A DNA stretch of 64,000 bases from Escherichia coli. Its GTDB lineage: Bacteria; Pseudomonadota; Gammaproteobacteria; Enterobacterales; Enterobacteriaceae. The position numbers were made by a program, and so were the translations under genes. The notes under the pieces are model-generated. The model had not been told where the DNA came from, made no database searches, and saw nothing but the letters and a program-made list of their open reading frames with translations. The DNA lies in assembly GCA_002099625.1 (NCBI GenBank), contig GCA_002099625.1_4857.1; one strand, written 5' to 3'. This document shows positions 1 through 64,000 of the stretch, one piece after another; position 1 is the stretch's first letter, and every line of letters starts with the position of its first letter.

Positions 1-611
1 GTGATTGCGCGGTTGTAAGCCCAATCGGTAGTGAACTGTTTTTGCAGTTCAGTCCAATCGTAACCATACGCCACATACTCAGCCTGTGGTTTACTAGCAA
101 CCACGAACGGCGCGATGATTGCGCTGAGGTCAACATCCGTCACCACATCCGCCAAGTTCGGGAAGAACTTCGCAAAGCGTAAACGGAAACCACCTTGCCA
201 GGCCAAGCAACCAGGCTTAATAGTCACATCGATTAACCAGCTTTCTCCCAAATCTTTTACTGACTGGTCAACGATATCGTCGGCAACTAAAGACAAGCCG
301 TATTTCGCATTCAGAAACGGCAACAACTCAGAGAGTTTATTTACCGGGTCGGCAACGACTACCGGTATTACGTTCCTGAACAGAATTTCCATTTCGATAC
401 GGTCGTATTCGAGCGTAACGTTGCCTTTGTAGCCCTTGCCGTTCAACCCGTATAAGAGCACACGCGTATTCCGGTCAGCGCCAGGCGTTTGGACAGACTC
501 AGGGAAGCCAGTTGCAACCTGCTCCCATGTGAGTGGATTGGCCGTTAATCCGTTCTGTCGGTTAATAGCATCTAACAACATCTCTTTCGAGGGCTTATCG
601 TAAATAGACAC
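1..611 (-). CDS. hypothetical protein, 3' end beyond window edge
   Basis: Minus frame open from GTG at 611-609 to position 1, checked codon by codon. SD AGGAGG lies 5 nt upstream and overlaps the stop of the upstream gene. Absent from ORF track because no stop lies in the window. Confidence 0.5.
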   Translation of the reverse strand, partial: MSIYDKPSKEMLLDAINRQNGLTANPLTWEQVATGFPESVQTPGADRNTRVLLYGLNGKGYKGNVTLEYDRIEMEILFRNVIPVVVADPVNKLSELLPFLNAKYGLSLVADDIVDQSVKDLGESWLIDVTIKPGCLAWQGGFRLRFAKFFPNLADVVTDVDLSAIIAPFVVASKPQAEYVAYGYDWTELQKQFTTDWAYNRAI

Positions 612-621
612 CTATACCCTC

Positions 622-1419
622 CTAGTTGTTAAAGTGTAGGTTGAGGGTGCCCTGGAAGTTCGTACATTTATCGGTCAGTTGCACTGACACGACTTTCGCG
701 AACGCCGTATTTGCTCCCGGCAAGTCTGCAGGTACGCCGTCGAATACGACAGTGGCACCACGCAGGTTATACGGGGATGGGGTATCTTCAGCTACCCAAA
801 TCTCAGGAACACATTTGTTGAGTTCGATTGCCAACGCCGTGTCATCTACCTCGATACCGACCGCTAAGAGGCTCAGGAAACGAGAGATGTGGCTACAATC
901 GATGTCACGCGAATAGATATACGCCTGACCCAACTGGATGTCCTGGTGATCCGGGTACAGAAGACCGCTCAACTCTGTATTGGTTACTACTTCTGCCAGA
1001 GGTGTAGCAGGTTTCAGCTCGATGACCGCTTGACTTCGCCACTCGTGGGAAGTTTCAACAGCAACGACTGTGTGCGTCTGTCCATCAATGGGGTTATCTT
1101 CGATATCCTCAGGTAAGATAGACAGATTAAAACGCTCGTTAATCGCCGCGAGTAAGTCGTGCGTGGTTTGCACGTCCTCGTCTCCAAAGGCAACATCGCC
1201 TTTAAGGTAGTCCTCTAATGGACGACGATGGTAGTCCACAATCACTTGCGTACCTTCATCACCGCGCATCTTCGAGGTAAGGACTACCTCCGAATCACGA
1301 CCGTCTACTGACACAACCTCCGGCAGTCCGATATCAACATCGTCAAAGGTAAGCGGTGGGCTTATCTTATTCTCTTCGTTGATGAGTTTTAGCAGATTCT
1401 GTTTTGAAGTAAAAGACAT
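622..1419 (-). CDS. hypothetical protein
   Basis: 265-aa ORF; stop TAG overlaps SD of next gene (coupled). Confidence 0.6.
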   Translation of the reverse strand: MSFTSKQNLLKLINEENKISPPLTFDDVDIGLPEVVSVDGRDSEVVLTSKMRGDEGTQVIVDYHRRPLEDYLKGDVAFGDEDVQTTHDLLAAINERFNLSILPEDIEDNPIDGQTHTVVAVETSHEWRSQAVIELKPATPLAEVVTNTELSGLLYPDHQDIQLGQAYIYSRDIDCSHISRFLSLLAVGIEVDDTALAIELNKCVPEIWVAEDTPSPYNLRGATVVFDGVPADLPGANTAFAKVVSVQLTDKCTNFQGTLNLHFNN

Positions 1420-1540
1420 CGCGTTAACTCGAGTTAAGGGATTATTGAGGTCGTAAGATTTTTAGACCCCCTGCCAGCATATTAAAAGCGTAGTGCGTAC
1501 CAGAATCCGAACAAGAGCAAACAAAAAAAGAAAAGGAAAC

Positions 1541-1575
1541 AAAAAAGAAGGGGAGCCGAAGCTCCCTTTTCTTCA
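1541..1575 (-). terminator. intrinsic terminator hairpin
   Basis: Stem gggagc/gctccc with cgaa loop, T-run follows on minus strand; sits after stop of 1573..2004. Confidence 0.55.
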
Positions 1576-2004
1576 CGACTTCGACTGCTCCCATTCAGGA
1601 TAGACGAAGTTTCCATTGTGTTCTTTGTAGTGTTTGTAGAGTTCCTGGACAAGATCAGAAATCTTATCCCCGCAATCATGAAACCAACTATCCCAGCAAA
1701 AGTGCGGGAAGTCGTTCCACGAATAAGATACCTTGTCATTGAAAGCTTCCCAACTGACATACCACCAATAGCCCTTCTGCAGTTCATAGGCATCCCAGAA
1801 CTTATACCCACTAGACGTTTCGTATACCACGATAATCCATTTGACATCGTTCGTCCCTTCGTCGCAGATACCGAAAGCGTGGTCAGTGGTGTCGAACGTG
1901 TAGTCCGTCTTATAGGGTTTGTTTTTGTTGTTTATCCGAATACGTGCACCCTTCGGCATCAGAGCATGGAAAGTATCGCCGTTCAGCTTTTTGATTACGT
2001 TCAC
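1573..2004 (-). CDS. hypothetical protein
   Basis: 143-aa ORF, W/Y-rich; the overlapping 1482..1847 and plus-strand 1618..2379 ORFs are judged spurious. Confidence 0.55.
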   Translation of the reverse strand: MNVIKKLNGDTFHALMPKGARIRINNKNKPYKTDYTFDTTDHAFGICDEGTNDVKWIIVVYETSSGYKFWDAYELQKGYWWYVSWEAFNDKVSYSWNDFPHFCWDSWFHDCGDKISDLVQELYKHYKEHNGNFVYPEWEQSKS

Positions 2005-2025
2005 GACTTTATCCTCAATCGTCGA

Positions 2026-2244
2026 TTAACAGACCCACACAAGGCCGTTATTCTTTGGGCGGTCTTTAACACCGTAGGTTACTTCAACGTTGTCAATCAT
2101 TTTATCGCCGTCTTTCATTGTTTTCATGAAAGCTTTGGCTTCTGCTGCAGACATTTTCAGCAGCAGGTCAATCATGTCAGGCTTACGTTTGGCGGTGGTT
2201 TCAACAACAGGTTTGATTTCAGATTTGGAGAAGAGGTTGCGCAT
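2026..2244 (-). CDS. small hypothetical protein
   Basis: 72-aa ORF in minus operon. Confidence 0.45.
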   Translation of the reverse strand: MRNLFSKSEIKPVVETTAKRKPDMIDLLLKMSAAEAKAFMKTMKDGDKMIDNVEVTYGVKDRPKNNGLVWVC

Positions 2245-2305
2245 GGGATATTCCTTTTTTGTAGATTGCAGGTTGATTGGCGGGACTTTGCCCGCCGGGT
2301 TATTG

Positions 2306-2752
2306 TTAGTGTACTTCTTTTTCTAAACGCAGGCGATGCGTCGCTAAGGCGATTGCACGGTTTTCGAATTCAAGACTGAATGGGCTGATTTGTGCCATGT
2401 ATTTCTTTACGATGTCGTCAGAGACAACTTGACGACGATAATCACGAATCATTTCAGCAAAGCTGCTAGTAGGAAGTTCATCGTATTCGATTTCCATACC
2501 ACGTCTATTGATGTAGTACGAAGCAACCATGTCGTTAAACATTACATCGCCGGCTTCACCTAGAGGGAACTCGTCGCGAGTAGGTTCTGTGGTCTGGAAC
2601 GTGGCTTCTTTGGCGTTGGCGATAATCTCTTCGAAGTCCTCAGTAGTGAATTCGCTAGGGTCTTGTTTGTTGGCCGCCATCACGATTAGGAAAGAAATCA
2701 TAATCGGGTTTTTGCTAGCGTATTTAGTAAGTTCGTTATTCAGAATGTACAT
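2306..2752 (-). CDS. hypothetical protein, first gene after class A promoter
   Basis: 148-aa ORF; SD AAGGAG; class A promoter, hairpin and conserved leader lie about 50 nt upstream. Confidence 0.6.
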   Translation of the reverse strand: MYILNNELTKYASKNPIMISFLIVMAANKQDPSEFTTEDFEEIIANAKEATFQTTEPTRDEFPLGEAGDVMFNDMVASYYINRRGMEIEYDELPTSSFAEMIRDYRRQVVSDDIVKKYMAQISPFSLEFENRAIALATHRLRLEKEVH

Positions 2753-2805
2753 GTTAAAACTCCTTAAGATAATGGTCGATTAGATAAGAGTTAATTGTTA
2801 ACTCT

Positions 2806-2829
2806 CACCTAAGTAATATATATCTGAAA
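2806..2829 (-). promoter_or_regulatory. class A phage promoter-like motif
   Basis: Minus-strand TTTCAGATATATATTACTTAGGTG; near-identical copies at 24757, 54641 and 63146, each about 50 nt upstream of a minus gene start. Confidence 0.6.
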
Positions 2830-2849
2830 ATAATTGTAATCGGACTAGG

Positions 2850-2888
2850 CAAAAAAAGAAGAAACCCTACTCCCGAAGGAGTAGGGTA
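2850..2888 (-). terminator. intrinsic terminator
   Basis: Stem ccctactcc/ggagtaggg with cgaa loop, then T-run on minus strand; after stop of 2924..3352. Confidence 0.75.
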
Positions 2889-2923
2889 CTGCTTTATTCG
2901 CCACCCTTGGGATAAGCGTCATC

Positions 2924-3352
2924 CTAGTTGATGTGGAGTAGAGTGTCCTTCAACGCCTTCTGCTTTTCGTACGACTGACGACACAAGGAAGTCAGCGTCG
3001 AATACGCCGTGCCGGTACGCACCGGTAATTCGCCACCCGCTTCGGTGGGTTCTGTACGAACAAAAGACCCTTCTTCAAACGGCGGCGCTGCGTGTGGGAA
3101 GTTCTTTTTCATGTATCGCTTATACCAGCCGGCCACAACACGGATAACTTTTGGCATCTGAGATCGTCGGTCACGTACTTTCTTCCCGTGCATCTGATTC
3201 ATCTCGGAAGACATGCATAGCGAGGTGTACTGACTGAATCCGTCACTGACCCACTTACCGTCCTGGACCAGTAATTTCTTACCAACTGCTACAGCGATTC
3301 TCGGAGAGAAAATGACCGCACCATCTTTACGTTTCTTAGGCTTAAGCATCAT
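2924..3352 (-). CDS. hypothetical protein
   Basis: 142-aa ORF. Confidence 0.5.
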   Translation of the reverse strand: MMLKPKKRKDGAVIFSPRIAVAVGKKLLVQDGKWVSDGFSQYTSLCMSSEMNQMHGKKVRDRRSQMPKVIRVVAGWYKRYMKKNFPHAAPPFEEGSFVRTEPTEAGGELPVRTGTAYSTLTSLCRQSYEKQKALKDTLLHIN

Positions 3353-4145
3353 TATCGTCCTTGTATAGGGAGTCGTAAGGGCTGTTAGTGTTCATGTTAA
3401 ATTCTTGTTCTACTTCAGGATGTTGTGAAAGGGAATCCAGAAAGATCGGTTGATATCCACCCTCTGTACGTTTCTTTATCATTTCAAGGAACGACTTTCC
3501 ATCAGGAACATCAGGTGTTGATACTAACACCGTGTCAGAGACTGTCGGTAAACGCGTGCAGCCTTCAGTGTTCAGCTGTAGTACCGCGTCTGGTGCGATG
3601 TGTCTGATGTTAGGAAACTTCAACGCGATCTCTTCCATCTTCGCTTTCAATGCATCACCGTTTAGCAGCGGTACAGTCGGCGTCATATAAGCGAACTCAA
3701 CATCTCGATCGGCCACATAATCGCGTAAGTGTTTTCGGGCTGCTACTGTAGCAGAAACTTGCTCTTTATTAGCGTTTATGCCGATGCCATTAAAACGTTT
3801 TAGTTTGTCTAAGAAAACGTTAATGTTTTCCTTCGGCATAGGGCGTGGGAACTTACGCAGAAAATAAAGTTGTTCGCGGCCAGGCACCCAGCTGAGCACC
3901 CAGCACGCTTTTAGTGTACGGAAGATATCACGATAGGGTTTCTTCTCTTGAAAGAAATCCCCTTTTAACTGGCAACGGTCTTCAACCATTGCCTGGAGTT
4001 GGGTGGCTACGTTGGCCATTGCCGACCAGGTGATAAGACGACTACGGTGTTTACCCACGTAGAGACGTCCACCTGTAATACGACGAGACTGTGGATGTAC
4101 TATTTTGACAAACTGTAATCTTTTCTGCTTGCGTGGTTTTAACAT
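3342..4145 (-). CDS. hypothetical protein
   Basis: 267-aa ORF; SD AAGGAG upstream. Confidence 0.55.
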   Translation of the reverse strand: MLKPRKQKRLQFVKIVHPQSRRITGGRLYVGKHRSRLITWSAMANVATQLQAMVEDRCQLKGDFFQEKKPYRDIFRTLKACWVLSWVPGREQLYFLRKFPRPMPKENINVFLDKLKRFNGIGINANKEQVSATVAARKHLRDYVADRDVEFAYMTPTVPLLNGDALKAKMEEIALKFPNIRHIAPDAVLQLNTEGCTRLPTVSDTVLVSTPDVPDGKSFLEMIKKRTEGGYQPIFLDSLSQHPEVEQEFNMNTNSPYDSLYKDDNDA

Positions 4146-4190
4146 TTGAATACTCCTTAAGGTCGTATCTAATTTGAAACTGTTGTTTTT

Positions 4191-4562
4191 TTAAGGATTA
4201 ACGAACAGTCTGCCAACCTCGTAAGATGGCGGTGCCTCGGTACTTTTGCGTTCGGGGCTAATGGGGAAATCGAACACAGGTGTTTCCATAATGTCCGGCG
4301 GCATAACCCCGTCGTTCATTTCCAGAACTCGTCTGCGTACCTTGTCCCTGAACTCGGTATCCTCGCCTTGCCACAATACGGTCAGGATTTCCTCCCGTGT
4401 AAAATCCTTACGAAGCATGTATTCTAGCGCTGCATAAATGAACACTTTTTCTTCATGTAACTGTGCTTCGTATTCTTTCCTGGCAGACAACGCTTGTTTA
4501 TAAAGTTCGCGCTCCTCATGCCCAAAGAACAGACGCCGCCACCACACCATTAATTTACTCAT
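4191..4562 (-). CDS. hypothetical protein
   Basis: 123-aa ORF. Confidence 0.5.
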   Translation of the reverse strand: MSKLMVWWRRLFFGHEERELYKQALSARKEYEAQLHEEKVFIYAALEYMLRKDFTREEILTVLWQGEDTEFRDKVRRRVLEMNDGVMPPDIMETPVFDFPISPERKSTEAPPSYEVGRLFVNP

Positions 4563-4971
4563 CTTTTACCTCGTATCCATGACTACGAAAATACTCGATG
4601 GCCGCAGAACGTTTACCTACACAGGAGAGTTTTTCATAGAGTAACTCAAGGAGTGTCTTTGGTTCCCAACGCCGCTCTATGAAATAGATTAGGGCACCCA
4701 GGTTCCATCCTAACATCTTGTCACGCAGATCCGCATCTCGTCGGGCATCCCGTAGCTCATCTTCGAGTTTCCGGTTCTTAGACTGTTCCTCAGAAAGTAG
4801 TCGTGTAAGCTTACGGCGTTCTTCGAAAGATTCATCAAGATTTCTCTTCCACGCTTCTTTCGAAATTTCTAACTCAGTCTTTGATAGGCTGAGTTCCAAT
4901 TCCAGTATTTCTAATTGGCGGCGCAATTGTTTTTTCTCCTGAAACAGGCCGAACATGTTTTCTCCTTGCAA
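4555..4971 (-). CDS. hypothetical coiled-coil protein
   Basis: 138-aa ORF, E/K/R/L-rich heptad-like sequence. Confidence 0.5.
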   Translation of the reverse strand: MQGENMFGLFQEKKQLRRQLEILELELSLSKTELEISKEAWKRNLDESFEERRKLTRLLSEEQSKNRKLEDELRDARRDADLRDKMLGWNLGALIYFIERRWEPKTLLELLYEKLSCVGKRSAAIEYFRSHGYEVKDE

Positions 4972-5021
4972 TAGCCCTATCGATTCTGTTACGAACTTCT
5001 GCTAACGATAACGTTTCCCAC

Positions 5022-5342
5022 TTAAAATCCATTGCGACCTCCCTGTGCGATGTATAACGCACATTTCGCATTGAGTGCTTCGATATTAGCGATAAGTATC
5101 ATCACGCCGCCGAGTGTTCGTGGTACGCGAACTGCTTCGTACTCGCGACTTTGTGTACGGACACAATATTCATCGCCCAGGAACGCGATTTCGTAATACT
5201 CAGCACGTAACGGCACAAATGACTGTAGCAACATATCTGCGGTTTGATAGTCGTCAGTCAGTTTTCCGCCCTCGAGTAAATATTTCTGAATCTCGTGAAT
5301 GGTCAATCCCTGTAATGAAATAGACACCAGCTTCTCCTTCAT
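5022..5342 (-). CDS. hypothetical protein, start uncertain
   Basis: ORF track 106 aa. Leader motif TAATCGACCAT spans the ATG at 5342; AAGGAG plus 6 nt then GTG at 5327 is an alternative start. Confidence 0.45.
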   Translation of the reverse strand: MKEKLVSISLQGLTIHEIQKYLLEGGKLTDDYQTADMLLQSFVPLRAEYYEIAFLGDEYCVRTQSREYEAVRVPRTLGGVMILIANIEALNAKCALYIAQGGRNGF

Positions 5343-5679
5343 GGTCGATTAATAACAGTTCAGGTGGCACGTCATAGTCGATGGGTGCGGACTCCTCCAT
5401 CACGCTATACAATCGCTGATAGAACTCTCTGGAGGTTTCCAGGTGCCCTCTTGACACGTGTCTGACATGCGGTGTATTAGGATGATAAAACTCGCCGTAG
5501 GTTATCGCTAACTCGACAAACCATAGACATAGTTCTCTTGGCCCGTACCGGTTATAAAACTTTATCACCCCAACATCAAACATCTTGTTGTAATGCGGTA
5601 AATCACGATAACGAAGTTTTAGTGTACCTACACCGATGCGTTGAAGCTCGATAGAGATAGCTACGTCTATGGTTACCAT
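5254..5679 (-). CDS. hypothetical protein
   Basis: 141-aa ORF; 3' end overlaps next gene by 74-89 nt in another frame. Confidence 0.5.
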   Translation of the reverse strand: MVTIDVAISIELQRIGVGTLKLRYRDLPHYNKMFDVGVIKFYNRYGPRELCLWFVELAITYGEFYHPNTPHVRHVSRGHLETSREFYQRLYSVMEESAPIDYDVPPELLLIDHEGEAGVYFITGIDHSRDSEIFTRGRKTD

Positions 5680-5702
5680 TCACAATCACCCTTATCCGCA
5701 GA

Positions 5703-6086
5703 TCATTTAAATCCGCTGTATTCGTCAATGGTGCCGTCTTTGATGTACACGCCCGGCGTCAGTGCGACTTTACGCGGATCTTTATCAGCACGCTCGCCGT
5801 TACACTGGACATTCCATTCGTTGGTTAAACGTTCCATTTCACGACTTGCATACAGCCGCACATTCGTAACTAACTCGCTGGCTTCGCCCAGGTGCGACGC
5901 ATGAAGCACGCTGTTTTCCAGCCCGTAAAGTTTAGCGAGTAGAATCTTGTTAAGTTCTAACGCTGCTTTTGCAACGAGCGCATACCCTTGACGTTGCCCT
6001 TCTGTGCCTGCATTCAGTAACGTCAGCTGATGGTTTTTCATGTGTTCGATTGCCAGTGCTAAGTCGGTGTTCGTTGGCATTTCCAT
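5703..6086 (-). CDS. hypothetical protein
   Basis: 127-aa ORF. Confidence 0.5.
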   Translation of the reverse strand: MEMPTNTDLALAIEHMKNHQLTLLNAGTEGQRQGYALVAKAALELNKILLAKLYGLENSVLHASHLGEASELVTNVRLYASREMERLTNEWNVQCNGERADKDPRKVALTPGVYIKDGTIDEYSGFK

Positions 6087-6406
6087 TAGTATTTATCCTC
6101 ACGTTTGCTAAACTCTTCTAACATCTCGTCGTACGCATTCCTGGTATCTTTTAATCCCTGGACGGCCGCGTCATAGACGCGACGCGCAGGAGACGTAAGA
6201 TGGTAGTGTCCAATACGTTCGATGATATCGTGGCAGCGGCTAATGTGCGTGCAAAGCCTACTCGCGTTAACACCTAGTTTCGCGAGGTCGTGTCTTAACT
6301 GCAAGTTATCGGCCTGTACACGACGGATAGCGGCAGCTAATTCTCGATTTTCTTCGTACAGTTGTTTTTGTCGCTTGTTAATCAGCGCAAGTAACCAGTT
6401 CAACAT
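6086..6406 (-). CDS. hypothetical protein
   Basis: 106-aa ORF; start overlaps upstream stop. Confidence 0.5.
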   Translation of the reverse strand: MLNWLLALINKRQKQLYEENRELAAAIRRVQADNLQLRHDLAKLGVNASRLCTHISRCHDIIERIGHYHLTSPARRVYDAAVQGLKDTRNAYDEMLEEFSKREDKY

Positions 6407-6416
6407 CCTGTCCCCC

Positions 6417-6935
6417 TTAACGCTTCAGATAGATAACGTTATGGTTTTCGTACTTCGCGTCTACCCAGGAAAATTCCCAGTAGTGGCGAGGACGATCGGC
6501 GATTTTCATGTCCAGTTCCAGTATACCGTCTAAAGGTACCTGTCTGAGCACCTCTACGATGCTCTGCAGCTCGTTACGAGGCCGGTCGTGGATTAGCTCC
6601 AGATAACGCTCCAAACGCGCAGGCGTCGCTACAGTGCGAATATGAGTACGTTTATCATCGTCGTGCAGGTAAAGGAAGTTTGGTGTGCGTGGAACGTACC
6701 AGTGCCAGGTACCGATGTACGGGCCAGGCTGATAATCAGACAGTTGCTTGATTGCATTTAATACCGACGAACAACGGAAATACCAGATGTCCCATTCATC
6801 ACGAGGGAACAGTTCCGCGACTTTCACTTTCAGTGGGTCGATACTAATATCCCCCGCAGCCAATACTTCTGGGGCAACGCCAGATTCTAAAACGTTACGT
6901 TCCCGTTTGGTGTACAGGTTCATGATAATATTCAC
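6417..6935 (-). CDS. hypothetical protein
   Basis: 172-aa ORF. Confidence 0.5.
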   Translation of the reverse strand: MNIIMNLYTKRERNVLESGVAPEVLAAGDISIDPLKVKVAELFPRDEWDIWYFRCSSVLNAIKQLSDYQPGPYIGTWHWYVPRTPNFLYLHDDDKRTHIRTVATPARLERYLELIHDRPRNELQSIVEVLRQVPLDGILELDMKIADRPRHYWEFSWVDAKYENHNVIYLKR

Positions 6936-6962
6936 TTAATGCTCCTTAGGATTTAAACTAGC

Positions 6963-7316
6963 TTACTGTTTAGCCCAGTATTCGGCCAACGTTTGGTCAC
7001 CTTTACCGATGCGAGCATGAATGCCCATTTTACGCAACCGGTACAGTTCAAGGGACATGGTGTTTAGTTTGATAAGATTTACGTCCGTTGGACTCTTAAG
7101 GCAATCGTCTAATACATTAACGAATTTATCCAGCGCCTCTTGCGGAACTTTACCTTCTGGGTAGTCGTACAGTGTTATCACTTTAAAGGTGTAACCGTCG
7201 ATATTCGACAACTGTTTTACAGCTTCACTGATATCACGATTTATCATTGGTGTCCTATTGAGACGCATTGGTCTGGCAACACCGACTACTCTACTCATTG
7301 ACCACCCCCAAACCAC
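6963..7316 (-). CDS. hypothetical protein
   Basis: 117-aa ORF. Confidence 0.5.
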   Translation of the reverse strand: MVWGWSMSRVVGVARPMRLNRTPMINRDISEAVKQLSNIDGYTFKVITLYDYPEGKVPQEALDKFVNVLDDCLKSPTDVNLIKLNTMSLELYRLRKMGIHARIGKGDQTLAEYWAKQ

Positions 7317-7623
7317 TTACAGTGGATGCTGCGGGGACATCCAGGTTATTCATCCATAACGACAGCTTGTTCATCTTCGCTGCGGTCTCTGGGCTAGGGT
7401 TATTGCGCAATTCACTTAAAGCCATCGCATACTGGGTTGCCAGTATTTGACTGCCGTAGAAAGCACCACGGCTTACAGGCAACGCTTCGAAGCGTGCATC
7501 GAAATTGTTTGCTTGGTTAAGTTCTTTAACAGTGCTCAGAATGGCTTCCTGCATTCGAAGTTCACCGTCACCTTCAAGGTCAGTTGCCTGACGCAATACC
7601 GCTATGTGATAGACTTTGGACAT
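7291..7623 (-). CDS. hypothetical protein
   Basis: 110-aa ORF; SD TAAGGAG; class B promoter about 60 nt upstream. Confidence 0.5.
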   Translation of the reverse strand: MSKVYHIAVLRQATDLEGDGELRMQEAILSTVKELNQANNFDARFEALPVSRGAFYGSQILATQYAMALSELRNNPSPETAAKMNKLSLWMNNLDVPAASTVSGLGVVNE

Positions 7624-7682
7624 TTTAATTGCTCCTTAATACATGACATAAGTTCTGATTGAAACGTAAATTTCAGAGGTTC

Positions 7683-7706
7683 ACTGAGATAACATCTATC
7701 TGAAAT
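7683..7706 (-). promoter_or_regulatory. class B phage promoter-like motif
   Basis: Minus-strand TTTCAGATAGATGTTATCTCAGTG; related copies at 18184, 26453, 46767 and 47567. Confidence 0.55.
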
Positions 7707-7745
7707 AAAATAAAGCGTACCAGCCACCCCGAAGGATAGCTGGTA
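7704..7745 (-). terminator. intrinsic terminator
   Basis: Stem accagc/gctggt around ccccgaagg, T-run on minus strand; after stop of 7751..10768. Confidence 0.6.
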
Positions 7746-7750
7746 TACAC

Positions 7751-10700
7751 TTAGTTAGTTTCGAGTGGATCGTCTGGAATAGTAAACGTTATATCAAGTG
7801 AAGCTGTTGTGTGGTCGGGGATTGCCAAGTCGTGATAGATATCATGCCCTGCACCATGTTCTTTATAGAGGAGATACAAGCCGATTGCACGCATCGCTTC
7901 CCCGGTATAAAACCCAAAGGCTTGACCGTTATCCGTAGTAGGGTTTGCCCACGGAGACCAGGCACCGTTAATGGCTTTTCCTGGAATGTCTGTGACGGTG
8001 AAGTTGTCACCCATCTCTTTCATCCCCATATCCATAATACGGCTCAACCCTTCCACTGTACAGCCAGCCATTGCTGCATAAGCGCTGCCTGCTATCCAGA
8101 GCGCACACATATGTGCTGTGAAATCGTTCTCTACCCACACCGGTTTATTTGGTGCCGTAGGGAATTCATTCGGCGTGTGGTTGTCAAAGCGGTCTAAGAA
8201 CCCTACGAGCCACTTAGCCCAATTTTCAACGTACACTACTAGCTCAGGTGGAACCTCTTTACCACGCACAACTAATTCGTACCAACAACGCGCAGCGGCG
8301 TTATACGCGCGCGGCTGATAACCTGCCCACGGATGTCCATCTCCCCAATGGAACGTTGTCCACGTATCTGCCGGGCCGTAAGAGTAATTATCCCAACGGT
8401 TCCAAATATACGCCGCACAACCTGGACCTAACTCACCTATCTGCTTTTGGTAGTTGGTTTGTGAATCGTGCATAAACCGAATCTGATTTAAGAGCCAGTC
8501 TTTGTAGCGATCATCGGTGTGTATGGTGTACATAAACGGATACTGATAGCCAGGATACGGCATCCCGTGCCATGCACCTAGCTGATACGTTCCTTCCGAA
8601 TAGATGTTCGAGAACGGTATCGTTCCTGGGCAATACGCGAGCGAGTCAAGACGGTAATCTTTTATCGTACAATCGCCCACTTTACCCGTAAATGCAGAAC
8701 CTCCCCGAATTACAATACGGAACGTTAATGTCCAGCCATCGTCTGCATTAAACAGTGGCGGAACATCGTTTACGCAATACCAGCTAAAGTGCGCATTCTC
8801 CACAGCCGAATCGGGCAGTATGGTTACCTGATCGATAGTTGTATAGTTTGGCGCAGCCGGTTTTGGTTCGACGTCGGTATCGTGGTCAGGTTGATAGCCC
8901 GAGAGTGTTGCGTCTTCAGGGCGAATAATAACCTGTTTCCATTCCCCGTTAGTCGCGGGCAACATCCACCACCAACGCCACTTGTCGGTATCTTCGAAAC
9001 GGAAGTTGAAATCAGCATCAGCACGATAGACAATTGACTGTGGGGGTGCAACTCCGGCATCGGTTAACCAGAAGCCGATAATGAAACCCGCATCGTCGTT
9101 CGGGAATAACGCTTCTACGATTGTGCCTGAACGACCATCGTAAATGTTGTTCTCAAACTTCTCCTGCCACGTACACCCACCGTAGTCCGAACATGCTCGC
9201 GCATCGGCAATGATGTAATCTTCGCCGTTGGCCGGATTGGTCATTCTGGCCAGATGCCCTAAATCGATGTCATGCTGTTCTACTTCCATCGATGTTGATC
9301 CCGGAAGCGTACAGCCGTACCAGTTTACTTCTTCAGTATCCGCTTTGACGGGGTTAATATCCACCATCACTTTACACGCAAGTGCATCACCGTTGTCGCA
9401 AACACCGCCATACGTCACACGTAACTTCGATTGACTGTTTATCCTGAAACGCACGGCTTGCTGTTCCATAAAGTTCTGCACAGCTTTCTCAGAACGGAAC
9501 ACAATATCACCATTTTCATCACGACTGTAAGCGACCTCAACAGTGCTGGGGTATTTATAGTCGTACGAGATACCGTCTGTAAATGGTGTTTCGGCTAGCT
9601 TAGAACGTCGGAAAAACTTGTCCTTCGCATCGATATACGTGTATTCGTGCGCTGTATAGAACACAGAGTCTAGTGCGGCTTTATAGCGCGCTTCACCTGT
9701 GATACGCCAGAGCAGATAGCAGGCATCAATAAACCACACTTCCGCATCTGCCGCGTTACCCATCTGGTTAACAGACCCTTTTAACGGGGTATGAACCGGA
9801 CGGTTGTGCCACGGCTCATTGCGGTCAAACAAATAACCGCCGTGCTCTACAGGTACCTGGGAAGCGTAGTTAATCAAATATACACCGTTAATACTGGTGT
9901 CCTTTAATTGTACGGTTCCTTTCTGGGCATCAGGTAAACCGGATTCGATGACATCGCCGTCTTGAACCTTCTCACCCGTCCACACAACAAACCAGTCAGG
10001 TTCGTACCGCGGACCTTTCGAGGTAGAACCGCCCCACATTGGTGTATATCCGGTTGGGTCGTTTAACATCCTGTTCCAGTCCACCCATGCTTTTACATCG
10101 TAAGGTTTCTCTGGATTGGTGATTAAGTAATCAGGGACTTTAGACCAGTCAATTAACCCGTTTTCCGATTCCTTAATTTTCTGTACGTCGGCATTAACCG
10201 CACCCCAGGTAGGATGGCCACGGTGCGCAGAAAAGAAATTGTTCAGATACTCACCAAAGAATGGTGCGCCTTGGGGTATCTGGCAACGCCCGTTCGTAAA
10301 CGTTACCGGTACACACTTGTAACCACCGTGGGTTGGCTCGGTCGGATGCACTGGATAGTCTGCCAGCACCGGTTCTTTACCGTTAACTAGCCAGTTACAA
10401 ATCCATCGTTGCGGTGAATCGGGAATGGCCTGACCTGCGTAATAGTAGGTAGCGTACGCTTCCCATGCATGAATCGCCGCATCTAACCACATCTGGTTTT
10501 TGGTAGCAATGTACATGTGACAGTAGCCAATAATCAGCAACGATTGACCTTCTGTGGTGGCGTCACCATTAGGTTGATACACTGCCATGGAGTCAGCAAT
10601 GAAATGCCGGTTATTAGATAGCACCCCTTCTGGGTTAATCAGATAATGGTCATTGTGGGCGTCGTTAGTTAAGCCGGTGTTTCGACGAACAAAGTCCTGA

Positions 10701-10768
10701 TGTCCGTAAGCCAGCGACAGTGCGTAGTTCAGCGCATGTCGTTTAGCAGAGATTTTAAATTTGCGCAT
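7751..10768 (-). CDS. large multidomain protein, glycoside-hydrolase-like (alpha/alpha toroid) candidate
   Basis: 1005-aa ORF, W/Y/G-rich with repeated aromatic motifs typical of six-hairpin glycosidases; fold assignment by eye only. Confidence 0.6.
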   Translation of the reverse strand: MRKFKISAKRHALNYALSLAYGHQDFVRRNTGLTNDAHNDHYLINPEGVLSNNRHFIADSMAVYQPNGDATTEGQSLLIIGYCHMYIATKNQMWLDAAIHAWEAYATYYYAGQAIPDSPQRWICNWLVNGKEPVLADYPVHPTEPTHGGYKCVPVTFTNGRCQIPQGAPFFGEYLNNFFSAHRGHPTWGAVNADVQKIKESENGLIDWSKVPDYLITNPEKPYDVKAWVDWNRMLNDPTGYTPMWGGSTSKGPRYEPDWFVVWTGEKVQDGDVIESGLPDAQKGTVQLKDTSINGVYLINYASQVPVEHGGYLFDRNEPWHNRPVHTPLKGSVNQMGNAADAEVWFIDACYLLWRITGEARYKAALDSVFYTAHEYTYIDAKDKFFRRSKLAETPFTDGISYDYKYPSTVEVAYSRDENGDIVFRSEKAVQNFMEQQAVRFRINSQSKLRVTYGGVCDNGDALACKVMVDINPVKADTEEVNWYGCTLPGSTSMEVEQHDIDLGHLARMTNPANGEDYIIADARACSDYGGCTWQEKFENNIYDGRSGTIVEALFPNDDAGFIIGFWLTDAGVAPPQSIVYRADADFNFRFEDTDKWRWWWMLPATNGEWKQVIIRPEDATLSGYQPDHDTDVEPKPAAPNYTTIDQVTILPDSAVENAHFSWYCVNDVPPLFNADDGWTLTFRIVIRGGSAFTGKVGDCTIKDYRLDSLAYCPGTIPFSNIYSEGTYQLGAWHGMPYPGYQYPFMYTIHTDDRYKDWLLNQIRFMHDSQTNYQKQIGELGPGCAAYIWNRWDNYSYGPADTWTTFHWGDGHPWAGYQPRAYNAAARCWYELVVRGKEVPPELVVYVENWAKWLVGFLDRFDNHTPNEFPTAPNKPVWVENDFTAHMCALWIAGSAYAAMAGCTVEGLSRIMDMGMKEMGDNFTVTDIPGKAINGAWSPWANPTTDNGQAFGFYTGEAMRAIGLYLLYKEHGAGHDIYHDLAIPDHTTASLDITFTIPDDPLETN

Positions 10769-10771
10769 GGC

Positions 10772-11245
10772 CTAGTATCCTGTTCCGCAAATGGCCCCTT
10801 TCCAGGTTGTACCGCCATCCGTAGATGACAAAGACAACACATCCTCGGCGTCCAGCTTGTACGATAACGGAGGTTCTGCACCGTTAGGCCATTTAACCGA
10901 AGTCGGCCAGGTGATTTTGTTTGCACCGGTACCCTGACGTAGCGTCAGTAATAATTCATATCGCGTACCCGGAACCGGGTCGGTAATAGGTGTGATAGAA
11001 AGCGCAGTGGTGGGGTCACCTAAACGGATGATGAAGTCGTCCGCAACATTGGGATCTATTTCAACGATACCGTCAGCACCGGATAAGTTTTGGATAGGGT
11101 TTGCGTCTGCCCCACCACCGCCGATTTCACTGAGGGGAAGTTTGTACTCCTTTTCATCAACGCTGATAAGCGCTACTGCGCTCGACTTATCGCCGTTGTA
11201 AGAATCGAGTTCATGCAAACGTTTCTTTTTGACTACAGTTGCCAT
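10772..11245 (-). CDS. hypothetical protein, possible small adhesin or Ig-like structural protein
   Basis: 157-aa ORF, G/T/P-rich; start overlaps stop of upstream gene. Confidence 0.5.
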   Translation of the reverse strand: MATVVKKKRLHELDSYNGDKSSAVALISVDEKEYKLPLSEIGGGGADANPIQNLSGADGIVEIDPNVADDFIIRLGDPTTALSITPITDPVPGTRYELLLTLRQGTGANKITWPTSVKWPNGAEPPLSYKLDAEDVLSLSSTDGGTTWKGAICGTGY

Positions 11246-13194
11246 TATGCATCGTCTCCGTAGGTTAACACTGCATCATCACCGATGCATAAAACAGTTT
11301 CTTCATCCAGACTTGCCACAGCTTCTTTTTCATTAAACGCCGTGAATGTAAAGGTAGCCGTCCATGCCGGCGAATCGTCACTCATCGGTGCAATCAACGG
11401 CTCGTTTGTTGGTGTAATAACCCCTGTCGAGATGTCTTCACGTGACAAGTTTAAACCGCACAACTGGTTTACAACTGTCGCTAAATCAGCATAGGTGTCG
11501 CCGGGAGCTACAGTAACTAGTATCGGTCCTTGCGGGTCGATAATTTTATTAGCGACTAGACGGTCGTAATAGACGGTAACCTTCTTGCCGTTAGGTTTAC
11601 GTGCTTTTGCAATGTACGCTTGCGTGGTACGGGCACTTTCAACACCTAAGTCGATAGGCCCCACTCCGCTTATTACAATCTCGTCAGGCGATAATGACAA
11701 TCCGTTATCGTGATTAATTAACGCCACAACGAGGCCCTTGGAGTCTAATCTAAGGTCAGGTGTAAAACGATTAGGGGGACTGTATTTTGCATTCAGTGCA
11801 GGTTTATCAACTAACCAAAAGCCGCTTGGTACGCAGGCCAAAATCACCCAGGCGGTATTTGTTGTCGACGGCCAATTAGGTAAAGTGTCGTAAGTTGGGT
11901 CATCGCACGAATCGCGATAACCGTGTTCACCCAGGAGAACATCGATATTATTAATTAGTTCAATTGCCCTAGTATCGTTCCCTAATTGTCTTTCAAATAA
12001 GGCAACACCGGCAGTTCCTTCAACCCAAACGCCGTCGACCGCAGTCGGATAACCCAATTCAACCTTATAAGGTGTGTAACCGCTGCATTCGGACGTTACT
12101 GCTCGAAACTTTTCCATGTAGCTGTGACACTGCGAAGCCAGCTCCGGTTTGAACTTAGCGATAAACAATCCACCCCAGCTTGACTGGTCTAAAGCGGCAG
12201 CGTCGTCATCGACATCGGCTCTAACGCCTTGACGCAATCGACCCTCTTCTTCTATCCAAAACTTGTCTAAAATTAGATTGCCTAACTCTATCGCCTTCGC
12301 GGCGTAGCTATCAAATCCAACCCTTCCCAATATCTCGAATAAAAACCACAAATCAACACAATGTTCCAAGGCCGAGAACGGTGCTACATAATTTTCATCG
12401 AACGTTTGCGTACCATCGGGGTTTGTAATAAAGCGGCCTTTACCCCCGAGATATAAGCCGTATCTCCTATCGTTTACATCGCTAACACGGAATCCTTCAA
12501 CCCAACTGAGCGAAAGAGTGAGCTTACTCCTAACTTGACCAACTAAGGTGCCGTTTGGATATTTCTCTAGGTAAAAAGCAAGGGCGTATAATACCCATGC
12601 CACATTGCCCATCCGATAATAGTTACGTGGAGACTTGGCAGACAAACGATTTACATAAAACTTAATACCACCGTCTGTGTCCACTAAAGCACAAAGCCCT
12701 TTAACATATTTCTCAACGGCTCCGTGATCTATAGCCATTAGTGCTAAAGCTGCCACCGCCTGATCGTACGTGTAACATCGATCTTTCATTACCTTGATAA
12801 CATCAGGTTCGGCGTCGCTGGGCATTAAGTAACTGCGTATACATAGAGGAAATTCCAGGGTTGTAATCCACTCTCCAGTTGATATATTGATTAGTCTAAA
12901 CTGTTTAGCACCGGCCCACGTACGTTTAAAAGAAAACGCCCCTGAGGCATCAAGAGGGGCTTCACCTAGCAAATACTCCCCGGTGGTGTAAGCATACATT
13001 ACCACTTTGTGGTTTGTGGGGTTGGTAACGTTGCTTTTTCCCGTCACGACCCCGATATAATCGTAGTCTACATTCTGATCTACGGACAGACTTACACTCG
13101 GGTCGTAGACCTCAGGAAGATCCAAGGTTAGCATTGTCTCTGTAGTATATTCGACCAACTCAGCAAAGTTGCGGATTATAGGTTTCGTCGTCAC
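11245..13194 (-). CDS. glycosidase-like (alpha/alpha)6 toroid protein candidate
   Basis: Start reassigned to GTG at 13194 (SD GGAGG 5 nt upstream); the ORF track start at 13290 would read through the terminator at 13223..13250. Contains YDQAVAALAL-like motifs. Confidence 0.55.
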   Translation of the reverse strand: MTTKPIIRNFAELVEYTTETMLTLDLPEVYDPSVSLSVDQNVDYDYIGVVTGKSNVTNPTNHKVVMYAYTTGEYLLGEAPLDASGAFSFKRTWAGAKQFRLINISTGEWITTLEFPLCIRSYLMPSDAEPDVIKVMKDRCYTYDQAVAALALMAIDHGAVEKYVKGLCALVDTDGGIKFYVNRLSAKSPRNYYRMGNVAWVLYALAFYLEKYPNGTLVGQVRSKLTLSLSWVEGFRVSDVNDRRYGLYLGGKGRFITNPDGTQTFDENYVAPFSALEHCVDLWFLFEILGRVGFDSYAAKAIELGNLILDKFWIEEEGRLRQGVRADVDDDAAALDQSSWGGLFIAKFKPELASQCHSYMEKFRAVTSECSGYTPYKVELGYPTAVDGVWVEGTAGVALFERQLGNDTRAIELINNIDVLLGEHGYRDSCDDPTYDTLPNWPSTTNTAWVILACVPSGFWLVDKPALNAKYSPPNRFTPDLRLDSKGLVVALINHDNGLSLSPDEIVISGVGPIDLGVESARTTQAYIAKARKPNGKKVTVYYDRLVANKIIDPQGPILVTVAPGDTYADLATVVNQLCGLNLSREDISTGVITPTNEPLIAPMSDDSPAWTATFTFTAFNEKEAVASLDEETVLCIGDDAVLTYGDDA

Positions 13195-13207
13195 AATTTC
13201 CTCCAGA

Positions 13208-13252
13208 AACAAAAAAAAATAAGCTACCACACATATGATCGTGTGGTAGCCT
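13208..13252 (-). terminator. intrinsic terminator
   Basis: Stem gctaccacac/gtgtggtagc, T-run on minus strand; after stop of 13265..13660. Confidence 0.7.
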
Positions 13253-13264
13253 ACTCGTACGCTG

Positions 13265-13660
13265 TTAGTGCAGTGTAGCACTGTGCACAACAGTTAACCC
13301 GCGACGTTTGATCTCATCCGCGATGGATTGCAACAGCTTATCGTAACCCACCTTTACAAATTCAGGTAAGCCACGGTCAACCATCTCCATCTCGGTGATT
13401 TCTTCACGGAAAACTTGACAACAGCCTTCTAAATAACGTTTAGCTTCTGTCACGTCATCGACATACCGCGCATAACTCAGGGCGATCGCGTAACCTTCTG
13501 CAATAAACGCATACTTCATGAAGACTTCTGGGTCGAGTTCTTCAACTGCCACGTCTAGACGTGAAGCGGTCTGACGTACAGAGTTACGTAATGATTCAGA
13601 AAACAGTGTAGTCGTAACCATATCCTGATTAGGAACGGTTTTAGGCATAATCAATTTCAC
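13265..13660 (-). CDS. hypothetical protein
   Basis: 131-aa ORF. Confidence 0.5.
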   Translation of the reverse strand: MKLIMPKTVPNQDMVTTTLFSESLRNSVRQTASRLDVAVEELDPEVFMKYAFIAEGYAIALSYARYVDDVTEAKRYLEGCCQVFREEITEMEMVDRGLPEFVKVGYDKLLQSIADEIKRRGLTVVHSATLH

Positions 13661-13671
13661 GAGGACTCTCC

Positions 13672-14055
13672 TTACGATAACTCGCCCATGTAAATTACTT
13701 CATAACCGAACCACTCACCGATTTCAATAAGGTAAGAAACTAGCAAGTGGCGATGACAGAATTTCCCCGGTGGGCAATAGCACATTAGTACGACCTCGCC
13801 CCGGCGGAGAATCTCTATCAGCTTATCAGTGTCTTCATCAAACAACCGACTAAGTTTCTGCAGGTAGCGTTTGGTATACGCAGCTTCTGCGTCGGGGCCT
13901 TTGTCAGACTTCTTGTAGTCCATCAGAAAGTCCCAGTCGGGTGCCAAATATTTCAGCCCCGACTTAACCGTTATATCCAGCTTTGGCAAATTCCGTTTTT
14001 CAGCTATCCGCCACTTCGCCAGTTGGAGCGTCCACAGCTTTACTTGCTTTGGCAT
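13672..14055 (-). CDS. DUF488-like protein
   Basis: Motif VVLMCYCPPGKFCHRHLL (C..C....CHR) and LAPDW region resemble the DUF488/YeaO family; start taken at ATG 14055 (MPKQ); overlaps 3' end of upstream gene. Confidence 0.45.
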   Translation of the reverse strand: MPKQVKLWTLQLAKWRIAEKRNLPKLDITVKSGLKYLAPDWDFLMDYKKSDKGPDAEAAYTKRYLQKLSRLFDEDTDKLIEILRRGEVVLMCYCPPGKFCHRHLLVSYLIEIGEWFGYEVIYMGELS

Positions 14056-15007
14056 TATTCGCTCTCTCTTTTTCTTTCTCCTGAAGCGCTTTAAAATGCG
14101 GTGCATATTCGCACCACTCTTCTGCTGTAAATGACGTGATAAACAGTCTTTCGGTATCTTCAGTTACCGTAAAGGTTGTGTGATTTCTTTTCGGGTCCTT
14201 AAAGTTAGCAAAAGTCGGTACGTCCAAACCCATAGCAGAAATAGCACCACCAAGAGCAGAGCACCATACCCGTCTGTAAGCATCGTTGATTTTAATCTCC
14301 CATCCCACAGACGGTGTAATACCAAGACTACGATAATTCTGCGACTTTGCCGACGGATGGGCATAAACGATGAGCATGTTATTCTCACGGTCTATCGCGA
14401 ATTCGTAGTTGTTGTAGTTACTGACCTGCACCAATCTACGAATGTCTTCCGGCAACTCCTGCCACATTTCCAGTTTCTCTTTATCCCACGCAGGTGTTAG
14501 AAGCGGTGGAACGCGGCCGGCATGATCTTGGAAATACATCAGTTCGCTATAAAGGTTCTTTAAGCGAGCGTACTCGTCTAATGTCCAATCTCCCAGCTCT
14601 AGACTATTCTCCAACGCATCTAACTTATTCCAGCCAACAACTGCATAGGCGTGGTGCTGTTTGCGTGTAATGTCGCACATCAGTTTAGCGAGGCCGTTAA
14701 CAACATTGCCTTGCTGAACCAGAGGCGACCAGCCGTTAGCGTAGCCGGCGCTAACGACAGGCGGAAAGTTCTCTTCCCCGAGCACCGCCCATGTAACACG
14801 ATCGGTTTGTGCGTGGTATCTGTCCATTAACCGTTCAACAATGGCCACACTACAAAGAATTTCCATGAAGTTCGCGTTACCTCCATTCCACATGGAGAAA
14901 TATGCAGGACGGACATGTCGTGCTTCATTGGCCGGTGCTTTGCACAACAGCTGATACATTATCCAGGTGGAATCCAACCCTGCTGAAAACGAAACGAGCT
15001 TCGTCAT
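14000..15007 (-). CDS. PP-loop ATP pyrophosphatase superfamily protein
   Basis: N-terminal SFSAGLDST matches the PP-loop SGGxDS motif (QueC, PAPS reductase, asparagine synthase class); 335 aa. Confidence 0.5.
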   Translation of the reverse strand: MTKLVSFSAGLDSTWIMYQLLCKAPANEARHVRPAYFSMWNGGNANFMEILCSVAIVERLMDRYHAQTDRVTWAVLGEENFPPVVSAGYANGWSPLVQQGNVVNGLAKLMCDITRKQHHAYAVVGWNKLDALENSLELGDWTLDEYARLKNLYSELMYFQDHAGRVPPLLTPAWDKEKLEMWQELPEDIRRLVQVSNYNNYEFAIDRENNMLIVYAHPSAKSQNYRSLGITPSVGWEIKINDAYRRVWCSALGGAISAMGLDVPTFANFKDPKRNHTTFTVTEDTERLFITSFTAEEWCEYAPHFKALQEKEKERANNAKASKAVDAPTGEVADS

Positions 15008-15015
15008 CCTTTACC

Positions 15016-15348
15016 TCACTTTTGTTTCTGTTTTTCTTCACGCATCAACTTAGCGTTCAGGTCGACCATGTAACCCGGTTTTTCCATCACCTGCACTTCT
15101 TCCCAGTTGCTTCCCACCGCCATTTTGAGGGTTCCTTGACGTACCGCGATTTCTTTTGCAGTGTCACGGCAGACCTCTAACGCTTCGTCCAAATCGTTAA
15201 AAGTTGTCTTCTGTGGTCCGTTAAAGGTTTTAGCGCATTCCAGGAATACACGTTCGTAAACATCCTGGTCGAGTAAGAGTGGTTTGTCCGCAGCGTGGGC
15301 AACCATAGGCGCAACGAGTGCGCCTAACAGAACTAAAACTTTCTTCAT
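15016..15348 (-). CDS. secreted small protein with Sec signal peptide
   Basis: Start at ATG 15348 (MKKVLVLLGALVAPMVAHA-AD, AXA cleavage site); ATGA overlap with upstream stop. Confidence 0.5.
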   Translation of the reverse strand: MKKVLVLLGALVAPMVAHAADKPLLLDQDVYERVFLECAKTFNGPQKTTFNDLDEALEVCRDTAKEIAVRQGTLKMAVGSNWEEVQVMEKPGYMVDLNAKLMREEKQKQK

Positions 15349-15830
15349 TGTTTCACCGTACGTAGAAATTGATAACGTGGGGTTTCTTCTGCCACAACAT
15401 CGAAAGATGGGATGCAAACAATCTTCCCATATCCATCGAGTTCTATACGTGGAGAAATCGTGATGGTGCCTGCACGCATCACTTCAATCGCTAACGCTTT
15501 GAGTGGGCCGTATGGTGTGAATTCACCGCGGAGTTGAAAGTAACCATCGACAACGCCATAGCAGACATTCGATACATAACCGCAAACGCGTACGAGTTCA
15601 ATACAACGTATCCGATCAATGGCGGCCTTTACTTCCCCGAACGATTGACACGGTTTAATCACAGGCGCGTCGAATTCACAGAAAACGTGTCCGCGACGTA
15701 ATGCTAACGATATCGTTTCGTCGGGACGGGCCGAGTCTTTAAATTCGTCGCACGGTATAGACAGTAGCAGTCCACTCGCGGATGCCACGGTTTGTGCGGG
15801 TATTTCCTTAACCTCGGTTTGTAGTTTCAT
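15345..15830 (-). CDS. hypothetical protein
   Basis: 161-aa ORF. Confidence 0.5.
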   Translation of the reverse strand: MKLQTEVKEIPAQTVASASGLLLSIPCDEFKDSARPDETISLALRRGHVFCEFDAPVIKPCQSFGEVKAAIDRIRCIELVRVCGYVSNVCYGVVDGYFQLRGEFTPYGPLKALAIEVMRAGTITISPRIELDGYGKIVCIPSFDVVAEETPRYQFLRTVKQ

Positions 15831-15920
15831 TTATTCACTCGATAATTAATGGGGTTAAAATCAAATCCATGTAACCTAGGGTCAATAGCGCCACTATCTC
15901 AATCGGCGTTAAATTCTCCA

Positions 15921-16130
15921 TTAATTTTCCTCTTTGAGTATCATGGCAACCGCTTTACGACACGCATCCACCGCATCAGGATAAGTGTCACTGTTCGGGT
16001 CCACACGGTCAATGCACATCCTAAACGTGCTGGTTGCGGTCTCTCGACGTTCCGCAGTACGAGTGCTGGTACTGATTGCGATATAAATACAAAACAGCAC
16101 CGCCGCGGCGATAGGCCAACGTAAGTTCAT
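15921..16130 (-). CDS. small membrane protein
   Basis: 69-aa ORF with N-terminal hydrophobic segment WPIAAAVLFCIYIAIS; coupled to upstream stop. Confidence 0.45.
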   Translation of the reverse strand: MNLRWPIAAAVLFCIYIAISTSTRTAERRETATSTFRMCIDRVDPNSDTYPDAVDACRKAVAMILKEEN

Positions 16131-16828
16131 CAGTAATCCCCCGTTGCCCCTATCGCAGTCGCTACTTTACTGGCAACCTCGTCAACCGGAAGCACCACCT
16201 CGTCTTTCTTGCTCACAATCTCTGGCACTTCTTTGACATGTTCAACGGTCACGTCAAATTTCCGAGTATAACCAACAAGTAACTTTGCCATATCTGCACG
16301 ACTAACGAACTGTTGTTCTTCTGACAGATGCAACGACGTATCAAGTAGTCCGGAATGCATGAAGTTTTCAATGAGTTGGTCTTCTTCTGCTTTGAAGTCG
16401 TACCGCTCGTTCGGTGCAGCCACAAATGCATAACCGAAATACTTCCCCTCTTCCTGTTCAGGGCGTAACGATTTAACTAACTCCTCAGCGTGTTCACAGA
16501 AGTCCGCCAAAGTATAATCGTCAAGTGTGGCAACTGCGGTTTCTGTTACAATTTCACCGCTGTCGAGTTCGGTGAGGTGCATCACCCACAGGTGCCATGG
16601 GCGCGGTTGGTCGAACAATCCGCCGACTAACATGTCTGTGGCGATAGCACGAATACGTGGACTTGCTGTAAAGTGAAAACCGCGGCCCGCGTACGGGCCG
16701 AGACGGCGAATGGAGCTGCCAATAAAGGTGATGCGGTTCAGCGCGTTTTCAGCGATGGTGTGCGCTGTACGCTCTGTAGCAGCTTTTGGGTTATACTTTT
16801 TGTTACGGGGTTTCTTTTGCTTAGCCAT
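16130..16828 (-). CDS. hypothetical protein
   Basis: 232-aa ORF. Confidence 0.5.
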   Translation of the reverse strand: MAKQKKPRNKKYNPKAATERTAHTIAENALNRITFIGSSIRRLGPYAGRGFHFTASPRIRAIATDMLVGGLFDQPRPWHLWVMHLTELDSGEIVTETAVATLDDYTLADFCEHAEELVKSLRPEQEEGKYFGYAFVAAPNERYDFKAEEDQLIENFMHSGLLDTSLHLSEEQQFVSRADMAKLLVGYTRKFDVTVEHVKEVPEIVSKKDEVVLPVDEVASKVATAIGATGDY

Positions 16829-17298
16829 TACTTAAAAACCTTTTTACAGACAGTGTGGAATACTTTACGAATTTCGCGAAGAGTTTGTTCGGTATGCAGA
16901 TGCCGATACGTTATTTTCCATGCGTTATACGTGTTCTTCAGGGTGATCTCGCTGAGGTCGTAGACGAAATCCTCATCAGGGTACAAGAGTCTCGCCATGC
17001 ACAAATCCCACAGTGGCGGAATATCCGCTTTCATTAACTCAGCGACAAGCTCATGTGCTTTGTGTTCAAAGCCGATGCCAAGAACGAACACCACATGAAA
17101 TTCCCCCGGTGTGTTCTTTTTAGAATATGGTCCGTGTCCATGACACGACCACATTGTCGTGGCACCAGGATAACTACAAATGACCTCACACGCATCCCGT
17201 ACGCCTTTCTCAACCCAACCGTTTACGAGCGCCTTAGACGTTCGTAGTTTAAACCGACCCAGAACATCCAGGTCCACGCCACCGTATAAAACTGGCAT
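16828..17298 (-). CDS. hypothetical protein
   Basis: 156-aa ORF. Confidence 0.5.
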   Translation of the reverse strand: MPVLYGGVDLDVLGRFKLRTSKALVNGWVEKGVRDACEVICSYPGATTMWSCHGHGPYSKKNTPGEFHVVFVLGIGFEHKAHELVAELMKADIPPLWDLCMARLLYPDEDFVYDLSEITLKNTYNAWKITYRHLHTEQTLREIRKVFHTVCKKVFK

Positions 17299-17326
17299 CT
17301 TTAATTCTCCTTAAGGGTGTCTTCAT

Positions 17327-17779
17327 TTAATGGTTATGTTCTGTAAAAATTGCGAGTGCGAGCCAGTGCTCCATCACTCTTTCCATCACATCCGGGTCAG
17401 GTCGATAGTTGAGTCTAAACGTCCAGCTTGGATAACAGAGGTTCGCGTTGCCTTCTTGACGCAGCCAAGTAAAGTTTAACTGAAAACGTTTCCCGTATTC
17501 GTGCGGCTGCCATCCTTCTAATAAATGATTAATGTCTTTAAGACCCGCCTCGGTTGCCACAAATGTTAAGCTGTGGTGTCTACGTGTACGAAGCTTGTCT
17601 CCGTCTTTGCGAACTTCTCCCGTGAATGCCCAAACGGTTGCGATATTCGGCCATTCGCTAAATGCCCTAATGATTGCACGCGTTTTAACATCGACTGGTT
17701 TTTCAGCATCCAGCGCCCGGATTGTGCGCTGCTTGTACGCGGCCAATTCCGCATCATTGACGACTGAACATTGAAACAT
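17327..17779 (-). CDS. hypothetical protein
   Basis: 150-aa ORF. Confidence 0.5.
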   Translation of the reverse strand: MFQCSVVNDAELAAYKQRTIRALDAEKPVDVKTRAIIRAFSEWPNIATVWAFTGEVRKDGDKLRTRRHHSLTFVATEAGLKDINHLLEGWQPHEYGKRFQLNFTWLRQEGNANLCYPSWTFRLNYRPDPDVMERVMEHWLALAIFTEHNH

Positions 17780-17799
17780 GGTATACCCCCCAAAGGGTT

Positions 17800-17840
17800 A
17801 AAAATAAAAAGAACCCTACCTAACCGAAGTTAGGTAGGGG
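17800..17840 (-). terminator. intrinsic terminator
   Basis: Stem ccctacctaa/ttaggtaggg with ccgaag loop, T-run on minus strand. Confidence 0.7.
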
Positions 17841-17845
17841 ACTAT

Positions 17846-18151
17846 TTAAGCGACAACGCGTTTGCGTTTATCGACGACTTTCTTGGTTGCTTTCGCTACC
17901 TTCTTAGTGGCAGGGATGGTATCAACCGGGGTGTCGGCTACCAAGGCACGTTCTACGCCGTCTGCGCGGAGAACACGCAGATTCTTCGCCTGTGGTAAAC
18001 CTTTGAAAGTGATGGTCAAACCCGCGCGGAGACCTTGATACAGAAACCCTTGCAGGTTCAGTTTCTTGGTGGTTGCAGTGCTCTCACAACCTTTCTCCAC
18101 GTACAGCAGAGTCGTACCTGCACGTTTGACAATTGTGTATTGTTTAGCCAT
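17846..18151 (-). CDS. small basic protein, possible nucleic-acid binding
   Basis: 101-aa ORF with K/R-rich C-terminus; class B promoter 33 nt upstream. Confidence 0.5.
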   Translation of the reverse strand: MAKQYTIVKRAGTTLLYVEKGCESTATTKKLNLQGFLYQGLRAGLTITFKGLPQAKNLRVLRADGVERALVADTPVDTIPATKKVAKATKKVVDKRKRVVA

Positions 18152-18183
18152 CTACTTTTTCCTTTCTTTACAGTTAGGTTCAG

Positions 18184-18205
18184 TAAAATAACATCTATCT
18201 GAAAA
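18184..18205 (-). promoter_or_regulatory. class B phage promoter-like motif
   Basis: Minus-strand TTTTCAGATAGATGTTATTTTA. Confidence 0.5.
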
Positions 18206-18213
18206 GTCGTGCG

Positions 18214-18528
18214 TTAAACCACCATCTCTAAGCGCACATACTCCTTACGGCTAGGATGTACCTGCGCCCTAATCCGATGATGCACACGGTCGATGAGTAG
18301 CGTTTCGTTTACGCGCGGAATAAACCGAAATACGTTTAACAGTAACGTGAACTCAACACCCGTCACAATATTAGACAGTGTCATTAGTTCTTCGCCGATA
18401 CCTTTAACTTCTGCAACCACGGAACGATCGTGTACCTCACCACCTAACGGGGGTGTGAACGCCCGAATAAAACGGACGTGCAGTTCCTGGTGCGTCAGTG
18501 TGGGCTCAATGGGGTTTAGGTTCGACAT
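18214..18528 (-). CDS. hypothetical protein
   Basis: Start reassigned to ATG 18528 (MSNLNP); the longer ORF track version overlaps the next gene in another frame. Confidence 0.45.
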   Translation of the reverse strand: MSNLNPIEPTLTHQELHVRFIRAFTPPLGGEVHDRSVVAEVKGIGEELMTLSNIVTGVEFTLLLNVFRFIPRVNETLLIDRVHHRIRAQVHPSRKEYVRLEMVV

Positions 18529-18823
18529 GAAGCTGTCCTGGGGCATACGCGGTACCTTTTTCATTGGTTGTGTTAGCAACGCACCACATCCACTGTTTAG
18601 TTTCTTTGTCTTGCCAAGAAAACAAGATAGAACCCTCGCGGATTTCAGACGCATCAACTTCGGGATGGAATAACATGAATTCGTTTTCATCGTTGTCCAC
18701 CACGACATACTGCCCTTCTTCCATACGGTCGAAGTTAGCGACACCAACGGTAATCGGTTCCGCATCGACAGAAAGGGTCACTTCACGTTTTGGCAGGTCA
18801 CGATGAATAGCACTTAACCACAT
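18506..18823 (-). CDS. hypothetical protein
   Basis: 105-aa ORF. Confidence 0.5.
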   Translation of the reverse strand: MWLSAIHRDLPKREVTLSVDAEPITVGVANFDRMEEGQYVVVDNDENEFMLFHPEVDASEIREGSILFSWQDKETKQWMWCVANTTNEKGTAYAPGQLHVEPKPH

Positions 18824-18875
18824 TCTCTTAATTCCTCTTTACGTGGGTTGTTTCACATAAGTTAGTGGACTGATG

Positions 18876-18918
18876 TAAATAAAAAGGGACCTCCTCACCC
18901 GTGGGCAAGGAGGCGGGC
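18876..18918 (-). terminator. GC-rich hairpin, probable terminator
   Basis: Hairpin cctcc...ggagg preceded on plus strand by A-run; after stop of 18920..19414. Confidence 0.45.
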
Positions 18919-18919
18919 C

Positions 18920-19414
18920 TTACAGTTGGTTTTCTTCACGGTCGTCTGTCAGGACGGCAGCACAGATAAAGCGTGCGAGTTTCAATTTCGCAGCTGCAGT
19001 CTCCTCTGCAGACGGATTCGGGTCAACCGGCGCAGCCAAATCGACATCTGCCAGCTCTTCCGCGTATTTCTCAGCAGCTTCATCGAAGCCTGCACGGATA
19101 CCTGCCAGAAGGTCTTGTACTTCATCACTTGGCACAGGACCATCGATAAGAATCTTCTGAGCATCTGATGGCTCTACATCGGCAAAGTTCATTTCGTTCA
19201 ACATGCCAATGCGTTCTGCGTTAGAGGTGATGAGTTGTGCCAACAGTTTTTCAAAACGGTTGATATGTTCATCGTCCAACGGTTGACCGGTCAGTAGCTC
19301 GTAGTAGCGGGCCATAAGTGTGTTCGCGTCGGCCCCTTCCTCATGACGCACGCCTAAATCAAAATCGTGCTGAGGGAGCTGACCTAATTCGATCATATCC
19401 ATAGTTAACCTCAA
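18920..19414 (-). CDS. acidic hypothetical protein
   Basis: 164-aa ORF, D/E-rich. Confidence 0.5.
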   Translation of the reverse strand: MRLTMDMIELGQLPQHDFDLGVRHEEGADANTLMARYYELLTGQPLDDEHINRFEKLLAQLITSNAERIGMLNEMNFADVEPSDAQKILIDGPVPSDEVQDLLAGIRAGFDEAAEKYAEELADVDLAAPVDPNPSAEETAAAKLKLARFICAAVLTDDREENQL

Positions 19415-19442
19415 CGGTGTTTAAGGGTCATACAATGACGAA

Positions 19443-19733
19443 TTACGCCGTTACCGGAACAGGGGTGATTAACAGCTCCCCTTCCACCTCACGTAACTGA
19501 TAACCGTGCATAACGTTGTAGGATTTAATGCCGTCGCGTTGTTTGGCTTTCGCGACGAGTTTTTCCAACACGCGGCTATGTGCACGAGTCATCTCTTCTT
19601 TCGAATAAACAACTTGGAGTACGTGCTGTTCGTCAATAACGGCACGGAACTGCAGTACATCACCGTCTTCAACGTTGTAAACGACTTCTTTAGACTTCGA
19701 CACTGTACGATTAATTTGCATTATTTTCTCCAT
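19443..19733 (-). CDS. hypothetical protein
   Basis: 96-aa ORF. Confidence 0.5.
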   Translation of the reverse strand: MEKIMQINRTVSKSKEVVYNVEDGDVLQFRAVIDEQHVLQVVYSKEEMTRAHSRVLEKLVAKAKQRDGIKSYNVMHGYQLREVEGELLITPVPVTA

Positions 19734-20523
19734 TAGTAGTTTTCAGGGCACGTCCGTAGACATAACTTTCGGGTAGCCAACCGTTTTCTAATAACCACAT
19801 TGCGGCAGGCCCCCCAGTATATTGGTGGTAGGTGTAAATCAGTTCATCCCCCACCGGTATTTCAGACTGGATACAGTGCATCAACAGCCCGAACTCCTCT
19901 CGGCTTAGAGTAACCACCCCTTCTGCGGTAAACCATCCACCGATAACCCAGCGATGCCCACGGTGCGAAAGCACTGTCAACTTGTAGCTATCAGCGTTTC
20001 GCCACGACATCAGCCTCCCGCCCGTAACGAGCGTTGAGTAGATAGAGCTTGTACCGTAAAGCATTCTAACCCAATCCAAGAACGCTTTCTTACTATCGAA
20101 CAACGAACTGACATCCCCACAGAAATCCTCATCGTGGCTAGGCACCGATGAATTAATTTTGCGGTAGTTTATCGTTTCGCAACAAAAGCCCATGCGAGCA
20201 TATTCGTCCCCTTCCGAACGAGTAAAATGCATCGCGTAGTTACACCCCGCTGAGCGGAGTAAAGCATCCGCAAGCGAGGTTAACTGGGCGTCTAAAGCAC
20301 GAACCATGTTGATAACTTCTAACATGTATCCGTGGTCCAGACAGAGCACGATCGCGTCAGGCGCAACCGTGTCCCGACTGAATACTTCAAAGATTCGGTA
20401 GTAAAGACGGCGTTCATCTTGTAACGTGGAAGGATCGATATCATTTAACAACGATAACGCTTTACGGTCTTCCAACCACGTTCGGTCCAGAATCCTCTCC
20501 GTGCGTTCGATAACTCTCAGCAT
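19711..20523 (-). CDS. hypothetical protein
   Basis: 270-aa ORF. Confidence 0.5.
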   Translation of the reverse strand: MLRVIERTERILDRTWLEDRKALSLLNDIDPSTLQDERRLYYRIFEVFSRDTVAPDAIVLCLDHGYMLEVINMVRALDAQLTSLADALLRSAGCNYAMHFTRSEGDEYARMGFCCETINYRKINSSVPSHDEDFCGDVSSLFDSKKAFLDWVRMLYGTSSIYSTLVTGGRLMSWRNADSYKLTVLSHRGHRWVIGGWFTAEGVVTLSREEFGLLMHCIQSEIPVGDELIYTYHQYTGGPAAMWLLENGWLPESYVYGRALKTTNGENNAN

Positions 20524-20532
20524 ATTCTCTCC

Positions 20533-21336
20533 TTACGCAAGGGTGTAGTGATGTGTGATTACACGATACTCCAACCCTTCGATAGAAGGAAACTCGTGCT
20601 CTATCGCAACGCCCATGTTGACCTTTTTACCTTTCTGTCCCGCCAAATGCAAAATAGCGTGGTAGTGTTTTAGAAACTCTACCGAGTAAGCAACCGGGTC
20701 AAAAGTTTGGCAGCAGAATTGCTCAGTAATGATGCTCTTCGGGAATTCCTTATAAAGCATTAATGAAAACGGTTTCTGGCCGTGCAACCCCACGAACGCA
20801 GAGACAAAACCATTTGCTAATTCACCCAACATCTCACGCGTTCCTGCGTCTTTTAGCGTAGGTCGCATTAGATAGCAAACATCCTGGGTTTGTTCTAATG
20901 ACAATGTCTCCAACGGGACAACCGATGGGTCTGACGTAAAACCGTATTTCGGACTGACAGTAATCTCCACACGCTTCGTTACAGCTTCGAACCCCAGGCG
21001 CTGGTATAGTGCTGCGTGCTCAGTGTCGTGCGGAAAGCAGGTAATATCGAGCATCTGCACTTCCAGGAGTCGCGTTAAACGCTTCCACTCGTGGAACAGG
21101 GGCTCGGAGAGCACGTGAAGCTCGTAGATGTAGTAAACAATACCTGAACGACATCCACGAAAATACATTTGCGCACGACCGCTATTGCTCAACACTAACC
21201 AATGATCGTCTTCTTGGTCTGCGACGGGTCGCAAATCTTGAATCCGTTCGCGGAGTTGCCCCAAGGTGGTCAACCGACCACTAAACTCTACGGTCAGGTC
21301 GTTTTTGTCCATACCGTATAGATTAAATAGTTGCAT
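20533..21336 (-). CDS. hypothetical protein, possible N-terminal acetyltransferase-like domain
   Basis: 267-aa ORF; weak GNAT-like C-terminal motif HAALYQRLGFE, no clear motif A. Confidence 0.4.
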   Translation of the reverse strand: MQLFNLYGMDKNDLTVEFSGRLTTLGQLRERIQDLRPVADQEDDHWLVLSNSGRAQMYFRGCRSGIVYYIYELHVLSEPLFHEWKRLTRLLEVQMLDITCFPHDTEHAALYQRLGFEAVTKRVEITVSPKYGFTSDPSVVPLETLSLEQTQDVCYLMRPTLKDAGTREMLGELANGFVSAFVGLHGQKPFSLMLYKEFPKSIITEQFCCQTFDPVAYSVEFLKHYHAILHLAGQKGKKVNMGVAIEHEFPSIEGLEYRVITHHYTLA

Positions 21337-21345
21337 GTTGGTACC

Positions 21346-22164
21346 TTATAAGGTGCCGATTAGCTCCGTCACCGCTTTACGCTTATTCGCATCCGCAGAC
21401 ATATATCGACCTACTTGAACTTCGCGCCAAGTAAAGCCGTAATAAATATCGCGTGTGAGTAACGTATCTGCGTTTGACAGAACGACCTTATTGCCATCGG
21501 CAGCTTGTTGTTTTAAAAGTTTCGCTAACTCGCGGTGGTCAGCTTGTGAAAATTCTTTGCTGTGATACTGCGCGTGTTTAGCCGTATCCGAAAGTGGGAT
21601 GTAGGGCGGGTCGGCGTATATCACAGCGTTAGATGGGCACTTATTTAGGATGTCGCGGAAGTCCGCGCAGAGCAGCTCGACGTTGGTTTCCGAACAACGT
21701 TTTGCCCACGCCAGAATTTCCTCTTCAGGGAAATAGACACCGTTCGGGTGTTGACCATAGGGCACGTTAAACCCACCCGACTGATTGTATCTGCACAAAC
21801 CATTGTAACCATGACGTGTAAGATACAGGAACATCGCGGCGCGCTGGAGATTAGGTTTCCCCGTGGTTGCTTCGCTGTTAAATCCCTCGCGTCGTTCCAT
21901 GTAGAGACCGCGGTCCGTCCCATTTGCAAAGAGCGCCTTTGCTTCCAGAATCAGCGCTTCCGGACGATCGCGCGCCATGGTCAGTAACTCGATTAAGTCC
22001 GGGTTCGTGTCGCCGAGAATATAGTTCGGGTATTTAGTGTTTAAAAACACTGACCCTGCGCCCACAAAAGGTTCAACGAAATACTCAGCATCCGGAAACA
22101 CCTGTAGCAGCTCGGGCAGTACACGACTCTTACCACCCATCCATTTTAAAATTGGTTTTATCAC
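21346..22164 (-). CDS. dam: DNA adenine methyltransferase (Dam-like, GATC-type)
   Basis: Motifs FVGAGSVFLNT (SAM binding), LYLTRHGYNGLCRYN and DPPY catalytic motif; 272 aa. Confidence 0.85.
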   Translation of the reverse strand: MIKPILKWMGGKSRVLPELLQVFPDAEYFVEPFVGAGSVFLNTKYPNYILGDTNPDLIELLTMARDRPEALILEAKALFANGTDRGLYMERREGFNSEATTGKPNLQRAAMFLYLTRHGYNGLCRYNQSGGFNVPYGQHPNGVYFPEEEILAWAKRCSETNVELLCADFRDILNKCPSNAVIYADPPYIPLSDTAKHAQYHSKEFSQADHRELAKLLKQQAADGNKVVLSNADTLLTRDIYYGFTWREVQVGRYMSADANKRKAVTELIGTL

Positions 22165-22167
22165 CCG

Positions 22168-23169
22168 TTAACATCCTCTCATGCCAGATTGAAACATATC
22201 ACTGATAGTCAGCCTGGTTGTAGTCTCCACCGGAATGCTAGGTTCTTCTTTCAGCACTCGATCGGCGCGGTTCCCATTCACCCGTTTCCAGCTAATAAGT
22301 TCAGGATCGCGTTTCAACGTTAGTGTACGCAGTACCTGCTTGCAACGTAAGATGTTACCGTACAGGTGATTTGCTGGATTATTATCAGCAGCTGTTTCAA
22401 TATAGACTTGGTCGGAATGACGTTGTGCGAAATCGAATAGCGCGCCCATTAGCCGGCGGCCAATGCCACGTTTACGGTGCGTGGGTGCAACGGTTAAACC
22501 AGAAAGTTCAACGACGCCTGGTGTAACCAAGCGCATCTGGGCAATACCGACGATATCATGGCCGTCTCGCCAAATTGCAGTCTCCACATTAGCGTGCTGA
22601 ATTCTTGCTATTACTGTTTCTGCTAACGGACCAATGTGTGTATAGTAGCCACGCATATCGTATTCTAGCTCTTCGCAAATTGCACCGCTAATCAAATTCA
22701 GGATAACGTCTTTATCTTCCTTGGTAAGTTCTGCGTATGCATCACCAGAAATAATCTTGATTTCTGATGCGGTGATTACTTTGTCAAACAGTTTAGAATG
22801 ACATGCCCAAACGATATCTGAAAGAACAAACCCTTTTTCGACCAGTTTTTGTTCAACATCGTCAGTAGGTGCTGGGCACGACATATATTCGAATCCGGTA
22901 TGGTCGAGCACAAGGGCCAAACCAACTTTATCGAATGCCCCAGGTACAAACTCCTCAAAATAGTGACAGGTTAGCGTAGGGTCACCGTGTCGATAGGTGG
23001 CCACTAAATAACCCTCCCAGGTTTCTTTATTCTTCACCACGTAAACAGAATAAGTCTCGTCCTTTAGAAACTCTTTTAGGCGGCGTGCTCGTACAGTATC
23101 GCTACCGACGTTATTTCGGAACTCGGCAGTGCGGATGCTGGTGCGAAACAATTTAGCCACAGTTTTCAT
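22168..23169 (-). CDS. GNAT-family acetyltransferase domain protein
   Basis: C-terminal motif A HRKRGIGRRLMGALFDF; start set at ATG 23169 (MKTVAKLF) so the ORF does not run through the terminator at 23221..23255. Confidence 0.5.
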   Translation of the reverse strand: MKTVAKLFRTSIRTAEFRNNVGSDTVRARRLKEFLKDETYSVYVVKNKETWEGYLVATYRHGDPTLTCHYFEEFVPGAFDKVGLALVLDHTGFEYMSCPAPTDDVEQKLVEKGFVLSDIVWACHSKLFDKVITASEIKIISGDAYAELTKEDKDVILNLISGAICEELEYDMRGYYTHIGPLAETVIARIQHANVETAIWRDGHDIVGIAQMRLVTPGVVELSGLTVAPTHRKRGIGRRLMGALFDFAQRHSDQVYIETAADNNPANHLYGNILRCKQVLRTLTLKRDPELISWKRVNGNRADRVLKEEPSIPVETTTRLTISDMFQSGMRGC

Positions 23170-23220
23170 TGTAATGCCCTCAAAAGGTATTGCTGTCACA
23201 ACATGAGGATAATGCGTAAA

Positions 23221-23255
23221 AAGACAAAAAATTAAGGGGTCCGAAGACCCCTTAA
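23221..23255 (-). terminator. intrinsic terminator
   Basis: Stem aaggggtc/gacccctt with cgaa loop, T-run on minus strand. Confidence 0.7.
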
Positions 23256-23258
23256 TGA

Positions 23259-23915
23259 TTACAGTTCCGGTTTGGAGACAAGCGTCGTCCAAGTTTCGGA
23301 ATGTTTGACACTGACGTGTGCTAGGCGATTCACCATGAACGCAAATTTGTCCATATGTTTCTGCACTTCGTTATCAGTCAGATTGCCAGCGATAACTTTA
23401 CCGTCTTTGGTCAGCACGATATAGCCGTGGTTGTTGTCTACCGTAGTGAACGCCACATCAATCGTAACCGGGTAAAGTTTCACCAGCGTCGGCAGAATGT
23501 GGCCAACACGATCGGCCATACCCGCAAGCTGGCCACAAAGGTCGGCTTTATCCTGCATGAACAAACGCAACATCGCTACTGCAAACACCGGATAGATGTT
23601 TTCGATTTGCGTGTCGTAACGAGACAGGCCGATAACTTCATCACCGCGGGTTAGCACCATGTTGTTCAGATGCGCTCCTTTATAGATGGTAAAGCGTACG
23701 TCGCTACCAAGGTTAACCGAAACGATTTCCTGACCAAGGTCAATCGGAAATTCACGTTCGATGTGAATCGTTTTCAGACGCTCACTGATCGGTACAATCA
23801 CATCCGGCTTCGGAATGCTAGATGTACGCGTGGATTCAGTAGTGCGCGTTTTTGTGGATTTAACCGCGCTGCTTGCCATTGAATCTTTTGCTACAGTTTT
23901 AGGGGCCTTCGCCAT
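23259..23915 (-). CDS. hypothetical protein
   Basis: 218-aa ORF with S/T-rich N-terminus. Confidence 0.5.
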   Translation of the reverse strand: MAKAPKTVAKDSMASSAVKSTKTRTTESTRTSSIPKPDVIVPISERLKTIHIEREFPIDLGQEIVSVNLGSDVRFTIYKGAHLNNMVLTRGDEVIGLSRYDTQIENIYPVFAVAMLRLFMQDKADLCGQLAGMADRVGHILPTLVKLYPVTIDVAFTTVDNNHGYIVLTKDGKVIAGNLTDNEVQKHMDKFAFMVNRLAHVSVKHSETWTTLVSKPEL

Positions 23916-23941
23916 GGTATACTCCTTAAGGTTTACACTAG

Positions 23942-24328
23942 TTAATCCCAGAAAGCTGCTTCTGGAAAGTCGTGTTCAAATGCCCGACGGTCATTCTCTA
24001 CACGGTTTAAATGTGTCGGTAAAGACACGCAGTTATTACAGATACAAAGTTCTTTATCCCCTTGACTGGGGTCAAAGTCGTACCATTTCCATTCAACGGT
24101 ATCTCGTTTCGGGAAGGTACCTTTGCAGTCGTCGCAGACCACTTCTTCAGCTGCAATTTCAGCCTGCAGTTTTTCCCAGCAGTTCTCGCACATGTAGTAC
24201 GTTTCGCGGCCCCATGGGTCGCACTCTGCCGTATAACGTGGAGCTATAGAGCCCACTTTAAGATGTTTACATCGTTCATCCTCTTCCGTCATCACGCGAC
24301 GGGTGATACCATTTACAAACCAATTCAT
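23942..24328 (-). CDS. Cys-rich putative zinc-binding protein
   Basis: Several CxxC pairs (CENCW, CDDCK, CICNNC) in 128 aa. Confidence 0.5.
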   Translation of the reverse strand: MNWFVNGITRRVMTEEDERCKHLKVGSIAPRYTAECDPWGRETYYMCENCWEKLQAEIAAEEVVCDDCKGTFPKRDTVEWKWYDFDPSQGDKELCICNNCVSLPTHLNRVENDRRAFEHDFPEAAFWD

Positions 24329-24339
24329 ACGTTTGCTCC

Positions 24340-24705
24340 CTACATCACTGCAGAAGGTTTACGTGCCATGACTTTAAGTCCCGTATCTCGTACCCGGATA
24401 GGACAATTATTCATGTAATCAATGCAGGATTCAATTTTGAAGCTGTGTCGACATTTACCGTTGATGGAACGGTAGACGATTTCGTAATTCAGGCGCAGTG
24501 TATCGGCAACCCGCATTAACGTTTCAATAGTCACGGCCTTCTCACGTTCATTTTTAATCGCAGATATTTGTGACGGCGAGCAACCTACTAATAACGCAAC
24601 GTCTTTCTGCGTAACGTCCTTCGCAGTAACACGTGTAATAATGTAAGAAAGACGAACCAAAAACGCTTTCTTTGCCAACACAACTGTTTGATGTTTAAAA
24701 CGCAT
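24340..24705 (-). CDS. HTH (XRE/Cro-like) transcriptional regulator
   Basis: Helix-turn-helix signature TQKDVALLVGCSPSQISAIKN; first gene after class A promoter. Confidence 0.55.
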   Translation of the reverse strand: MRFKHQTVVLAKKAFLVRLSYIITRVTAKDVTQKDVALLVGCSPSQISAIKNEREKAVTIETLMRVADTLRLNYEIVYRSINGKCRHSFKIESCIDYMNNCPIRVRDTGLKVMARKPSAVM

Positions 24706-24756
24706 TAGAATACTCCTTTAGATTAATAGTCGATTAGAGAGTTTAGTAGTAACTCT

Positions 24757-24780
24757 CACCTAGGTAATATATATCTGAAA
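24757..24780 (-). promoter_or_regulatory. class A phage promoter-like motif
   Basis: Minus-strand TTTCAGATATATATTACCTAGGTG, followed by hairpin GAGAGTT/AACTCTC and leader TAATCGAC. Confidence 0.6.
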
Positions 24781-24821
24781 TTTAGTGGACTGGAAGCAAA
24801 AAAGCATAAGACTGTTCTGAT

Positions 24822-24866
24822 CTGTAAAAAAGGCAATACCCTCTTACCCGAAGGTAAGAGGGGGTA
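24822..24866 (-). terminator. intrinsic terminator
   Basis: Stem accctcttacc/ggtaagagggggt with cgaagg loop, T-run on minus strand. Confidence 0.75.
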
Positions 24867-24869
24867 CAA

Positions 24870-25493
24870 CTAACCTGCCAAAATTCGTTCAACGATACGG
24901 GCGGCCTGTAACGCCATATCGTCGTCTGCTGCGATTCGCATCAGTGGGAATTTATCACCACCGTCTGTAGTGATGTGGAACGCAAAACGGTAATGGTCGC
25001 GTAATGCGTCCCAATCGGTCTGTGAGCGCAGATACTTCGCTGTCAGTACCTCATCATCCCAGTTCTTACCTTGTGCTTCTACGCGCTTCTTAAAGCGTTC
25101 TGTGGCGGTTTCGTAAGATACATCGGTTGCCACGTAAAGCTTTGGTGCGTTAATGTGGTCTAATACCCGCGAACGGAAAACTTCCCCTTTACCATCTACG
25201 CCCTGGTAGACAATGGTCGATTGACAAAAACGGTCAAAAATAACGACATCGTGCTCTGGTACAACGAAGTCCATTGTATATTGGAAATCCAGACACATCG
25301 CTTTGGCAATACGTTCACTAGAGGCGTGCTGGATAACCAGAGAGCGTGCACTAATACCGGCTTCAGTGGTATTCGTCGGGTGATTGACGATGATGGCATT
25401 AACGCCAGCGGAGCGCAACATCGCTTGAATCATTTTAGCGAGTGTTGATTTGCCAGAAAAATCTGGACCATCCAGCGCCACTGAGTTTAACAT
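24870..25493 (-). CDS. tmk: thymidylate (dTMP) kinase-like P-loop kinase
   Basis: P-loop GPDFSGKST and DRF...YQG motif; start at ATG 25493. Confidence 0.6.
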   Translation of the reverse strand: MLNSVALDGPDFSGKSTLAKMIQAMLRSAGVNAIIVNHPTNTTEAGISARSLVIQHASSERIAKAMCLDFQYTMDFVVPEHDVVIFDRFCQSTIVYQGVDGKGEVFRSRVLDHINAPKLYVATDVSYETATERFKKRVEAQGKNWDDEVLTAKYLRSQTDWDALRDHYRFAFHITTDGGDKFPLMRIAADDDMALQAARIVERILAG

Positions 25494-25549
25494 TTTATTC
25501 TTCCCCAAAAGTTTAATTAATTGTAGTGGTGTCACAATATAGCGACCAG

Positions 25550-25594
25550 ACGTAAAGAAAAAAAATAAAACAGGCACCCCGAAGGATGCCTGAC
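25550..25594 (-). terminator. intrinsic terminator
   Basis: Hairpin caggca..ccccgaagg..tgcctg with long A-run on plus strand (T-run on minus). Confidence 0.6.
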
Positions 25595-25605
25595 ATTAGA
25601 TGTTA

Positions 25606-26364
25606 TTACTCGATAGCCTTGTGGTTCTTCATTTCTGGTGTCCAGGTGTGCTCAATCCATGCTTCGATGACCGGCTTGATGCCCGGACTTTTGAAGAATG
25701 CATTTAATGACGGCCATTCCCCTAACGCGTACTTGTTAGTGAAATTGAGCGACATTACACTGAAGCCTTCGCGTTTGTTAAACAACGCAGAAGGGGCCAA
25801 GGAATAAGACAACATGGCCTGCGGCGTATCCGATTCGGGACGCAGCAGTGTCATGCGGCGGGTGACACGCAGTTCAATATCGTTGAAGTTAGCCCGGAGG
25901 TCTTCTTTAAATTTGACACTGCGGAAGAAACGATTTCCTGTTTCGGATGCTTTATTTACCAATCGCTCGGTTTGCATCACGTCTTTAAAATACGCATTGA
26001 TACATTCTTCAATGAAGACATAGCGTGGTGCAGCTTCACGCAGTGCTTCTAAGTCGAACTCTTTCCACGCGGGTATGAGTTCAGGCTTACGAGCGATGTG
26101 TTTAAAGAACATCCTGGCTGAGACTTCACGCAGTGCTTTCAGCAACCCGCGAATAACATCTTCCCGCGTTGCGTTAGTTGCGAAGAACTCAGTCGTGCCG
26201 TGTACAAAGGTAGCGCCAGTTTTAGCGCTGATGAGCTTATGCTCTATCATAATCGGCATCCCGCCCTTACCGATCATCTCTTCGTTATACAAAAACACAT
26301 AACGATATTCGCCACAGGCAGTGGGGACGGACAGGAACTCTTTCTTCGTAGTATTAACAGTCAT
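25606..26364 (-). CDS. hypothetical protein
   Basis: 252-aa ORF; class B promoter about 90 nt upstream. Confidence 0.5.
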   Translation of the reverse strand: MTVNTTKKEFLSVPTACGEYRYVFLYNEEMIGKGGMPIMIEHKLISAKTGATFVHGTTEFFATNATREDVIRGLLKALREVSARMFFKHIARKPELIPAWKEFDLEALREAAPRYVFIEECINAYFKDVMQTERLVNKASETGNRFFRSVKFKEDLRANFNDIELRVTRRMTLLRPESDTPQAMLSYSLAPSALFNKREGFSVMSLNFTNKYALGEWPSLNAFFKSPGIKPVIEAWIEHTWTPEMKNHKAIE

Positions 26365-26452
26365 GGTATTTCTCTCTTAGTTTAAGTTGGTGAGTTTTAA
26401 CCGACTCACAACGGCTTCTAGCATATGCTAAGGATGAAACGTAAATTTTGCA

Positions 26453-26482
26453 CGTCTCCCTAAGATAATATCTATCCGAAAA
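26453..26482 (-). promoter_or_regulatory. class B phage promoter-like motif
   Basis: Minus-strand TTTTCGGATAGATATTATCTTAGGGAGACGTG. Confidence 0.5.
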
Positions 26483-26518
26483 ACAATAGAGTCGACCCAC
26501 TCCCGAAGGAGTGGGTAT
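26478..26518 (-). terminator. intrinsic terminator
   Basis: Stem acccactcc/ggagtgggt with cgaa loop. Confidence 0.6.
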
Positions 26519-26521
26519 AAC

Positions 26522-27121
26522 TCACTGATGATCAACTTTCGGTTCAGACCACTCGGGGACTGGCGGAAGTTTAATATCAGTTGCGTATTCTGAAGGCACC
26601 GCGAGTGTGGTAAAGCCACGACACGCTAAATAGTGCTGCATTCGTGCTGCCTGATTCGCTGTATCGGTGATCACCAAATGGGTCTTACGCATAAGCGCGA
26701 GTACCGCCTGTCCTTCTTGCGGCGTGGGTGTACGTGGATGCTTACTGATAATACTCATTAACCAGTCACGTGCAATACCACCCACATTACAACTGGCCTC
26801 GCGCAAATCAACCACACCTTCACCCTCGCCCACCACCTGTTTGGTAGAGTTAGGATAAAAGCGATACGGTGCACGACGACGCTTACGACGTACTTCTGAA
26901 ATAGCACGTCCAAGTATCATCTGTGCGTGTTTAACGCTACAGCCGTCCACCGGTCTACGCATGTTCGTTACTAAACAGGCAATTTCTAACACCTTACCGA
27001 TTTGATAGCGACGCTTAAAGCCATGACGACTTATGTCTACGTATTCTGGAAGATTGCCGTTTTTATTGATGTTTGCAACCGTAATCAAAAACAGCGAATC
27101 GAGAATCATCTCAGACATCAC
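26522..27121 (-). CDS. hypothetical protein
   Basis: 199-aa ORF. Confidence 0.5.
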   Translation of the reverse strand: MMSEMILDSLFLITVANINKNGNLPEYVDISRHGFKRRYQIGKVLEIACLVTNMRRPVDGCSVKHAQMILGRAISEVRRKRRRAPYRFYPNSTKQVVGEGEGVVDLREASCNVGGIARDWLMSIISKHPRTPTPQEGQAVLALMRKTHLVITDTANQAARMQHYLACRGFTTLAVPSEYATDIKLPPVPEWSEPKVDHQ

Positions 27122-27130
27122 AGTTTCCCC

Positions 27131-27502
27131 TTAAAACCCCGCAACGACTGCAGACATAAAGTCATGAACGACTTTACGTTGTTCTGCAAGCGGGTAGCCA
27201 AATTTAGTAATGTCGTGCATCCACCGAACCCGGTGAGTCCGACCATCGTGACTGAATGTGGAGCGCAGTACCAGGAAATAATCCGCACTGACTCGGAAAT
27301 GTAACGAGCAGCTGCCATGTTTGGCTCGCACGGTCAACTGAATACGCTTTACGCCGTCGCCTAAATATTTAGCGTCGATGTCGACCTGGTCAACCTCCGG
27401 CACAGCCCGTAAGGCTTGCGCGACGTCTTCCAGGTCCCCGTTCTTGCTCACATTAGCGCCATGGAGCGCTGCGGTACAGAGTTGAAGCTCTCGATAGAAC
27501 AT
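27131..27502 (-). CDS. hypothetical protein
   Basis: 123-aa ORF. Confidence 0.45.
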   Translation of the reverse strand: MFYRELQLCTAALHGANVSKNGDLEDVAQALRAVPEVDQVDIDAKYLGDGVKRIQLTVRAKHGSCSLHFRVSADYFLVLRSTFSHDGRTHRVRWMHDITKFGYPLAEQRKVVHDFMSAVVAGF

Positions 27503-28056
27503 CCTTCTAGTCTCCTGTCCCTCCCATAGTTCAAGGGATTTTTATAATACCAATCTTCATGCACAGGAGTCACGCGGATATACCGGCTGTAAAACAACAA
27601 GTATTTGTAGAAGGTATCAATACTGACGTCTTTGTCTACCGATAAAAAGTAGTTTAAAGACGGGTCGTCTGGGAACGACACAAAGATACCGGTGAAGTAC
27701 GCATCGGCATAGGGGCCATTAAACGGCGTCACTTCACACTTCAGGCAAGGTAAGCCAACCTGAAACGCGTTCTGTCCTGTCCAGTAAATTCCACGTGTGG
27801 TTGCATCGCGTGTTTTCCCATCGGGACGACAAACAACCCCTGCCATAAAACTGGACCGTTGACTTGGGTCAGCCGCATTTAAGAACTGGGCTATTCTGTC
27901 TACTGAAAAATATTTTAACGTGCCGGGCGGTAATTGCCAGAACTGTCCCATCGCACGTACCACCTTCCAACCAGGGCGATTTCTTGCCCCAAAACGCTTT
28001 ACACAAAAAGTATATCGCGAGCCAGTCTGATGTGGCACGCTGCGGACAGCTACCAT
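27448..28056 (-). CDS. hypothetical protein
   Basis: 202-aa ORF; 3' end overlaps next gene. Confidence 0.5.
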   Translation of the reverse strand: MVAVRSVPHQTGSRYTFCVKRFGARNRPGWKVVRAMGQFWQLPPGTLKYFSVDRIAQFLNAADPSQRSSFMAGVVCRPDGKTRDATTRGIYWTGQNAFQVGLPCLKCEVTPFNGPYADAYFTGIFVSFPDDPSLNYFLSVDKDVSIDTFYKYLLFYSRYIRVTPVHEDWYYKNPLNYGRDRRLEGCSIESFNSVPQRSMALM

Positions 28057-28057
28057 G

Positions 28058-28534
28058 TTAAAGCTCCTTTACCATATCCTGGTATTCAGTTCGGAATCCG
28101 AAACGTTCATAAAACGCAATAGCACGGTCGTTATTACCGAGCACGTTAAGCTGCATCCATGCGCAGCCTTTTGATTTGCCATAGTTCTCTACGGCTTCGA
28201 TCAGTTCATGGCCAACGCCTTGTGAACGAACCGATTCATCTACAAAAAAGTTATATACCCAGAGGAAACGTTGTCCCTTTTTGGTGTAGCCAAAGGTGAT
28301 GAAGCCAACAGCCACACCACGGTCATCAACGGCGCAAGCGCACAGCGTACCTTCACCCCAAACCTCCTCCAGTTTTGAGATTTGATTAAACCCTTCACGA
28401 CCGTTTAAGTCGGCGAGTTTTATTTTCTGATCGTCGTATAACTTGTTGTGTAGTCCTAACAAATCCGCGTAGTATTTCTTTCCATACGGGGAGTTGGGCT
28501 TGGTGACAAAAACGATTTTCATCACACCCTCCAA
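28058..28534 (-). CDS. GNAT-family N-acetyltransferase
   Basis: Motif A RSQGVGHELIEAV and motif B AIAFYERFGF; 158 aa. Confidence 0.65.
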   Translation of the reverse strand: MEGVMKIVFVTKPNSPYGKKYYADLLGLHNKLYDDQKIKLADLNGREGFNQISKLEEVWGEGTLCACAVDDRGVAVGFITFGYTKKGQRFLWVYNFFVDESVRSQGVGHELIEAVENYGKSKGCAWMQLNVLGNNDRAIAFYERFGFRTEYQDMVKEL

Positions 28535-29016
28535 TACATCTGGTAAGCACCTACCTTAAAGCCAGCTTTGTCGTAGAGCGACTTCGCGGCAGCGTTACCG
28601 GCGTTCACGGACAGGTGAACAACTGTACACCCTTTTTCCGTTGCGGATTTCTTTACCGCATCCATCAACGCGGTGCCGTAACCTTTACCACGTGCGCTGC
28701 TGCTAACGACCAGTGAGGATACCGACATCATCGTCACACCCTCTTCAGTCATCGTGCGGTATTGCGCAAAGCCATACAAGACACCGTCGTCCACGACCGC
28801 CAGTAAACGACCCCGGAAGCGCTCGGCTAACGATTTAGCCGGCGTAAAACGGACATTAATACCCGTCTCTTTTCGATAGCTTTCTATTTCGCTTTTGTCC
28901 AGCTCGTTATAAAGCGCGAGGATATCTGTGGAATATTTCCTGCCGTTAGCCGTGTCTGGCCCCACTATGGTAATAATCTTCATCAGTTCACCTCGGCCAG
29001 CGATTGCTTCGTCCAC
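28522..29016 (-). CDS. GNAT-family N-acetyltransferase
   Basis: Motif A ARGKGYGTALMDAV and motif B KSLYDKAGF; 164 aa; tandem with 28058..28534. Confidence 0.65.
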   Translation of the reverse strand: MDEAIAGRGELMKIITIVGPDTANGRKYSTDILALYNELDKSEIESYRKETGINVRFTPAKSLAERFRGRLLAVVDDGVLYGFAQYRTMTEEGVTMMSVSSLVVSSSARGKGYGTALMDAVKKSATEKGCTVVHLSVNAGNAAAKSLYDKAGFKVGAYQMYWRV

Positions 29017-30116
29017 TCCATTAGACCCTCCGCCACGCGTACCAACGCCGTGGTGAATGCGTCTTCCATCGCCATTGCATTACGGTAACGTAACGTGGCC
29101 TCCTTCAGCTCATCCCCTTCTAGGTTCTTAAGCTCGGACTTCATCGCTTCCACTTCTTCGTAAATGCCGGTGTAGCCCACAACACGGTTCTTTGTTCCAC
29201 GTGCAGCAATAGATTTGATAAGTGCTTCCACAGCCTCTATTGCTTTCCCACACTGATGCATATCCAGCGATTTAATGGTTTCACCATACTCACCGTCACG
29301 CGCAATTGCCCAACTGACCTTACCACTATGGTGCTCAACCACAACGATATTTCCAGGGACAGGAAAAGCTTCCACCTTTTTAAAGGGATCGATGATGCCA
29401 AGCAACCCAGCAGCACGCTTAACTGCCCAGTTCGTGGACTTGCTGATTTGTTTTAAGCCTGGCCCTTCGAATGCTTTGCTTTTCTTCAGAGCGGTGCGTG
29501 TGTAAACCGTGTACTTTTGCACGACGCCTTCGTACGCATTTGTTTGTTTAGAAAACTTAACACACGCTTCAAAATCGGGTCGATCTTCAAAGCAAACTTT
29601 AGACGTCCAGCTGCTCGTGTGAACGTCGACCGCAGCGAGTGTTTTGTGGTCATCCAATAACGACATTCGTGCTTTGAGCTTATTGAGCTTACGCTCCATG
29701 AAAGCAGCTTTCGAAGTTATTTCTTTCAAACGGTCGGCTTGTTCTTTCGCTAGCGCTTCCGCGAAATCGTAAAAGCGTAATGCGAGCTTTTTCGAAAGTT
29801 TACCCGCGCCCTTTGCGGTTGCGCCTAGTCCAGCACCCACTAACTTTCCAGTACCTTTAACAGCTTTCGCAGTAATGCGCCCTGCTGCGCGATGGATGCC
29901 AGCCCGCGGGTCAGTATCAGTCATAAACTGAGCACGCTCCATCGCTTCGCGCGATTCACGAGCAACCAACATATCTTCACCGTCGTCGGTTAAGCACCAA
30001 CGCTGACGAATCGCGCAAACCGCAGGGAAGTCGGGCTTAACTCCCAGACCTTCGAGTGCGACCAGGCGATCGTAGTCGTCAGTCAGGACTTCTAAATCTA
30101 AATCGAGCGTCGACAT
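28983..30116 (-). CDS. hypothetical protein
   Basis: 377-aa ORF with K/A/G-rich segment. Confidence 0.5.
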   Translation of the reverse strand: MSTLDLDLEVLTDDYDRLVALEGLGVKPDFPAVCAIRQRWCLTDDGEDMLVARESREAMERAQFMTDTDPRAGIHRAAGRITAKAVKGTGKLVGAGLGATAKGAGKLSKKLALRFYDFAEALAKEQADRLKEITSKAAFMERKLNKLKARMSLLDDHKTLAAVDVHTSSWTSKVCFEDRPDFEACVKFSKQTNAYEGVVQKYTVYTRTALKKSKAFEGPGLKQISKSTNWAVKRAAGLLGIIDPFKKVEAFPVPGNIVVVEHHSGKVSWAIARDGEYGETIKSLDMHQCGKAIEAVEALIKSIAARGTKNRVVGYTGIYEEVEAMKSELKNLEGDELKEATLRYRNAMAMEDAFTTALVRVAEGLMEWTKQSLAEVN

Positions 30117-30126
30117 CCCCTGCTCC

Positions 30127-30399
30127 TTACATCCGCGTCAAAGTATAGTAGTAGTTGCGATGTGGCCATCGAACACACAAGGCAAATATCTCTCCCGTAT
30201 CCGGCGTGGTGTAAACTGTCTGAATTGGGTCATTTTCTTGTGGTGCGACTTTCGAATCAAAACCGTGATGTTCCAGGTAATCGAAGAACTCATCTTCAGT
30301 GCCTGGGAACAGACGAAGGCTGGTCACCTTCTTAATCGGTTTTGACGGCGTAGGGAAGAATGCTTCCCACAAACGACGAGCTAAACTGGTAGTTTGCAT
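30127..30399 (-). CDS. hypothetical protein
   Basis: 90-aa ORF. Confidence 0.45.
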   Translation of the reverse strand: MQTTSLARRLWEAFFPTPSKPIKKVTSLRLFPGTEDEFFDYLEHHGFDSKVAPQENDPIQTVYTTPDTGEIFALCVRWPHRNYYYTLTRM

Positions 30400-30429
30400 A
30401 ATAGCGACCTCTGATTAAAGGCAACGTGG

Positions 30430-31029
30430 TCATAATAAGCACAAGCTCTCAAGCCACAGATGTCCTTCAAGCGCATGGTGGTAACAAGGAATACCACACT
30501 GCTTAGCGTATTTCACGCCCATGGCAGTACCGCCGGTCGGATTACCTTGTTTATCTAAAGGCGCAGAGTAATAAACTGCGTCTACAGGCGTTGCTAAATC
30601 ATCGCCCATAATTATATTCAGATTACGGCCATGAAGCGCCCAGGCGAACTCCTGGAGCTTTTCTGGCGCGGGATGAAGCTTACCTACTATCTCACGATAG
30701 CGGTCATCCTGAGGGATTACACGGAACTCTACGTTGGGATTCTGTTTCTTGAGCCAGAGCTTTTTCTCATCGGGTAGGTAACAAATGAACTCATCATCCC
30801 ACACCACTTTCTTGCCGGTATCTTGGTCGATTGTATTCGCCCACTGTCGGGCAAATCGGAATTGCAATTGGTCTGGACCACACCAGCAGCCGCCAGAAGA
30901 AAAATGAATCGTGTAATCCTTGGCGTGCAGCGCATTAAACCCACGTAACAATCGCATGTACATTTCAGACATGGTATCTTCATCAGTCTTCCGAGAACCG
31001 ATTACCGCAATTTTATAAATCTTTTTCAT
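30430..31029 (-). CDS. SLOG/DprA/LOG-like Rossmann-fold protein
   Basis: IAVIGSRK...HFSSGGCWCGPD pattern (GSR plus SGGxxG) typical of DprA/Smf, LOG and SLOG families; 199 aa. Confidence 0.45.
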   Translation of the reverse strand: MKKIYKIAVIGSRKTDEDTMSEMYMRLLRGFNALHAKDYTIHFSSGGCWCGPDQLQFRFARQWANTIDQDTGKKVVWDDEFICYLPDEKKLWLKKQNPNVEFRVIPQDDRYREIVGKLHPAPEKLQEFAWALHGRNLNIIMGDDLATPVDAVYYSAPLDKQGNPTGGTAMGVKYAKQCGIPCYHHALEGHLWLESLCLL

Positions 31030-31062
31030 GGACTTACCTCCTATACGGAGTGGACGATTCGT

Positions 31063-31106
31063 AAGAAAAAAATAAATACCTACCCTCGCTAAACGGGCGA
31101 GGGTAG
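31063..31106 (-). terminator. intrinsic terminator
   Basis: Stem taccctcgc/gcgagggta, A-run on plus strand upstream. Confidence 0.7.
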
Positions 31107-31110
31107 TGTC

Positions 31111-31761
31111 TTAAACAAACACACGATAACGAAAACCGCTAAGCTTCGAGATAGTCACTTCTTCTAACAGCTTACGCCCCCAGAAACCAGCCAAGTCGTA
31201 TTCCAGACCAGGCAGCGTTGTCTTGGTTAAGTCTTGGCCGATATGGTACGGTAGCGTAATACGTGTGCGCGATTCGTAAACAAACGATTCACATTCATAG
31301 ACGAGGATGTATCGATCGGTCAGGATGTCGTACTCTACGTGGCATTGCGCGGGGTTTTCCCACGCCTTACTTACAACGATGCCACGTTCTGCACACGCCG
31401 ATTCAAAACTGGCCATTGCAGGTTCAGACCATACGCGCAAATCGGCCGGTTTACCTTTCGACAAATCAAACCACGTGAGATGATCAGGTCCCAATGTGAT
31501 TATATCATTTAAGCTCAATTTGCGGTAACGCACAACCACATAGTCATCTGGCTTACTCTTATTAGTCAGCAAAGCACTTACACGACCGTCCGGTTCCGGT
31601 GGACCATAACTCTCCACACGGATACGTTCTGTGTTCAGGGGCGTATAAACGGTTTCAGCATTAAAAGCATTGACTAAATCGAGCAAGGTTTGACTATGAT
31701 GGTGGTTAAAGTCAATAACAAAAGACATGCCTCGCTCCTGGTATTTGATTAAGGGGGTCAT
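31111..31761 (-). CDS. hypothetical protein
   Basis: 216-aa ORF. Confidence 0.5.
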   Translation of the reverse strand: MTPLIKYQERGMSFVIDFNHHHSQTLLDLVNAFNAETVYTPLNTERIRVESYGPPEPDGRVSALLTNKSKPDDYVVVRYRKLSLNDIITLGPDHLTWFDLSKGKPADLRVWSEPAMASFESACAERGIVVSKAWENPAQCHVEYDILTDRYILVYECESFVYESRTRITLPYHIGQDLTKTTLPGLEYDLAGFWGRKLLEEVTISKLSGFRYRVFV

Positions 31762-31818
31762 AATACTTCACAGGAAAATAATAAACAGTATAGGGGCCGA
31801 AGCCCCTATACGCTGTGT

Positions 31819-32208
31819 TTAATAATCGTACAAAGGATACCGTGCGGAAATTTCTTTACCTACCCAAAAAGTTAACTGGTGGGTATTAACGCTGCGGTGT
31901 GTTCGTACTGACGGGACAATTTTCGCTTTAACTTTCGGCGAACATGTACCGGCATCTATTGGCTGGTACGTCTTGCGCTTTGTGTTAACGAGATAAAAGC
32001 CACCGCCCGGACACAGTTCAGAACGCCCGTAGTTGACCACGGCAAACTCACCCTTCTCCACTGTCACGACTGGTTCATCTTTGTCGCTAAATTTTACAGG
32101 TGCGTCGGTTTCCCACATCGGTTTATACTGCGGGAAGTCCTGAATGGTAAAGGCGTTTACTGGCGCAGTAACGCAGAGTATAAACACAGCTAATACAGCA
32201 CGCATCAT
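31819..32208 (-). CDS. secreted protein with Sec signal peptide
   Basis: N-terminus MMRAVLAVFILCVTAPVNA-F; 129 aa. Confidence 0.5.
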   Translation of the reverse strand: MMRAVLAVFILCVTAPVNAFTIQDFPQYKPMWETDAPVKFSDKDEPVVTVEKGEFAVVNYGRSELCPGGGFYLVNTKRKTYQPIDAGTCSPKVKAKIVPSVRTHRSVNTHQLTFWVGKEISARYPLYDY

Positions 32209-32210
32209 AT

Positions 32211-32687
32211 CTAGTCCTCTTCCAGATAGGGTAGAAGCCAGTCCATTTTCTCCAAACGGTGAATCATGTTGCGAGTGTTTGGCGATACCTGTAAGGCATC
32301 ATGGAACTGTTTTTTGAAGTGATGCCAGTGATAAGAGAAAGGTTTTGTTGGATAGCCCGCTTCCTTGAGAACTTCTTCCCACTCCAACCTCTGGATAAGG
32401 TGCTCGTCGACCAAAACCTCAACTAAAGCCTTCCAGGCACTCCGACGAAAATGCCGGGACAACCGACGTTTTAAATCGGCATAACTTTTTCTTTTACTGG
32501 ACCGTATTGCTGGTGATGTCTTACTGTGATGAAAAGAACGTCTCGTAAGATTCAGAATCTTAACAGGAGTGCCCCTAAGCGAACTGTCTGCAATATTCAG
32601 TTCATGCTGAGGAACAAGCTCCACACGGCGGATGACGTTTATACGGGTTCCATCCGTATCTCGTGTTTCGTAAGCAACACGTATCAT
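32211..32687 (-). CDS. basic hypothetical protein
   Basis: 158-aa ORF, R/K/H-rich. Confidence 0.5.
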   Translation of the reverse strand: MIRVAYETRDTDGTRINVIRRVELVPQHELNIADSSLRGTPVKILNLTRRSFHHSKTSPAIRSSKRKSYADLKRRLSRHFRRSAWKALVEVLVDEHLIQRLEWEEVLKEAGYPTKPFSYHWHHFKKQFHDALQVSPNTRNMIHRLEKMDWLLPYLEED

Positions 32688-32704
32688 TATACACTCTCGC
32701 TCGT

Positions 32705-33190
32705 TTAGACGAAATGACCTTCTGCCATCGAAAGAAAAATGGGAACGCTTTCGGCGTAATGTGTTAAAAGCTTTTCCTCCGGTGGCGTGTGTGACGAAAT
32801 AACATTGTAGTTCGTCATACGAAAATACCGTTGGCCGTCAGCAGCAATATACCATCGGTCAATCTGGAAGCCTTGTTGGTGAAAGAATCCTAGCGCGGGA
32901 ATGTTGGTCGGGTGAACACGACAGCTGACGTGTTTACGATCGGAGTTCTGCTGAAGATACTTAAGCATAAATCTGCCGACACCGCCCCGGCGCGATTCTT
33001 CGGGCACAACCATATAGACCAAATGGCCAGGTTCCCATGCCATGATTCCCCGCACGATATCATCCTCAACAAACATCGTGAGTTTAATAGGCTCCTCACG
33101 GATACTGTTTAAGTCGCGCACCCATTCAACCAGTTCAGGATAAACATTCGCGGGAATCTTATCCTCGACCACATTAATAACAAGCATCAC
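32705..33190 (-). CDS. GNAT-family N-acetyltransferase
   Basis: Motif A SRRGGVGRFMLKYL and motif B ALGFFHQQGF. Confidence 0.55.
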   Translation of the reverse strand: MMLVINVVEDKIPANVYPELVEWVRDLNSIREEPIKLTMFVEDDIVRGIMAWEPGHLVYMVVPEESRRGGVGRFMLKYLQQNSDRKHVSCRVHPTNIPALGFFHQQGFQIDRWYIAADGQRYFRMTNYNVISSHTPPEEKLLTHYAESVPIFLSMAEGHFV

Positions 33191-33825
33191 TTCTCTCCAC
33201 TAAGCAGGTATCTGGCTTCTGCCAATGACAGGGACGGTTTTAACAGCATGTGTAGCGGCAGGATTGTTGAACGGTGAAACTGTGCCGGTGTTTTTGCCAG
33301 GTGTTCCAGATAGCGATTGACCGACATTTCTTGCCAATCGATAGTAGGACGAACCCAACTTATCTGTAACCATTTCCCCAATGAGACGTCACGCTTACCG
33401 CGTGGCATAATTATACTTAACTTGTACCCGTGGTCAAACTGTCGCGGTGGATGACCCGGCACCCAAGGAACCTCGGGACCTAGCACATCTGTGAGAAACC
33501 CTTCTTTAATTAACACATTTCTGATGGTAGCGAATATCCGTCCTCGTTGCACGGTGATCTCTTTGACATGCGCCATGGCATTTAGTTTACGTTTGGTAAT
33601 CGCAGTAGAGAGTGCACTAACAAACTGCCCTTCAACATACGGCGCGTTCAAACAGCTACGAAACGGCACGACGTAAAACGCTTCCCACAACACTTCTTCA
33701 ACCGCCGACAATAACAACGCTTCTTTCTCAGCTGCAGTAAAATCCACAGACAACATTTTGGTAAACGAACCTAATATAGTGCTAAACGGTAGTAGTACAG
33801 ACCGTTGACGAAATTGTAATTGCAT
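33187..33825 (-). CDS. hypothetical protein
   Basis: 212-aa ORF. Confidence 0.5.
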   Translation of the reverse strand: MQLQFRQRSVLLPFSTILGSFTKMLSVDFTAAEKEALLLSAVEEVLWEAFYVVPFRSCLNAPYVEGQFVSALSTAITKRKLNAMAHVKEITVQRGRIFATIRNVLIKEGFLTDVLGPEVPWVPGHPPRQFDHGYKLSIIMPRGKRDVSLGKWLQISWVRPTIDWQEMSVNRYLEHLAKTPAQFHRSTILPLHMLLKPSLSLAEARYLLSGEK

Positions 33826-33871
33826 TTTTATATTCCTTTTGGTCTTGCTTACACAGTAATTTACGTAGACG

Positions 33872-33917
33872 TAATAAAAAAAATAAGAAGCCTCTTCTCC
33901 CGGAGGAGAAGAGGGCT
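33872..33917 (-). terminator. intrinsic terminator
   Basis: Stem gcctcttctcc/ggagaagagggc, long A-run on plus strand upstream. Confidence 0.75.
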
Positions 33918-33920
33918 TAA

Positions 33921-34493
33921 TTACTCTTTAGGTGCGGTAGTCTGTTGCTTCGCGTTGCTCTTATTCAGCTTATACTCAACGACTTTGGCACCAATGGCCA
34001 TCGAATTGTAAGCAAGCGTCTTAATCGGCCATGTAAAGAACACGGCCTGAGCAAACAAAGGTAAGAGCGCCACAATCAACACATCCGTCAATTCTTGCGG
34101 ATAGTGCAGGTGTGTATCCCAGGCCATTGCTGCGGAGACCAGTACGGTGGTAAGCACCAGTAAAGCGATAAGGACTTTCTGAGGACCTTTTAAATTCGGC
34201 CACAGGGTCAATAACGTTTCTTTGGCGAGCTTTTCATCCATACTCTCCACAGCTGCTTTCGCCTGCGATTCAAACGTCTTCGCCATATTCCCAACCTGTT
34301 CAAGAATCAGGGGGCGCAATGACGTAAGAATCACGTTAGCGGGTTTAGTAACATCAATTTCGACATCACTTCCCAAAGCGGTCTGAGCGGCTGCTTTTAG
34401 TCGGGTGCTCTCTTCCAGGCTTAATTTATTGGTGCCCGCCTGGATAAGAACATCCAACACATCCGTCGAGGCTTCTTGCAAAGACTGCGACAT
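33921..34493 (-). CDS. membrane protein with two predicted TM helices
   Basis: Hydrophobic segments LIALLVLTTVLVSAAMAW and VLIVALLPLFAQAVFFTW. Confidence 0.5.
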   Translation of the reverse strand: MSQSLQEASTDVLDVLIQAGTNKLSLEESTRLKAAAQTALGSDVEIDVTKPANVILTSLRPLILEQVGNMAKTFESQAKAAVESMDEKLAKETLLTLWPNLKGPQKVLIALLVLTTVLVSAAMAWDTHLHYPQELTDVLIVALLPLFAQAVFFTWPIKTLAYNSMAIGAKVVEYKLNKSNAKQQTTAPKE

Positions 34494-34495
34494 CG

Positions 34496-35146
34496 CTATT
34501 TCCTCCGGCGTCTTCCTTTCTGCTTACCGGCCTTAGCTTTAGGAACTTTAACCTTGGGCGGAAGGAGACTATTTAGGTTTAATAAGTTGACCCTGACGAA
34601 GATATTACCCACCGCCACGGCATCGATACTGTGTTCATCCAATACCGATAAGTCGCACCGGGTATGGTTCGCGTAGAGTTTGGTCACCGCTTGTTGCATA
34701 TGCGATTTATCTGTACCCTTTGCTTCCACACCAACGTACGACTTCACAATAATAGGATTAAACCCATGGAGATATTTTTCGGGAAACACGTCCCAAAGCG
34801 TTCGCCGCAACATCAGTTGCAATTCCACCCCAGATTCGTACGCTGAGAGCTTAGCTCTTCGCATGAACGGAGTTTCGGTAGCGACAAAAGTCGGCCTTGC
34901 CAGTTTTAAAAACTCACGAAAGCGTTCTTCTAATTCTACCAAACGCGCATCGCGTTTCCCTACGCACTCACCAAAAGAGCCATTGTGCGTAGGGTCCGCA
35001 ACATGAGCCGTGCCCGCCCAGACAACTTCACCTTGAGGTTGGCCAAATTCCCAGTCGATAACCGCCATCCCAAGATGGGCAGTACCGGGGTCAACAGCCG
35101 CAATCCTCACCATACTGTCGGGTAACCTCGGCTCAGGAATCAGCAT
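34496..35146 (-). CDS. RuvC-like Holliday junction resolvase
   Basis: IAAVDPGTAHLGMAV (catalytic Asp region), ATETPF and DAVAVG motifs; basic C-terminal tail; start may be ATG 35113. Confidence 0.55.
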   Translation of the reverse strand: MLIPEPRLPDSMVRIAAVDPGTAHLGMAVIDWEFGQPQGEVVWAGTAHVADPTHNGSFGECVGKRDARLVELEERFREFLKLARPTFVATETPFMRRAKLSAYESGVELQLMLRRTLWDVFPEKYLHGFNPIIVKSYVGVEAKGTDKSHMQQAVTKLYANHTRCDLSVLDEHSIDAVAVGNIFVRVNLLNLNSLLPPKVKVPKAKAGKQKGRRRRK

Positions 35147-36033
35147 CAGTTAGCTGTCCCTAAAAACCACGGTGCCGGCTGGCCGATACGGATGGTCAGT
35201 GACAGACGATCGTTGGTCTGTGCCAGGTTAGTGAACAGGGAGATGTAGTACAACGCCTGCACACCGATAGCTTCGTCGTAGCTGAACTGTGAACCGGTAG
35301 CCGACTCACCCGTTTCAGGGGTATCAACGCCAGAGCACAGCGCAATTTCAGAGATAATCGAACTGCGTGGCGTACCACGTAGAATCGCCGTCACGTTCAT
35401 GTATTCCTGAACATCAAACTCAGTCCATGGAATCACCAGGTCCGCGCCCGATTCAACATAACGACCGTCGGGGATCTCTACAGTGCCGTCATCGTCGTAA
35501 TCGTAGTCTGGGAGTTCTTTCGGTACCGGGTTCAGTTCCGCATCGGTATAGACGAAATCTTTGACGGTTTCAACACCGTTTTCGCGAGTGATATCCAGGT
35601 CAGTGGTCTTCACTGCGCGCATGTCGATACGTTTCAGATAATACGCCCAGTAATCCCGCGCGCCGATAGTTTCACGAGTACGGAAAGCGTACTGTTTACG
35701 TTGCTCATCAGATAAGTCATTATCCAATGTACGCAGTACCAATGGAACGCGCGAGAACATCCCTGACGTAATCGGGGATTTCGCGACAGGAACAACGTCT
35801 GCCACAACATCAGACTGATCAACGATGTGACCACGGTTACCCACGCACATGTATCCTAAATGCGGACGTGTAGCGCCATCGGGAACTTTCGAGGTCATGA
35901 GTTTATAAAACTCGTTCATCGTGGATTTCTGTGGGTACTGCACGTCAGCACCTGTCAATAACGCGGTCGTAAGTCGCATCGCGTTAAGAGTCACTGTTGA
36001 CAGTTTACCGTCGTAAACTTTGGTGTTAGCCAT
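35146..36033 (-). CDS. hypothetical protein, possible virion protein
   Basis: 295-aa ORF. Confidence 0.5.
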   Translation of the reverse strand: MANTKVYDGKLSTVTLNAMRLTTALLTGADVQYPQKSTMNEFYKLMTSKVPDGATRPHLGYMCVGNRGHIVDQSDVVADVVPVAKSPITSGMFSRVPLVLRTLDNDLSDEQRKQYAFRTRETIGARDYWAYYLKRIDMRAVKTTDLDITRENGVETVKDFVYTDAELNPVPKELPDYDYDDDGTVEIPDGRYVESGADLVIPWTEFDVQEYMNVTAILRGTPRSSIISEIALCSGVDTPETGESATGSQFSYDEAIGVQALYYISLFTNLAQTNDRLSLTIRIGQPAPWFLGTAN

Positions 36034-36553
36034 TTAAAAATTCTCCTGGGCGAAACCCGTCGAGTGCCCGTTTAGTTACCAGCTGCGCCAGCTTACGGGG
36101 AGTTGGGTCAACAAAAGTAATCGCAATCGTGCCTTTGAAAGATAGATGGTGCGGGATTAAGCGCGCCTCATACGATTCCATTTCCGGGGTAATCGGTTCA
36201 ACCATGATATCGTAGGTGTCAAGCTGGAGACCCAGCTCATCGACAATATACGGAACTAATTCATGGCTCCATTCTGCCGCACCCTTCGGGACTTCAACCG
36301 TTACGTCTTTAAGTAACTTGTTTAAGTCCGCACGAGTCAGGTAAAACTCTTGGGTGCCGTGTACCCCATTTACAAAGCGCGCCGCAACTTTAGACTCCAC
36401 ACCTTTAGCGCGTCGCTCTGCTTGGGTTAACGGCCACACCCCACGTGGGTTAAACTCGTAGTTATTTTCACTATACGATAACTTAAAAACGTAATTGATT
36501 CTCTCAACCAGAATCTGTTTCGGGGTTTTTGATAAATCTATACGGTATCCCAT
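36026..36553 (-). CDS. hypothetical protein
   Basis: 175-aa ORF. Confidence 0.5.
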   Translation of the reverse strand: MGYRIDLSKTPKQILVERINYVFKLSYSENNYEFNPRGVWPLTQAERRAKGVESKVAARFVNGVHGTQEFYLTRADLNKLLKDVTVEVPKGAAEWSHELVPYIVDELGLQLDTYDIMVEPITPEMESYEARLIPHHLSFKGTIAITFVDPTPRKLAQLVTKRALDGFRPGEFLNG

Positions 36554-36560
36554 AAGTCTC

Positions 36561-38744
36561 TCACTTTGGTAATTGGTCTAGCCGGAAGCCATCCATGTCA
36601 CGGTCGGCCACGCGCTCGGCAAGCGTCCACTCCTCAAATGACGTCCGCACACGGATAACATCAATAGGCGGCTGTACCATATCGATCACAACATCCTGCT
36701 CGACCTTCACGCGGATACCAGGGTAGACATTCATCCGCAACTTAATACGTTGCGGGATTGCCATTTCCTTTATCACGGGAGCGACAGGGATGGGCTTATC
36801 CGTCGTCATGAATGAACTACGGCTCACACGCTGCACGTCTGTCAGAGGGTAAATGATATTTGTTGTATCGGCAGCCTCTGCGAGAATATCATCCAGAATC
36901 GGGATGACTGGGTCGGTGACATCGTAGGTGTCAGAACCCATACGTGCGGCAAAATGGACAGTGTACGACGAGAGTTTCGTCATTAACCGCACCATCGCGC
37001 GTTGTATTTCAGCTTGTGAGACAGACGCACGTGTTTCCAGATTAGTGGCCACGTTTAAAGCGTCGGTGGCGATGTCCTGCCAGGTTTCCGCGGAGACTAA
37101 CTCGTAATCAAAACCAAACGTTTTGAAGAACTCGTCGTAATCGCGGTAAGGTAGGTCAAGATCGCACTTATAGTCACGGTAATGGTAGGTAAACAGCATT
37201 GTGCCGGCAGCACGGTCGGCTAGCTTGTGTCGATTATACGAGTAACGGTAACGACGACGCTTCTGCACCATGATTTCGCTGATTTCATCGTACAGCTCAT
37301 CTGCAGACATCAAATTGCCGATAACTTCATGATGCGTGTCCGTGTAATAGTTAATCAACGCATTAAAACGGCCGGGCCATGAGCTTGGCAGATGCTGCTC
37401 CATCTCATCAAAACCAACCCAGCGTTTGATTAGCACACCAAACACGTTCCACACCGGGATTTTATCCAGTGCTACACCCGAATAACCTTTGAAGCTCGCA
37501 TACAAGAACAGTGCCAGCAGCTCTTTTGAAGTGAGCTTTAGCGTGTCCCCGTTCGTTGGGTTAAGAATTTCGTGGTAAATGTTGTACTGTCCACGTGCCA
37601 CGATATGCATCCACTCGTTGAACAAGCCATGCATAAATTCCCAACGTTCGATGGCCTCTGGGTCAATCGCCGTTACCTCAACTAACTTCGTTGGCAGGTT
37701 CGGATACTGCGTCAAGCTCAAACGCCGATCGAGGTCTTCCTGATAGTCAGGTTCGTGCACTGGGTTATTGTACGCCAGATTGATTTCTTTCTGGATGATG
37801 TCAGTTGTGCTAACAATGTCCAGGTCACGACCCGAGTCACGTTCAGTATAGTTAAGCGATGACTGGTAGCCGATCGGGAGAGGTGTCAGGTCATCATCAC
37901 TGCCCGTCGTCGGGTCGTGAATCTGCTGGGCGACCTTATATCCAACAGCAGGCATACCCCAACCCGTCAGCAGGGTGTCAATCATCCAGGTAAAGATTTC
38001 TTCCTTACCAGAGTTACGTTCCCAGTAACGGATGTTGCGATACAGTGTGAATTTCTGCTTGAGGGTCAGGTACGGCATGAACTCGTGCAGTTCTTGGTGC
38101 GAAGCCAAGAACTCGGTCACGTAGTAGGAGTGCGTTTCGGTCGTAAACTGTAACCGTTTGCGGATGTACATGATAAGCCCCGGCCACACCGGGTACTGCT
38201 GCATGTAAAAGGCCAGTACGAAACAGTCGTTGTGAACTTTCCAGCCATCGGCCATGAACCGCACATGTGCCGCACGAATAAAGTTCTCAATATGTGTAAT
38301 TAACGACGTCTCCTGCGGTTCAACTAAAGCAGGATCGTAATACAAAATTGAGCAGTCATCGACACGTATCGCGTATGCAATATCAATCGGATTGAAAGTG
38401 CCTCGAATATATACTGCGTAGTCCGGATACTCGGCGATTAAGTCGTCGATATACTCCGGGTTAGAACGATATACGTTTGAGGTCTTTTTATGACGGGAGA
38501 GGTTCTGCGTCGTTAACTCTATCTGCTCTTGCGTGTCGAGTGACGTAATGTATATCGGCTTGTCGATTGCATGTCGTTTACCTGCTAAGTGTAGGTAATA
38601 CCGCCACGTCTCACGGTTCTCGGAAACGAAACCGCCGTTTTTGGTTATTGCCAGGTTCATCTGTTGTGCGATGCTCTCTGATTTGACAATCAGGGATTTC
38701 GCTAACTGGATAGCCTGGTCACGAAAAATGTTAAATCTCTGCAT
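36561..38744 (-). CDS. large hypothetical protein, possible virion protein
   Basis: Start at ATG 38744 (MQRFNIF); head-to-head with plus gene starting at 38756. Confidence 0.55.
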   Translation of the reverse strand: MQRFNIFRDQAIQLAKSLIVKSESIAQQMNLAITKNGGFVSENRETWRYYLHLAGKRHAIDKPIYITSLDTQEQIELTTQNLSRHKKTSNVYRSNPEYIDDLIAEYPDYAVYIRGTFNPIDIAYAIRVDDCSILYYDPALVEPQETSLITHIENFIRAAHVRFMADGWKVHNDCFVLAFYMQQYPVWPGLIMYIRKRLQFTTETHSYYVTEFLASHQELHEFMPYLTLKQKFTLYRNIRYWERNSGKEEIFTWMIDTLLTGWGMPAVGYKVAQQIHDPTTGSDDDLTPLPIGYQSSLNYTERDSGRDLDIVSTTDIIQKEINLAYNNPVHEPDYQEDLDRRLSLTQYPNLPTKLVEVTAIDPEAIERWEFMHGLFNEWMHIVARGQYNIYHEILNPTNGDTLKLTSKELLALFLYASFKGYSGVALDKIPVWNVFGVLIKRWVGFDEMEQHLPSSWPGRFNALINYYTDTHHEVIGNLMSADELYDEISEIMVQKRRRYRYSYNRHKLADRAAGTMLFTYHYRDYKCDLDLPYRDYDEFFKTFGFDYELVSAETWQDIATDALNVATNLETRASVSQAEIQRAMVRLMTKLSSYTVHFAARMGSDTYDVTDPVIPILDDILAEAADTTNIIYPLTDVQRVSRSSFMTTDKPIPVAPVIKEMAIPQRIKLRMNVYPGIRVKVEQDVVIDMVQPPIDVIRVRTSFEEWTLAERVADRDMDGFRLDQLPK

Positions 38745-38755
38745 CGGAGACCCCA

Positions 38756-41500
38756 ATGGAAGATATTAGTAAATTAACGGGCGACCCCGCGGTAGCTGCC
38801 ATACTGCGTAAGTCCACGAGCCCGTCGGCTCAGCAGCAACGCGGTAAGCGTGAAGATGGCGGCGTTACACCAACCCGTACAGAACTCACGGGCATTGCGA
38901 GTAGCCGCATTCGCACCGTTAAAAATGCCGAACGTATCTTTGATGCGCTCCCTGAGTTAGAGGTCATTGTTACCATCGCGACCTCCTCACTCCTGTCCAC
39001 AAAAGATTTGATTAACACCACGCTGATTTACGACAACGTGGCTGATATCCCGATCGACCTGCGTCAACAGTTGTTGGAACCTGTGCGTGAATTCCATGAC
39101 CACACGCGCCAGTTACCCAACAAACTGTATCAGTGGATTTACGATGCACTGAAATCCAAAGGCGCGAGCCCGGTGTTGCTGATTTCAGATACCGGATTCG
39201 ATGAACTCTTCGGCTTAAAGCCGTCTGTTGCAACCGAATCGTTGCGCCGTAGCCAATCTGACTTCTTTGAACGTCAGTTGGGTATCCTGGGCAAGATTGG
39301 CGGTGAAAACAAACCGAAGGTTGGTGTAGAAAGTATTCTGGGCCGTGCACGTGGCGCTGACAAGCCCACCAAGCCACAAACCATTAAACTTAACTTTGCA
39401 GCAGCCCCTAACAGTCCGTTTAAAGCAGACGGTATGTTAGCTTCCCTGGATATCGTTATCACCGACAACCCGCGTATTACCCTGCTACCAGAGGCTTATC
39501 GCCGTGTGGCACAGGAGAATGCTCGCACCGGCCTGTTCGGTCAGTTAGAGCAGTACGCATATGAACAACCTTCTACGCCGACAGGTGCGTCAGAGTATAA
39601 CGCTGACCAGTTCACAGACAGTGAACAAGAGAAGGCAAAACTCGGTTTAATCAACATCGGCGACCTCAACGAAGCGTACCAGAAAACGCCTGAGCAAAAG
39701 CTTTACGGCGAAGTACCGAAGATGAGTTTCTCCGATGCCAACAAAATCGAATACACGGAACGATTACTGCCAGCAGAGTCCACACTCCCGCTCGTTATCG
39801 GCGACGATGTTCGTAACCCCATAGGTTATCTGGCCATCGTTGACGAAATGGGTAACTTCATTAACTCGCGCTCCACACTTTACGGTGATGCGAACTTCAT
39901 GAACTACCTGAACAACGACGGTATGGTGGATTCAACAATCAACCGTGCGAATCTGGGGATGGGCAACACAACCCGAATCACACCAGACATTGCTAACCGC
40001 TTAACAGCGCGTTATGGTGAAATTGCTGAAGACCAGCTAACCAAAGCTCTGGGTGAGGCGTTGGGTGGTGCTGAGATTAGCATGACAGTAACCGAAACGT
40101 TCAGCCGTATCATGCTGGCGCGCCATCTGGCAAAACGTCATACGCAGGTTATCTATATTCCTGCGGAAAACCTTTGCTATTTTGCCACGGACTTTGATGA
40201 AGATGGTATCGGTGTATCTATTACCGAACGCTCGTTCGTTATCTCTACTGTCCGTATGGCGCTGTTGTTCGCTACCATGAACTCTGCGGTGTTGAACTCT
40301 GCACGTCACATGCAGTACGACATTGAGTTGGCACCAGATGACATGAACGGTCAGAAAACAATTGACCAGCTGAAAACAGACATCATGAACTCCTATAACC
40401 GTCGTCAACCGATGTGGGGGGACATGAACGACACCTGGGCAATGACGACAAACGCAGGTATTGCGTTTAACGTTATTGGTAACGACTACTACGGTAGTAC
40501 CAAAGTGTCTGTGTCGGACACTACGCCGGATTATAAATACCCGGATAAGGATTTCGACGAAGGTCTGTTACGACGTACTTGTCACATCGCAGGTGTTGAC
40601 CCTGACCTGGTAATGACCCCCGAGAACATCGAGTTTGCTTCACAGATCTTCTCTAAATCGTTACTGGTCACCCAGCAGGTTGTTAAGAAGCAAGAGATTC
40701 TCTCTAAGCCACTGACACGTTACGTAGTTAATGGGATGTTGGCCTCTCCGTCGTTGCAATCAGCGATGATTAAAATCATTGCAGAGTACATCAATGCTAA
40801 CGGCAATGGGATGACTACTGACCAGATTACGAAAAAGGTCTCTGAGTATCTGGCTGCGTTTATCAACGGTATGAAAGTAACCTTACCACCGCCAGACACC
40901 TCTGCAGCAGCTTCGCAGATGGAGCTGTTCGATAAACGTACGGAGTTCTTTGAGAAGCTGGCTGATCTGGTTGTAACGGATGACATTGCTGCGCAACTCC
41001 AGCAAGAAGGTATCTCGATGGACCCGAACGATCTGAAGACGATGATCAAATCCTTCTATACGCGCAACTGGCTGCGTAAACAAGGTATTGAAACCGACTT
41101 CTTCGATCTGGTTTACGACGATGATTCTCGTCAGGACAACATCACCATGATGACTGATGAAGCGATGGCTGCTTCGAAAACGCTGATTCAATTGGCGAAA
41201 CGTTTCACCGGGCGACTGGAAACGTTAGCGAAGAATGCCGACCTTGATCCTAACGATGCTTCCGGCGGATTCGGTGGTGGTTTTGATGCGGGCGGTGACA
41301 CCGGCGGTGGTGATGGGGATCTCGGCGGTGGGGGTGACGATGATTTAGACCTCGATCTCGATACGGATAACGGCACCGGTGGTGATAGTACAGAGGAAAC
41401 TACTGAGTCGACCGAAACCACGGAAACAACTACCGAGGGAACGGAAGGCACAGAAGGCGGTGAAGGAACTACCGACGACAACCCAGACAACGTCCTCTAA
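38756..41500 (+). CDS. large virion-associated protein, portal-like candidate
   Basis: Continuous 914-aa plus-strand ORF while minus frames are fragmented; C-terminal Gly/Asp/Thr/Glu low-complexity tail; portal assignment is speculative. Confidence 0.55.
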   Translation: MEDISKLTGDPAVAAILRKSTSPSAQQQRGKREDGGVTPTRTELTGIASSRIRTVKNAERIFDALPELEVIVTIATSSLLSTKDLINTTLIYDNVADIPIDLRQQLLEPVREFHDHTRQLPNKLYQWIYDALKSKGASPVLLISDTGFDELFGLKPSVATESLRRSQSDFFERQLGILGKIGGENKPKVGVESILGRARGADKPTKPQTIKLNFAAAPNSPFKADGMLASLDIVITDNPRITLLPEAYRRVAQENARTGLFGQLEQYAYEQPSTPTGASEYNADQFTDSEQEKAKLGLINIGDLNEAYQKTPEQKLYGEVPKMSFSDANKIEYTERLLPAESTLPLVIGDDVRNPIGYLAIVDEMGNFINSRSTLYGDANFMNYLNNDGMVDSTINRANLGMGNTTRITPDIANRLTARYGEIAEDQLTKALGEALGGAEISMTVTETFSRIMLARHLAKRHTQVIYIPAENLCYFATDFDEDGIGVSITERSFVISTVRMALLFATMNSAVLNSARHMQYDIELAPDDMNGQKTIDQLKTDIMNSYNRRQPMWGDMNDTWAMTTNAGIAFNVIGNDYYGSTKVSVSDTTPDYKYPDKDFDEGLLRRTCHIAGVDPDLVMTPENIEFASQIFSKSLLVTQQVVKKQEILSKPLTRYVVNGMLASPSLQSAMIKIIAEYINANGNGMTTDQITKKVSEYLAAFINGMKVTLPPPDTSAAASQMELFDKRTEFFEKLADLVVTDDIAAQLQQEGISMDPNDLKTMIKSFYTRNWLRKQGIETDFFDLVYDDDSRQDNITMMTDEAMAASKTLIQLAKRFTGRLETLAKNADLDPNDASGGFGGGFDAGGDTGGGDGDLGGGGDDDLDLDLDTDNGTGGDSTEETTESTETTETTTEGTEGTEGGEGTTDDNPDNVL

Positions 41501-41565
41501 ACAAAAAAGAAAAAGAAATAAGGTTTACCTCTCCCTTCGGGGAGAGGTACCTTTTCTTTTTTAAT
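41500..41565. terminator. bidirectional intrinsic terminator
   Basis: Stem tacctctccc/gggagaggta with ttcg loop, flanked by A-run upstream and T-run downstream; sits between convergent genes. Confidence 0.75.
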
Positions 41566-41863
41566 CTTCTGTAGCAGCTTTGGGTTTATTAACCAGTTCG
41601 TCGAGCATGATACCAATCGCCAGAGGGTCGTTCTGGAAAGGTTCTAGCTTTTCCAATACCTTTGTATCCTTTGCTGCTTTTAACGCCTTCAGGAGGCCTT
41701 TACGGGCGTTATAGAAGATTTGCCAGCGACGTCCATGACTGATCGCTGTTTTGGCTTTGTGGAAGTCGGCTAAGAAAGCTTCAGTCGCTTTGTTTTCAGG
41801 TAACTCAAAGCGAAAACGCACACTACGCTCAAAATCCATGTTGACAACAATGAACTTTACCAT
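41561..41863 (-). CDS. hypothetical protein
   Basis: 100-aa ORF. Confidence 0.5.
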   Translation of the reverse strand: MVKFIVVNMDFERSVRFRFELPENKATEAFLADFHKAKTAISHGRRWQIFYNARKGLLKALKAAKDTKVLEKLEPFQNDPLAIGIMLDELVNKPKAATED

Positions 41864-41897
41864 GCTCGAACCTCATTATAGAGCTACTCTATAATAA

Positions 41898-42182
41898 TTA
41901 CGCCAGCGTAATGTGGTACTTATCAATGTCAGGGAATCGCTCTTTGATCATCCCGCAGAACATATCTAGCACCGGATCAGTTTTTGCGGCCTTCTCCATC
42001 TCAGGAAAAACGCTACGCAGTGGCACGCCAGGGTTCTGCCCTGCCGTTTTCTTAAGCTCTTCTTTATACTTTGCCAACAGAGATTTAACCCCTGTTGTCT
42101 TCGGGAAGCCACACCCTGCGACCCCATCGTTTTCAAAATAGATTACTGCTTCAACACTAGACATTTTAATACTCCATTTCAC
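41898..42182 (-). CDS. hypothetical protein
   Basis: 94-aa ORF. Confidence 0.45.
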   Translation of the reverse strand: MKWSIKMSSVEAVIYFENDGVAGCGFPKTTGVKSLLAKYKEELKKTAGQNPGVPLRSVFPEMEKAAKTDPVLDMFCGMIKERFPDIDKYHITLA

Positions 42183-42187
42183 GGTAG

Positions 42188-42224
42188 AATAAAAAATAAT
42201 AATAGGAGACCCGAAGGTCTCCGT
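42188..42224 (-). terminator. intrinsic terminator
   Basis: Stem ggagac/gtctcc with ccgaag loop; A-run on plus strand. Confidence 0.7.
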
Positions 42225-42229
42225 ATTAC

Positions 42230-43906
42230 TTAGTACAACACTGGTGCAGTTTTCTCACCATTGCTCAGAAGCAGATAGGTGTGCTGCGGCAGCTGCATCA
42301 ATACAATTGCATGTGGCACGTTTTCCTGCACAGCTTCGTAGATAGATACAACAGGGTCTGCGGTATTGCCCAAAGACGCTACCGTAACCACATCATGCTT
42401 ATCAACGGAATGGTACATGCCTGGAATTACAATAGTGAACTGGCTCTGAATCAGATTAACTACTTTGCCGGAATCGCTCAGCTTAATAGTCAGTTTGCGC
42501 AGAGAGTTCGCCACCATCAAGAACAGGTCACGGAACCAGTCTTCATATTCACTGACGCCGTTGTCGCCAGCGGTTGCAGTGAACAGATCTTTTACGAAGA
42601 AATCAATATCGCTGATTTTGCGTTCGAAATCGATGGCTTTGAACTTCGGCACATCTTTACCGCGCTTAGTGCCCAGCGACAGCGCATTGTGTACCAAGAA
42701 CGTGATGTTCGCCAGGTACGCATTAGCAAAGCGAGAAATCTCACTGATAACCACTTCTGCTTCGCTGCTGTTCGCAATCGCATAATCGTGCAGTTCTTTC
42801 GTGTTCTTACGCAGTTCATCGATCGTACGTTTCACCTTAGCCATGATAGTTTCAACATCTTCTACCAGCGCCAGGCTGTCGAGATCGGATTTCAACGCGT
42901 CGTGCTTAGCAACAAATTGCTTCATGCGTTCGCACATATCAGTGTTAACACCGACCAGATACGCGCGATAACTATCCCGTGCACGCACAATCAGGTCAGC
43001 CCCGTCGTAGAAAACAACCTCTTCATTACCGTTAAAGATATCTTGCAACGGTGTAGCCCAATCACGCGTTTCCGCGTAAACAGATTGCTTAATGCGACTG
43101 TTAGCTTCCTTCGCTGGAATCGACATTTTAAGCTCGGGGGTTTTCAGCTCGTGAAGTGCGTAGTCTTCCATCAAATCAATCTCCTGCAGAATGTTGTTAA
43201 TTGGGCCATTGGTAGTGTCCTTCTCGGTTTCTTCTGTTGCGCCGAGTGGGGAAAGCACTGGGTTATTAACTGTAGCATTAGACACCGGCATTGGTTGTAC
43301 AGGCACCTGTGCTGGTTCAGGCTGGGGCTGTTGTGCTGTGGCTGGGACTACTTGCGCCGGTTGTGGGTTCAGGATAGGATCACTAACCAGGTTAAGACCT
43401 GCACCGCCAGCAATCACGGTTAGTGCCGCATCCGTGTTACCAATCTTAACGCCACCGGATGGCGCAGAAGACATGGTCAAGCCATCAGTAACACGCACAC
43501 CGCCAGAACTGTTACCGCCCAGTAACCCGCCTGCGTTGCTACCACCACCTAAACCACCACTGCCACCCAAACCGCCGGACTGCTGAGAACGAATTTCGGC
43601 AAGAATCTTACCGACTTGTTCCCAAGCATTAACCAGTTTGGTGTGACGATCGTCGTTATACGCGTCGCCTGCGTTATGCACCTGCTGATAGGCAGCTGCT
43701 TTATACGCATCGACTGCATATGCGATAACCTGTGCTTCACTACCCCCTTTGGATGCTGCCCATGCCGCAACATACGTCGCAATCTTTAACGCCTGATCTG
43801 GCGGAATGCTACGACTACGCATCACGTTATTCAACTGCGACAGTACCGCGTCCTGATCGAGGTGTTTAACGATGACGTTTTTGATTTGTTCAACAGTAAT
43901 GCTCAT
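42230..43906 (-). CDS. hypothetical protein with Gly-rich and Pro/Gln-rich low-complexity regions
   Basis: 558-aa ORF; the antisense 380-aa plus ORF is judged spurious. Confidence 0.55.
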   Translation of the reverse strand: MSITVEQIKNVIVKHLDQDAVLSQLNNVMRSRSIPPDQALKIATYVAAWAASKGGSEAQVIAYAVDAYKAAAYQQVHNAGDAYNDDRHTKLVNAWEQVGKILAEIRSQQSGGLGGSGGLGGGSNAGGLLGGNSSGGVRVTDGLTMSSAPSGGVKIGNTDAALTVIAGGAGLNLVSDPILNPQPAQVVPATAQQPQPEPAQVPVQPMPVSNATVNNPVLSPLGATEETEKDTTNGPINNILQEIDLMEDYALHELKTPELKMSIPAKEANSRIKQSVYAETRDWATPLQDIFNGNEEVVFYDGADLIVRARDSYRAYLVGVNTDMCERMKQFVAKHDALKSDLDSLALVEDVETIMAKVKRTIDELRKNTKELHDYAIANSSEAEVVISEISRFANAYLANITFLVHNALSLGTKRGKDVPKFKAIDFERKISDIDFFVKDLFTATAGDNGVSEYEDWFRDLFLMVANSLRKLTIKLSDSGKVVNLIQSQFTIVIPGMYHSVDKHDVVTVASLGNTADPVVSIYEAVQENVPHAIVLMQLPQHTYLLLSNGEKTAPVLY

Positions 43907-43937
43907 TGTAAATAATACTCCTTAAGAGATGTAATAA

Positions 43938-45716
43938 TTAGCGGCCGATTTTAGCAATGTCTTCTTCGGTCGGTCTGATGTACGGGTCCAGTTTAGGATT
44001 CCGCATCATTACCAAACTTGGGTTGGTCTTCATGTACGGGTTGAGGATGTTCGCCTTAAACGGTGCCGACTTAGGAATATAATAGACGTTACCACATTCC
44101 AGATGCGACGCGGATGCGTGCTTAGTACGGTCGTTCAAGTTAACGGTCTTGCCTCCTTTCTTCGAACGCTTAGCATCGGTTTCGGTTTGACCGATGGCGT
44201 GCGTAGACACTGCCAATACCATTGATTCTGTAGAGGCATTGAAGAAACTGATACCGCCGTTGCTCGTAATGGTGCGCATCACCAGATTGAGCACGATCTG
44301 TTTGTTCAGTGCGTCTCGAATAGACTTCGCCGCTGTCTCTGGAGTCCGATGTTCCAACTGCCCCAGCTTCCAACGTATTTTCGAGATCGTTGTGGTAAAG
44401 CCACGTTGGCCCAACAGTAAGTAATCGGTTACCGTGAGACGTTTTCCGTACATAGACGGAATATCATCTTGTTTGGTAAGACGAGTACGCACCATCAGCT
44501 GCGTGGTATACCAGAGGAAATCAAACATATCCAAATCATCAGGGATGGACGGATCGTTTGCCATCAGCTCACCACGGAAGGTGCTGTTGACATAGCGTTC
44601 ACATTCCTGGAAGTGGCTGTCCATACTGCGACTCAGTTCGATATCCGAAGGCTTCAGTCCGCGAATACTGCGGCCCAACACTTCACGCCAAGACGCTGCA
44701 GAGTTGAGGTTTGCAATATCTTCGTCCATTGCCATTTCATTAATCTGTGTAAACAGCCCCGGCAGTGTTGGTGCACGACCGTTCTTACTGTTCTGTTTAC
44801 CTGCGTAATAGTGCGCCGCTTTGAAGAATGCGGCAGTCGCTACCAGCAACAGATGTTCGTTTTGATCCCAACGCCCTGCATCGGTGTTAGGCATATCTTC
44901 ACGTTTAACCAACAGCACGTACTGGATGGTCTTCGCGAGTTGTGGCTCACCGGATTGAATCACCACATACTTCGTTAAGTCCACATCACGTACTTTAATT
45001 GCTGGCCAAATCGCCACATCAACGCCCGCATAACGCTTCACGGCTTGTTTAAAGCCATAACGCCCAAAGAGCCAATACATCAGTGGCTTCTCATCGGTGT
45101 CGTGTCCAATCTGTCCGGTTGAGACAAACAGATTCGATGTACCTGGCAAGAACAGCTGCTCAGGGCGACCATTCACCAGAATCTTCGTTGGTTTCTTACA
45201 GAACTTGATCGACACCTTGCGAGTGAAGTCAAAGTTAATAAAGATACCACCATGCTCACGACATATACCAGGTTGATGGATTACAGGTGCTACGTGGTAC
45301 GTTGTACCATAGTAGTTCATTAAGCCGCCACGACGAATAAACGGCAGGCTCATTGGTCGTTGTACCGGGCGAGGATCACCTGGAACTCGGAACGAGGCCA
45401 TTACCATATACGTGTCAGTGGATGAGATGTTAATAATTGACCGGCCACGATTATTTCGTGAATTGTTATCCGACTTCGATAACTTAAAGATAAAAGCTTC
45501 AAACGGCGACATTTGGCGACAACCTAGTACCGTTAACCCTTCTGGTAATTTCGGGTTATCGATTTCATCATACGTCAACTCACGACGTAGAATGGTTGCC
45601 ACACGATCATGTATCCCATCTTTAGCTTGTGTGTACCCAACTCCTTCTGCAATTGCACGATTAAAAGGCACTATTTCGCCTGCCTCTTTAATCTTCCTAA
45701 TCGCATCTTTAAACAC
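43938..45716 (-). CDS. large hypothetical protein, possible virion protein
   Basis: 592-aa ORF. Confidence 0.55.
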   Translation of the reverse strand: MFKDAIRKIKEAGEIVPFNRAIAEGVGYTQAKDGIHDRVATILRRELTYDEIDNPKLPEGLTVLGCRQMSPFEAFIFKLSKSDNNSRNNRGRSIINISSTDTYMVMASFRVPGDPRPVQRPMSLPFIRRGGLMNYYGTTYHVAPVIHQPGICREHGGIFINFDFTRKVSIKFCKKPTKILVNGRPEQLFLPGTSNLFVSTGQIGHDTDEKPLMYWLFGRYGFKQAVKRYAGVDVAIWPAIKVRDVDLTKYVVIQSGEPQLAKTIQYVLLVKREDMPNTDAGRWDQNEHLLLVATAAFFKAAHYYAGKQNSKNGRAPTLPGLFTQINEMAMDEDIANLNSAASWREVLGRSIRGLKPSDIELSRSMDSHFQECERYVNSTFRGELMANDPSIPDDLDMFDFLWYTTQLMVRTRLTKQDDIPSMYGKRLTVTDYLLLGQRGFTTTISKIRWKLGQLEHRTPETAAKSIRDALNKQIVLNLVMRTITSNGGISFFNASTESMVLAVSTHAIGQTETDAKRSKKGGKTVNLNDRTKHASASHLECGNVYYIPKSAPFKANILNPYMKTNPSLVMMRNPKLDPYIRPTEEDIAKIGR

Positions 45717-45727
45717 ACCGGCCTCCC

Positions 45728-46732
45728 TCAGAGAATCATCCCAACGAGTGCTACCCCTGCAGCCAAATACGCGGGAATGGATTTCAAGAACTCCGAGCTA
45801 TCTTTTCGCTGATAAGCTCGGGACTCGTATTGGTCTTTACGAACATCGGAACGCAACTTAAGCTCATTCGTCTGGATTGCGTTAAGGGTGTTAATCCTCT
45901 CCTTCTCCAGCGCCAGATTATTAAGTTGCGTACGATAATCGAGGTCTTGCCGATTCTTTTTCTCATCGAGATCTTGCAACTTGGCCTGATACGTGGCTTC
46001 CAGCTTCGCACGAACATCTCGCAACTCTGGAATGTTATCGAGCCACCGATAACGCCTCGCTTCATCTTCAGATGCAAACGCCCGGAACGGGGACATCGGG
46101 TCATCGAAAGCGTACATTATCATCTTACCCCCTTCGACACACTCCGCACCACCGATTACCATGTAAATACCCTCGTCGTAATACTTCGATCGAATCGGTT
46201 CGACTTCCAACATCGTTGTATAGAACCTCAGCCACTTTAAAGGTGCTGGGTCTTCGTACTTCTGCACAACTACCACGCCCAAGGCAAATTCTTTACGATC
46301 CCCTCCAGGCTTACCAATAACCTCAGAATCGAGTTTTACTGGTTGGGTAGAGAAAGCCATTCCTAGCTTCTTCAACACCACCAAGTCGCCTCGCATTAAT
46401 GCACCGATATCATCAACTACATACATCAGCGTTGTTTCGCCGTTCGTAGTTAATTCCTTACATATCTGCGCATACTGCTTTGGCGAATGTGCGTCGCGCA
46501 AACCAGATAGGTTAGCACCGTTCGCAAACACCGTATAGGTCACGTAAATAACAATCCCAAATTCCGCCGCTGTGGTGGACGACGGGGCTAAAACAAAATG
46601 CCCGCCACTGAGTTCAGTGACGTAAATGGGAAACCCGGTATTATTTTCGTACGTGATAGTCTTCGACACGGCACCACGGTGCATGGGCCGCTGGGTTAGC
46701 GTTGGCTGAACGTCTAAATCATAACGGTTCAT
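45728..46732 (-). CDS. hypothetical protein with C-terminal TM anchor
   Basis: Start at ATG 46732 (MNRYDL); C-terminus IPAYLAAGVALVGMIL; class B promoter 35 nt upstream. Confidence 0.5.
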   Translation of the reverse strand: MNRYDLDVQPTLTQRPMHRGAVSKTITYENNTGFPIYVTELSGGHFVLAPSSTTAAEFGIVIYVTYTVFANGANLSGLRDAHSPKQYAQICKELTTNGETTLMYVVDDIGALMRGDLVVLKKLGMAFSTQPVKLDSEVIGKPGGDRKEFALGVVVVQKYEDPAPLKWLRFYTTMLEVEPIRSKYYDEGIYMVIGGAECVEGGKMIMYAFDDPMSPFRAFASEDEARRYRWLDNIPELRDVRAKLEATYQAKLQDLDEKKNRQDLDYRTQLNNLALEKERINTLNAIQTNELKLRSDVRKDQYESRAYQRKDSSEFLKSIPAYLAAGVALVGMIL

Positions 46733-46766
46733 TGAGCATCCCAGTAATAATACCAAAAGAATTATT

Positions 46767-46790
46767 CACGTAGATAATATCTATCTCAGA
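46767..46790 (-). promoter_or_regulatory. class B phage promoter-like motif
   Basis: Minus-strand TCTGAGATAGATATTATCTACGTG. Confidence 0.5.
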
Positions 46791-46837
46791 TTACTTTGGG
46801 CACGGGTTCATACCCAGTGCCCGTAACGTAAAAAACT

Positions 46838-47536
46838 TTAGGGTATTAGGCGTTGGGCTATTTCGCGGAGTTGGTCGCGGGTTAAATCAGCCAACTTCTG
46901 GTCGCCGAAGCCCAACTTCAGACCCAGCTCGTATCCAGCTTGCGGATACGTGTTCGTGTTTGCTACTGAGAGGAGTGCATCGGCTATCTTTACCATCGTT
47001 AACTCGAGAGACGCATACGGGGCGGGGATCGGCTGATTCACGATTTGGTAATTATAACGCACTGCGGCGTTATCGTAGTCAAACTCCATCCTTCTGCCGA
47101 GAACGTTAAACGACTCCGCAGAATAACTACCAAATGGGTGATTGGCTTTTTCCCACAAATCTTTCCGTTCAGTAAACCCAGTCGCGAAGTTCTGACGTAT
47201 GGTGTCGAATATTTGCGTTGCCTGGCTAGGGTGTATATTTTTCAGCTCATTGTAGTCGTAGTCGGCGATGGAATATAGAGTGAACACAACACCGTTTATA
47301 TTTAACTGCGGATAATCCATCCGCAGACTATCATCACCTTGTAAATGAAGTTCCCACATCCTCACCCACTGCAATATCGCACTTACCGCATCGTGACTGA
47401 GATAAAAATTAGTAGGTTCTTCAGAATTTTCACGGAAGGGAACAGAGCATTCCGATGCAAAAAAGCCGGCTGCCATAAATCCTCTGCCGTCGAACATAGG
47501 CGCAACTAATCTTGATTTTTCTAAATTGATTACCAT
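46838..47536 (-). CDS. hypothetical protein
   Basis: 232-aa ORF; SD TAAGGAG; class B promoter 30 nt upstream. Confidence 0.55.
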   Translation of the reverse strand: MVINLEKSRLVAPMFDGRGFMAAGFFASECSVPFRENSEEPTNFYLSHDAVSAILQWVRMWELHLQGDDSLRMDYPQLNINGVVFTLYSIADYDYNELKNIHPSQATQIFDTIRQNFATGFTERKDLWEKANHPFGSYSAESFNVLGRRMEFDYDNAAVRYNYQIVNQPIPAPYASLELTMVKIADALLSVANTNTYPQAGYELGLKLGFGDQKLADLTRDQLREIAQRLIP

Positions 47537-47566
47537 TACTGTCTCCTTAAGTTAAAACCGAACGAC

Positions 47567-47595
47567 TCTCTCCCTAAGATAATATCTATCTATAA
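47567..47595 (-). promoter_or_regulatory. class B phage promoter-like motif
   Basis: Minus-strand TTTATAGATAGATATTATCTTAGGGAGAG. Confidence 0.55.
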
Positions 47596-47599
47596 ATTT

Positions 47600-47642
47600 T
47601 TAGAAAAAAAGAAAAAGCTTACTCCCCGAAGGGAGTAAGCTA
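47600..47642 (-). terminator. intrinsic terminator
   Basis: Stem gcttactccc/gggagtaagc with cgaa loop; T-run on minus strand. Confidence 0.75.
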
Positions 47643-47671
47643 ATCTTAGGCAACGTAATCCTTACGGATTA

Positions 47672-49969
47672 TTAGCCGCCAGCGCCTTCACCGCCAGTAC
47701 CTGGCTGGGTACCGCCGCCAACATCACCAGCATTACCACCGTCAGTACCGCCGGTACCGTTGGAAGTAGTAGTGACGTTGAACGCCAGTTTCTCTTCCAC
47801 GAACTTGGTGATACCTTTAATCCAGATCAGACCAGTGATCGGGCAGTGGCAGATGTGCGCGTTACGAGGCTGTACTGCCAGCTCTTTGCTGGTAGCGCCG
47901 TTACGCTGGATGTTGATGTTGGTTACCATGATCGGAGACCAGAAGTGGTTACCCCAGTTCAGAACACAGTAAGAACCATCATCAGCGGTTGGAACTTTCA
48001 GAACCCACTGCAGGCGGCGAGTCCAGCTGCCGTCAGCTTCGTTCTTCACACGCCAGCGGTCATCGTTGGTGGTGATAACTTCGTACTCGTAGCGATCGCC
48101 CAGCAGACGCTGGTCACCCTGAACCAGCAGCAGCATTGCAGCAGTCGGTTCGTCAGTTGCGATAACAACTTTCGGCAGTGCGTTCGGGTCCGCAGTCAGC
48201 AGGCGCAGAGCCGGCATGAAGCGAGAGTCCTGGATAGCACGAGTTACCTGGTCACCGATACGCTGTACCAGACCCTGACGGGCGTTGATGAGCGCATCTT
48301 TGGTATCCAGAGACTGGATCACTTTGTCCACTTCGTAGTCGCTTTCGCTGTACCACGGAGCAACCCAGTGACGGCCCAGGCCGCGGATAGCAGGTTTGTC
48401 CCACGGAGTGATCATGGACGCAGCTGCGTTCTTAACCGCTTCGGTGTAAGACAGAGTCTGAGTGATAGCCAGCATTTCGTTACGGATGTTAACCGCAGAA
48501 ACGAGGTCGTCCAGACGTTCGGTGTCGTCGTATTCAACGCCAACCGGAGATTTGGTCATGATCGGAGAACCGTACTGCAGTTTGTAGTTCTCTTGTTCCC
48601 AAATCGGGTCGAGCAGAAGGCCCTGGGTTCTCCGGTTCTCGTTGGTACGAGTACCGTCGAAGCGCCAGCCCAGCAGCTCCAGTTTCAGGTTGTCGATGAT
48701 CACTTTACCGGTGCCGCTTTCGATATCAACAGCAGTACCAGTTGCGTCGTACAGACCTTCGATTTCCAGAGACGGTGCAGTCACGTCAACACGACCAGAG
48801 AACTGACCGTTGGTGAACAGAGACATGCTGATGTTCATGGAATAACGAATGGTGTAATCGTTCTGTGCCAGAGCGGCCAGTGCCGGGATTTCAGCACCTT
48901 TCCAGTCCAGAGACTTGGCGTTCAGGGAGAACACGGTGCGACGGAACTGCAGGACCAGCTCACGGCCATCACCTTCAGGAGGACGCTGGAAAGTAGCGAA
49001 CTGCATGTCGCGTACGTTCAGTTTGATCAGCGCACCATCTTTCGCTTCTTCGGTCGGCTTACGCACAGACAGCAGCAGGCTACCCAGCGCCGCACCCGGT
49101 GCGATTTCGTCGGTTTCATCGTAACCTTCCTGCACGATACCCGGATGGGCAGACAGCTGGAACAGGTTCAGACGACGTTCAGAGAAGCTCAGGTAGTTGG
49201 TCGGATACGCCGGCACACGACCCAGCTGAACGTTTTCGTTTTCGATGATGTCTTCGGATACGAAGAACTTCGCGTTCTCGCCGGTTTCCATCACGTAAGG
49301 AACGATACGGATAGCATCGTCCTGCAGGACTTTGTGGTTAGACAGCGCGTTATGCAGCGGCTGACGGTTGTCTTCAACCACGTCTTTGGTCAGCAGGGCG
49401 TTCAGGATACCACGAGTTACAGTAGTAACTTTGGTACGAACGGTGATGCCGACGTCGTTGGTGTCCACAGTGATGGTCGGGAACAGGGTTTCTGCAAACT
49501 TGGATTGAGTTTCCAGAGCACGCACGTTCAGCGTCCAGGTCAGACCCAGGTTTTTGTCCAGGTCTTTGTTGGTGTAGTATTCGGTTGCGACCAGCGGAGT
49601 TTTACCGTAGTCAGCAGCCAGAGATGCTGCACCGGAAATAGCGATCGGCATGTAGCTGGCATATTCCGGCTTCGCGCTCTCAGCAGCAACACGGGTCATG
49701 AAGTCATCTTCGTGACCGGCAGCAGCCAGAATCATCGCAGAAGCAACCTGAGCAGCGTGGCTCATGGTTTTGCCAGGGTTTACAGCTTCGTAGTGCTGCT
49801 GAGCAGTGTCACGCAGGTTGGTGAAGCCGGCAGCATTTTTACGTACAGATTCGCCAACGGCTACGGTTTGCCATACGTCATTAGCGGAAGAGCCTGCCTT
49901 GGCAGCAGCGACCAGAGCATTGCCCTGCTGAACCAGCTGGTCCAGACTAGCGATACGGGTATCTTTCAT
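47672..49969 (-). CDS. abundant large structural protein, major capsid or sheath candidate
   Basis: 765-aa ORF with strongly biased codon usage, strong downstream terminator, Gly-rich C-terminal tail; the antisense 715-aa plus ORF has R/V/F/Q-rich junk-like composition. Confidence 0.55.
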   Translation of the reverse strand: MKDTRIASLDQLVQQGNALVAAAKAGSSANDVWQTVAVGESVRKNAAGFTNLRDTAQQHYEAVNPGKTMSHAAQVASAMILAAAGHEDDFMTRVAAESAKPEYASYMPIAISGAASLAADYGKTPLVATEYYTNKDLDKNLGLTWTLNVRALETQSKFAETLFPTITVDTNDVGITVRTKVTTVTRGILNALLTKDVVEDNRQPLHNALSNHKVLQDDAIRIVPYVMETGENAKFFVSEDIIENENVQLGRVPAYPTNYLSFSERRLNLFQLSAHPGIVQEGYDETDEIAPGAALGSLLLSVRKPTEEAKDGALIKLNVRDMQFATFQRPPEGDGRELVLQFRRTVFSLNAKSLDWKGAEIPALAALAQNDYTIRYSMNISMSLFTNGQFSGRVDVTAPSLEIEGLYDATGTAVDIESGTGKVIIDNLKLELLGWRFDGTRTNENRRTQGLLLDPIWEQENYKLQYGSPIMTKSPVGVEYDDTERLDDLVSAVNIRNEMLAITQTLSYTEAVKNAAASMITPWDKPAIRGLGRHWVAPWYSESDYEVDKVIQSLDTKDALINARQGLVQRIGDQVTRAIQDSRFMPALRLLTADPNALPKVVIATDEPTAAMLLLVQGDQRLLGDRYEYEVITTNDDRWRVKNEADGSWTRRLQWVLKVPTADDGSYCVLNWGNHFWSPIMVTNINIQRNGATSKELAVQPRNAHICHCPITGLIWIKGITKFVEEKLAFNVTTTSNGTGGTDGGNAGDVGGGTQPGTGGEGAGG

Positions 49970-49981
49970 TTCAAGTTTACC

Positions 49982-50506
49982 TTATTTAGATAAATGACAT
50001 GCGTACAACTGCGTCAGCACTTCGTGCGCAGCAAACTGCGTCGACGTACTGAACGTATCATCCACGACACGAGTCTTGGGACGCATATATTTAAAAAGTT
50101 CTGCGCAGAACATCTTTTTCGCAGCGTGGTCTTCACTTAAAGAAAAACCCGGTCCGGATTTAGCTTCTGCAAAAGACGCCACAACAACATCGCCACGTTG
50201 TGAGAACACCCAACGTAAACGACCGTCGAATGATTCCCCATATAAATCAGCAAGGGTTTCATTCGTACCTTTCTCAACCAGGTTTAAGACCTGGTCATAA
50301 TAAAGAGTCGGAAGTGCAGGTGGTGCCATAATCGATTTATAAATCGAAATAGGGTCACTCACTGGCAGTATGATGGAACTAAAGCCCGACGAGCAGTCAT
50401 ATAACCAGTTAAAGAAGCTTGCTTGGAGTTCCTCCAACTTTTTAACGCCAGCCCCTTTATCTATGTTAGATTGAACTTCCCACGGTGGACTAAAACGAAT
50501 TTGCAT
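49982..50506 (-). CDS. hypothetical protein
   Basis: Start at ATG 50506 (MQIRFSPPW), 15 nt from the divergent plus-strand start. Confidence 0.5.
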   Translation of the reverse strand: MQIRFSPPWEVQSNIDKGAGVKKLEELQASFFNWLYDCSSGFSSIILPVSDPISIYKSIMAPPALPTLYYDQVLNLVEKGTNETLADLYGESFDGRLRWVFSQRGDVVVASFAEAKSGPGFSLSEDHAAKKMFCAELFKYMRPKTRVVDDTFSTSTQFAAHEVLTQLYACHLSK

Positions 50507-50520
50507 TTTAAGGATGCTCC

Positions 50521-52083
50521 ATGAATAGTAAAATGATGTTGATAACCGCCTTAGCCGCACTGTATACAGAATCTATGCTGACGGACCCTAGCAAGGATCA
50601 TGATGTCATAAGAAAAGTTCTGATGCAGATCAAGCTTCCGGAATATGCGGAAGATGGCGAAGAGCGCTTTGCACTCATCGAGATCAAGGACATTATCACA
50701 TCTATCATAGACGGCGGCATGGAATACGACCACGCGAGCGTTATGAAGCGCTTGAAGCTGGCCACCACTCAAGTACGTCCTCTATACGATACGATTACCA
50801 AATTCCTCGAAGACGATTTGCCCGAGGAAGAAGACAAACGTACCGAGCATCTTAATCGACAACTGTCTCAATATTATTTCCAATTACGTCAATGTTTACA
50901 GAGCGTCGAACTCAAAACAAAAATGGGTCGCGCGTTCGGAGCATTGAATGGAACTGAGACACGTGTTGATCTGAACACCGCAGTGCTCGAACTCAAAGAG
51001 GCGCTATCTACGTTCGGTGAACGCTCTCATAATAAGATTCCATCACTGGTTGGTGAGCTGGTTACGGATAATCGTGCTCCGTTTGTTAAAGTGTTCGACT
51101 CGATTAACAAGAAAGCAGCAGGTAATGGTTTGCAGACGGGCTGGAAAGCCATTAACCAAATGCTCGGTTGTAACAAAGGGATTACCGAAGAACTGTGGCT
51201 AATGCCGGCGTTACCTTTTAACTGTAAGTCTTTGTTCAGTCTCTTACTGAGCTTGTCGATTCCTATCTTCAACACGCCTGAGAAAGTAATGGCGGATGTG
51301 AAGGGCACACTGCAACCAATTATTCTTGACTTGAGTTTAGAAAACGAACTCGACGTTAACTTAGCTTACGGCTATCAAGCACTGTACGGTCATTTTGAAG
51401 GACAAGTTCCACAGATGACCATTGCCCAAGATGCGACCGCTGAAGAGAAGTTAGCACACACAACAGCAATGTCTGATTACCTCTGTGGTAAGATTCGCGC
51501 AAACGGTTGGGACTACGTTTTCCAAAAGCACACCAACTCCGATTTTAAAGTGCACTACATCAACGACCTTATTCTCGACTTACGTCGTCGCGGTTATCAT
51601 GTTGTTGGCATTCGCGCAGACTACTTAGGCACAATCAGCAAAGCAGGACACGGCAACGGTATTGCCGGGAGTGATATCAAAGAAATTTATCGTATTGCTC
51701 GTAACATCCAAGTGGTACGCAACCGTGGGTTCTTAATTGCCCCACACCAGATTTCCCCAGAAGGTAAGCGCTTAAAAGCGTTAGACCCGGTAGGTTTCTG
51801 TAAGAACTTACCTGGTCGTGGTCTTTACGATAGTTGTTCGAGCCTTGATAACGAGGCCGATGGTGAAATGTATTTTAACAAGCGTGTGGTCAACGGCCAT
51901 AGCTTCTTAGAAGTTCAACGCGGTAAGCACCGCACCATTATCGATACTAAAGAATCTTATCACTACACAGTGATACCTTTCCAGGATGTTGGCATCCTGC
52001 CTTGGGATTGTGATAAAGAAGAAACCGTAACAGCGTCGTCTATCAACTTCTTCACCGGTGGAATGGGTGATGATTTGTTCTAA
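50521..52083 (+). CDS. hypothetical protein, plus-strand
   Basis: Continuous 520-aa plus ORF with SD AAGGA; minus frames fragmented. Confidence 0.55.
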   Translation: MNSKMMLITALAALYTESMLTDPSKDHDVIRKVLMQIKLPEYAEDGEERFALIEIKDIITSIIDGGMEYDHASVMKRLKLATTQVRPLYDTITKFLEDDLPEEEDKRTEHLNRQLSQYYFQLRQCLQSVELKTKMGRAFGALNGTETRVDLNTAVLELKEALSTFGERSHNKIPSLVGELVTDNRAPFVKVFDSINKKAAGNGLQTGWKAINQMLGCNKGITEELWLMPALPFNCKSLFSLLLSLSIPIFNTPEKVMADVKGTLQPIILDLSLENELDVNLAYGYQALYGHFEGQVPQMTIAQDATAEEKLAHTTAMSDYLCGKIRANGWDYVFQKHTNSDFKVHYINDLILDLRRRGYHVVGIRADYLGTISKAGHGNGIAGSDIKEIYRIARNIQVVRNRGFLIAPHQISPEGKRLKALDPVGFCKNLPGRGLYDSCSSLDNEADGEMYFNKRVVNGHSFLEVQRGKHRTIIDTKESYHYTVIPFQDVGILPWDCDKEETVTASSINFFTGGMGDDLF

Positions 52084-52216
52084 CGAACACTGGGGAGCTT
52101 AGGCTCCCCTACGGGCAGTTTATGCGTCCTGCCAAGATCAAAAAAAAATACGACGAACTATTTATATGCATGGAATTACCCGAGTGTTCCAGCACTCGGG
52201 TAAGAGTTATTTCATG

Positions 52217-52363
52217 TTAACTTTTGTTTAGTAGTATTTCACCTCCTAAACCCTTGATACGACGAACAGTGTTCTGCTTGGGCGCAGTCAACTGTTGTAC
52301 ACGTTGGTTGAATTGGGTTTGCTTAACGTAATAGTTAAGTATTTGCGAACGTAGTTGTTCCAT
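52217..52363 (-). CDS. micro-protein, paralog A (48 aa)
   Basis: ATG 52363 with SD AAGGAGG; ends IKGLGGEILLNKS; paralog of 52476..52622. Confidence 0.5.
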   Translation of the reverse strand: MEQLRSQILNYYVKQTQFNQRVQQLTAPKQNTVRRIKGLGGEILLNKS

Positions 52364-52379
52364 GTAGTGCCTCCTTAGG

Positions 52380-52400
52380 CAGGTTGTTAATATATCGCTG
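52380..52400 (-). promoter_or_regulatory. class A-like promoter variant
   Basis: Minus-strand CAGCGATATATTAACAACCTG shares the ATATATTA core; low confidence. Confidence 0.3.
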
Positions 52401-52439
52401 CGCTGTGGTGGTACACAATGCACCGATATACTGTCACGG

Positions 52440-52468
52440 GAGTTAAAAGGGGTGCTCGAACACCCCTG
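52440..52468 (-). terminator. intrinsic terminator
   Basis: Stem aggggtg/cacccct; T-run on minus strand; after stop of micro-ORF B. Confidence 0.6.
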
Positions 52469-52475
52469 GTTAGTG

Positions 52476-52622
52476 TTACTTCTTATTGAAGATGATGTCA
52501 CCTCCTAGTCCTTTAATGGTACGGGTGGAAGTCTGCGTTGGGCGGCTAACCTCTTGCAGACGTTGTTGAAAAGCGACTTGTTTCAGCTGTTGCTGACGCA
52601 GTTGTTGCATAAAGGTATTCAT
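52476..52622 (-). CDS. micro-protein, paralog B (48 aa)
   Basis: ATG 52622 with SD AGAGG; ends IKGLGGDIIFNKK; below the 60-aa cutoff of the ORF track. Confidence 0.5.
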   Translation of the reverse strand: MNTFMQQLRQQQLKQVAFQQRLQEVSRPTQTSTRTIKGLGGDIIFNKK

Positions 52623-52648
52623 GTTAACCTCTAAGTGGATGTGAATAA

Positions 52649-52690
52649 GCTCTCTCCTTCGGGAGAGAGCGCCTTTTATTTTCTTTTCGG
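52649..52690 (+). terminator. hairpin with plus-strand T-run
   Basis: Stem gctctctcc/ggagagagc with ttcg loop followed by ttttattttcttttc on plus strand; also lies in the 5' UTR of micro-ORF B. Confidence 0.4.
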
Positions 52691-52731
52691 AAAATAAATA
52701 TAAAACCCTCTTACCCGAAGGTAAGAGGGGT
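52690..52731 (-). terminator. intrinsic terminator
   Basis: Stem ccctcttac/gtaagaggg with ccgaagg loop; A-run on plus strand. Confidence 0.7.
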
Positions 52732-52735
52732 ACTA

Positions 52736-53596
52736 CTACGGTTTATAATCAACTTCGTTGATCTTGCCGCAAGCCGGACAAGCAATGTTCATTGTCTGCG
52801 AAGTATAGCGATGGGTTCTCGGTACTGTAGCGACATGGTTGCGGTTACAGCCGGAACACGTCCAGCCAACCACTGGTGCCTTCGATTGTTTCTGGGCAGG
52901 TGTGTCTTCTTTTAACAATGCGACTACCGCGTGAAATTTACGAAGCTCTGCGTTAACATGCGCTTCCCAGTCGGCGTCCAAACGCGCCGTGAACCAACGT
53001 TGAATCTTCTGGCCAAGTCCGTCTTGATTTTCTTCTTCATGGGACATCACAAACTTGAGATTTGCACGACCCCATTGCACGACGTTCTCTACTTTAATCC
53101 CGTCTACGGTGTCGCTGATTGGCGTATAGTTAAAAGTTGGATAGGTGAGATAACAAGCTTCAGCTGTTGCAAAGACAGTATTGCCTTCAAACAGTGCCAT
53201 GGCCTCATCGCCCTTAGCATCCTTCTGTGCGGCTTCCAATCGTGGGCAATGGAAACCTTCAAGTTGCTGGATTTTGGTCGTTAGCACATTGATACCCTGT
53301 AGCACGGCAATGCGCTTTTTGCTGTCTGTGATCGTCGCCATTACCTTGCACAACGCGCGCGAGATAGCGCTATACATTGACGTTTTGCGGTTTTCATCGA
53401 GGAAACGCTCTTGCTGCTCCAGGTCGTAAGAAGACAGGCCGTAGCTCTGCCCTTCGACCAACACGACATAAGTACGACGTTTGTCGCGGTCCAGCTGGAC
53501 AATGGCCGCATCGGTTAACGGATCGCTAGCCAATACTTCGTGGTTGGGAGGTAGGGGGAAATCCGAACTTTTGATAAAATCAGTAATGCTGTACAT
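52736..53596 (-). CDS. hypothetical protein with C-terminal zinc ribbon
   Basis: 286-aa ORF; C-terminal CSGCN...CPACGK. Confidence 0.55.
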   Translation of the reverse strand: MYSITDFIKSSDFPLPPNHEVLASDPLTDAAIVQLDRDKRRTYVVLVEGQSYGLSSYDLEQQERFLDENRKTSMYSAISRALCKVMATITDSKKRIAVLQGINVLTTKIQQLEGFHCPRLEAAQKDAKGDEAMALFEGNTVFATAEACYLTYPTFNYTPISDTVDGIKVENVVQWGRANLKFVMSHEEENQDGLGQKIQRWFTARLDADWEAHVNAELRKFHAVVALLKEDTPAQKQSKAPVVGWTCSGCNRNHVATVPRTHRYTSQTMNIACPACGKINEVDYKP

Positions 53597-53599
53597 TTT

Positions 53600-54016
53600 T
53601 TAGTCCTTAAGAGAGTTAATAAAGTCATCTAAACTAATATCACGGAATGGGAAGTAAACACCTTCAAGCGGAATCGTGTAGTGTTCACTAATGGCACGTT
53701 GCCAATCCAGAACAGTTGCAGGGTAGTTCACAACCTCAAAGTTAGGATGCGTGATTGGCGGAATTGCGTTGTAAACATAGCCGTTAATATTTTTCGATGG
53801 GAACGCTGCACGGAACTTCGGCTCCATGTAGAACATTTCTTCTTTTACTTCCTGGCCTTCCCAGAAACGATAGCCACCCTTACCGTCAGGAATATAAATC
53901 GCCTTGTCACGGGGTATAGGGGAATCCTTGGATAGCGGAACAAATCGCCCGTACTGGTCAAGAACCATCCAGTCAGTGTCATTCTTTAAATACTTTTGGA
54001 GCTTCTCATTAATCAT
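53600..54016 (-). CDS. hypothetical protein
   Basis: Start probably ATG 54016 or 54022; the ORF track N-terminal extension runs through the terminator. Confidence 0.5.
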   Translation of the reverse strand: MINEKLQKYLKNDTDWMVLDQYGRFVPLSKDSPIPRDKAIYIPDGKGGYRFWEGQEVKEEMFYMEPKFRAAFPSKNINGYVYNAIPPITHPNFEVVNYPATVLDWQRAISEHYTIPLEGVYFPFRDISLDDFINSLKD

Positions 54017-54032
54017 TTTCATGTTCCTTAGG

Positions 54033-54062
54033 CAAAAAATAATACCACCCGTAGGTGGTATT
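54033..54062 (-). terminator. intrinsic terminator
   Basis: Stem accacc/ggtggt with cgta loop; A-run on plus strand. Confidence 0.6.
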
Positions 54063-54074
54063 AAATTATCTATA

Positions 54075-54263
54075 CTACTTCTTCCCGAGTTCCCCACGGA
54101 ACTTCGCCAGCTCTTCTTTCCAGTCCGGCTTCGGTAGTGCGCTTTTCGGCCCCACGATAAACGTACGTTCTGAGGTTTGCGGATTCACCTCTACTGTTTC
54201 GTTATCTTCCACTTCGCGAAGCACGATTCCGTTTTTACCATCGTAATTAACTAAAACGCCCAT
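54075..54263 (-). CDS. small hypothetical protein
   Basis: 62-aa ORF. Confidence 0.45.
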   Translation of the reverse strand: MGVLVNYDGKNGIVLREVEDNETVEVNPQTSERTFIVGPKSALPKPDWKEELAKFRGELGKK

Positions 54264-54445
54264 TAGTAAATCTCCTGCTGCATTGGAAACACATTACCTG
54301 TCGGTGAGACGAGTAAGACTTGCGCGGTAACGTGAACAATTTCTTCTTCGTCCTGATGACGAACACCGTTAGTGAGATTATCCCACTCACGTTTAACACG
54401 AGGGTGAGATAAGAACTCGGCAAACTGCGTATCAGAAAAGTCCAT
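54263..54445 (-). CDS. small hypothetical protein
   Basis: Start ATG 54445 overlaps stop of upstream micro-ORF (TAATG coupling). Confidence 0.45.
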   Translation of the reverse strand: MDFSDTQFAEFLSHPRVKREWDNLTNGVRHQDEEEIVHVTAQVLLVSPTGNVFPMQQEIY

Positions 54446-54588
54446 TAGCCGCGACCTGTGCACATGGCAACAGAGTTACCGTTATCGATGCATTTGTTGT
54501 AATCTTGAGTTACAGTGATAGACAGTACCGCGAAAGCAACAACAGCAACGATTGCGAAGATGGCACGTTTATGGTTACGAGTTAACAT
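54445..54588 (-). CDS. small membrane protein (47 aa)
   Basis: MLTRNHKRAIFAIVAVVAFAVLSITV...; single TM; first ORF after class A promoter; not in ORF track (under 60 aa). Confidence 0.45.
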   Translation of the reverse strand: MLTRNHKRAIFAIVAVVAFAVLSITVTQDYNKCIDNGNSVAMCTGRG

Positions 54589-54640
54589 GGTAATACTCCT
54601 TTAGCTTAATAGTCGATTGAGTTGATAGATTGTCTTCTAT

Positions 54641-54664
54641 CACCTAGGTAATATATATCTGAAA
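54641..54664 (-). promoter_or_regulatory. class A phage promoter-like motif
   Basis: Minus-strand TTTCAGATATATATTACCTAGGTG followed by hairpin GATAG/CTATC and leader. Confidence 0.6.
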
Positions 54665-54689
54665 TTATTTTTATTCAGAGTACACCCTC

Positions 54690-54795
54690 TATAACGCTCT
54701 CAAACGCGTTTTGAGAGCTTTTATCACTTTAGAGGGTCGTTCTACCGTTAGAGTGGCTTTAGAAGGTTGTGTGTGCGTTTAGAGGGCTAAAATAA
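54690..54795. repeat. intergenic palindrome plus four TTAGARKG direct repeats
   Basis: Inverted repeat gctctcaaa-cgcgt-tttgagagc at 54696..54718; repeats tttagaggg, gttagagtg, tttagaagg and tttagaggg follow over about 60 bp. Confidence 0.5.
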
Positions 54796-54824
54796 AGAGA
54801 CCTGGTCTCACAAGGAGACCAGGC
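54786..54824 (-). terminator. intrinsic terminator
   Basis: Stem cctggtctc/gagaccagg; A-run on plus strand upstream. Confidence 0.65.
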
Positions 54825-54830
54825 ACACTT

Positions 54831-55628
54831 TTACATCAAATCCAGGCTCTGAGAGACCGCAACTTCCGGTTCACTGATGCCGCTGGTCACTGACAATGTA
54901 AAGCGACGATCGTTAATCACTTCAACTGCCTCGCTCGCACGCAGTGAATACTTATCGGCGATTGGCAGTACACTGTTATCGTTCTGTGGCGGCAGAATCT
55001 GTGCCGGGAACGGAATGTACGAGTTGAAAGTGATATACGGACCGACTTGCATCATCGGGAACACTTCGTTCACGTTATTCGACATCCCTTCATCCGAAGA
55101 GATAACGGAGTGACGCAGACAGGCACGCAAGCCAACGGTGTACTCCGGATCGCGCGATTCGCCGATCAGTGCGAAACGGAACACGTTGAAATCGTAGTCG
55201 TCTGCAGCGAAGTGTTCTGGCAGGATACGCTGTACGTATTCAGGGTAAGTGGTCACGTCACCCGGAATAACATTCACGGCGAGTTTCTGTGCCAGGAAAT
55301 ACGCATTCGCGAAACCGTACTGCCCCGCCAGCGCAGCTGATATCGGTGCAGTGGTTACGCAGTGCAGGAACAAGTGATAACCCAGCCCGCCTTTATCTTC
55401 GATTGCCAGGTCCTTCTTACTCTGCACACCGTCAGCAGTATAAATAACTGCCACTGTTTTATCCAACGTTGATGCCATGACAAAATCCAACTGCACCTCA
55501 CCGCTTTGCGGCAGTACCTTAACCAGGCGATCCCAGAGCTTGGTCGGTTTGGTGAAGTTAGCGGCTTCGTACGCATCAATGTCGAGAACAGTTTGGCCGG
55601 TCATGCGAAAGGTGTGAATCGCTTTCAT
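54831..55628 (-). CDS. hypothetical protein, possible virion protein
   Basis: 265-aa ORF. Confidence 0.55.
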   Translation of the reverse strand: MKAIHTFRMTGQTVLDIDAYEAANFTKPTKLWDRLVKVLPQSGEVQLDFVMASTLDKTVAVIYTADGVQSKKDLAIEDKGGLGYHLFLHCVTTAPISAALAGQYGFANAYFLAQKLAVNVIPGDVTTYPEYVQRILPEHFAADDYDFNVFRFALIGESRDPEYTVGLRACLRHSVISSDEGMSNNVNEVFPMMQVGPYITFNSYIPFPAQILPPQNDNSVLPIADKYSLRASEAVEVINDRRFTLSVTSGISEPEVAVSQSLDLM

Positions 55629-55671
55629 TGCAATATTTTCCTTAAGGTTACTTACGGGTCATACTAGATGA

Positions 55672-56985
55672 CTAAGCTGTAAATTTTTCATCTTTGAGCC
55701 AAAGACTCAGTTGTGATTGGGTGTTATAGCGTCCTGATGCCATCGTTTGACCGTCGACAGCAGACTGGAACACTTCACCCACCAACGTGCCGTAGCGGGT
55801 ATAGACCCCATACTCGTTGGCAAAAACGTATTTTACTGGCATACCGGGATATAGGATGCCGTGCGTTGATCGGTTCCAGGTTGTTTGCACAATCGTACCC
55901 AGACCCATCTCCAGTTTAGACCGCTGTGGTTTATCGGTATCGCTAAAGTGCTTATCAGGATCGATTGGTGCGTTAACCACACCACCTGGATACGCAGCAG
56001 GGTCGGCCTGTGCCACAAATTTATCAGGTGTGGTCATACTGATGTCGCCAGGCGTAAATGAACTACTACGCCCATCCAACACACGTACAGACCCTACCCG
56101 GTAACCCGTACCCTGGTTAAGCGCGGCCTGGTCACGGTATTCCAAACTACTGGTGTCGCCGCCACAAATCAGATAGATAACATTACCCGCGATATCGGTG
56201 GTGCGGTCAATGTGAGCAGCCTGTTCACGAGGCAAGTTATAAATGACCAGTTTAGGCTTCGTTGTGTTATTAAACTTCAACGAGTCCCAAGGTCGATACA
56301 GATACCATCGTTGTAGGTATTGGAAGACCCCAATACCTTTGCTGTAAACACCGTAATGGTTCTGCAGATAATCAAACACGCTTAAGAAGTCTTCGGAGTC
56401 TGGTATAACGATGTCCCGATATGCCTGCTGTTCTTCTTCATCGTATTCAATCCCTTTCAACTGCCCCTCTGCAGCCACCCCTTCCGGCAACGTATCCGCC
56501 AATATCGAGCGAGCCACTGTTAACCCATCTGTTTCGTGGTAGATGCCGCCCACTTGACGATTACGCAGGAACCACATCGACTCATCCATCAGCTCCAATG
56601 TTACCAATGCGATAGATTTCTCATCAGACTGACTCAAGAACATCGTCGGTGATTCCGCGTTGTGGTCGCGGTTATTTATCACGATGCCGCGGTAGTTAAA
56701 GACCCCTGCGATTTTCTGTCCACGACGCAGTAACAGCTTTACCTTCAAATCCCCTTCTGCGGACGATGTGATCATTCGCATGTGGCTGTAGGGGATAGCC
56801 AAGGTGAGATGTGTCAATAAACAGATATCACGCGTAAAGTGACCGGTGTGAATGATAGACAGCATCTTCAACACCGTCACTGGGGCACCGTGCACCGTGA
56901 GGAATATCCCGTAGTCGATAGCCGGTAACCCCCGAGCATTAGCGATGTGACCGTTCGCCATCTGTTGTAACCGACCAAACGACAT
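55672..56985 (-). CDS. hypothetical protein, possible virion protein
   Basis: 437-aa ORF. Confidence 0.55.
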   Translation of the reverse strand: MSFGRLQQMANGHIANARGLPAIDYGIFLTVHGAPVTVLKMLSIIHTGHFTRDICLLTHLTLAIPYSHMRMITSSAEGDLKVKLLLRRGQKIAGVFNYRGIVINNRDHNAESPTMFLSQSDEKSIALVTLELMDESMWFLRNRQVGGIYHETDGLTVARSILADTLPEGVAAEGQLKGIEYDEEEQQAYRDIVIPDSEDFLSVFDYLQNHYGVYSKGIGVFQYLQRWYLYRPWDSLKFNNTTKPKLVIYNLPREQAAHIDRTTDIAGNVIYLICGGDTSSLEYRDQAALNQGTGYRVGSVRVLDGRSSSFTPGDISMTTPDKFVAQADPAAYPGGVVNAPIDPDKHFSDTDKPQRSKLEMGLGTIVQTTWNRSTHGILYPGMPVKYVFANEYGVYTRYGTLVGEVFQSAVDGQTMASGRYNTQSQLSLWLKDEKFTA

Positions 56986-57524
56986 TAGCGACCTCCTCGG
57001 GCTCTATAAGCGTACTCAATACGTTTCATAATCGTATCATTAAAACGGTGGAGTTTAGACTCCAGGCGGACCTGTCCAAATAACGACTGAACACAGTCCG
57101 CCATCGTTGCGGTGGGTTTCTTGAAATACCCGTAGCGGTTAGCCACAGGAAACAGTTTCGAAGCCAGCACATTGAACTGACGCAACCCTTCGATAGGGAC
57201 TTCCCGGTAAATCAGCGTCGGGTTCTCCAGATAGTTCAGCCAGTCCGCAAGGTGTTCCATAATCCACCCGTACACTTTAATCCCGTCATGCGGGTCGTGT
57301 ACATCCAACGCACCACCTGTCGCTAAATACTCGGCAGCTTCTGAGGGGTGCAGATAGATAGGCTTCATGTTCAGTAACAACGCTTGTCGTTTCTTCGGGT
57401 CTTCTGGCAAGAACAATCCGTGTTCCTGACTGGCGTAGGTTGTGATGGTTGCGTATTCCGGTACCCGGAAGAACACCCACGCTTTAAACAGCATAAATGC
57501 TGCACTGCGCTTCTTCTCCGACAT
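56985..57524 (-). CDS. hypothetical protein
   Basis: 179-aa ORF; coupled starts and stops. Confidence 0.5.
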   Translation of the reverse strand: MSEKKRSAAFMLFKAWVFFRVPEYATITTYASQEHGLFLPEDPKKRQALLLNMKPIYLHPSEAAEYLATGGALDVHDPHDGIKVYGWIMEHLADWLNYLENPTLIYREVPIEGLRQFNVLASKLFPVANRYGYFKKPTATMADCVQSLFGQVRLESKLHRFNDTIMKRIEYAYRARGGR

Positions 57525-57526
57525 TA

Positions 57527-58882
57527 CTACCTCGCGTATTTCAAAATCACGTAGACCATCGGGACGTAATAGAACTGACTGTCCTTCGGTAAAGCCAGCA
57601 CCAATTCTGCTAAACGCGCAGCCACTTCACTAGGTACTGGTTGTTTGTTCAGATACAGGTACAAACAATGCTCCAGAACCGAGCTATACGAGCCGCTATA
57701 GAACGTTTCGCTTAACAGGTAGGGTTTATACGTCAACGGCAGAAAAGCCACCATATCCTCGCCTGCGTTGCCCTGATACTCAGGGAACATAACCGGTTCG
57801 AATGCTTCGAACTCTGGCCACTCCCCATCGTACGTTGCCAACTGACGAATCTGTGATGTAAAGTAACGCGTTGAACTGAACTGTGACCATGCGATGGTGT
57901 TGCGGGTCTGCATCGTTCTGAACGTGCGCGGGTTAACTGCGCTGCATTCTTTCTCGACGTAAGGTAGCAGTTCTGGCTGTTGATTTAACAACACCGTGAA
58001 CAGCGTTTCGATATCTTGCACGGGTTTCGGCGGGTGCGGGTAAATACGGATATCTTTACCAACGGTTCGAAGACCGATACCCTTCACAAACATCGCCAAG
58101 AAGACGTCGTAGTAGCCGCCTGCCTTTAACCCGTCGAGTTTCCAGTCGCGTGGATAAGCAAGGGTTTCTAAACTGGTATCGTAGAAGCGACGGACAAACG
58201 TCGTCTCAATGTCCTTAATGCGGTCTCCCAGCTCCAGGAACGTACGATATTCGTTGGGGGTCAGTAAGGTATCACCACCGGTCCACGCACGCTCACGGAC
58301 GTAATGGAGCGTTCTGACGGTACACAGACGAATCGTCTCTGCAATCTGCGGCGTAATCTCGTACAACATCGTGTAACGTATTTGATACGTTGCAATTTTG
58401 TTGTTCGACATTCGGGTAACGGTAGTGATGTTAAACAGTCCGTGTCGATGATCACCTATTGGGGCAACGAAGAAGTCTCCTTCATTCGGTGTAATCGATG
58501 CTACCAAGGTCGACGTCCCGGTCAGTTCGAAAGTCTTACGTTGTTCGTCCTGCGTACGGTCGAGCGGTGCGTTAACACGTAATGACAGATTAACAATCTT
58601 AAGCAGCTGTTGCGTAGGGCTGTCATTCTGAGTATCGAACATCGTCTTCGGATCGTTACGACCCGACAACGCGTGATAAAAATCAACCGGCCATTCAGAA
58701 CCTTCGTTGTATTGCAGGAGATACTGTTTCGGAATCCTGTCGAAGTCCGTTACCGTGGTGCGGGTTGGAATCGTTACCAAGTTGCTGGCTTCTTTCACCC
58801 CGTCCTGCGGTTTATTGATAATCGGAATTTCAGGTTCAACAGGAACGAATTTAGTATCACCCCTCTTGTTCGCCTTGAGCAT
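57527..58882 (-). CDS. hypothetical protein, possible virion protein
   Basis: 451-aa ORF. Confidence 0.55.
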   Translation of the reverse strand: MLKANKRGDTKFVPVEPEIPIINKPQDGVKEASNLVTIPTRTTVTDFDRIPKQYLLQYNEGSEWPVDFYHALSGRNDPKTMFDTQNDSPTQQLLKIVNLSLRVNAPLDRTQDEQRKTFELTGTSTLVASITPNEGDFFVAPIGDHRHGLFNITTVTRMSNNKIATYQIRYTMLYEITPQIAETIRLCTVRTLHYVRERAWTGGDTLLTPNEYRTFLELGDRIKDIETTFVRRFYDTSLETLAYPRDWKLDGLKAGGYYDVFLAMFVKGIGLRTVGKDIRIYPHPPKPVQDIETLFTVLLNQQPELLPYVEKECSAVNPRTFRTMQTRNTIAWSQFSSTRYFTSQIRQLATYDGEWPEFEAFEPVMFPEYQGNAGEDMVAFLPLTYKPYLLSETFYSGSYSSVLEHCLYLYLNKQPVPSEVAARLAELVLALPKDSQFYYVPMVYVILKYAR

Positions 58883-60359
58883 TATCGGCTCCTCTGATGG
58901 CTATAATCGTGGTATTAAATTGCGTCAACAGGACACGGCGATAGAACTTCGTGATTTCATCAATCACACTTGGTGGTAACACAGGTTTATCCCACCACCA
59001 ATCCGGGCAATCCCAATCTGGGAATAACCACTCAATAAGCACTTTTGCCGCTTTTGGATAAAGATGCAGTGGCCATAAGTCCAGATTACGCCAGTCGTGT
59101 ATTGCCGACTCTGTTAAGTAGTACGCTTTCTCGACATGAACTTCACGGTTACGTAGCGAGAAGACACCGTTTTCCCAATGGTAGAAACGTGGTTCAATGA
59201 TTTGACCGTTCTCGAACAACTCCATACGGATAATGCCCGTCTGACCTGTCGGGTCTATCGTGCGGCAGTGTTCAATATAAGGAACCACCTCAGCGTTCCA
59301 AACATACGGCAGGTCGTCAATGCTACAAACTTCAGGATCGGTCATGTTTTCTTCACCGAATGCTACATCGGTGCCGAACACATGCAGAAGCTTTGCTTTT
59401 AGCGGCGAGTGTGTACGTTCAAACTGTTCTGTCGGTGACAGCAGATACGGTAGGCGTAAGAACTGGCGAGATTCATTAATCCACCAAGTACCGTCAAGGT
59501 TCTTTTGCTGTTGGTGACGTTGCACGCCCTCTTCATTACTCACAAACGGTGGGTCTATCTCAGGCCACCATTCATCAGGCAACGGTGTCTGGTTGATGAT
59601 GTACGGGTAGGTAATCACCACCTCTTCGGGTCGCTGATATGAGAAGCGTATAACGAAGCTGGTCTCGTAATGGTTTTCGTCGTTATCCCAGGTAGGAGAG
59701 ATAACATCGTAAACCGTCTCGATACGGGTTGGTGCGTAGCGTACCGCTAAGACATTCTGACCACCGGCGACATTACCTGTGGTGAAAACGTCTGGTGTGA
59801 AGTGCGCCTTTAGATAATCTTTAAAGTCGTCGTACTTCGGCACACGTGTCCCTGCGGCGATATAGCATTCGTTCAATAGCTTAAGCGCGGGCTTTGGAAT
59901 CAGGTAGTACGCTTCGGATTCCGTCATGGTCGAATAGCGACCCATGTCGATAAGTGAATCCAGGCGGTTCGCCCAACGTAACAATTCGTCGCGTGATGGG
60001 CCGACACGCCGGAGCGTGATGGTCACGTTATACATTACGCGGACAGGAGCAGCGCGTACTTGGTCTTCGGGATTATGGAAGAATGGAATCTCTGCCGCTA
60101 ACCCAACTTGACGGTTAATGCGTGCGCGTTCATCACGTTCTTCTTCCACTTCGACGTAGACACGGTTCGGTGCTGAATAGTCCACCGGTGTCTCATCGCC
60201 GAGCGTAGAGCCTGGCTGATGGGCGGTGTTGAAGCTATCCGTGAAAACAACACTGGCACGTTCAATACCAGATTCGTTTAGCACACGTTCTACGACGCCG
60301 TCGACCACAGCTTTGCGCATGGTCTTGTCCAACGACGGAATTTCAAAATACTGTTGCAT
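58857..60359 (-). CDS. hypothetical protein, possible virion protein
   Basis: 500-aa ORF. Confidence 0.55.
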   Translation of the reverse strand: MQQYFEIPSLDKTMRKAVVDGVVERVLNESGIERASVVFTDSFNTAHQPGSTLGDETPVDYSAPNRVYVEVEEERDERARINRQVGLAAEIPFFHNPEDQVRAAPVRVMYNVTITLRRVGPSRDELLRWANRLDSLIDMGRYSTMTESEAYYLIPKPALKLLNECYIAAGTRVPKYDDFKDYLKAHFTPDVFTTGNVAGGQNVLAVRYAPTRIETVYDVISPTWDNDENHYETSFVIRFSYQRPEEVVITYPYIINQTPLPDEWWPEIDPPFVSNEEGVQRHQQQKNLDGTWWINESRQFLRLPYLLSPTEQFERTHSPLKAKLLHVFGTDVAFGEENMTDPEVCSIDDLPYVWNAEVVPYIEHCRTIDPTGQTGIIRMELFENGQIIEPRFYHWENGVFSLRNREVHVEKAYYLTESAIHDWRNLDLWPLHLYPKAAKVLIEWLFPDWDCPDWWWDKPVLPPSVIDEITKFYRRVLLTQFNTTIIAIRGADNAQGEQEG

Positions 60360-60396
60360 TAGCTGTCCCTCGTTGTAGTCATATCACTGGCCTAAA

Positions 60397-60430
60397 ACGC
60401 AAAAAAAAGAAAGGGAGCCGAAACTCCCTT
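60397..60430 (-). terminator. intrinsic terminator
   Basis: Stem gggag/ctccc with ccgaaa loop, A-run on plus strand; nested in a larger imperfect inverted repeat. Confidence 0.6.
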
Positions 60431-60436
60431 CGTGTT

Positions 60437-60766
60437 TTAGTGGGCCAGCCAAGCTAGCTGCCACTTCTTACATTTTATTCCGCTGTGTCCAACCGGATTG
60501 CGGATAATGTCCATCGTTTTCCCGACAACGAATTCAATCATCTTGTCTGATAGCATTTTACCCATCGCGATAGAGAGGGCCGTAACCTGATCAGGGTCAT
60601 CGATGTACGCATAGACCGGCTCATTACTGCCGAAGATAAGATAGAAGGAACCCTCGCAGGCCACGATTGAGGTCAGTGGCACGATGCACCCGGTATACAC
60701 TCTCGCCAGTTCAGCCGCTTTTGGGGTTACTTCCATTACGTAACCCTTAACAGATTTCTTTTCCAC
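60437..60766 (-). CDS. hypothetical protein
   Basis: 109-aa ORF. Confidence 0.5.
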   Translation of the reverse strand: MEKKSVKGYVMEVTPKAAELARVYTGCIVPLTSIVACEGSFYLIFGSNEPVYAYIDDPDQVTALSIAMGKMLSDKMIEFVVGKTMDIIRNPVGHSGIKCKKWQLAWLAH

Positions 60767-60767
60767 T

Positions 60768-61319
60768 TTAAACTCCAGCGATACGATTTAAAATTTGATA
60801 CGTCCAACGGTGCGTGTGTTTCTGGCCGTCGGGTAAATGGGTCATGGTGTAGTCGACTTGAAAAACATCTCTGTCGATTTCTGGGAAGAAAGCATCGGCA
60901 CCTTCAACAGCGATGTCAATACGCGATAGATAGATACGATCCACTCGAGCGAGGGTTTGATGATAAATTGATGCGCCACCAATAATCATCACCTCTTGCT
61001 CTTTCCCGGTATCTTTCTCAATACGTTCCAGAGCTTTGATAGCTAAGTCAATACTCGTGTGATACGTCACCAAACGCATGTCCGTGTGTTCTTCCCGGCC
61101 ACTAATATAAGCTTCTGGGTTACGAGTAACGATTAAGTTACCGCGGTTAGGCAAAGGACGACAACCTAACGATTCCCAGGTCTTACTACCCATGATAACG
61201 TTCTTCCCTGTGGTAATTGCCTTAAAGTTAGCCAGGTCGGCAGGCAGACGCCACGGCAGTTCATTGTTTTTACCGATGGCATTGTTGCGGTCCATCGCGA
61301 CGATAATAGAGAGTTTCAC
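60768..61319 (-). CDS. dihydrofolate reductase
   Basis: Strong similarity to bacterial FolA signatures: IVAMDRNNAIGKNNELPW, LPADLANFK, VIMGSKTWESLG, MIIGGASIY; 183 aa. Confidence 0.85.
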   Translation of the reverse strand: MKLSIIVAMDRNNAIGKNNELPWRLPADLANFKAITTGKNVIMGSKTWESLGCRPLPNRGNLIVTRNPEAYISGREEHTDMRLVTYHTSIDLAIKALERIEKDTGKEQEVMIIGGASIYHQTLARVDRIYLSRIDIAVEGADAFFPEIDRDVFQVDYTMTHLPDGQKHTHRWTYQILNRIAGV

Positions 61320-61687
61320 GGTTTGCTCCTACGGGCTTTAGATAATTCTTTCATTGCGTGGCGTAAATGGCGACTAAATTCAAGACGGCTATACGAGAAT
61401 GTCACCGGATAGTCCAGAATCACCGACAGTGATACCGTTCTGGCATCCACATCGACCAACAGACTGTTCGTACAGCAACCTGCAAACATCCCACCACCAA
61501 CCAACGGCCTCTTAAGCCTAATAGTTAGCGTGCCAAGCCATTCCCTGTCGCCGAGCAGCAACAAGGCCTCTGCCAGGTCTTCTTCAACTATCGCTAGACA
61601 GTATTCGTCATCTCGTACACGGAGGCGAATCTGCGGTTCTACGTTTGCGGTTTCTGGCATCATCTCAAATTTAAATTTATCGGTCAT
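61316..61687 (-). CDS. hypothetical protein
   Basis: 123-aa ORF; 4-nt overlap with DHFR start. Confidence 0.5.
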   Translation of the reverse strand: MTDKFKFEMMPETANVEPQIRLRVRDDEYCLAIVEEDLAEALLLLGDREWLGTLTIRLKRPLVGGGMFAGCCTNSLLVDVDARTVSLSVILDYPVTFSYSRLEFSRHLRHAMKELSKARRSKP

Positions 61688-61696
61688 CTCACAATC

Positions 61697-61729
61697 CCAA
61701 AAAAGAAGGTGGCTTGTTAGGCCACCTTA
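61697..61729 (-). terminator. intrinsic terminator
   Basis: Stem aaggtggc/gccacctt; A-run on plus strand. Confidence 0.7.
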
Positions 61730-61734
61730 TTAAA

Positions 61735-62280
61735 TCATTGAACCATACGCTGCGCGTCGTAAGACGGTGCGAGGTTCACAACACGACCATGTAGAGTTTG
61801 CTCTGCTTCGTCTAACAGGTCATCGCGTACGAGCGTCTGGCGAATGTAAAGCGTTGCCCGTATCCCCTCAGCGCTGTAAGGCGCGGTGACCATTTTGGTC
61901 TGGTAACCTTCAATCGTCACCGGAACACGCTCGCCATTACGACGAACAAAATGCTCCAGCTTACCGTAATCGTGACTGCAGACTTTAGACATGTCAGACA
62001 ATCCCGCATCGATTAAGTATTTCCAAAGACTGACGATGCCTTCTGAGCAATGTTTGTTAAGTTCACCTTCGACGACAAACTCGTACCCACCGTACGTTAG
62101 AATGTGCGTGCCTGCTGAACGACGGTCACATTCTAAAATGAACACGCCCAGACCAATCATAACCGGACGTGGGATTGTCATGACACTGGTACTAAATTGC
62201 AGCGTAGTAACCTCATCCCAAAGGGGCGATGATTTGTCGTTGCTTACACTAATAACATCTTTGAGATTGACACGTTTCAT
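61735..62280 (-). CDS. hypothetical protein
   Basis: 181-aa ORF; conserved leader TAATCGACCATTA and SD AAGGAG upstream. Confidence 0.55.
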   Translation of the reverse strand: MKRVNLKDVISVSNDKSSPLWDEVTTLQFSTSVMTIPRPVMIGLGVFILECDRRSAGTHILTYGGYEFVVEGELNKHCSEGIVSLWKYLIDAGLSDMSKVCSHDYGKLEHFVRRNGERVPVTIEGYQTKMVTAPYSAEGIRATLYIRQTLVRDDLLDEAEQTLHGRVVNLAPSYDAQRMVQ

Positions 62281-62317
62281 TATAAATACTCCTTACGATT
62301 AATGGTCGATTACATAC

Positions 62318-62346
62318 GGTTTCAGGCTAACGTAATATTTACGCTG
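62318..62346 (-). promoter_or_regulatory. class A-like promoter variant
   Basis: Minus-strand CAGCGTAAATATTACGTTAGCCTGAAACC; overlaps the 3' end of 62339..63100. Confidence 0.4.
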
Positions 62347-63100
62347 CTGGTTCTTCAGCGGTTTTCACTTCAACTGGTTTCATCAACGAGTTCGCACAGT
62401 CGAAGATAGCATCCAGGAAACCACGGAACGGCTTCATGGCTTCACGCTGGGCGTTCTGACGTTCTTCTTCAATTGCTTCTTCTTGCGCCTGAATTTCTTC
62501 AGCAGTCAGCTCTGGGTGTTCCGTCATGCTTTCTGCCAGGGTCATCACTTTCGGCTGCGCATTCAGAATCGGAATACGGCGGATGACCTTGGTGATATTC
62601 CCGAGCTTCATGCCACCCAGCATGGTATCGAACAGCGTACCGAAATCTTGCAGTGGGTCTTCGCTGATTTCCAGTACCGCCGGAGTCGCAACCAGACCAA
62701 AGGCAATGACCAATTCAACGGCAGTGTCAGTGACGTGCGCAGCGAACGGGGTGTCTTCCATCTGCAGGTAATTGTTGCCATTATAGGTCACCGGAATGAA
62801 TTTGATTTCTTCCCCTTTCTTCAGTCGCAGTGTATCGACTGCGGCTTTGTACTGAACTTCGTACAGTTCCGGTTTAACACCGTCAACGTTATCCAGTGTA
62901 AAGAGCAGGTCACCAACCGCCATACGGCGCGGCAGTTTGCGTTTGTTGATTTCGCGCAGCCAGACTTGTAAGCCGGTGAATTGAATTGGGGACAGTCTAA
63001 TTTTAAAGCCGTTGGTTGCTTGCAGGATAGCACCGTCGTCTTCGCTACGTTCGATAGAGCCATTAGCCAGAGTAAGCAGATTGATAGTTTTCATTTTCAT
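62339..63100 (-). CDS. hypothetical protein
   Basis: 253-aa ORF, acidic C-terminus; first gene after class A promoter. Confidence 0.55.
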   Translation of the reverse strand: MKMKTINLLTLANGSIERSEDDGAILQATNGFKIRLSPIQFTGLQVWLREINKRKLPRRMAVGDLLFTLDNVDGVKPELYEVQYKAAVDTLRLKKGEEIKFIPVTYNGNNYLQMEDTPFAAHVTDTAVELVIAFGLVATPAVLEISEDPLQDFGTLFDTMLGGMKLGNITKVIRRIPILNAQPKVMTLAESMTEHPELTAEEIQAQEEAIEEERQNAQREAMKPFRGFLDAIFDCANSLMKPVEVKTAEEPAA

Positions 63101-63145
63101 ATTCCTTAAGTAATGGTCAGTTAGTAAAGCAAATCATTGTTTGCT

Positions 63146-63169
63146 CACCTAGGTAATATATATCTGAAA
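63146..63169 (-). promoter_or_regulatory. class A phage promoter-like motif
   Basis: Minus-strand TTTCAGATATATATTACCTAGGTG followed by hairpin GAGCAAA/TTTGCT. Confidence 0.6.
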
Positions 63170-63185
63170 ATTATTGTAATCGGAG

Positions 63186-63229
63186 ACAAAAAAAGAAGAG
63201 GTAAATCCCCCACCGAAGTGGGGGATTCG
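63186..63229 (-). terminator. intrinsic terminator
   Basis: Stem aatccccca/tgggggatt with ccgaag loop; T-run on minus strand. Confidence 0.75.
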
Positions 63230-63238
63230 CCAGTCTAA

Positions 63239-64000
63239 TTACTTAGACTTTTCATACGCACCGATACCAGCGCTGATGTAGCCGTTAACGCCGGCGATCA
63301 GGTTTTTCTGGCCAGTTGCAACGCAACGTTCGGTCCAGGAGATGTACTGGTTCGCAACGGTGATTGCACGACGCGCAACACGGACGTTGGAAGTCAGTTC
63401 AGCATTGTCATCGATCTTCACGCCGTCGATACGTTTCAGCAGCGCCTCAATAGCCCGCTCGTACGATTCTTGAGCCTGGTTATTTTTGTGGTACGCTTTC
63501 ACGTTCTCTTCGACTGCTTTACCCAGCTGGTTGAAGAACGCAACCAGAGAAGACAGCGTCTGAGCAGACGGAGTAGAAACAGATTTTTCTACGCTGCCTT
63601 CAGCATCGATAACGGTGAAGGAAGCTTCCAGGTCATCCCCGTTCACTTTCACGTCAGCTTTACCGATCTGGTTACCCAGCAGTTGAACTTCGCCCGCTTT
63701 GCCTGCAGTGGCTTTGTTAACCGCTGCTGCGAAGCCGCTGTTCAGTTTGCCGCCTTCAACTGCGCTGACCATGCTGGTTGCAGCTTTGACCACTGCATCC
63801 TGCTCGCCGTAGATGCTGCCGATAGTAGACAGAACACCTTTCAGTGCATTGATGTCGTCACCAACAAACTTACCACCGGTGGTCAGGTTCTTAATGAACC
63901 CACCGCTAATGGTGTCTTTCTTCTGCTTGCCCAGGCCACGCAGAGCCGCGTCATATTTCTTAGCGCGCGCCTGAATGGATTTACCCTGGTTGCTGAACTT
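63239..64000 (-). CDS. abundant-looking protein, 5' end beyond window edge
   Basis: Minus frame open from 64000 down to stop at 63239; the ORF track start at 63793 is only the first in-window GTG; biased codon usage and strong terminator. Confidence 0.55.
   Translation of the reverse strand, partial: KFSNQGKSIQARAKKYDAALRGLGKQKKDTISGGFIKNLTTGGKFVGDDINALKGVLSTIGSIYGEQDAVVKAATSMVSAVEGGKLNSGFAAAVNKATAGKAGEVQLLGNQIGKADVKVNGDDLEASFTVIDAEGSVEKSVSTPSAQTLSSLVAFFNQLGKAVEENVKAYHKNNQAQESYERAIEALLKRIDGVKIDDNAELTSNVRVARRAITVANQYISWTERCVATGQKNLIAGVNGYISAGIGAYEKSK

Follow-up and report, generated by a model that had tools for sequence, protein, structure and literature searches.

A nucleus-forming jumbo phage closely related to Salmonella phage SPN3US carries, in the stretch of DNA analysed here (64 kb, hereafter the window), a gene for a Dam-family adenine methyltransferase. 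Our preferred explanation, which we regard as probable, is that this is a functional orphan Dam that methylates GATC sites of progeny DNA and so shields that DNA at the next infection. Both the gene and this interpretation are already known, because gp105 has carried its annotation ever since deposition of the SPN3US genome, and a 2019 paper by Thanki et al. (PMC6614189) listed Dam, dihydrofolate reductase (DHFR), thymidylate synthase and thymidylate kinase (tmk) for these phages with a matching anti-restriction reading. The point as put in the sequence-only reading carries little weight: Dam homologues are common in phages (1,244 phage records have them) and the gene has long been annotated. 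Our analysis adds (i) a gradient of GATC avoidance in nucleus-forming phages and (ii) probable start-codon errors in the SPN3US Dam and DHFR reference annotation. A Dam in a phage family thought to need little DNA modification, together with graded GATC avoidance, provides a simple experimental handle on whether host nucleases ever reach chimallivirus DNA and on whether host Dam is kept out of the phage nucleus.

A megablast search with positions 20000–24000 returned 34 phage records, 23 of them matching at full length with ∼94–98.5% identity; the top matches are Salmonella phages 1252 and SPN3US, Proteus phage 7 and the SPFM series. The window corresponds to ∼55–119 kb of the Salmonella jumbo phage SPN3US genome in reversed orientation, with DNA that is 97–98.5% identical and like gene neighbours around Dam. 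SPN3US is the type species of Seoulvirus in the family Chimalliviridae (nucleus-forming jumbo phages). Its methylase is named SPN3US_0105 or gp105, 'putative DNA adenine methylase' (AEP83938.1/YP_009153399.1), and its tmk is SPN3US_0100. Literature matches to the name 'gp105' concern the chimallin of phage 201phi2-1 and not the SPN3US Dam. The window Dam shares 98.9% protein identity with SPN3US gp105 and 98.9–99.6% with orthologues in SPN3US, SPFM, SEGD1, Proteus phage 7 and others, and the gene is kept in more than 50 genomes.

In the literature on SPN3US-like phages we found annotation statements and reviews only, and no experiments on Dam methylation, expression or localization. DNA-modification genes are few in Chimalliviridae generally, and reviews suggest that those present may guard the DNA shortly after entry (PMC7824862; PMC13282480); Iyer 2021 suggested that such enzymes protect DNA 'immediately after invasion'.

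The Dam gene and its start codon

The gene at 21346..22164 (minus strand, GTG start, 272 aa) had been read as a Dam-family N6-adenine methyltransferase with a DPPY motif, and profile searches and motif alignment bear this out. The D12-class profile PF02086 matches with an E-value of 1.3e-53 and 182.7 bits (GA 22), residues 8–251 covering profile positions 1–249 of 253, and the TIGR00571 'dam' model reaches 255.6 bits, where its cutoff is 114.85. Three motifs, all on the minus strand, align with E. coli Dam: (i) the AdoMet-binding motif I FVGAG (residues 33–37, 22054..22068), which aligns with FVGAG of E. coli Dam; (ii) the DNA-recognition beta-hairpin HGYNGLCRYNQSGGFNVPYGQH (residues 118–139, 21748..21813); and (iii) the catalytic motif IV DPPY (residues 185–188, 21601..21612), which aligns with the DPPY of E. 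coli Dam. They follow the alpha-class order, in which the AdoMet region comes first and the target-recognition region precedes the catalytic one.

Among solved structures, the window Dam matches E. coli Dam (2G1P, 4e-57), DpnM (1e-40) and T4 Dam (4e-10). A T4-Dam lineage was rejected on the last value as against the first. Recent capture of a host dam gene was also rejected, given 41% identity to E. coli Dam over 260 columns and a score of 242.2 bits on the host-type Dam equivalog (NF008152/PRK10904), which is below its cutoff of 441. The protein is a diverged family member and not a recent copy of a host gene.

The GTG start at 22164 is preceded, 9 nt upstream, by a Shine–Dalgarno (SD) sequence AGAGGA (22174..22179, minus strand), and it retains the conserved N-terminus LKWxGGK. 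The SPN3US RefSeq record begins the protein (264 aa) at an internal ATG (22140), 24 nt downstream of the GTG, which has no SD and loses K7 and W8 of LKWxGGK. The phiEaH2 and Machina records annotate the long form, and tblastn alignments begin at residue 1–2 in all relatives. A similar situation is seen for DHFR, whose GTG start at 61319 has an AGGAG SD 6 nt upstream and gives a full-length domain, while the RefSeq ATG lies 24 nt downstream. The SPN3US RefSeq starts of Dam and DHFR are thus probably truncated, and the coordinates given for both genes in the sequence-only reading are better than the RefSeq starts.

The gene is found at the equivalent locus in Seoulvirus, Erskinevirus (phiEaH2, 69.5% amino acid identity) and Machinavirus with related Erwinia phages (53–55%). 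Its dN/dS against SPN3US is 0.15. Against phiEaH2 and Machina, pN is 0.22–0.32 and pS is 0.80–0.93; since synonymous sites are saturated at this distance, these values can be read only as pN far below pS and not as a dN/dS ratio. Dam is under purifying selection, with vertical, syntenic retention in the three genera.

GATC avoidance and the proposed role of methylation

The window contains 121 GATC sites, about 1 per 530 bp, against ∼305 expected under a second-order Markov model. GATC is the most depleted of the 256 tetranucleotides (observed/expected ratio, O/E, 0.395; z = −20.7), while the most enriched are GATG/CATC and GATA/TATC (1.31–1.33). Synonymous codon shuffling within 81 genes gives 249 ± 12 GATC sites against 118 observed (z = −10.8). 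Such avoidance is classical in enterobacteriophages, where it has been put down to MutH and Dam (McClelland 1984; Deschavanne & Radman 1991, via PMC5014478).

We then compared GATC O/E among related phages. The lowest values are those of the Dam-less sister genus, i.e. 0.11 in Phobos (no Dam in the syntenic 50-kb piece) and 0.17 in CR5 (50-kb piece and whole genome; no Dam genome-wide); the presence of Dam was checked across the whole genome for CR5 only, and in the 50-kb piece for Phobos. Dam-positive phages have higher values: 0.26 in phiEaH2 and 0.27 in Machina (syntenic 50 kb each), 0.41 in SPN3US (34.6 kb) and 0.40 in the window (64 kb). Goslar, which has an E. coli host, reaches 0.68 (30 kb), and 201phi2-1, which has a Pseudomonas host, reaches 0.95 (30 kb). 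Avoidance is thus stronger in the Dam-less sister genus (0.11–0.17) than in the Dam-positive genera and is absent in the Pseudomonas relative. Weaker avoidance in Dam-positive genera is what would be expected if Dam partly protects GATC sites. The gradient is suggestive only, because it amounts to effectively one phylogenetic contrast (three genera versus one). We did not find a description elsewhere of GATC avoidance graded with Dam presence in nucleus-forming phages in a non-exhaustive search.

How these observations could fit together is as follows. The phage Dam would use AdoMet to methylate GATC at N6 of its adenine. The shell of the phage nucleus is known to exclude restriction enzymes (reviewed in PMC12707154), and Chimalliviridae would replicate within this protein shell, out of reach of host enzymes; host Dam would then probably be unable to reach the replicating phage DNA. 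The phage Dam, assuming that it is imported into the phage nucleus, would methylate progeny genomes at ∼1 GATC per 530 bp, and the packaged DNA may then resist methylation-sensitive GATC nucleases (MboI/DpnII-type restriction enzymes and MutH) at the next infection, before a shell has formed. Genome-wide GATC avoidance would work alongside methylation. Methylation appears not to be the phage's sole answer to GATC-directed pressure, and perhaps not its main one, because the phage keeps only ∼40% of the expected sites; the still stronger avoidance in the sister genus without Dam suggests that Dam would relieve this pressure only partly.

There is a counterpoint. If the DNA were protected at every stage by the early vesicle and the shell, both methylation and GATC avoidance should be needless, and the existence of Dam and of avoidance would be left without explanation. 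A more specific and tentative reading, to which we give a rather low probability, is that, in Dam-positive hosts, a GATC-directed host factor reaches chimallivirus DNA at some stage in spite of vesicle and shell, and that the bacterial-type Dam of the SPN3US lineage (possibly acquired together with the co-inherited gp101, gp102 and gp106) is imported, replaces the excluded host Dam and partly relaxes the pressure. The evidence for it is the series of GATC O/E values, from 0.11–0.17 in Dam-less and 0.26–0.40 in Dam-positive phages to 0.68 in Goslar and 0.95 in the Pseudomonas relative.

The distribution of GATC sites also bears on an alternative in which Dam methylation serves regulation within the phage, and not defence. 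In oriC/SeqA-type systems, Dam-methylated GATC clusters time replication. In phage P1, Dam-methylated GATC clusters in pac license packaging (cited in PMC12707154), which provides a precedent, and the otherwise GATC-poor genome does contain local clusters: 7 sites in 394 bp at 40964–41357, 8 sites at 12726–13487 and others in the major head gene. However, all of these clusters are coding and only three of the 121 sites fall outside the ORF-based gene set. None of the clusters is positionally conserved outside Seoulvirus; that at 40964–41357 is shared only with the near-identical SPN3US and is not kept in position in Dam-positive Machina or phiEaH2. Clusters resembling P1 pac or an origin were therefore rejected, and the suggestion that methylation controls packaging or replication found no conserved GATC cluster in Dam-positive relatives to build on. 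Moreover, the Dam-less sister genus, which has a like architecture, packages and replicates its DNA without Dam. Internal regulation of this kind is unlikely.

Recognition residues and possible targets of the enzyme

E. coli Dam recognizes GATC through R124, which reads the guanine in the fourth base pair, through an intercalating Y119 and a hydrogen-bonding N120, and through L122 and P134, which touch the neighbouring base pair (PMC4417163). Six of the seven GATC-reading residues are kept in the window Dam: K7, Y120, N121, L123, R125 and P135 correspond to K9, Y119, N120, L122, R124 and P134 of E. coli Dam, while Y138 is replaced by His139. Because these six residues match, GATC specificity is a strong inference for the window Dam. 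GATC N6-adenine methylation is the activity to be expected, since the predicted enzyme is intact and catalytically complete, keeps these residues and is under purifying selection.

The seventh position leaves room for a relaxed or different specificity (e.g. GATN, ATC or many adenines), in which case GATC scarcity would be irrelevant to the true targets. Y138 makes the first-base-pair contact in E. coli Dam and is His in the window Dam, which could loosen the reading of the first G; R137 of E. coli Dam is also replaced, by Gln in the alignment, and the first-base-pair contact is known not to be conserved across the Dam family (PMC4417163). Against this, the residues that specify base pairs three and four (L122, P134 and R124), as well as Y119/N120 and K9, are all kept, the orthologue in phiEaH2 carries Tyr where E. 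coli Dam has Y138, and the nearest characterized relatives are all GATC enzymes. We thus consider an altered target to be quite unlikely.

Another possibility is that the enzyme is aimed chiefly at the host, at its DNA or its processes, over-methylation upsetting mismatch repair, SeqA sequestration or Dam-regulated genes. If it were not imported into the phage nucleus, Dam would meet host DNA only, and over-expression of Dam is mutagenic in E. coli, as discussed in PMC5014478. However, because Salmonella, Erwinia and other such hosts have a Dam of their own, an additional Dam would find few substrates there beyond transient hemimethylated sites. The weaker GATC avoidance in Dam-positive phages also fits action on phage DNA better, which makes a host target improbable.

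Gene neighbourhood and comparison with known systems

The interval between tmk and gp108, both of them conserved, differs between Dam-positive and Dam-less genera. In Dam-positive genera it contains Dam, gp106, the HTH gene gp101 and the Cys-rich gp102, and variably gp103, a GNAT gene and gp107, and the order tmk–HTH–…–Dam–gp106 is kept. In Derbicusvirus (CR5 and Phobos) it contains two GNAT genes and one gene with no assigned function. In the window, a GNAT acetyltransferase gene (SPN3US gp104; 22168..23169, minus strand; PF00583, 3e-14) precedes Dam, and the two are probably co-transcribed because the GNAT stop codon lies only 3 nt ahead of the Dam start. A GNAT gene also adjoins Dam in Machina, and none lies beside it in phiEaH2. 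The Xre-type HTH gene gp101 (24340..24705, minus strand; PF01381, 9e-8) co-occurs with Dam in the Dam-positive genera, i.e. it is present in phiEaH2 and Machina, and it is missing both in CR5, genome-wide, and in the piece of Phobos. In each of the three Dam-positive genera the gene that directly follows Dam is gp106 (20533..21336, minus strand; phrog_9941), which has no Pfam or PADLOC match and is missing from CR5.

This arrangement raises the possibility that Dam is the methylase half of a phage restriction–modification or exclusion module, with gp106, gp107 or gp102 as its partner and the HTH protein gp101 as controller. The immediate position of gp106 and the joint occurrence of gp101, gp102, Dam and gp106 (together in 3/3 Dam-positive genera, jointly absent from the CR5 genome) agree with it. 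However, no Pfam or PADLOC model of a nuclease, restriction enzyme or defence partner matches gp102, gp103, gp106 or gp107. Searches against Pfam (E ≤ 10), PHROGs and PADLOC gave no function for gp103, gp106 and gp107, a sub-threshold PADLOC match of gp103 to LmuC (E 0.005) aside, and weak zinc-ribbon hints only for gp102. GNAT-like 'LYxxxGF' motifs occur in gp106 as well as in gp107, and their syntenic counterparts in CR5 encode GNATs, while hhalign comparisons of the two with the GNAT family and CR5_101 give probabilities of 3–13%. A deep homology search with gp106 recovered 10 SPN3US-like proteins only, and the AlphaFold model built on this shallow 10-protein alignment has a pLDDT of 40. 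Terminator-like hairpins also lie between the HTH gene and the Dam unit, and Dam itself finds its best PADLOC match in an orphan methyltransferase model (281 bits). With no nuclease partner in Pfam, PHROGs or PADLOC and an orphan model as the best match, Dam is most reasonably seen as a solitary enzyme, though with some slight doubt, and a restriction–modification module is very unlikely.

Although Chimalliviridae are generally poor in DNA-modification genes (PMC7824862; PMC13282480), it is hardly credible that the gene is an inactive relic of horizontal acquisition, given its intact reading frame, its complete catalytic and cofactor motifs, pN far below pS across three genera and its retention in more than 50 genomes. 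In brief, the data favour none of the rivals to a functional orphan Dam that methylates progeny DNA, be it regulation within the phage, relaxed specificity, a host target, a restriction–modification module or a relic.

The methylase had also been described as encoded together with tmk (24870..25493) and DHFR (60768..61319). Both gene calls are right. The tmk gene (SPN3US gp100; minus strand, 207 aa) encodes a P-loop kinase of the thymidylate kinase family, with an E-value of 6.8e-16 and 58.9 bits on PF02223 (GA 27), the P-loop GPDFSGKST and a DRF motif. It scores 46.5 bits on the TIGR00041 equivalog, under the cutoff of 83.25, and is a divergent family member with a putative substrate. Its ATG start at 25493 has an SD-like context (GGGGAAGA), while the GTG further upstream, at 25577, falls within a hairpin. 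The DHFR gene (minus strand, 183 aa, GTG start) matches PF00186 with an E-value of 3.4e-47 and 160.5 bits (GA 25), residues 3–179 aligning with profile positions 2–159 of 159, and lies under the type 3 DHFR equivalog cutoff (121.6 versus 168).

'Encoded together' is correct at the level of the genome, where Dam, tmk and DHFR are all on the minus strand, but not in the sense of a module. Four genes and two terminator-like hairpins separate Dam from tmk, which is located 2.7 kb upstream, and DHFR is 39 kb from Dam, amid structural genes. Three hairpins with a TTCG loop and a T-run, all minus-strand pattern matches, occur upstream of tmk (25571..25592), directly downstream of it (24839..24862) and upstream of the GNAT–Dam unit (23231..23256). 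Because such hairpins, as pattern matches, bracket tmk, this gene looks monocistronic, and GNAT–Dam–gp106–gp107 looks like a separate unit. A scan for sigma-70 promoters near Dam gave fewer matches than in shuffled sequences and is uninformative, because the phage transcribes with its own RNA polymerases. Cronobacter phage CR5 has tmk (1.7e-36) and an annotated thymidylate synthase, and neither Dam nor DHFR was found in its whole 224-kb genome; no thymidylate synthase was found in the 64-kb window. Adjacency, co-transcription and co-inheritance thus all speak against a single operon or module of Dam, tmk and DHFR. With separate units and independent presence or absence (CR5 keeps tmk alone of the three), they are independent accessories, tmk and DHFR being nucleotide-supply genes outside any Dam module. 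The latter two are compatible with the idea that the phage boosts its dTTP supply, which is already in the literature (PMC6614189).

The closest known systems are SPN3US gp105 and its orthologues, with which the window shares the gene, its neighbours and the interpretation; only the annotated start differs (264 aa versus 272 aa). The chromosomal Dam of E. coli and Salmonella (2G1P; NF008152) has the same alpha-class motif order, FxGxG and DPPY, a full-length alignment (4e-57) and a near-identical recognition hairpin (GYNGLCRYN…FNVP), with K9, Y119, N120, L122, R124 and P134 kept. It differs from the phage enzyme in that identity is 41%, the phage score is under the equivalog cutoff, and Y138 and R137 have become His and Gln in the phage; also, the window Dam comes from a lytic nucleus-forming phage, with no MutH/SeqA partner system implied. 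Phage T4 Dam (1YFJ/1Q0T), the type of the 'T4-like DAM' clade that is said to be the commonest in jumbo phages (PMC7824862), is likewise a solitary phage GATC adenine methylase of the same Pfam family, and its role in vivo is likewise unclear (PMC12707154). It is, however, distant (4e-10, ∼26% identity over a partial alignment), and the window Dam groups with bacterial Dam and DpnM and not with the T4 lineage. DpnM (M.DpnII, 2DPM; 1e-40) shares the family and the GATC specificity class with the window Dam but has a cognate endonuclease, while none is detectable beside the phage Dam with Pfam and PADLOC. Finally, the GATC avoidance described here resembles that of other enterobacteriophages in being a strong and specific under-representation in phages of Dam-positive, MutH-positive hosts; it differs in that these are nucleus-forming phages with their own Dam, among which avoidance is graded by the presence of Dam.

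Variable interval between tmk and gp108

The Dam gene (window 21346–22164, minus strand) lies in a variable interval (window 19711–24705, minus strand; 34110–36712 in CR5, L005; 34681–37242 in Phobos, L007) with conserved flanks, tmk (24870–25493, minus strand) and gp108. The interval contains an Xre-type HTH gene (gp101), Cys-rich gp102, Dam and gp106 in the Dam-positive genera (i.e. Seoulvirus, Erskinevirus and Machinavirus), whereas two GNAT genes and one unknown gene occur in place of this Dam block in Derbicusvirus (CR5 and Phobos). None of gp101, gp102, Dam and gp106 was found in the whole CR5 genome. The 128-aa gp102 (window 23942–24328, minus strand) contains multiple CxxC pairs and shows a faint similarity to zinc ribbons (PF18912, E 0.026), and its position next to the HTH gene is conserved throughout the Dam-positive genera. 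No family is detectable for gp106 and gp107; both bear GNAT-like ‘LYxxxGF’ motifs, and GNAT profile comparisons are weak (3–13% probability).

Strong minus-strand TTCG-tetraloop hairpins followed by T-runs are present before the GNAT-Dam unit (23231–23256) and on each side of tmk (24839–24862 and 25571–25592). These three hairpins look like a recurring putative terminator type in the phage.

Start codons of Dam and DHFR, and distribution of DHFR

Both the RefSeq and GenBank annotations of SPN3US start Dam (264 aa; L001 8141; window 22140–22164, minus strand) and DHFR (175 aa; L002 3663; window 61295–61319, minus strand) at internal ATG codons. Each gene has a GTG codon 24 nt upstream of the annotated ATG, with a good Shine–Dalgarno sequence (AGAGGA for Dam and AGGAG for DHFR). 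Starting at GTG regains the conserved N-terminus of Dam (LKWxGGK) and that of DHFR, i.e. its first beta-strand.

A tblastn search (E ≤ 1) with the DHFR region (window 60768–61319) found no homologue in the CR5 genome, despite the presence there of tmk and an annotated thymidylate synthase. This gene content indicates that DHFR is an accessory gene within this phage supercluster.

GATC depletion and local GATC-rich patches

Of all 256 tetranucleotides in window 1–64000, GATC has the lowest observed/expected (O/E) ratio, at 0.40, with a codon-shuffle z of −10.8; the strongest enrichment is that of GATG and GATA. Within this GATC-poor genome, there are local GATC-rich patches. One (40964–41357; seven sites in 394 bp) is at the 3′ end of the sole plus-strand virion gene nearby (38756–41500); it is common to the window and SPN3US, but absent from Machina, phiEaH2 and CR5. 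Another is the major head gene (47672–49969), in which GATC is abundant in all relatives and which holds 10 of the 160 genomic GATC sites of CR5.

Across relatives, GATC depletion forms a gradient: O/E is 0.11–0.17 in Dam-less Derbicusvirus (CR5, and the syntenic piece of Phobos), 0.26–0.40 in the Dam-positive genera, 0.68 in the E. coli phage Goslar and 0.95 in the Pseudomonas phage 201phi2-1.

What the first reader, a model, noticed from the sequence alone, without database searches (positions are those of the whole stretch)
23942..24705. HTH regulator and zinc-finger protein as the first class A promoter unit
The class A promoter at 24757..24780 drives an XRE-type HTH protein (24340..24705) followed by a Cys-rich protein with three CxxC pairs (23942..24328). 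As an early unit this pair is a candidate regulator of the phage transcription programme or of host genes.
Basis: partly seen in the sequence, partly recalled or inferred. Interest (0 to 1): 0.45.

Follow-up and report, generated by a model that had tools for sequence, protein, structure and literature searches.

The report
Early jumbo-phage operon: HTH plus zinc protein

Summary
Both ORFs are real genes under purifying selection, orthologues of SPN3US gp101 and gp102. The window is about 95% identical to Seoulvirus phages.

- **HTH protein:** it passes Pfam HTH_3 (XRE/Cro-C1) and is very basic (pI 10).
- **Cys-rich protein:** it has the three CxxC pairs. The conserved ligand set is C-x-H + CxxC and CxxC + CxxC, which gives two zinc sites.
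- **Promoter:** the "class A" 25-mer occurs four times in the window (none expected by chance). It matches the published phiKZ/201phi2-1/OBP early promoter consensus, which is recognised by the virion RNA polymerase.

1. The unit has three genes. A gp103-like ORF (23259..23915) follows with no terminator, and a strong UUCG hairpin terminator closes the unit at 23231..23256.
2. The zinc protein is acidic (pI 4.75), as are 146 of 148 family representatives. It has no structural or sequence relative of known function, so it is more likely a protein-binding module than a zinc-finger transcription factor.
3. The unit is not "first" by position. It is fourth of seven class A units in SPN3US.

No recurrent operator was found, so the HTH target (host or phage DNA) remains unknown. 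Interest is low to moderate.

The parts
24839..24862 (-). Intrinsic terminator (10-bp stem, UUCG loop, T-rich tail) that ends the upstream thymidylate-kinase unit and insulates the HTH unit
   Evidence: RNA fold -18.2 kcal/mol, z -4.0. The same arrangement is present in phiEaH2 and Caitlin.
24756..24780 (-). Class A promoter TTTCAGATATATATTACCTAGGTGA, a phiKZ-type early promoter presumed to be read by the virion RNA polymerase. The inferred transcription start is near 24759.
   Evidence: Four copies in the window against none expected. Contains TATATTAC and fits the published N1M2/OBP/201phi2-1/phiKZ early consensus. Conserved upstream of the HTH gene in SPN3US and phiEaH2, and upstream of the unit in Caitlin. 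The start position is inferred from the statement that the AT-rich core is centred near -10.
24737..24757 (-). Inverted repeat GAGAGTT-N7-AACTCTC at the very 5' end of the predicted transcript (a 5' stem-loop). A weak alternative is that it is an operator.
   Evidence: Every class A promoter has an inverted repeat at this position with different or compensatory arms: 4 of 4 in the window and 7 of 7 in SPN3US.
24713..24735 (-). Conserved leader box AATCGACTATTA (24724..24735) followed by the Shine-Dalgarno sequence AAGGAG (24713..24718)
   Evidence: Alignment of the four class A leaders. Also present in phiEaH2.
24340..24705 (-). Gene 1: a 121-aa basic XRE/Cro-C1-type HTH protein, orthologue of SPN3US gp101. 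It has a long N-terminal helix, the HTH motif (helices 33-40 and 44-51) and a conserved C-terminal beta-hairpin region.
   Evidence: Pfam HTH_3, HTH_26 and HTH_37. phrog_7126. 98% identical to SPN3US gp101. AF2 is confident for residues 4-72 only. Nearest solved folds are XRE regulators 2o38 and 2a6c, HigA2, C.Esp1396I and HipB. pI 9.97. Third-position bias 20 of 21.
23942..24328 (-). Gene 2: a 128-aa acidic protein with two predicted zinc sites (C20, H22, C47, C50 and C65, C68, C97, C100), orthologue of SPN3US gp102. It belongs to an uncharacterised jumbo-phage family (phrog_8344).
23259..23915 (-). It evolves fast and has unknown function.
   Evidence: It is 33% identical in STsAS/SPAsTU, where the HTH protein is 73% and the zinc protein 89% identical. 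Third-position bias 29 of 34. No terminator lies between genes 2 and 3.
23231..23256 (-). Intrinsic terminator (11-bp stem, UUCG loop, T run) that closes the three-gene unit
   Evidence: RNA fold -17.2 kcal/mol, z -4.7. An equivalent terminator follows the third gene in Caitlin, and one follows the zinc-protein gene directly in phiEaH2.

Best explanation
The locus is one early transcription unit of about 1.5 kb in an SPN3US-like (Seoulvirus) nucleus-forming jumbo phage.

**Transcription.** The unit starts at a phiKZ-type early promoter, which in the characterised relatives is read by the injected virion RNA polymerase. Its transcript begins with a short 5' stem-loop and a conserved leader. It runs through three genes to an intrinsic terminator.

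**Gene 1.** This encodes a small, strongly basic XRE/Cro-C1-type helix-turn-helix protein that binds DNA, presumably as a dimer through its conserved C-terminal extension. It is translated in the cytoplasm within minutes of infection, while the phage DNA is sequestered. I therefore think its most likely target is the host chromosome, as a host-directed repressor or nucleoid binder (about 0.4). Repression of phage early promoters, including its own, is the main alternative (about 0.25).

**Gene 2.** This encodes an acidic protein held together by two zinc sites. It belongs to an uncharacterised family spread across jumbo phages. It most likely acts by binding another protein rather than DNA.

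**Gene 3.** This is a rapidly diverging accessory protein, as expected for a host-interaction factor.

**Shown:** the genes, domains, motif statistics, conservation, terminators and charge. **Inferred:** early timing, use of the virion polymerase, DNA binding, zinc binding and all targets.
For: **Identity of the phage.** 95-96% nucleotide identity to SaP7 and SPN3US. The review PMC13282480 lists SPN3US among phages shown to form a nucleus.

**Promoter.**
- The 25-mer occurs four times against none expected.
- It fits the published early consensus of N1M2, OBP, 201phi2-1 and phiKZ (PMC7058600). The review PMC7598289 says such motifs proved to be early promoters in every profiled phage and are thought to be read by the virion polymerase. 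Early promoters with motifs mirroring phiKZ's were mapped in 201phi2-1 (PMC11512511).
- In SPN3US, 16 such cores all lie on the coding strand upstream of genes, including one before RNA polymerase beta genes gp34-35.

**Unit boundaries.** Terminators flank the unit. The promoter-HTH-zinc protein order is conserved in phiEaH2, where it is a two-gene unit, and in Caitlin, where it has an extra first gene and a third gene.

**HTH protein.** Pfam HTH_3 above its cut-off. XRE-type nearest folds. pI 9.97 and net charge +11.6.

**Host-DNA precedent.** The XRE protein gp094 of the chimallivirus RAY coats host DNA outside the phage nucleus (PMC10299810). The related phages RAY and Asesino leave host DNA intact.

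**Zinc protein.** Invariant or near-invariant ligands across 66 divergent members. A confident model whose ligand pairs sit at a loop plus a helix N-terminus. pI 4.75, and 146 of 148 family members acidic. No DNA-binding family match.

**Gene 3.** Fast divergence.
Against: - There are no transcript, proteomic or binding data for this phage. The SPN3US infection proteomics paper (PMC6384053) could not be read.
- RAY gp094 is not an orthologue (hhalign probability 28%), so the host-DNA precedent is only an analogy.
- The host-target idea rests partly on negative evidence: no recurrent palindrome with exact 6-nt half-sites in the 64-kb window.
- The palindrome GAGAGTT-N7-AACTCT lies at +3 to +23 of the HTH protein's own promoter and one other class A promoter. 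Its arms are kept in phiEaH2, whose recognition helix is nearly identical. Caitlin differs in both helix and palindrome. This fits autoregulation.
- The C-terminal third of the HTH model has low confidence, so dimerisation is a guess.
- Acidity does not exclude nucleic-acid binding by a local basic patch. I could not inspect the model's surface.
Confidence: 0.6

Rival explanations
1. Autoregulatory or early shut-off repressor. The HTH protein binds the palindrome GAGAGTT-N7-AACTCTC just downstream of its own early promoter, and the similar palindromes at a subset of other class A promoters. It blocks the virion RNA polymerase and helps switch off early transcription, much as Aca proteins or R-M controller proteins repress their own strong promoters.
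For: - The palindrome lies at about +3 to +23 of the HTH protein's own promoter and recurs with identical arms and spacing at the class A promoter at 2787..2806.
- In SPN3US, three of seven class A promoters carry GAGAGTT(AA)/(TT)AACTC arms.
- The arms are kept in phiEaH2, whose recognition helix is nearly the same (SASQISAVK against SPSQISAIK). Caitlin has a different helix (SVSTLGAVK) and a different palindrome.
- Structural neighbours include autoregulatory C-proteins, HigA and HipB.
Against: - All seven class A promoters carry an inverted repeat at the same place with different arms. These include a compensatory pair (GAGAGTTA/TAACTCT against GAGCGTTA/TAACGCT). This is the signature of a hairpin, not of a fixed operator.
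- No palindrome recurs three or more times in the window.
- Early phage DNA is thought to be enclosed in the infection vesicle and later in the nucleus (PMC13282480), so the protein would have to reach it.
- The co-variation argument rests on only three lineages.
Confidence: 0.25
2. The HTH protein and the Cys-rich protein act together as a two-component DNA-binding regulator, with the zinc protein being a zinc-finger transcription factor. Together they set the phage transcription programme or host gene expression.
For: - The genes are adjacent, in the same order and closely spaced (11 nt in the window) in Seoulvirus, phiEaH2-like and Machinavirus phages.
- In phiEaH2 the two genes alone form the promoter-to-terminator unit.
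- The opposite net charges (+11.6 and -10.3) would suit a complex.
Against: - The zinc protein and 146 of 148 relatives are acidic.
- The two families are separable. The zinc protein occurs without the HTH protein in pVa-21, RSL2/RSF1, AgentSmith, FishSpeaker and metagenomic contigs. The HTH protein occurs without the zinc protein in Miami and in Aeromonas phages.
- Other genes are inserted between them in Asesino and pEa_SNUABM_29.
Confidence: 0.12
3. The zinc protein is an anti-defence or host-takeover inhibitor (a DNA mimic or an inhibitor of a host protein) and the HTH protein is merely a neighbour. The unit is a mixed bag of early accessory genes with no common function.
For: - The zinc protein is an acidic early protein. 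Many family members carry extra acidic C-terminal tails (median 22% Asp+Glu in 51 extensions).
- The family is spread patchily among unrelated jumbo phages.
- Gene 3 diverges very fast.
- A weak Lar restriction-alleviation match appears in the pVa-21 homologue (E 0.044).
Against: - No match to any known anti-defence family. The PADLOC scan found nothing for it, although PADLOC models defence rather than anti-defence proteins.
- The Lar match is far below its cut-off.
- The zinc protein is more conserved than the HTH protein between SPN3US-like phages and STsAS (89% against 73%). Such conservation is unusual for an arms-race protein.
Confidence: 0.2

Closest known systems
phiKZ-type early promoters read by the virion RNA polymerase (phiKZ TATATTAC; 201phi2-1 TTTRARR.BTATATTACDWHDGTG; OBP and N1M2 TTTCARRYAKATATTATYWAAGTG)
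   Same: The same conserved core and flanks (TTTCAGATATATATTACCTAGGTG). It is placed after a terminator and about 55 nt before the first gene of an operon. Multiple copies all lie on the coding strand.
   Different: No transcription start or timing data exist for SPN3US-like phages. Here the motif splits into two subclasses. Class A is always followed by a 5' hairpin and an AATCGACYATTA box. I did not find this described in the papers I read.
XRE/Cro-C1 family HTH regulators with a long N-terminal helix (PDB 2a6c, 2o38; M. tuberculosis HigA2; Pfam HTH_3 and HTH_37)
   Same: Sequence matches above the Pfam cut-offs. The predicted arrangement is a long helix, the HTH motif and a fourth helix. 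The protein is small and basic.
   Different: No sequence match in the PDB with E-value up to 0.01. Foldseek E-values are only 0.02-0.5. There is no toxin partner. A conserved C-terminal region of about 45 residues has no confident model. The family is restricted to jumbo phages.
Erwinia phage RAY gp094, an XRE-family protein that localises on the host chromosome during infection (PMC10299810)
   Same: A small XRE-superfamily HTH accessory protein of a nucleus-forming jumbo phage. It is the only experimental precedent for what such a protein does.
   Different: Not orthologous. BLASTP finds no alignment over the HTH motif, and hhalign gives 28% probability. RAY gp094 is a HigA/VapI-like 96-aa protein in a different genomic context.
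Small zinc-ribbon and treble-clef modules (Pfam DZR_2 and DZR, RPB12/RPABC4, eS26, eL24, LIM, PHD and FYVE domains)

Membership tests
XRE/Cro-C1 HTH (Pfam HTH_3, PF01381) | Whole-protein score above the Pfam gathering cut-off | tested here: met
   32.5 bits against a cut-off of 23, E 9e-8, residues 28-73. HTH_26 scores 29.4 against 22, and HTH_37 scores 27.0 against 27.
XRE/Cro-C1 HTH (Pfam HTH_3, PF01381) | Helical bundle with a helix-turn-helix pair | tested here: met
   The AF2 model has helices 5-28, 33-40, 44-51 and 60-69 with block-mean pLDDT 77-90 across residues 11-70. The top Foldseek PDB hits are all XRE-type regulators.
XRE/Cro-C1 HTH (Pfam HTH_3, PF01381) | Sequence-specific DNA binding, usually as a dimer to an inverted repeat | not testable with these tools
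   Only indirect evidence: pI 9.97 and one candidate palindrome at its own promoter.
Type II antitoxins of the HigA/HipB type | Score above the curated family cut-off and an adjacent cognate toxin gene | tested here: not met
   NCBIfam couple_hipB scores 18.4 bits against 71.65, and HipB scores 13.4 against 79. The neighbouring genes are the zinc protein, gp103 and tmk, with no toxin family hit.
phiKZ-type early promoter (virion RNA polymerase) | Match to the conserved AT-rich core and its flanks | tested here: met
   TTTCAGATATATATTACCTAGGTGA compared with the published consensus strings.
phiKZ-type early promoter (virion RNA polymerase) | [quoted passage not shown] | tested here: met
   Four class A and three variant sites in the window, all on the minus strand. 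Sixteen sites in SPN3US, all on the plus strand.
phiKZ-type early promoter (virion RNA polymerase) | Transcription start about 10 nt downstream, active in the first minutes and rifampicin-independent | not testable with these tools
   Known only for phiKZ, 201phi2-1 and AR9.
DNA-binding zinc fingers (C2H2, GATA and similar) | Score above the family cut-off and a basic DNA-contact surface | tested here: not met
   No such Pfam hit for the window protein. Only scattered sub-threshold hits appear in 66 members. pI 4.75, and 146 of 148 relatives are acidic.
Zinc-ribbon / treble-clef metal-binding modules | Four conserved Cys/His ligands per site, arranged as two knuckles | tested here: met
   C47, C65, C68, C97, C100 and H106 are invariant. 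C20, H22 and C50 are conserved in at least 90% of 66 sequences. The positions relative to strands and helices come from the AF2 model.
Zinc-ribbon / treble-clef metal-binding modules | Significant sequence or fold match to a defined ribbon family | tested here: inconclusive
RAY gp094-like host-nucleoid-binding XRE proteins | Homology to gp094 | tested here: not met
   hhalign probability 28%. BLASTP finds no alignment over the HTH motif.

The most novel reading that the evidence does not exclude
The basic HTH protein and the acidic two-zinc protein form a regulator and anti-regulator pair. The zinc protein titrates or releases the HTH protein. This would time either the shut-off of virion-polymerase early promoters or the silencing of the host nucleoid in a nucleus-forming phage. 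The wider zinc-protein family (about 230 clusters) would then be a new class of early jumbo-phage modulators of DNA-binding proteins.
Probability: 0.1. Interest if true: 0.6.

Novelty: new member of a known kind. Interest (0 to 1): 0.27.

Why it matters
How chimalliviruses control the switch from early to middle transcription, and how they deal with an intact host chromosome, is poorly understood. Phage-encoded transcription factors in jumbo phages have been called a neglected topic (PMC7824862).

This unit gives a compact, conserved and clearly bounded early operon to test. It has one DNA binder with a candidate operator at its own promoter. It also has one member of a sizeable uncharacterised zinc-protein family.

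In itself, however, the locus is what GenBank already calls a "putative transcriptional regulator" plus hypothetical proteins. Nothing found here departs from known phage biology.

Tried and rejected
1. **Function of the zinc protein from fold or sequence.** All of these gave nothing:
   - Foldseek against BFVD (family members only).
   - PDB sequence profiles from 9 and from 66 sequences.
   - Pfam on ten long family members, looking for domain fusions.
   - Pfam on 66 members (generic sub-threshold ribbons only).
   - NCBIfam and PADLOC.
   - The afdb50 library was not available.
2. **RAY gp094 as an orthologue of the HTH protein.** Rejected.
3. **HTH partners next to distant zinc-protein genes, and zinc-protein partners next to distant HTH genes.** Pfam found none next to the zinc-protein genes of pVa-21 and RSL2 or in two metagenomic contigs. 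The gene after the HTH gene in Miami is not Cys-rich; the PS1 context was listed but its neighbours were not examined.
4. **The repeat region at 54690..54795 as a dispersed binding motif.** CCCTCTAAA-like words are at chance level outside that one spot (12 found against 10.1 expected).
5. **A recurrent palindromic operator in the window.** No half-site 6-mer with a spacer of 0-12 nt recurs three or more times.
6. **Known RNAs or tRNAs in the region.** None.
7. **Sigma-70-like promoters.** Fewer than chance (7 against 15.6), as expected for a phage independent of the host polymerase.
8. **SPN3US infection proteomics (PMC6384053).** Not held. The SPN3US essential-gene paper does not mention these genes.
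9. **Plus-strand ORFs overlapping the genes (23815..24249 and 24062..24418).** Treated as spurious, because the variation follows the minus-strand frames.

Full report
**What the window is.** The region 23500..25600 is 95-96% identical at the nucleotide level to Salmonella phages SaP7, 1252, SPLA1a and SPN3US (genus Seoulvirus, about 240 kb). The two ORFs of the finding are the orthologues of SPN3US gp101 ("putative transcriptional regulator") and gp102 ("hypothetical protein"). The neighbours are gp100 (thymidylate kinase) upstream, then gp103, gp104 (GNAT) and gp105 (Dam methylase) downstream. A recent review lists SPN3US among the phages shown to form a nucleus (PMC13282480).

**Check of the observation.**
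- *ORFs.* The ORFs are exactly as stated: 24340..24705(-) gives 121 aa and 23942..24328(-) gives 128 aa. Each has a Shine-Dalgarno sequence. The stop of the first and the start of the second are 11 nt apart.
- *Coding.* Both are real genes. Against SPN3US, 20 of 21 (HTH) and 10 of 13 (zinc protein) nucleotide differences lie in third codon positions of the minus-strand frames.
- *HTH domain.* The first protein passes Pfam HTH_3 (32.5 bits against a cut-off of 23), HTH_26 and, just, HTH_37. It belongs to phrog_7126, "HTH DNA binding protein".
- *Cys motifs.* The second protein contains CENC, CDDC and CNNC. Alignments of 9 and then 66 homologues show that C36 and C95 are not conserved. C47, C65, C68, C97, C100 and H106 are invariant, and C20, H22 and C50 are nearly so. 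This gives two four-ligand sites: C-x-H + CxxC and CxxC + CxxC.
- *Promoter.* The 25-mer at 24756..24780(-) occurs four times with at most one mismatch, always on the minus strand, against none expected.

**The promoter is a known kind.** The motif contains TATATTAC, the phiKZ early promoter core. It fits the longer consensus strings tabulated for 201phi2-1 (…TTTRARR.BTATATTACDWHDGTG) and for OBP and N1M2 (…TTTCARRYAKATATTATYWAAGTG) (PMC7058600). Such motifs are found upstream of presumed early operons in every jumbo phage that encodes its own RNA polymerases. Wherever transcripts were profiled they proved to be the early promoters, centred near -10, and they are thought to be recognised by the virion RNA polymerase (PMC7598289; 201phi2-1 mapping, PMC11512511).

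I assembled the whole SPN3US genome from five fetches. In it, 16 cores matching AGATAKATATTAYC with at most one mismatch are found, all on the coding strand. One lies directly before the RNA polymerase beta genes gp34-35. Calling this unit early is therefore a well-founded inference, but no transcript data exist for this phage group.

**The unit has three genes, not two.**
- Upstream, the tmk gene ends in a strong hairpin with a UUCG loop and a T-rich tail (24839..24862; -18.2 kcal/mol, z -4.0).
- Downstream of the zinc-protein gene there is no terminator. A 218-aa ORF (23259..23915, gp103, phrog_32024) starts 26 nt later with its own AAGGAG.
- The first terminator is at 23231..23256 (-17.2 kcal/mol, z -4.7).
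- The layout is conserved with variations. In phiEaH2 (HTH 55% and zinc protein 64% identical) the same promoter, hairpin and leader precede the HTH gene, and a terminator follows the zinc-protein gene directly. In Caitlin (41% and 35%) an early-type promoter precedes an extra 100-aa gene. Then come the HTH gene, the zinc-protein gene and a positional analogue of gene 3, followed by a terminator.
- The HTH-to-zinc-protein order is thus the conserved core within this clade of enterobacterial jumbo phages.

**The HTH protein.**
- AF2 is confident for residues 4-72: a long N-terminal helix, the HTH pair at 33-40 and 44-51, and a fourth helix. It is not confident for residues 73-121. That C-terminal region is nevertheless conserved out to Klebsiella phage Miami.
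- The nearest solved folds are XRE-family regulators 2o38 and 2a6c, M. tuberculosis HigA2, controller protein C.Esp1396I and HipB. The scores are weak (E 0.02-0.5). There is no PDB sequence match.
- It is not an antitoxin by the curated models.
- It is very basic: pI 9.97 and net charge +11.6.
- Homologues occur only in jumbo phages: 83 records from Salmonella, Erwinia, Aeromonas, Klebsiella and other hosts.

**The zinc protein.**
- The AF2 model is confident (pLDDT 89).
- Foldseek against viral models finds only uncharacterised family members.
- An exhaustive profile search finds 230 representative clusters (E-value up to 0.001). Many have variable, often acidic, C-terminal extensions. In two of them the two zinc modules are separated by an insert of about 170 aa.
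- No Pfam domain is fused to it.
- The protein is acidic (pI 4.75, net charge -10.3). So are 146 of 148 family representatives, and the domain alone has a median pI of 4.9.
- I therefore reject "zinc-finger DNA-binding regulator" as the default reading. I favour a zinc-stabilised protein-interaction module whose partner is unknown.

**Are the two proteins a functional pair?**
- *For:* the order is conserved and the spacing tight in Seoulvirus, phiEaH2-like and Machinavirus phages. phiEaH2 has a two-gene unit. The charges are opposite.
- *Against:* the families are separable.
  - The zinc protein occurs without a detectable HTH homologue in Vibrio pVa-21, Ralstonia RSL2/RSF1, Bacillus AgentSmith, Shewanella FishSpeaker and two metagenomic contigs. 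Their neighbours have no HTH hits.
  - The HTH protein occurs without the zinc protein in Klebsiella Miami and in Aeromonas phages.
  - Extra genes separate the two in Asesino and pEa_SNUABM_29.

**What does the HTH protein bind?** I looked for operators.
- The only inverted repeat near its promoter is GAGAGTT-N7-AACTCTC at 24737..24757, just after the inferred start. The same arms and spacing recur at the class A promoter near 2800. In SPN3US, three of seven class A promoters share GAGAGTT(AA) arms.
- phiEaH2 keeps both the arms and the recognition helix. Caitlin differs in both. This fits autoregulation.
- However, every class A promoter (4 of 4 in the window, 7 of 7 in SPN3US) has an inverted repeat at this position with different arms. 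These include a compensatory variant (GAGCGTTA/TAACGCT). That points to a 5' RNA hairpin as the general feature.
- No palindrome with exact 6-nt half-sites recurs three or more times in the window.
- The one experimental precedent is phage RAY gp094, an XRE-family accessory protein that stays outside the phage nucleus and coats the host chromosome (PMC10299810). It is not an orthologue of this protein.
- An early protein is translated in the cytoplasm while the phage DNA is enclosed. Relatives such as RAY and Asesino leave host DNA intact. I therefore rank a host-DNA target first (about 0.4), early-promoter or auto-repression second (about 0.25), and leave the rest open.

**Gene 3.** It diverges much faster than its partners. 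It is 33% identical in STsAS/SPAsTU, where the HTH protein is 73% and the zinc protein 89% identical. It has no domain hits.

**Verdict.** The gene pair is really a three-gene operon. The HTH protein is a new member of a very well-known family. The zinc protein belongs to an uncharacterised but not small jumbo-phage family and is probably not a DNA binder. Nothing here is surprising to a specialist, and the genes are already annotated in this way in GenBank. The interest lies mainly in having a tidy, testable early regulator candidate in a nucleus-forming phage, and in the uncharacterised zinc-protein family.

Noticed in passing
window 2787..2806, 24737..24757, 54626..54645, 63127..63146 (all minus strand); SPN3US 4427, 56294, 65413, 94239, 113986, 165687, 223277: Every class A early promoter is followed, 4-7 nt after the conserved core, by a 5-8 bp inverted repeat whose arms differ between copies. 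One pair is compensatory (GAGAGTTA/TAACTCT against GAGCGTTA/TAACGCT). In the four window copies a conserved AATCGACYATTA box and the Shine-Dalgarno sequence then follow (AACTGACCATTA in one). The repeat looks like a 5'-terminal RNA hairpin specific to this promoter subclass. It is found at 7 of 7 class A sites against 2 of 9 variant sites. I did not find it described in the papers I read.
   Followed up: partly
window 7682..7701, 46767..46786, 47572..47591 (minus strand): A second subclass of early-type promoter core (AGATAGAT[A/G]TTATCT…G[T/G]G) lacks the TAGGTGA box and mostly lacks the hairpin. In SPN3US one such site precedes the RNA polymerase beta genes gp34-35.
   Followed up: partly
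window 54685..54790: A local array lies between a terminator and the class A promoter at 54640..54664. It holds about five CYCTCTAAA-like direct repeats, a near-perfect palindrome AACGCTCTCAAA/TTTGAGAGCTTT (12-nt arms, 92% complementary, 5 nt apart) and the inverted pair ACCCTCTA/TAGAGGGT. The motif is not enriched elsewhere in the window. It could be a binding-site cluster or an origin-like element. Its function is unknown.
   Followed up: partly
window 23259..23915: The gp103 orthologue evolves far faster than its operon partners. It is 33% identical in STsAS/SPAsTU, against 73% for the HTH protein and 89% for the zinc protein. In Caitlin it is replaced by a positional analogue with no detectable similarity.
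   Followed up: partly
window 22168..23292: The mechanical 374-aa TTG ORF runs back across the terminator at 23231..23256. The real GNAT gene most likely starts at the ATG at 23169, which gives about 333 aa and matches SPN3US gp104 (332 aa).
   Followed up: partly
proteins P0053, P0082, P0051 (metagenomic relatives of the zinc protein): In two relatives the N-terminal (C-x-H…CxxC) and C-terminal (CxxC…CxxC) zinc modules are split by an insert of about 170 aa. In a 929-aa protein the whole domain sits at residues 747-871. None of the added regions has a Pfam match.
   Followed up: partly
window 23231..23256, 24839..24862, 25571..25592, 17814..17839: The intrinsic terminators in this region share a stereotyped design: a 9-11 bp stem, a TTCG (UUCG) tetraloop and a T-rich tail.
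   Followed up: no
GenBank records LR535901-LR535917 (some of the Salmonella phage SPFM1-SPFM20 records): Several SPFM phage records match this locus only as many short pieces with frameshifted, truncated protein calls (for example 24-26 pieces over 2.1 kb). This suggests error-rich assemblies rather than real divergence.
   Followed up: no
proteins P0014 and P0022: HTH homologues are deposited under Salmonella enterica (a 39.9-kb contig) and Escherichia coli (a 240.8-kb contig). These are probably jumbo-phage contigs carried in bacterial assemblies, from a carrier state or contamination.
   Followed up: no

What the first reader, a model, noticed from the sequence alone, without database searches (positions are those of the whole stretch)
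24706..24756. Covarying 5' hairpin and conserved leader TAATCGACCATTA after class A promoters
Immediately 3' of each class A motif the transcript would begin with a hairpin whose stem sequence differs between copies but keeps pairing: GAGAGTTAA/TTAACTCT at 2791..2808, GAGAGTT/AACTCTC near 24735..24756, GATAG/CTATC near 54620..54640 and GAGCAAA/TTTGCT near 63128..63146. It is followed by the conserved element TAATCGAC(C/T)ATTA and then SD AAGGAG. Compensatory change in the stem with a conserved single-stranded element argues for a functional RNA structure, such as a stability determinant or a binding site for a translational regulator. A related TAATCGACCAT sits across the start of the gene at 5342.
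Basis: seen in the sequence. Interest (0 to 1): 0.7.

Follow-up and report, generated by a model that had tools for sequence, protein, structure and literature searches.

The report
Early-gene 5' hairpin of jumbo phage
In this giant Salmonella phage, each of four early-gene promoters is followed by a short RNA hairpin that starts at the predicted first transcribed base and keeps its pairing while its sequence changes; it most likely shields the phage's first messages from host RNA-degrading enzymes, which is a familiar trick found in a new place.

Summary
The window is an SPN3US-like jumbo phage. The "class A motif" (TTTCAGATATATATTACYTAGGT, four copies on the minus strand) matches the phiKZ/AR9-type virion-RNA-polymerase early promoter (TATATTAY-6N-G+1). 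That places the start site on the first G of each hairpin.

I collected 57-81 distinct promoter copies, depending on the length compared, from related Salmonella and Erwinia phages and metagenomes.
- About 84% have base +1 paired.
- Stems of 6 or more pairs start exactly at +1 in 38 of 56 copies.
- More than 12 unrelated stem sequences occur.
- Covariation beats every shuffle and slide control (91% of cells paired against 74%; 0 of 500 shuffles).
- G·U outnumbers A·C 33 to 3, which points to a sense-strand RNA structure.

Each hairpin alone is not energetically unusual (z -0.5 to -1.1).

The leader TAATCGACYATTA is also real, but it is a separate module. It keeps its distance to the Shine-Dalgarno site, not to the start site. 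It recurs at an internal gene that has no promoter, and it is lineage-specific.

Best reading: a 5'-terminal protective stem-loop followed by an open, strong ribosome-binding leader, the same layout as T7 phi10. The function is inferred, not shown. AR9 and most phiKZ early promoters lack the hairpin. I rate it a new member of a known kind, of moderate interest.

The parts
24839..24862 (-). Intrinsic terminator of the upstream unit (CCCTCTTACC-TTCG-GGTAAGAGGG plus T-run), about 60 nt before the promoter
   Evidence: sequence
24758..24780 (-). Class A promoter TTTCAGATATATATTACCTAGGT. It matches the virion-RNA-polymerase early promoter type (TATATTAC-6N-G+1).
   Evidence: AR9/phiKZ consensus and start-site geometry
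24737..24757 (-). 5'-terminal hairpin GAGAGUU-ACUACUA-AACUCUC (7 bp, -7.8 kcal/mol). The predicted +1 is G at 24757.
   Evidence: covariation
24724..24736 (-). Conserved single-stranded leader TAATCGACTATTA
24703..24718 (-). Shine-Dalgarno AAGGAG (24713-24718) and ATG (24703-24705) of a 121-aa HTH DNA-binding protein
2807..2829 (-). Class A promoter copy (TTTCAGATATATATTACTTAGGT). The terminator CCCTACTCC-CGAA-GGAGTAGGG lies upstream at 2865-2886.
2786..2806 (-). 5' hairpin GAGAGUUAA-CAA-UUAACUCUU (9 bp, -7.5). The DNA inverted repeat extends 6 bp further, into -6..-1 (2780-2812).
2750..2782 (-). Leader TAATCGACCATTA (2770-2782), AAGGAG (2760-2765) and ATG (2750-2752) of a 148-aa protein of unknown function
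54642..54664 (-). Class A promoter copy
54624..54641 (-). 5' hairpin GAUAGA-AGACAA-UCUAUC (6 bp, -5.9)
54586..54619 (-). Leader CAATCGACTATTA (54607-54619), AAGGAG (54596-54601) and ATG (54586-54588) of a 47-aa hydrophobic peptide
63147..63169 (-). Class A promoter copy. The terminator lies upstream at 63203-63228.
63127..63146 (-). 5' hairpin GAGCAAA-CAAUGA-UUUGCUU (7 bp, -5.0). The orthologous site in SPN3US carries an unrelated hairpin, GAGAUUGC-AUUG-GUAAUCUU.
63092..63123 (-). Leader TAACTGACCATTA (63111-63123), AAGGA (63103-63107) and the likely start ATG at 63092-63094 (an alternative ATG lies at 63098-63100) of a 251/253-aa protein
62278..62312 (-). Leader-only copy: TAATCGACCATTA (62300-62312), AAGGAG (62289-62294) and ATG (62278-62280) in front of the second gene of the 63144 operon. 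It has no promoter and no hairpin.
5325..5351 (-). Leader-like TAATCGACCAT followed by AAGGAG (5334-5339) and an in-frame GTG (5325-5327)

Best explanation
The class A motif is the early promoter read by the phage's injected virion RNA polymerase. Transcription starts at the G that lies 6 nt after TATATTAC. The RNA therefore begins with a 6-9 bp hairpin that leaves 0 (sometimes 2) unpaired 5' nucleotides.

This 5'-terminal stem-loop most likely denies the host enzymes RppH and RNase E the single-stranded 5' end they need. That would prolong the life of the first phage messages.

The rest of the roughly 50-nt leader stays unpaired. It carries the conserved A/U-rich element (TAATCGACYATTA here, TTGACTATC in Erwinia-phage relatives) just upstream of a consensus AAGGAG. 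Together these form a strong, open translation-initiation region. The element may also be a recognition site for a factor acting on early mRNAs.

Shown: the motif, its position, covariation of the stem, strand asymmetry, and the separability of hairpin and leader. Inferred: the exact start site (by homology with phiKZ and AR9), the protective function, and the role of the leader.
For: Identity: the window is 96-97% identical to SPN3US-group jumbo phages.

Promoter and start site:
- AR9 early promoters are AAATATATATTAT-(6N)-G+1, and phiKZ and phiR1-37 start 6 nt after the consensus (PMC5312081).
- The annotated AR9 promoters and the phiKZ sequences show the same geometry.
- Here the sequence is ATATATATTAC-CTAGGT-GAG.
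- No sigma-70-like promoter is found at these sites.

Position of the hairpin:
- +1 is paired in 35 of 44 distinct copies, against 28% of 716 genomic controls. Mean MFE is -5.6 against -1.5 kcal/mol for shuffles.
- In the larger set, +1 is paired in 63 of 75 distinct copies, and the remaining hairpins start at +2 or +3.
- Stems of 6 or more pairs start exactly at +1 in 38 of 56 copies, and almost none start at +5 to +14.

Covariation: with 0 of 500 and 0 of 2000 controls reaching the observed values. Example: GAGATTGC/GTAATCTT against GAACTTGC/GTAAGTTT has two double changes. At one orthologous site the whole hairpin is replaced while the flanks stay the same.

RNA level: 33 G·U against 3 A·C in the stems.

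Mechanistic precedent: RppH and RNase E need at least 2 unpaired 5' nucleotides, and a 5'-terminal stem-loop blocks RppH (PMC8833179; PMC3997798).

Same layout in T7 phi10: a +1..+21 hairpin, an open leader, AAGGAG and ATG.

Leader:
- Six copies with SD and start codon lie on the gene strand, and none on the other strand.
- Its distance to the SD is fixed while its distance to +1 varies.
- It is predicted to be unpaired.

Circumstantial: phiKZ's RNase E inhibitor Dip has no detectable homologue outside Pseudomonas Phikzvirus phages.
Against: - No transcript 5' end has been mapped for any SPN3US-like phage, as far as the searched library shows.
- Each hairpin is weak and A/U-rich, and is not significant on its own.
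- About a third of the copies extend the inverted repeat 4-6 bp upstream of +1 into the promoter. A purely RNA-level role starting at +1 does not explain this.
- Many copies are orthologues, and some variation is whole-hairpin exchange rather than stepwise compensation, so the number of independent events is far below the number of cells counted.
- Only about 10% of E. coli mRNAs depend on RppH (PMC3997798).
- The leader motif is absent from 40 of 81 distinct copies and shows no complementarity to 16S rRNA, so its enhancer role is a guess.
Confidence: 0.5

Rival explanations
1. The hairpin serves transcription itself. A nascent-RNA (or non-template-strand) hairpin forming right after initiation would help the virion RNA polymerase clear the promoter, strip the RNA from the A/T-rich template, or pause there.
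For: - The hairpin travels with the promoter even where no ribosome-binding site follows: L003 and L029 have no ORF, and in L008 a terminator follows.
- Its start is locked to +1.
- In 19 of 62 copies the inverted repeat reaches into the promoter spacer at -6..-1.
- +1 to +5 (GAGAG or GAGAT) is itself semi-conserved.
Against: - Related virion-polymerase promoters work without it. None of 8 annotated AR9 early promoters has it, and only about 2 of 7 candidate promoters matched in the first 50 kb of phiKZ do.
- There is no U-run or G+C-rich stem, and the terminator scan does not flag these hairpins.
Confidence: 0.15
2. Hairpin and/or leader are recognition sites for a trans-acting factor that handles early mRNAs. 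Candidates are a translational repressor or nuclease that shuts off early genes (as T4 RegA and RegB do), or a factor for ribosome loading or release from the early infection vesicle.
For: - The leader is conserved in sequence while the neighbouring hairpin drifts freely.
- It recurs at an internal early gene.
- It lies 0-14 nt from the SD, where T4 RegA/RegB-type regulators act (own knowledge).
- One class A operon starts with an HTH protein.
Against: - Hairpin loops and stems share no sequence, so any reader of the hairpin would have to be shape-only.
- The leader motif differs between lineages and is missing in half of the copies.
- No candidate RNA-binding protein was identified.
Confidence: 0.15
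3. There is no selected function. The palindromes would be relics of inverted duplication of the promoter-proximal sequence, spread and swapped among terminator-promoter cassettes by recombination. The leader similarity would reflect common descent of those cassettes.
For: - The repeat extends into non-transcribed -6..-1 in a third of copies, and never beyond -6.
- Whole-hairpin allele exchange occurs between orthologous sites, and the same hairpin appears at non-orthologous promoters.
- Individual folds are not significant.
Against: - At least 12 unrelated stems all start at +1.
- Double compensatory changes occur within hairpin types.
- G·U against A·C is strongly asymmetric.
- The feature is kept across Salmonella, Erwinia and uncultured relatives whose loops and spacers have diverged.
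Confidence: 0.08
4. The element acts as DNA. The leader would be an operator or roadblock for a phage repressor, such as the HTH protein encoded behind promoter 24755. Alternatively, the inverted repeat would form a cruciform that modulates the promoter.
For: - TAAT-N5-ATTA here and TYGA-CTA-TCRA in Erwinia phages are short inverted repeats.
- An HTH gene is the first gene of one such operon.
Against: - The palindromic register is not conserved between lineages.
- The leader's distance to +1 varies from 22 to 47 nt, but it is fixed to the SD.
- The stems rely on G·U pairs, which would be A·C mismatches on the other strand.
Confidence: 0.07

Closest known systems
T7 phi10 (gene 10) leader, as used in pET vectors
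   Same: A phage-polymerase promoter is followed by a hairpin from +1 to +21, an unpaired A/U-rich leader, AAGGAG and ATG at about +55-64. The order and dimensions match the elements here.
   Different: - T7 uses a single-subunit polymerase and a G+C-rich stem (-16 kcal/mol for the UTR, z -2.5).
- The T7 leader's enhancer is reported to pair with 16S rRNA (own knowledge), whereas this leader does not.
- The stems here are weaker, and they vary between promoters of one genome.
5'-terminal stabilising stem-loops of E. coli mRNAs (ompA, papA; Emory, Bouvet and Belasco 1992)
   Same: The hairpin sits at the extreme 5' end with 0-2 unpaired nucleotides, and structure matters rather than sequence. 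The known mechanism is exclusion of RppH and of 5'-end-dependent RNase E.
   Different: Those are single host genes with measured half-life effects. This is a family of more than 50 promoter-linked hairpins in phage early transcripts, with no experimental data.
phiKZ / AR9 / phiR1-37 virion-RNA-polymerase early promoters
   Same: An A/T-rich element TATATTA(C/T), a 6-nt spacer and a conserved G start, placed upstream of small early genes and often after terminators.
   Different: - Here the spacer (YTAGGT) and +2 are also invariant.
- A +1 hairpin follows in about 85% of copies.
- AR9 has none in 8 promoters, and phiKZ has about 2 in 7 candidate promoters matched.
T4-type PeSL cassettes (promoter-early stem-loop; Arbiol et al. 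2010, own knowledge)
   Same: Small repeated regulatory cassettes combine a terminator hairpin with a strong early promoter between small genes. There are signs of recombinational exchange between copies.
   Different: In PeSLs the stem-loop is the terminator and the promoter is read by host sigma-70 polymerase. Here an additional hairpin lies inside the transcript at +1, and the promoter is phage-polymerase specific.
Phage N4 virion-polymerase hairpin promoters
   Same: A virion-packaged polymerase, early genes, and a short hairpin associated with the promoter.
   Different: The N4 hairpin lies upstream of +1, forms in template DNA and has conserved bases (own knowledge; PMC4496689 was listed but not read). 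Here the hairpin is transcribed, its loop is not conserved, and its G·U pairs are on the sense strand.

Membership tests
phiKZ-type virion-RNAP early promoter | Highly conserved A/T-rich element of about 10 nt (TATATTAC/T) centred near -10 | tested here: met
   ATATATATTAC is invariant in all 4 window copies and in 57 or more related copies. The same core is seen in phiKZ and AR9 sequences. The consensus comes from PMC7598289 and PMC5312081.
phiKZ-type virion-RNAP early promoter | Conserved G start site 6 nt downstream of the element | tested here: inconclusive
   An invariant G lies exactly 6 nt after TATATTAC. The actual RNA 5' end has not been mapped for this phage group, and no such data were found.
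phiKZ-type virion-RNAP early promoter | The phage encodes and packages a multisubunit virion RNA polymerase, and the promoter precedes early operons | not tested
   The window is 96% identical to SPN3US, whose virion RNAP subunits are reported (PMC7598289). No RNAP gene was identified inside this window. The downstream genes are small and of unknown function, an HTH protein and a 47-aa peptide, not structural genes.
5'-terminal stabilising stem-loop (ompA / papA / T7 phi10 type) | The hairpin begins within 0-1 (at most 2) nt of the RNA 5' end | tested here: met
   Given the predicted +1, there are 0 unpaired nt in 63 of 75 distinct copies, 1 in one and 2 in eight. Stem starts peak sharply at +1. 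This depends on the inferred start site.
5'-terminal stabilising stem-loop (ompA / papA / T7 phi10 type) | Structure rather than sequence is maintained | tested here: met
   45 distinct hairpin sequences in the full set, falling into 12 or more unrelated stem types. Covariation exceeds all controls.
5'-terminal stabilising stem-loop (ompA / papA / T7 phi10 type) | Lengthens mRNA half-life by blocking RppH and 5'-end-dependent RNase E | not testable with these tools
   This needs half-life measurements. The mechanism is taken from PMC8833179 and PMC3997798.
Intrinsic terminator / attenuator | G+C-rich stem followed by a U-run | tested here: not met
   The scan flags the upstream terminators but not the +1 hairpins. 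The stems are A/U-rich and the tails are not U-runs.
N4-type hairpin promoter | A DNA hairpin upstream of +1 with conserved stem and loop bases | tested here: not met
   The hairpin lies at +1..+21, downstream of the conserved element. The loops are unrelated. G·U outnumbers A·C 33 to 3 on the sense strand.
16S-complementary translational enhancer (T7 epsilon type) | A leader segment complementary to 16S rRNA beyond the SD | tested here: not met
   The longest complement to E. coli 16S is 5-6 nt. Duplex energies are no better than those of shuffled leaders (fraction of shuffles at least as good: 0.33-1.0).
nut / rrn-type antitermination site (boxB hairpin plus boxA) | A conserved single-stranded box at fixed spacing from a structure-only hairpin | tested here: not met
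   The spacing from hairpin to leader varies from 0 to about 25 nt, while the leader is locked to the SD. The leader also occurs without any hairpin. No boxA-like sequence was seen, and Rfam gave no hit.
Any curated RNA family (Rfam 15) | Match to a covariance model | tested here: not met
   No match at gathering thresholds in the window, L003 or L008. No match at E up to 1 in 24680-24870.

The most novel reading that the evidence does not exclude
The +1 hairpin, which in a third of copies is built from the promoter's own -6..-1 spacer, and the leader together would form a dedicated "early-message tag" of SPN3US-like nucleus-forming phages. This structure would be read by the virion polymerase or by a co-injected or early phage factor. 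Its job would be to release, export from the early infection vesicle, or preferentially translate the very first transcripts. It would not be a passive nuclease shield.
Probability: 0.12. Interest if true: 0.75.

Novelty: new member of a known kind. Interest (0 to 1): 0.45.

Why it matters
Jumbo nucleus-forming phages start infection with a polymerase they bring along. How their first messages survive and get translated in a hostile cytoplasm is poorly known, and no virion polymerase promoter of the SPN3US group has been mapped.

This analysis gives a precise, testable model of an early transcription unit: terminator, promoter, +1 hairpin, open leader, strong SD. It predicts the start site to the base.

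It also shows that the hairpin is a clade-specific addition, absent from AR9 and most phiKZ early promoters, in phages that lack phiKZ's RNase E inhibitor. That suggests two alternative solutions to the same problem.

In practice, the cassette is a ready-made part for engineering these phages, and it helps correct start-codon calls.

Tried and rejected
- Leader pairing with 16S rRNA (T7 epsilon-like): the longest complement is 5-6 nt and is no better than shuffles.
- Known RNA families and tRNAs: no Rfam match and no tRNA in the promoter-only loci.
- Host sigma-70 promoter or intrinsic terminator at the sites: none were called. Only the upstream terminators were found.
- Thermodynamic significance of single UTRs: weak (z -0.5 to -1.1), so I did not use it as evidence.
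- The hairpin as a general property of virion-polymerase early transcripts: rejected. AR9 shows 0 of 8 and phiKZ about 2 of 7 candidate promoters matched.
- A mini-hairpin or conserved palindrome inside the leader (TAAT..ATTA; TYGA-CTA-TCRA): the register is not conserved between lineages and there is no consistent covariation (inspection).
- The first collection scan, with 16 specified bases, was swamped by an unrelated conserved coding sequence (…GATATATATTACGTAGGTGAAGTTAAA…) from other phages. I repeated it with a 20-nt pattern.
- Literature searches for a prior description of the hairpin or for SPN3US start-site data found none.
- A plain MAFFT alignment of the four full regions aligns the promoter and leader but not the hairpin arms. 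I used a covariance-model alignment and a register-free arm-swap test instead.

Full report
WHAT THE WINDOW IS

The region around the finding is 96-97% identical to Salmonella jumbo phages of the SPN3US group (Seoulvirus). Weaker matches go to Erwinia jumbo phages. Nearly all genes lie on the minus strand, so everything below is read on that strand.

CHECKING THE OBSERVATION

The motif TTTCAGATATATATTACYTAGGTGAG occurs four times, at 2804-2829, 24755-24780, 54639-54664 and 63144-63169. Shuffles give 0.00. Its core ATATATTAC occurs nowhere else in the 64 kb.

In each copy the sequence that follows is an inverted repeat starting at the G of "GTGAG":
- 2786-2806 (9 bp)
- 24737-24757 (7 bp)
- 54624-54641 (6 bp)
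- 63127-63146 (7 bp)

Next comes TAATCGACYATTA, with 0, 0, 1 and 2 mismatches in the four copies, then AAGGAG or AAGGA and an ATG. Three of the four copies are preceded by a canonical intrinsic terminator; the fourth, at 54639, is preceded by a long nested inverted repeat with no T-run.

Two additions:
- An exact leader copy at 62300-62312 precedes the second gene of the 63144 operon, with no promoter or hairpin.
- The copy at 5339-5351 is followed by AAGGAG and an in-frame GTG. It looks like a ribosome-binding region for a GTG start rather than something lying across an ATG.

WHAT THE CLASS A MOTIF IS

Jumbo phages of the phiKZ group carry a virion RNA polymerase. It reads A/T-rich, highly conserved early promoters centred near -10 (PMC7598289).

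For AR9 the consensus is AAATATATATTAT-(6N)-G+1. In phiKZ and phiR1-37 the start also lies 6 nt after the element (PMC5312081). I checked this geometry on real sequence:
- Eight annotated AR9 early promoters are a 13-nt element, 6 nt, then G-A or G-T.
- phiKZ intergenic regions show TATATTAC-6N-G.

The motif here reads ATATATATTAC-CTAGGT-G-A-G. By homology, the start site is the first G of every hairpin (24757, 2806, 54641, 63146). This is an inference. I found no start-site mapping for SPN3US-like phages. No sigma-70-type promoter is called at these sites.

The downstream genes are small: an HTH protein, proteins of unknown function, and a 47-aa hydrophobic peptide. The structural genes in the window lack the motif.

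IS THE HAIRPIN MORE THAN CHANCE?

Folded alone, each 5' UTR is unremarkable (z -0.5 to -1.1). So I collected more copies.

Exact-pattern scans of viral and metagenome collections gave 108 promoter instances. These collapse to 57 distinct sequences over the first 28 nt, 75 over 60 nt and 81 over 75 nt. They come from SPN3US, phiEaH2, other Erwinia jumbo phages and uncultured contigs of 220-246 kb.

Position:
- In the first set of 44 distinct copies, the first 28 nt fold to -5.6 kcal/mol on average, against -1.5 for shuffles. No shuffled set mean fell below -2.25.
- Base +1 is paired in 35 of 44, against 28% of 716 genomic positions that start with GAG.
- In the larger set, +1 is paired in 63 of 75, and most of the remaining hairpins start at +2 or +3.
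- A scan that makes no use of a folding program shows stems of 6 or more consecutive pairs starting exactly at +1 in 38 of 56 copies. At most one such stem starts at any single position from +5 to +14.

Covariation:
- There are 45 distinct hairpin sequences in the full set, falling into at least a dozen unrelated stem types. Examples are GAGAGTT…, GAGATTGC…, GAACTTGC…, GAGCAAA…, GAGCATTGA…, GAGCGTTA…, GAGGAT… and GATAGA….
- Swapping 3' arms among copies drops pairing at stem positions 3-7 from 88% to 63 +/- 3%, with a maximum of 73% in 2000 trials.
- A covariance model built from ten equal-length copies recovered 52 instances.
- On that alignment 91.0% of cells pair, against 74.4 +/- 1.7% (0 of 500). 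There are 47 cells with changes on both sides against 14.1 (0 of 500). The covariation score is 0.360 against 0.132 (0 of 500). Slid registers give 38-61%.
- That alignment is fitted to the structure, and many rows are related. The figures therefore overstate the number of independent events, but the two tests agree.

Clear compensatory cases exist. GAGATTGC…GTAATCTT against GAACTTGC…GTAAGTTT changes G-C to A-U and A-U to C-G.

At the orthologous site of copy 63144, this phage has GAGCAAACAATGATTTGCTT where SPN3US has GAGATTGCATTGGTAATCTT. The promoter, leader and gene on either side are nearly identical. The SPN3US allele is the hairpin found at non-orthologous promoters of Erwinia phages. 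So some of the variation is exchange of whole hairpins, and a hairpin is kept every time.

RNA OR DNA?

The stems contain 33 G·U pairs on the sense strand and only 3 A·C, which would be G·U on the other strand. Leaving out the closing pair, the count is 13 to 3. A symmetric DNA palindrome or cruciform would not show this bias. A sense-strand transcript would.

THE LEADER IS A SEPARATE MODULE

GACYAT followed by an SD and a start codon occurs six times on the gene strand and never on the other strand.
- Its distance to the SD is tight: 12-15 nt from GAC to AGGA in the SPN3US/phiEaH2 type, 7-8 nt in the Erwinia type. Its distance to +1 ranges from 27 to 47 nt.
- It occurs without a hairpin at 62300-62312.
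- Hairpins occur without it. In phiEaH2 L003 no ORF follows. In SPN3US L008 a terminator follows the hairpin, and the leader-like CCAATCGAC comes only after that.
- Only 41 of 81 distinct copies carry it: 19 as TAATCGACYATTA and 22 as (A)ATYGACTATC abutting the SD. The more distant contigs use other leaders such as ACTTAACNAAACCATTTTAGGAG.
- It is predicted to be unpaired.
- It has no complementarity to 16S rRNA beyond chance and no Rfam match.

MECHANISM

The best-supported reading is a 5'-terminal protective stem-loop. E. coli RppH and RNase E both need at least two unpaired 5' nucleotides and prefer three or more. A 5'-terminal stem-loop prevents RppH from removing pyrophosphate (PMC8833179). 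This explains the long-known stabilising effect of 5' structures such as those of ompA and papA (PMC3997798).

The hairpins here leave 0 (sometimes 2) unpaired nucleotides. That is what such a shield requires. It also explains why the helix start is locked to +1 while stem sequence, loop and length are free.

The T7 phi10 leader has the same plan. From the annotated start at 22904 there is a +1..+21 hairpin, an open A/U-rich leader, AAGGAG and ATG.

The hairpin is not needed by virion polymerases in general. None of 8 AR9 early promoters has it, and only about 2 of 7 candidate promoters matched in the first 50 kb of phiKZ do. This weakens the idea that it serves initiation or escape and favours a lineage- or host-specific post-transcriptional role.

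Circumstantially, phiKZ's RNase E inhibitor Dip (PHIKZ037; identification is my own knowledge, and one record annotates it as "Dip protein") has tblastn matches only in Pseudomonas Phikzvirus phages and none in the Salmonella or Erwinia group.

For the leader I can only propose that it is part of an extended, unstructured, strong translation-initiation region. It may also be a site for a factor acting on early mRNAs.

WHAT REMAINS UNEXPLAINED

In 36 of 62 copies the helix stops exactly at +1. In 19 it continues 4-6 bp upstream into the invariant promoter spacer (T/C)TAGGT, pairing with A(C/T)(C/T)TAA just 3' of the hairpin. It never goes beyond -6.

Window copy 2804 is such a case, a 15-bp inverted repeat at 2780-2812. 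Chance would give about 2%.

If transcription starts at +1, these extra pairs are not in the primary transcript. They could be a relic of how the hairpins arise (inverted duplication of -6..+9). They could matter in read-through RNA from upstream, or they could point to a role at the promoter. This observation keeps the transcription-linked and no-function rivals alive.

COMPARISON AND NOVELTY

The promoter type is known, and motifs of this kind were predicted bioinformatically for all such phages. A 5'-terminal stabilising hairpin followed by an open leader is a known kind of element.

What I did not find described in the searchable literature is the following combination:
- a systematic, covarying +1 hairpin on virion-polymerase early transcripts of the SPN3US/Erwinia jumbo-phage clade;
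- its absence from AR9 and most phiKZ early promoters;
- its separability from a lineage-specific RBS-proximal leader.

I file it as a new member of a known kind, with moderate interest. The function is inferred and needs start-site mapping and stem or compensatory mutants.

Noticed in passing
window 7677-7705, 18176-18204, 26453-26481, 46762-46790, 47567-47595 (minus strand): A second promoter-like family, TTTCAGATAGATRTTATCTnAGkGA, is related to class A and contains an AGATA-N5-TATCT inverted repeat. It has no +1 hairpin. Copies 7677 and 26453 share AAATTTACGTTTCA downstream. It could be a second promoter class (weaker early, or middle).
   Followed up: partly
window 2780-2812 (minus strand); also loci L125, L128, L140, L048: In about a third of the copies, the inverted repeat extends 4-6 bp upstream of the predicted start into the promoter spacer (T/C)TAGGT, and never beyond -6. 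The distribution is bimodal (extension of 0, or of 4-6). This is unexplained if transcription starts at +1.
   Followed up: partly
window 62278-62345 (minus strand): An exact leader, AAGGAG and ATG stand in front of an internal gene. [quoted passage not shown]
   Followed up: no
window 5325-5351 (minus strand): The sequence TAATCGACCATGAAGGAGAAGCTGGTG has the leader and SD upstream of an in-frame GTG at 5325-5327. The ORF listed as 5022..5342 probably starts 5 codons later, at the GTG.
   Followed up: no
window 63092-63107 (minus strand): The SD AAGGA (63103-63107) is 2 nt from ATG 63098-63100 but 8 nt from the in-frame ATG 63092-63094. The second ATG is the more likely start.
   Followed up: no
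window 63127-63146 vs L004 5119-5138: At an orthologous site the whole hairpin is replaced, with near-identical flanks. The SPN3US allele equals the hairpin at non-orthologous promoters of Erwinia phages (L048, L138). This suggests recombinational exchange of hairpin modules.
   Followed up: partly
L008 8433-8510 (SPN3US); L003 213-320 and L029 (phiEaH2-like): Some class A promoters are not followed by a gene. In SPN3US, a promoter and hairpin are followed by an intrinsic terminator within about 50 nt (a small RNA or an attenuator). In phiEaH2, the strongest hairpin (-9.8 kcal/mol) has no SD or ATG within 90 nt. Neither has an Rfam or tRNA match.
   Followed up: partly
window 54445-54588 (minus strand): Promoter 54639 drives a 47-aa ORF with a hydrophobic stretch (MLTRNHKRAIFAIVAVVAFAVLSITV…). 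It is probably a small membrane peptide made very early in infection.
   Followed up: no
L142 (phiKZ 1-50000), upstream of PHIKZ006, 010, 010.1, 014, 015, 054: Genes of phiKZ's early region share an extended context, (A)ATC(N)GTAAAAAGGAA, directly before the start codon. This lineage-specific conserved RBS-proximal leader is analogous to the one here.
   Followed up: no
loci L010-L121 (IMG/VR): The 16-base promoter core also matches a conserved coding sequence (…FEDIYYVGEVK…) in about 100 unrelated viral contigs. This is a coincidence and has nothing to do with the promoter.
   Followed up: yes
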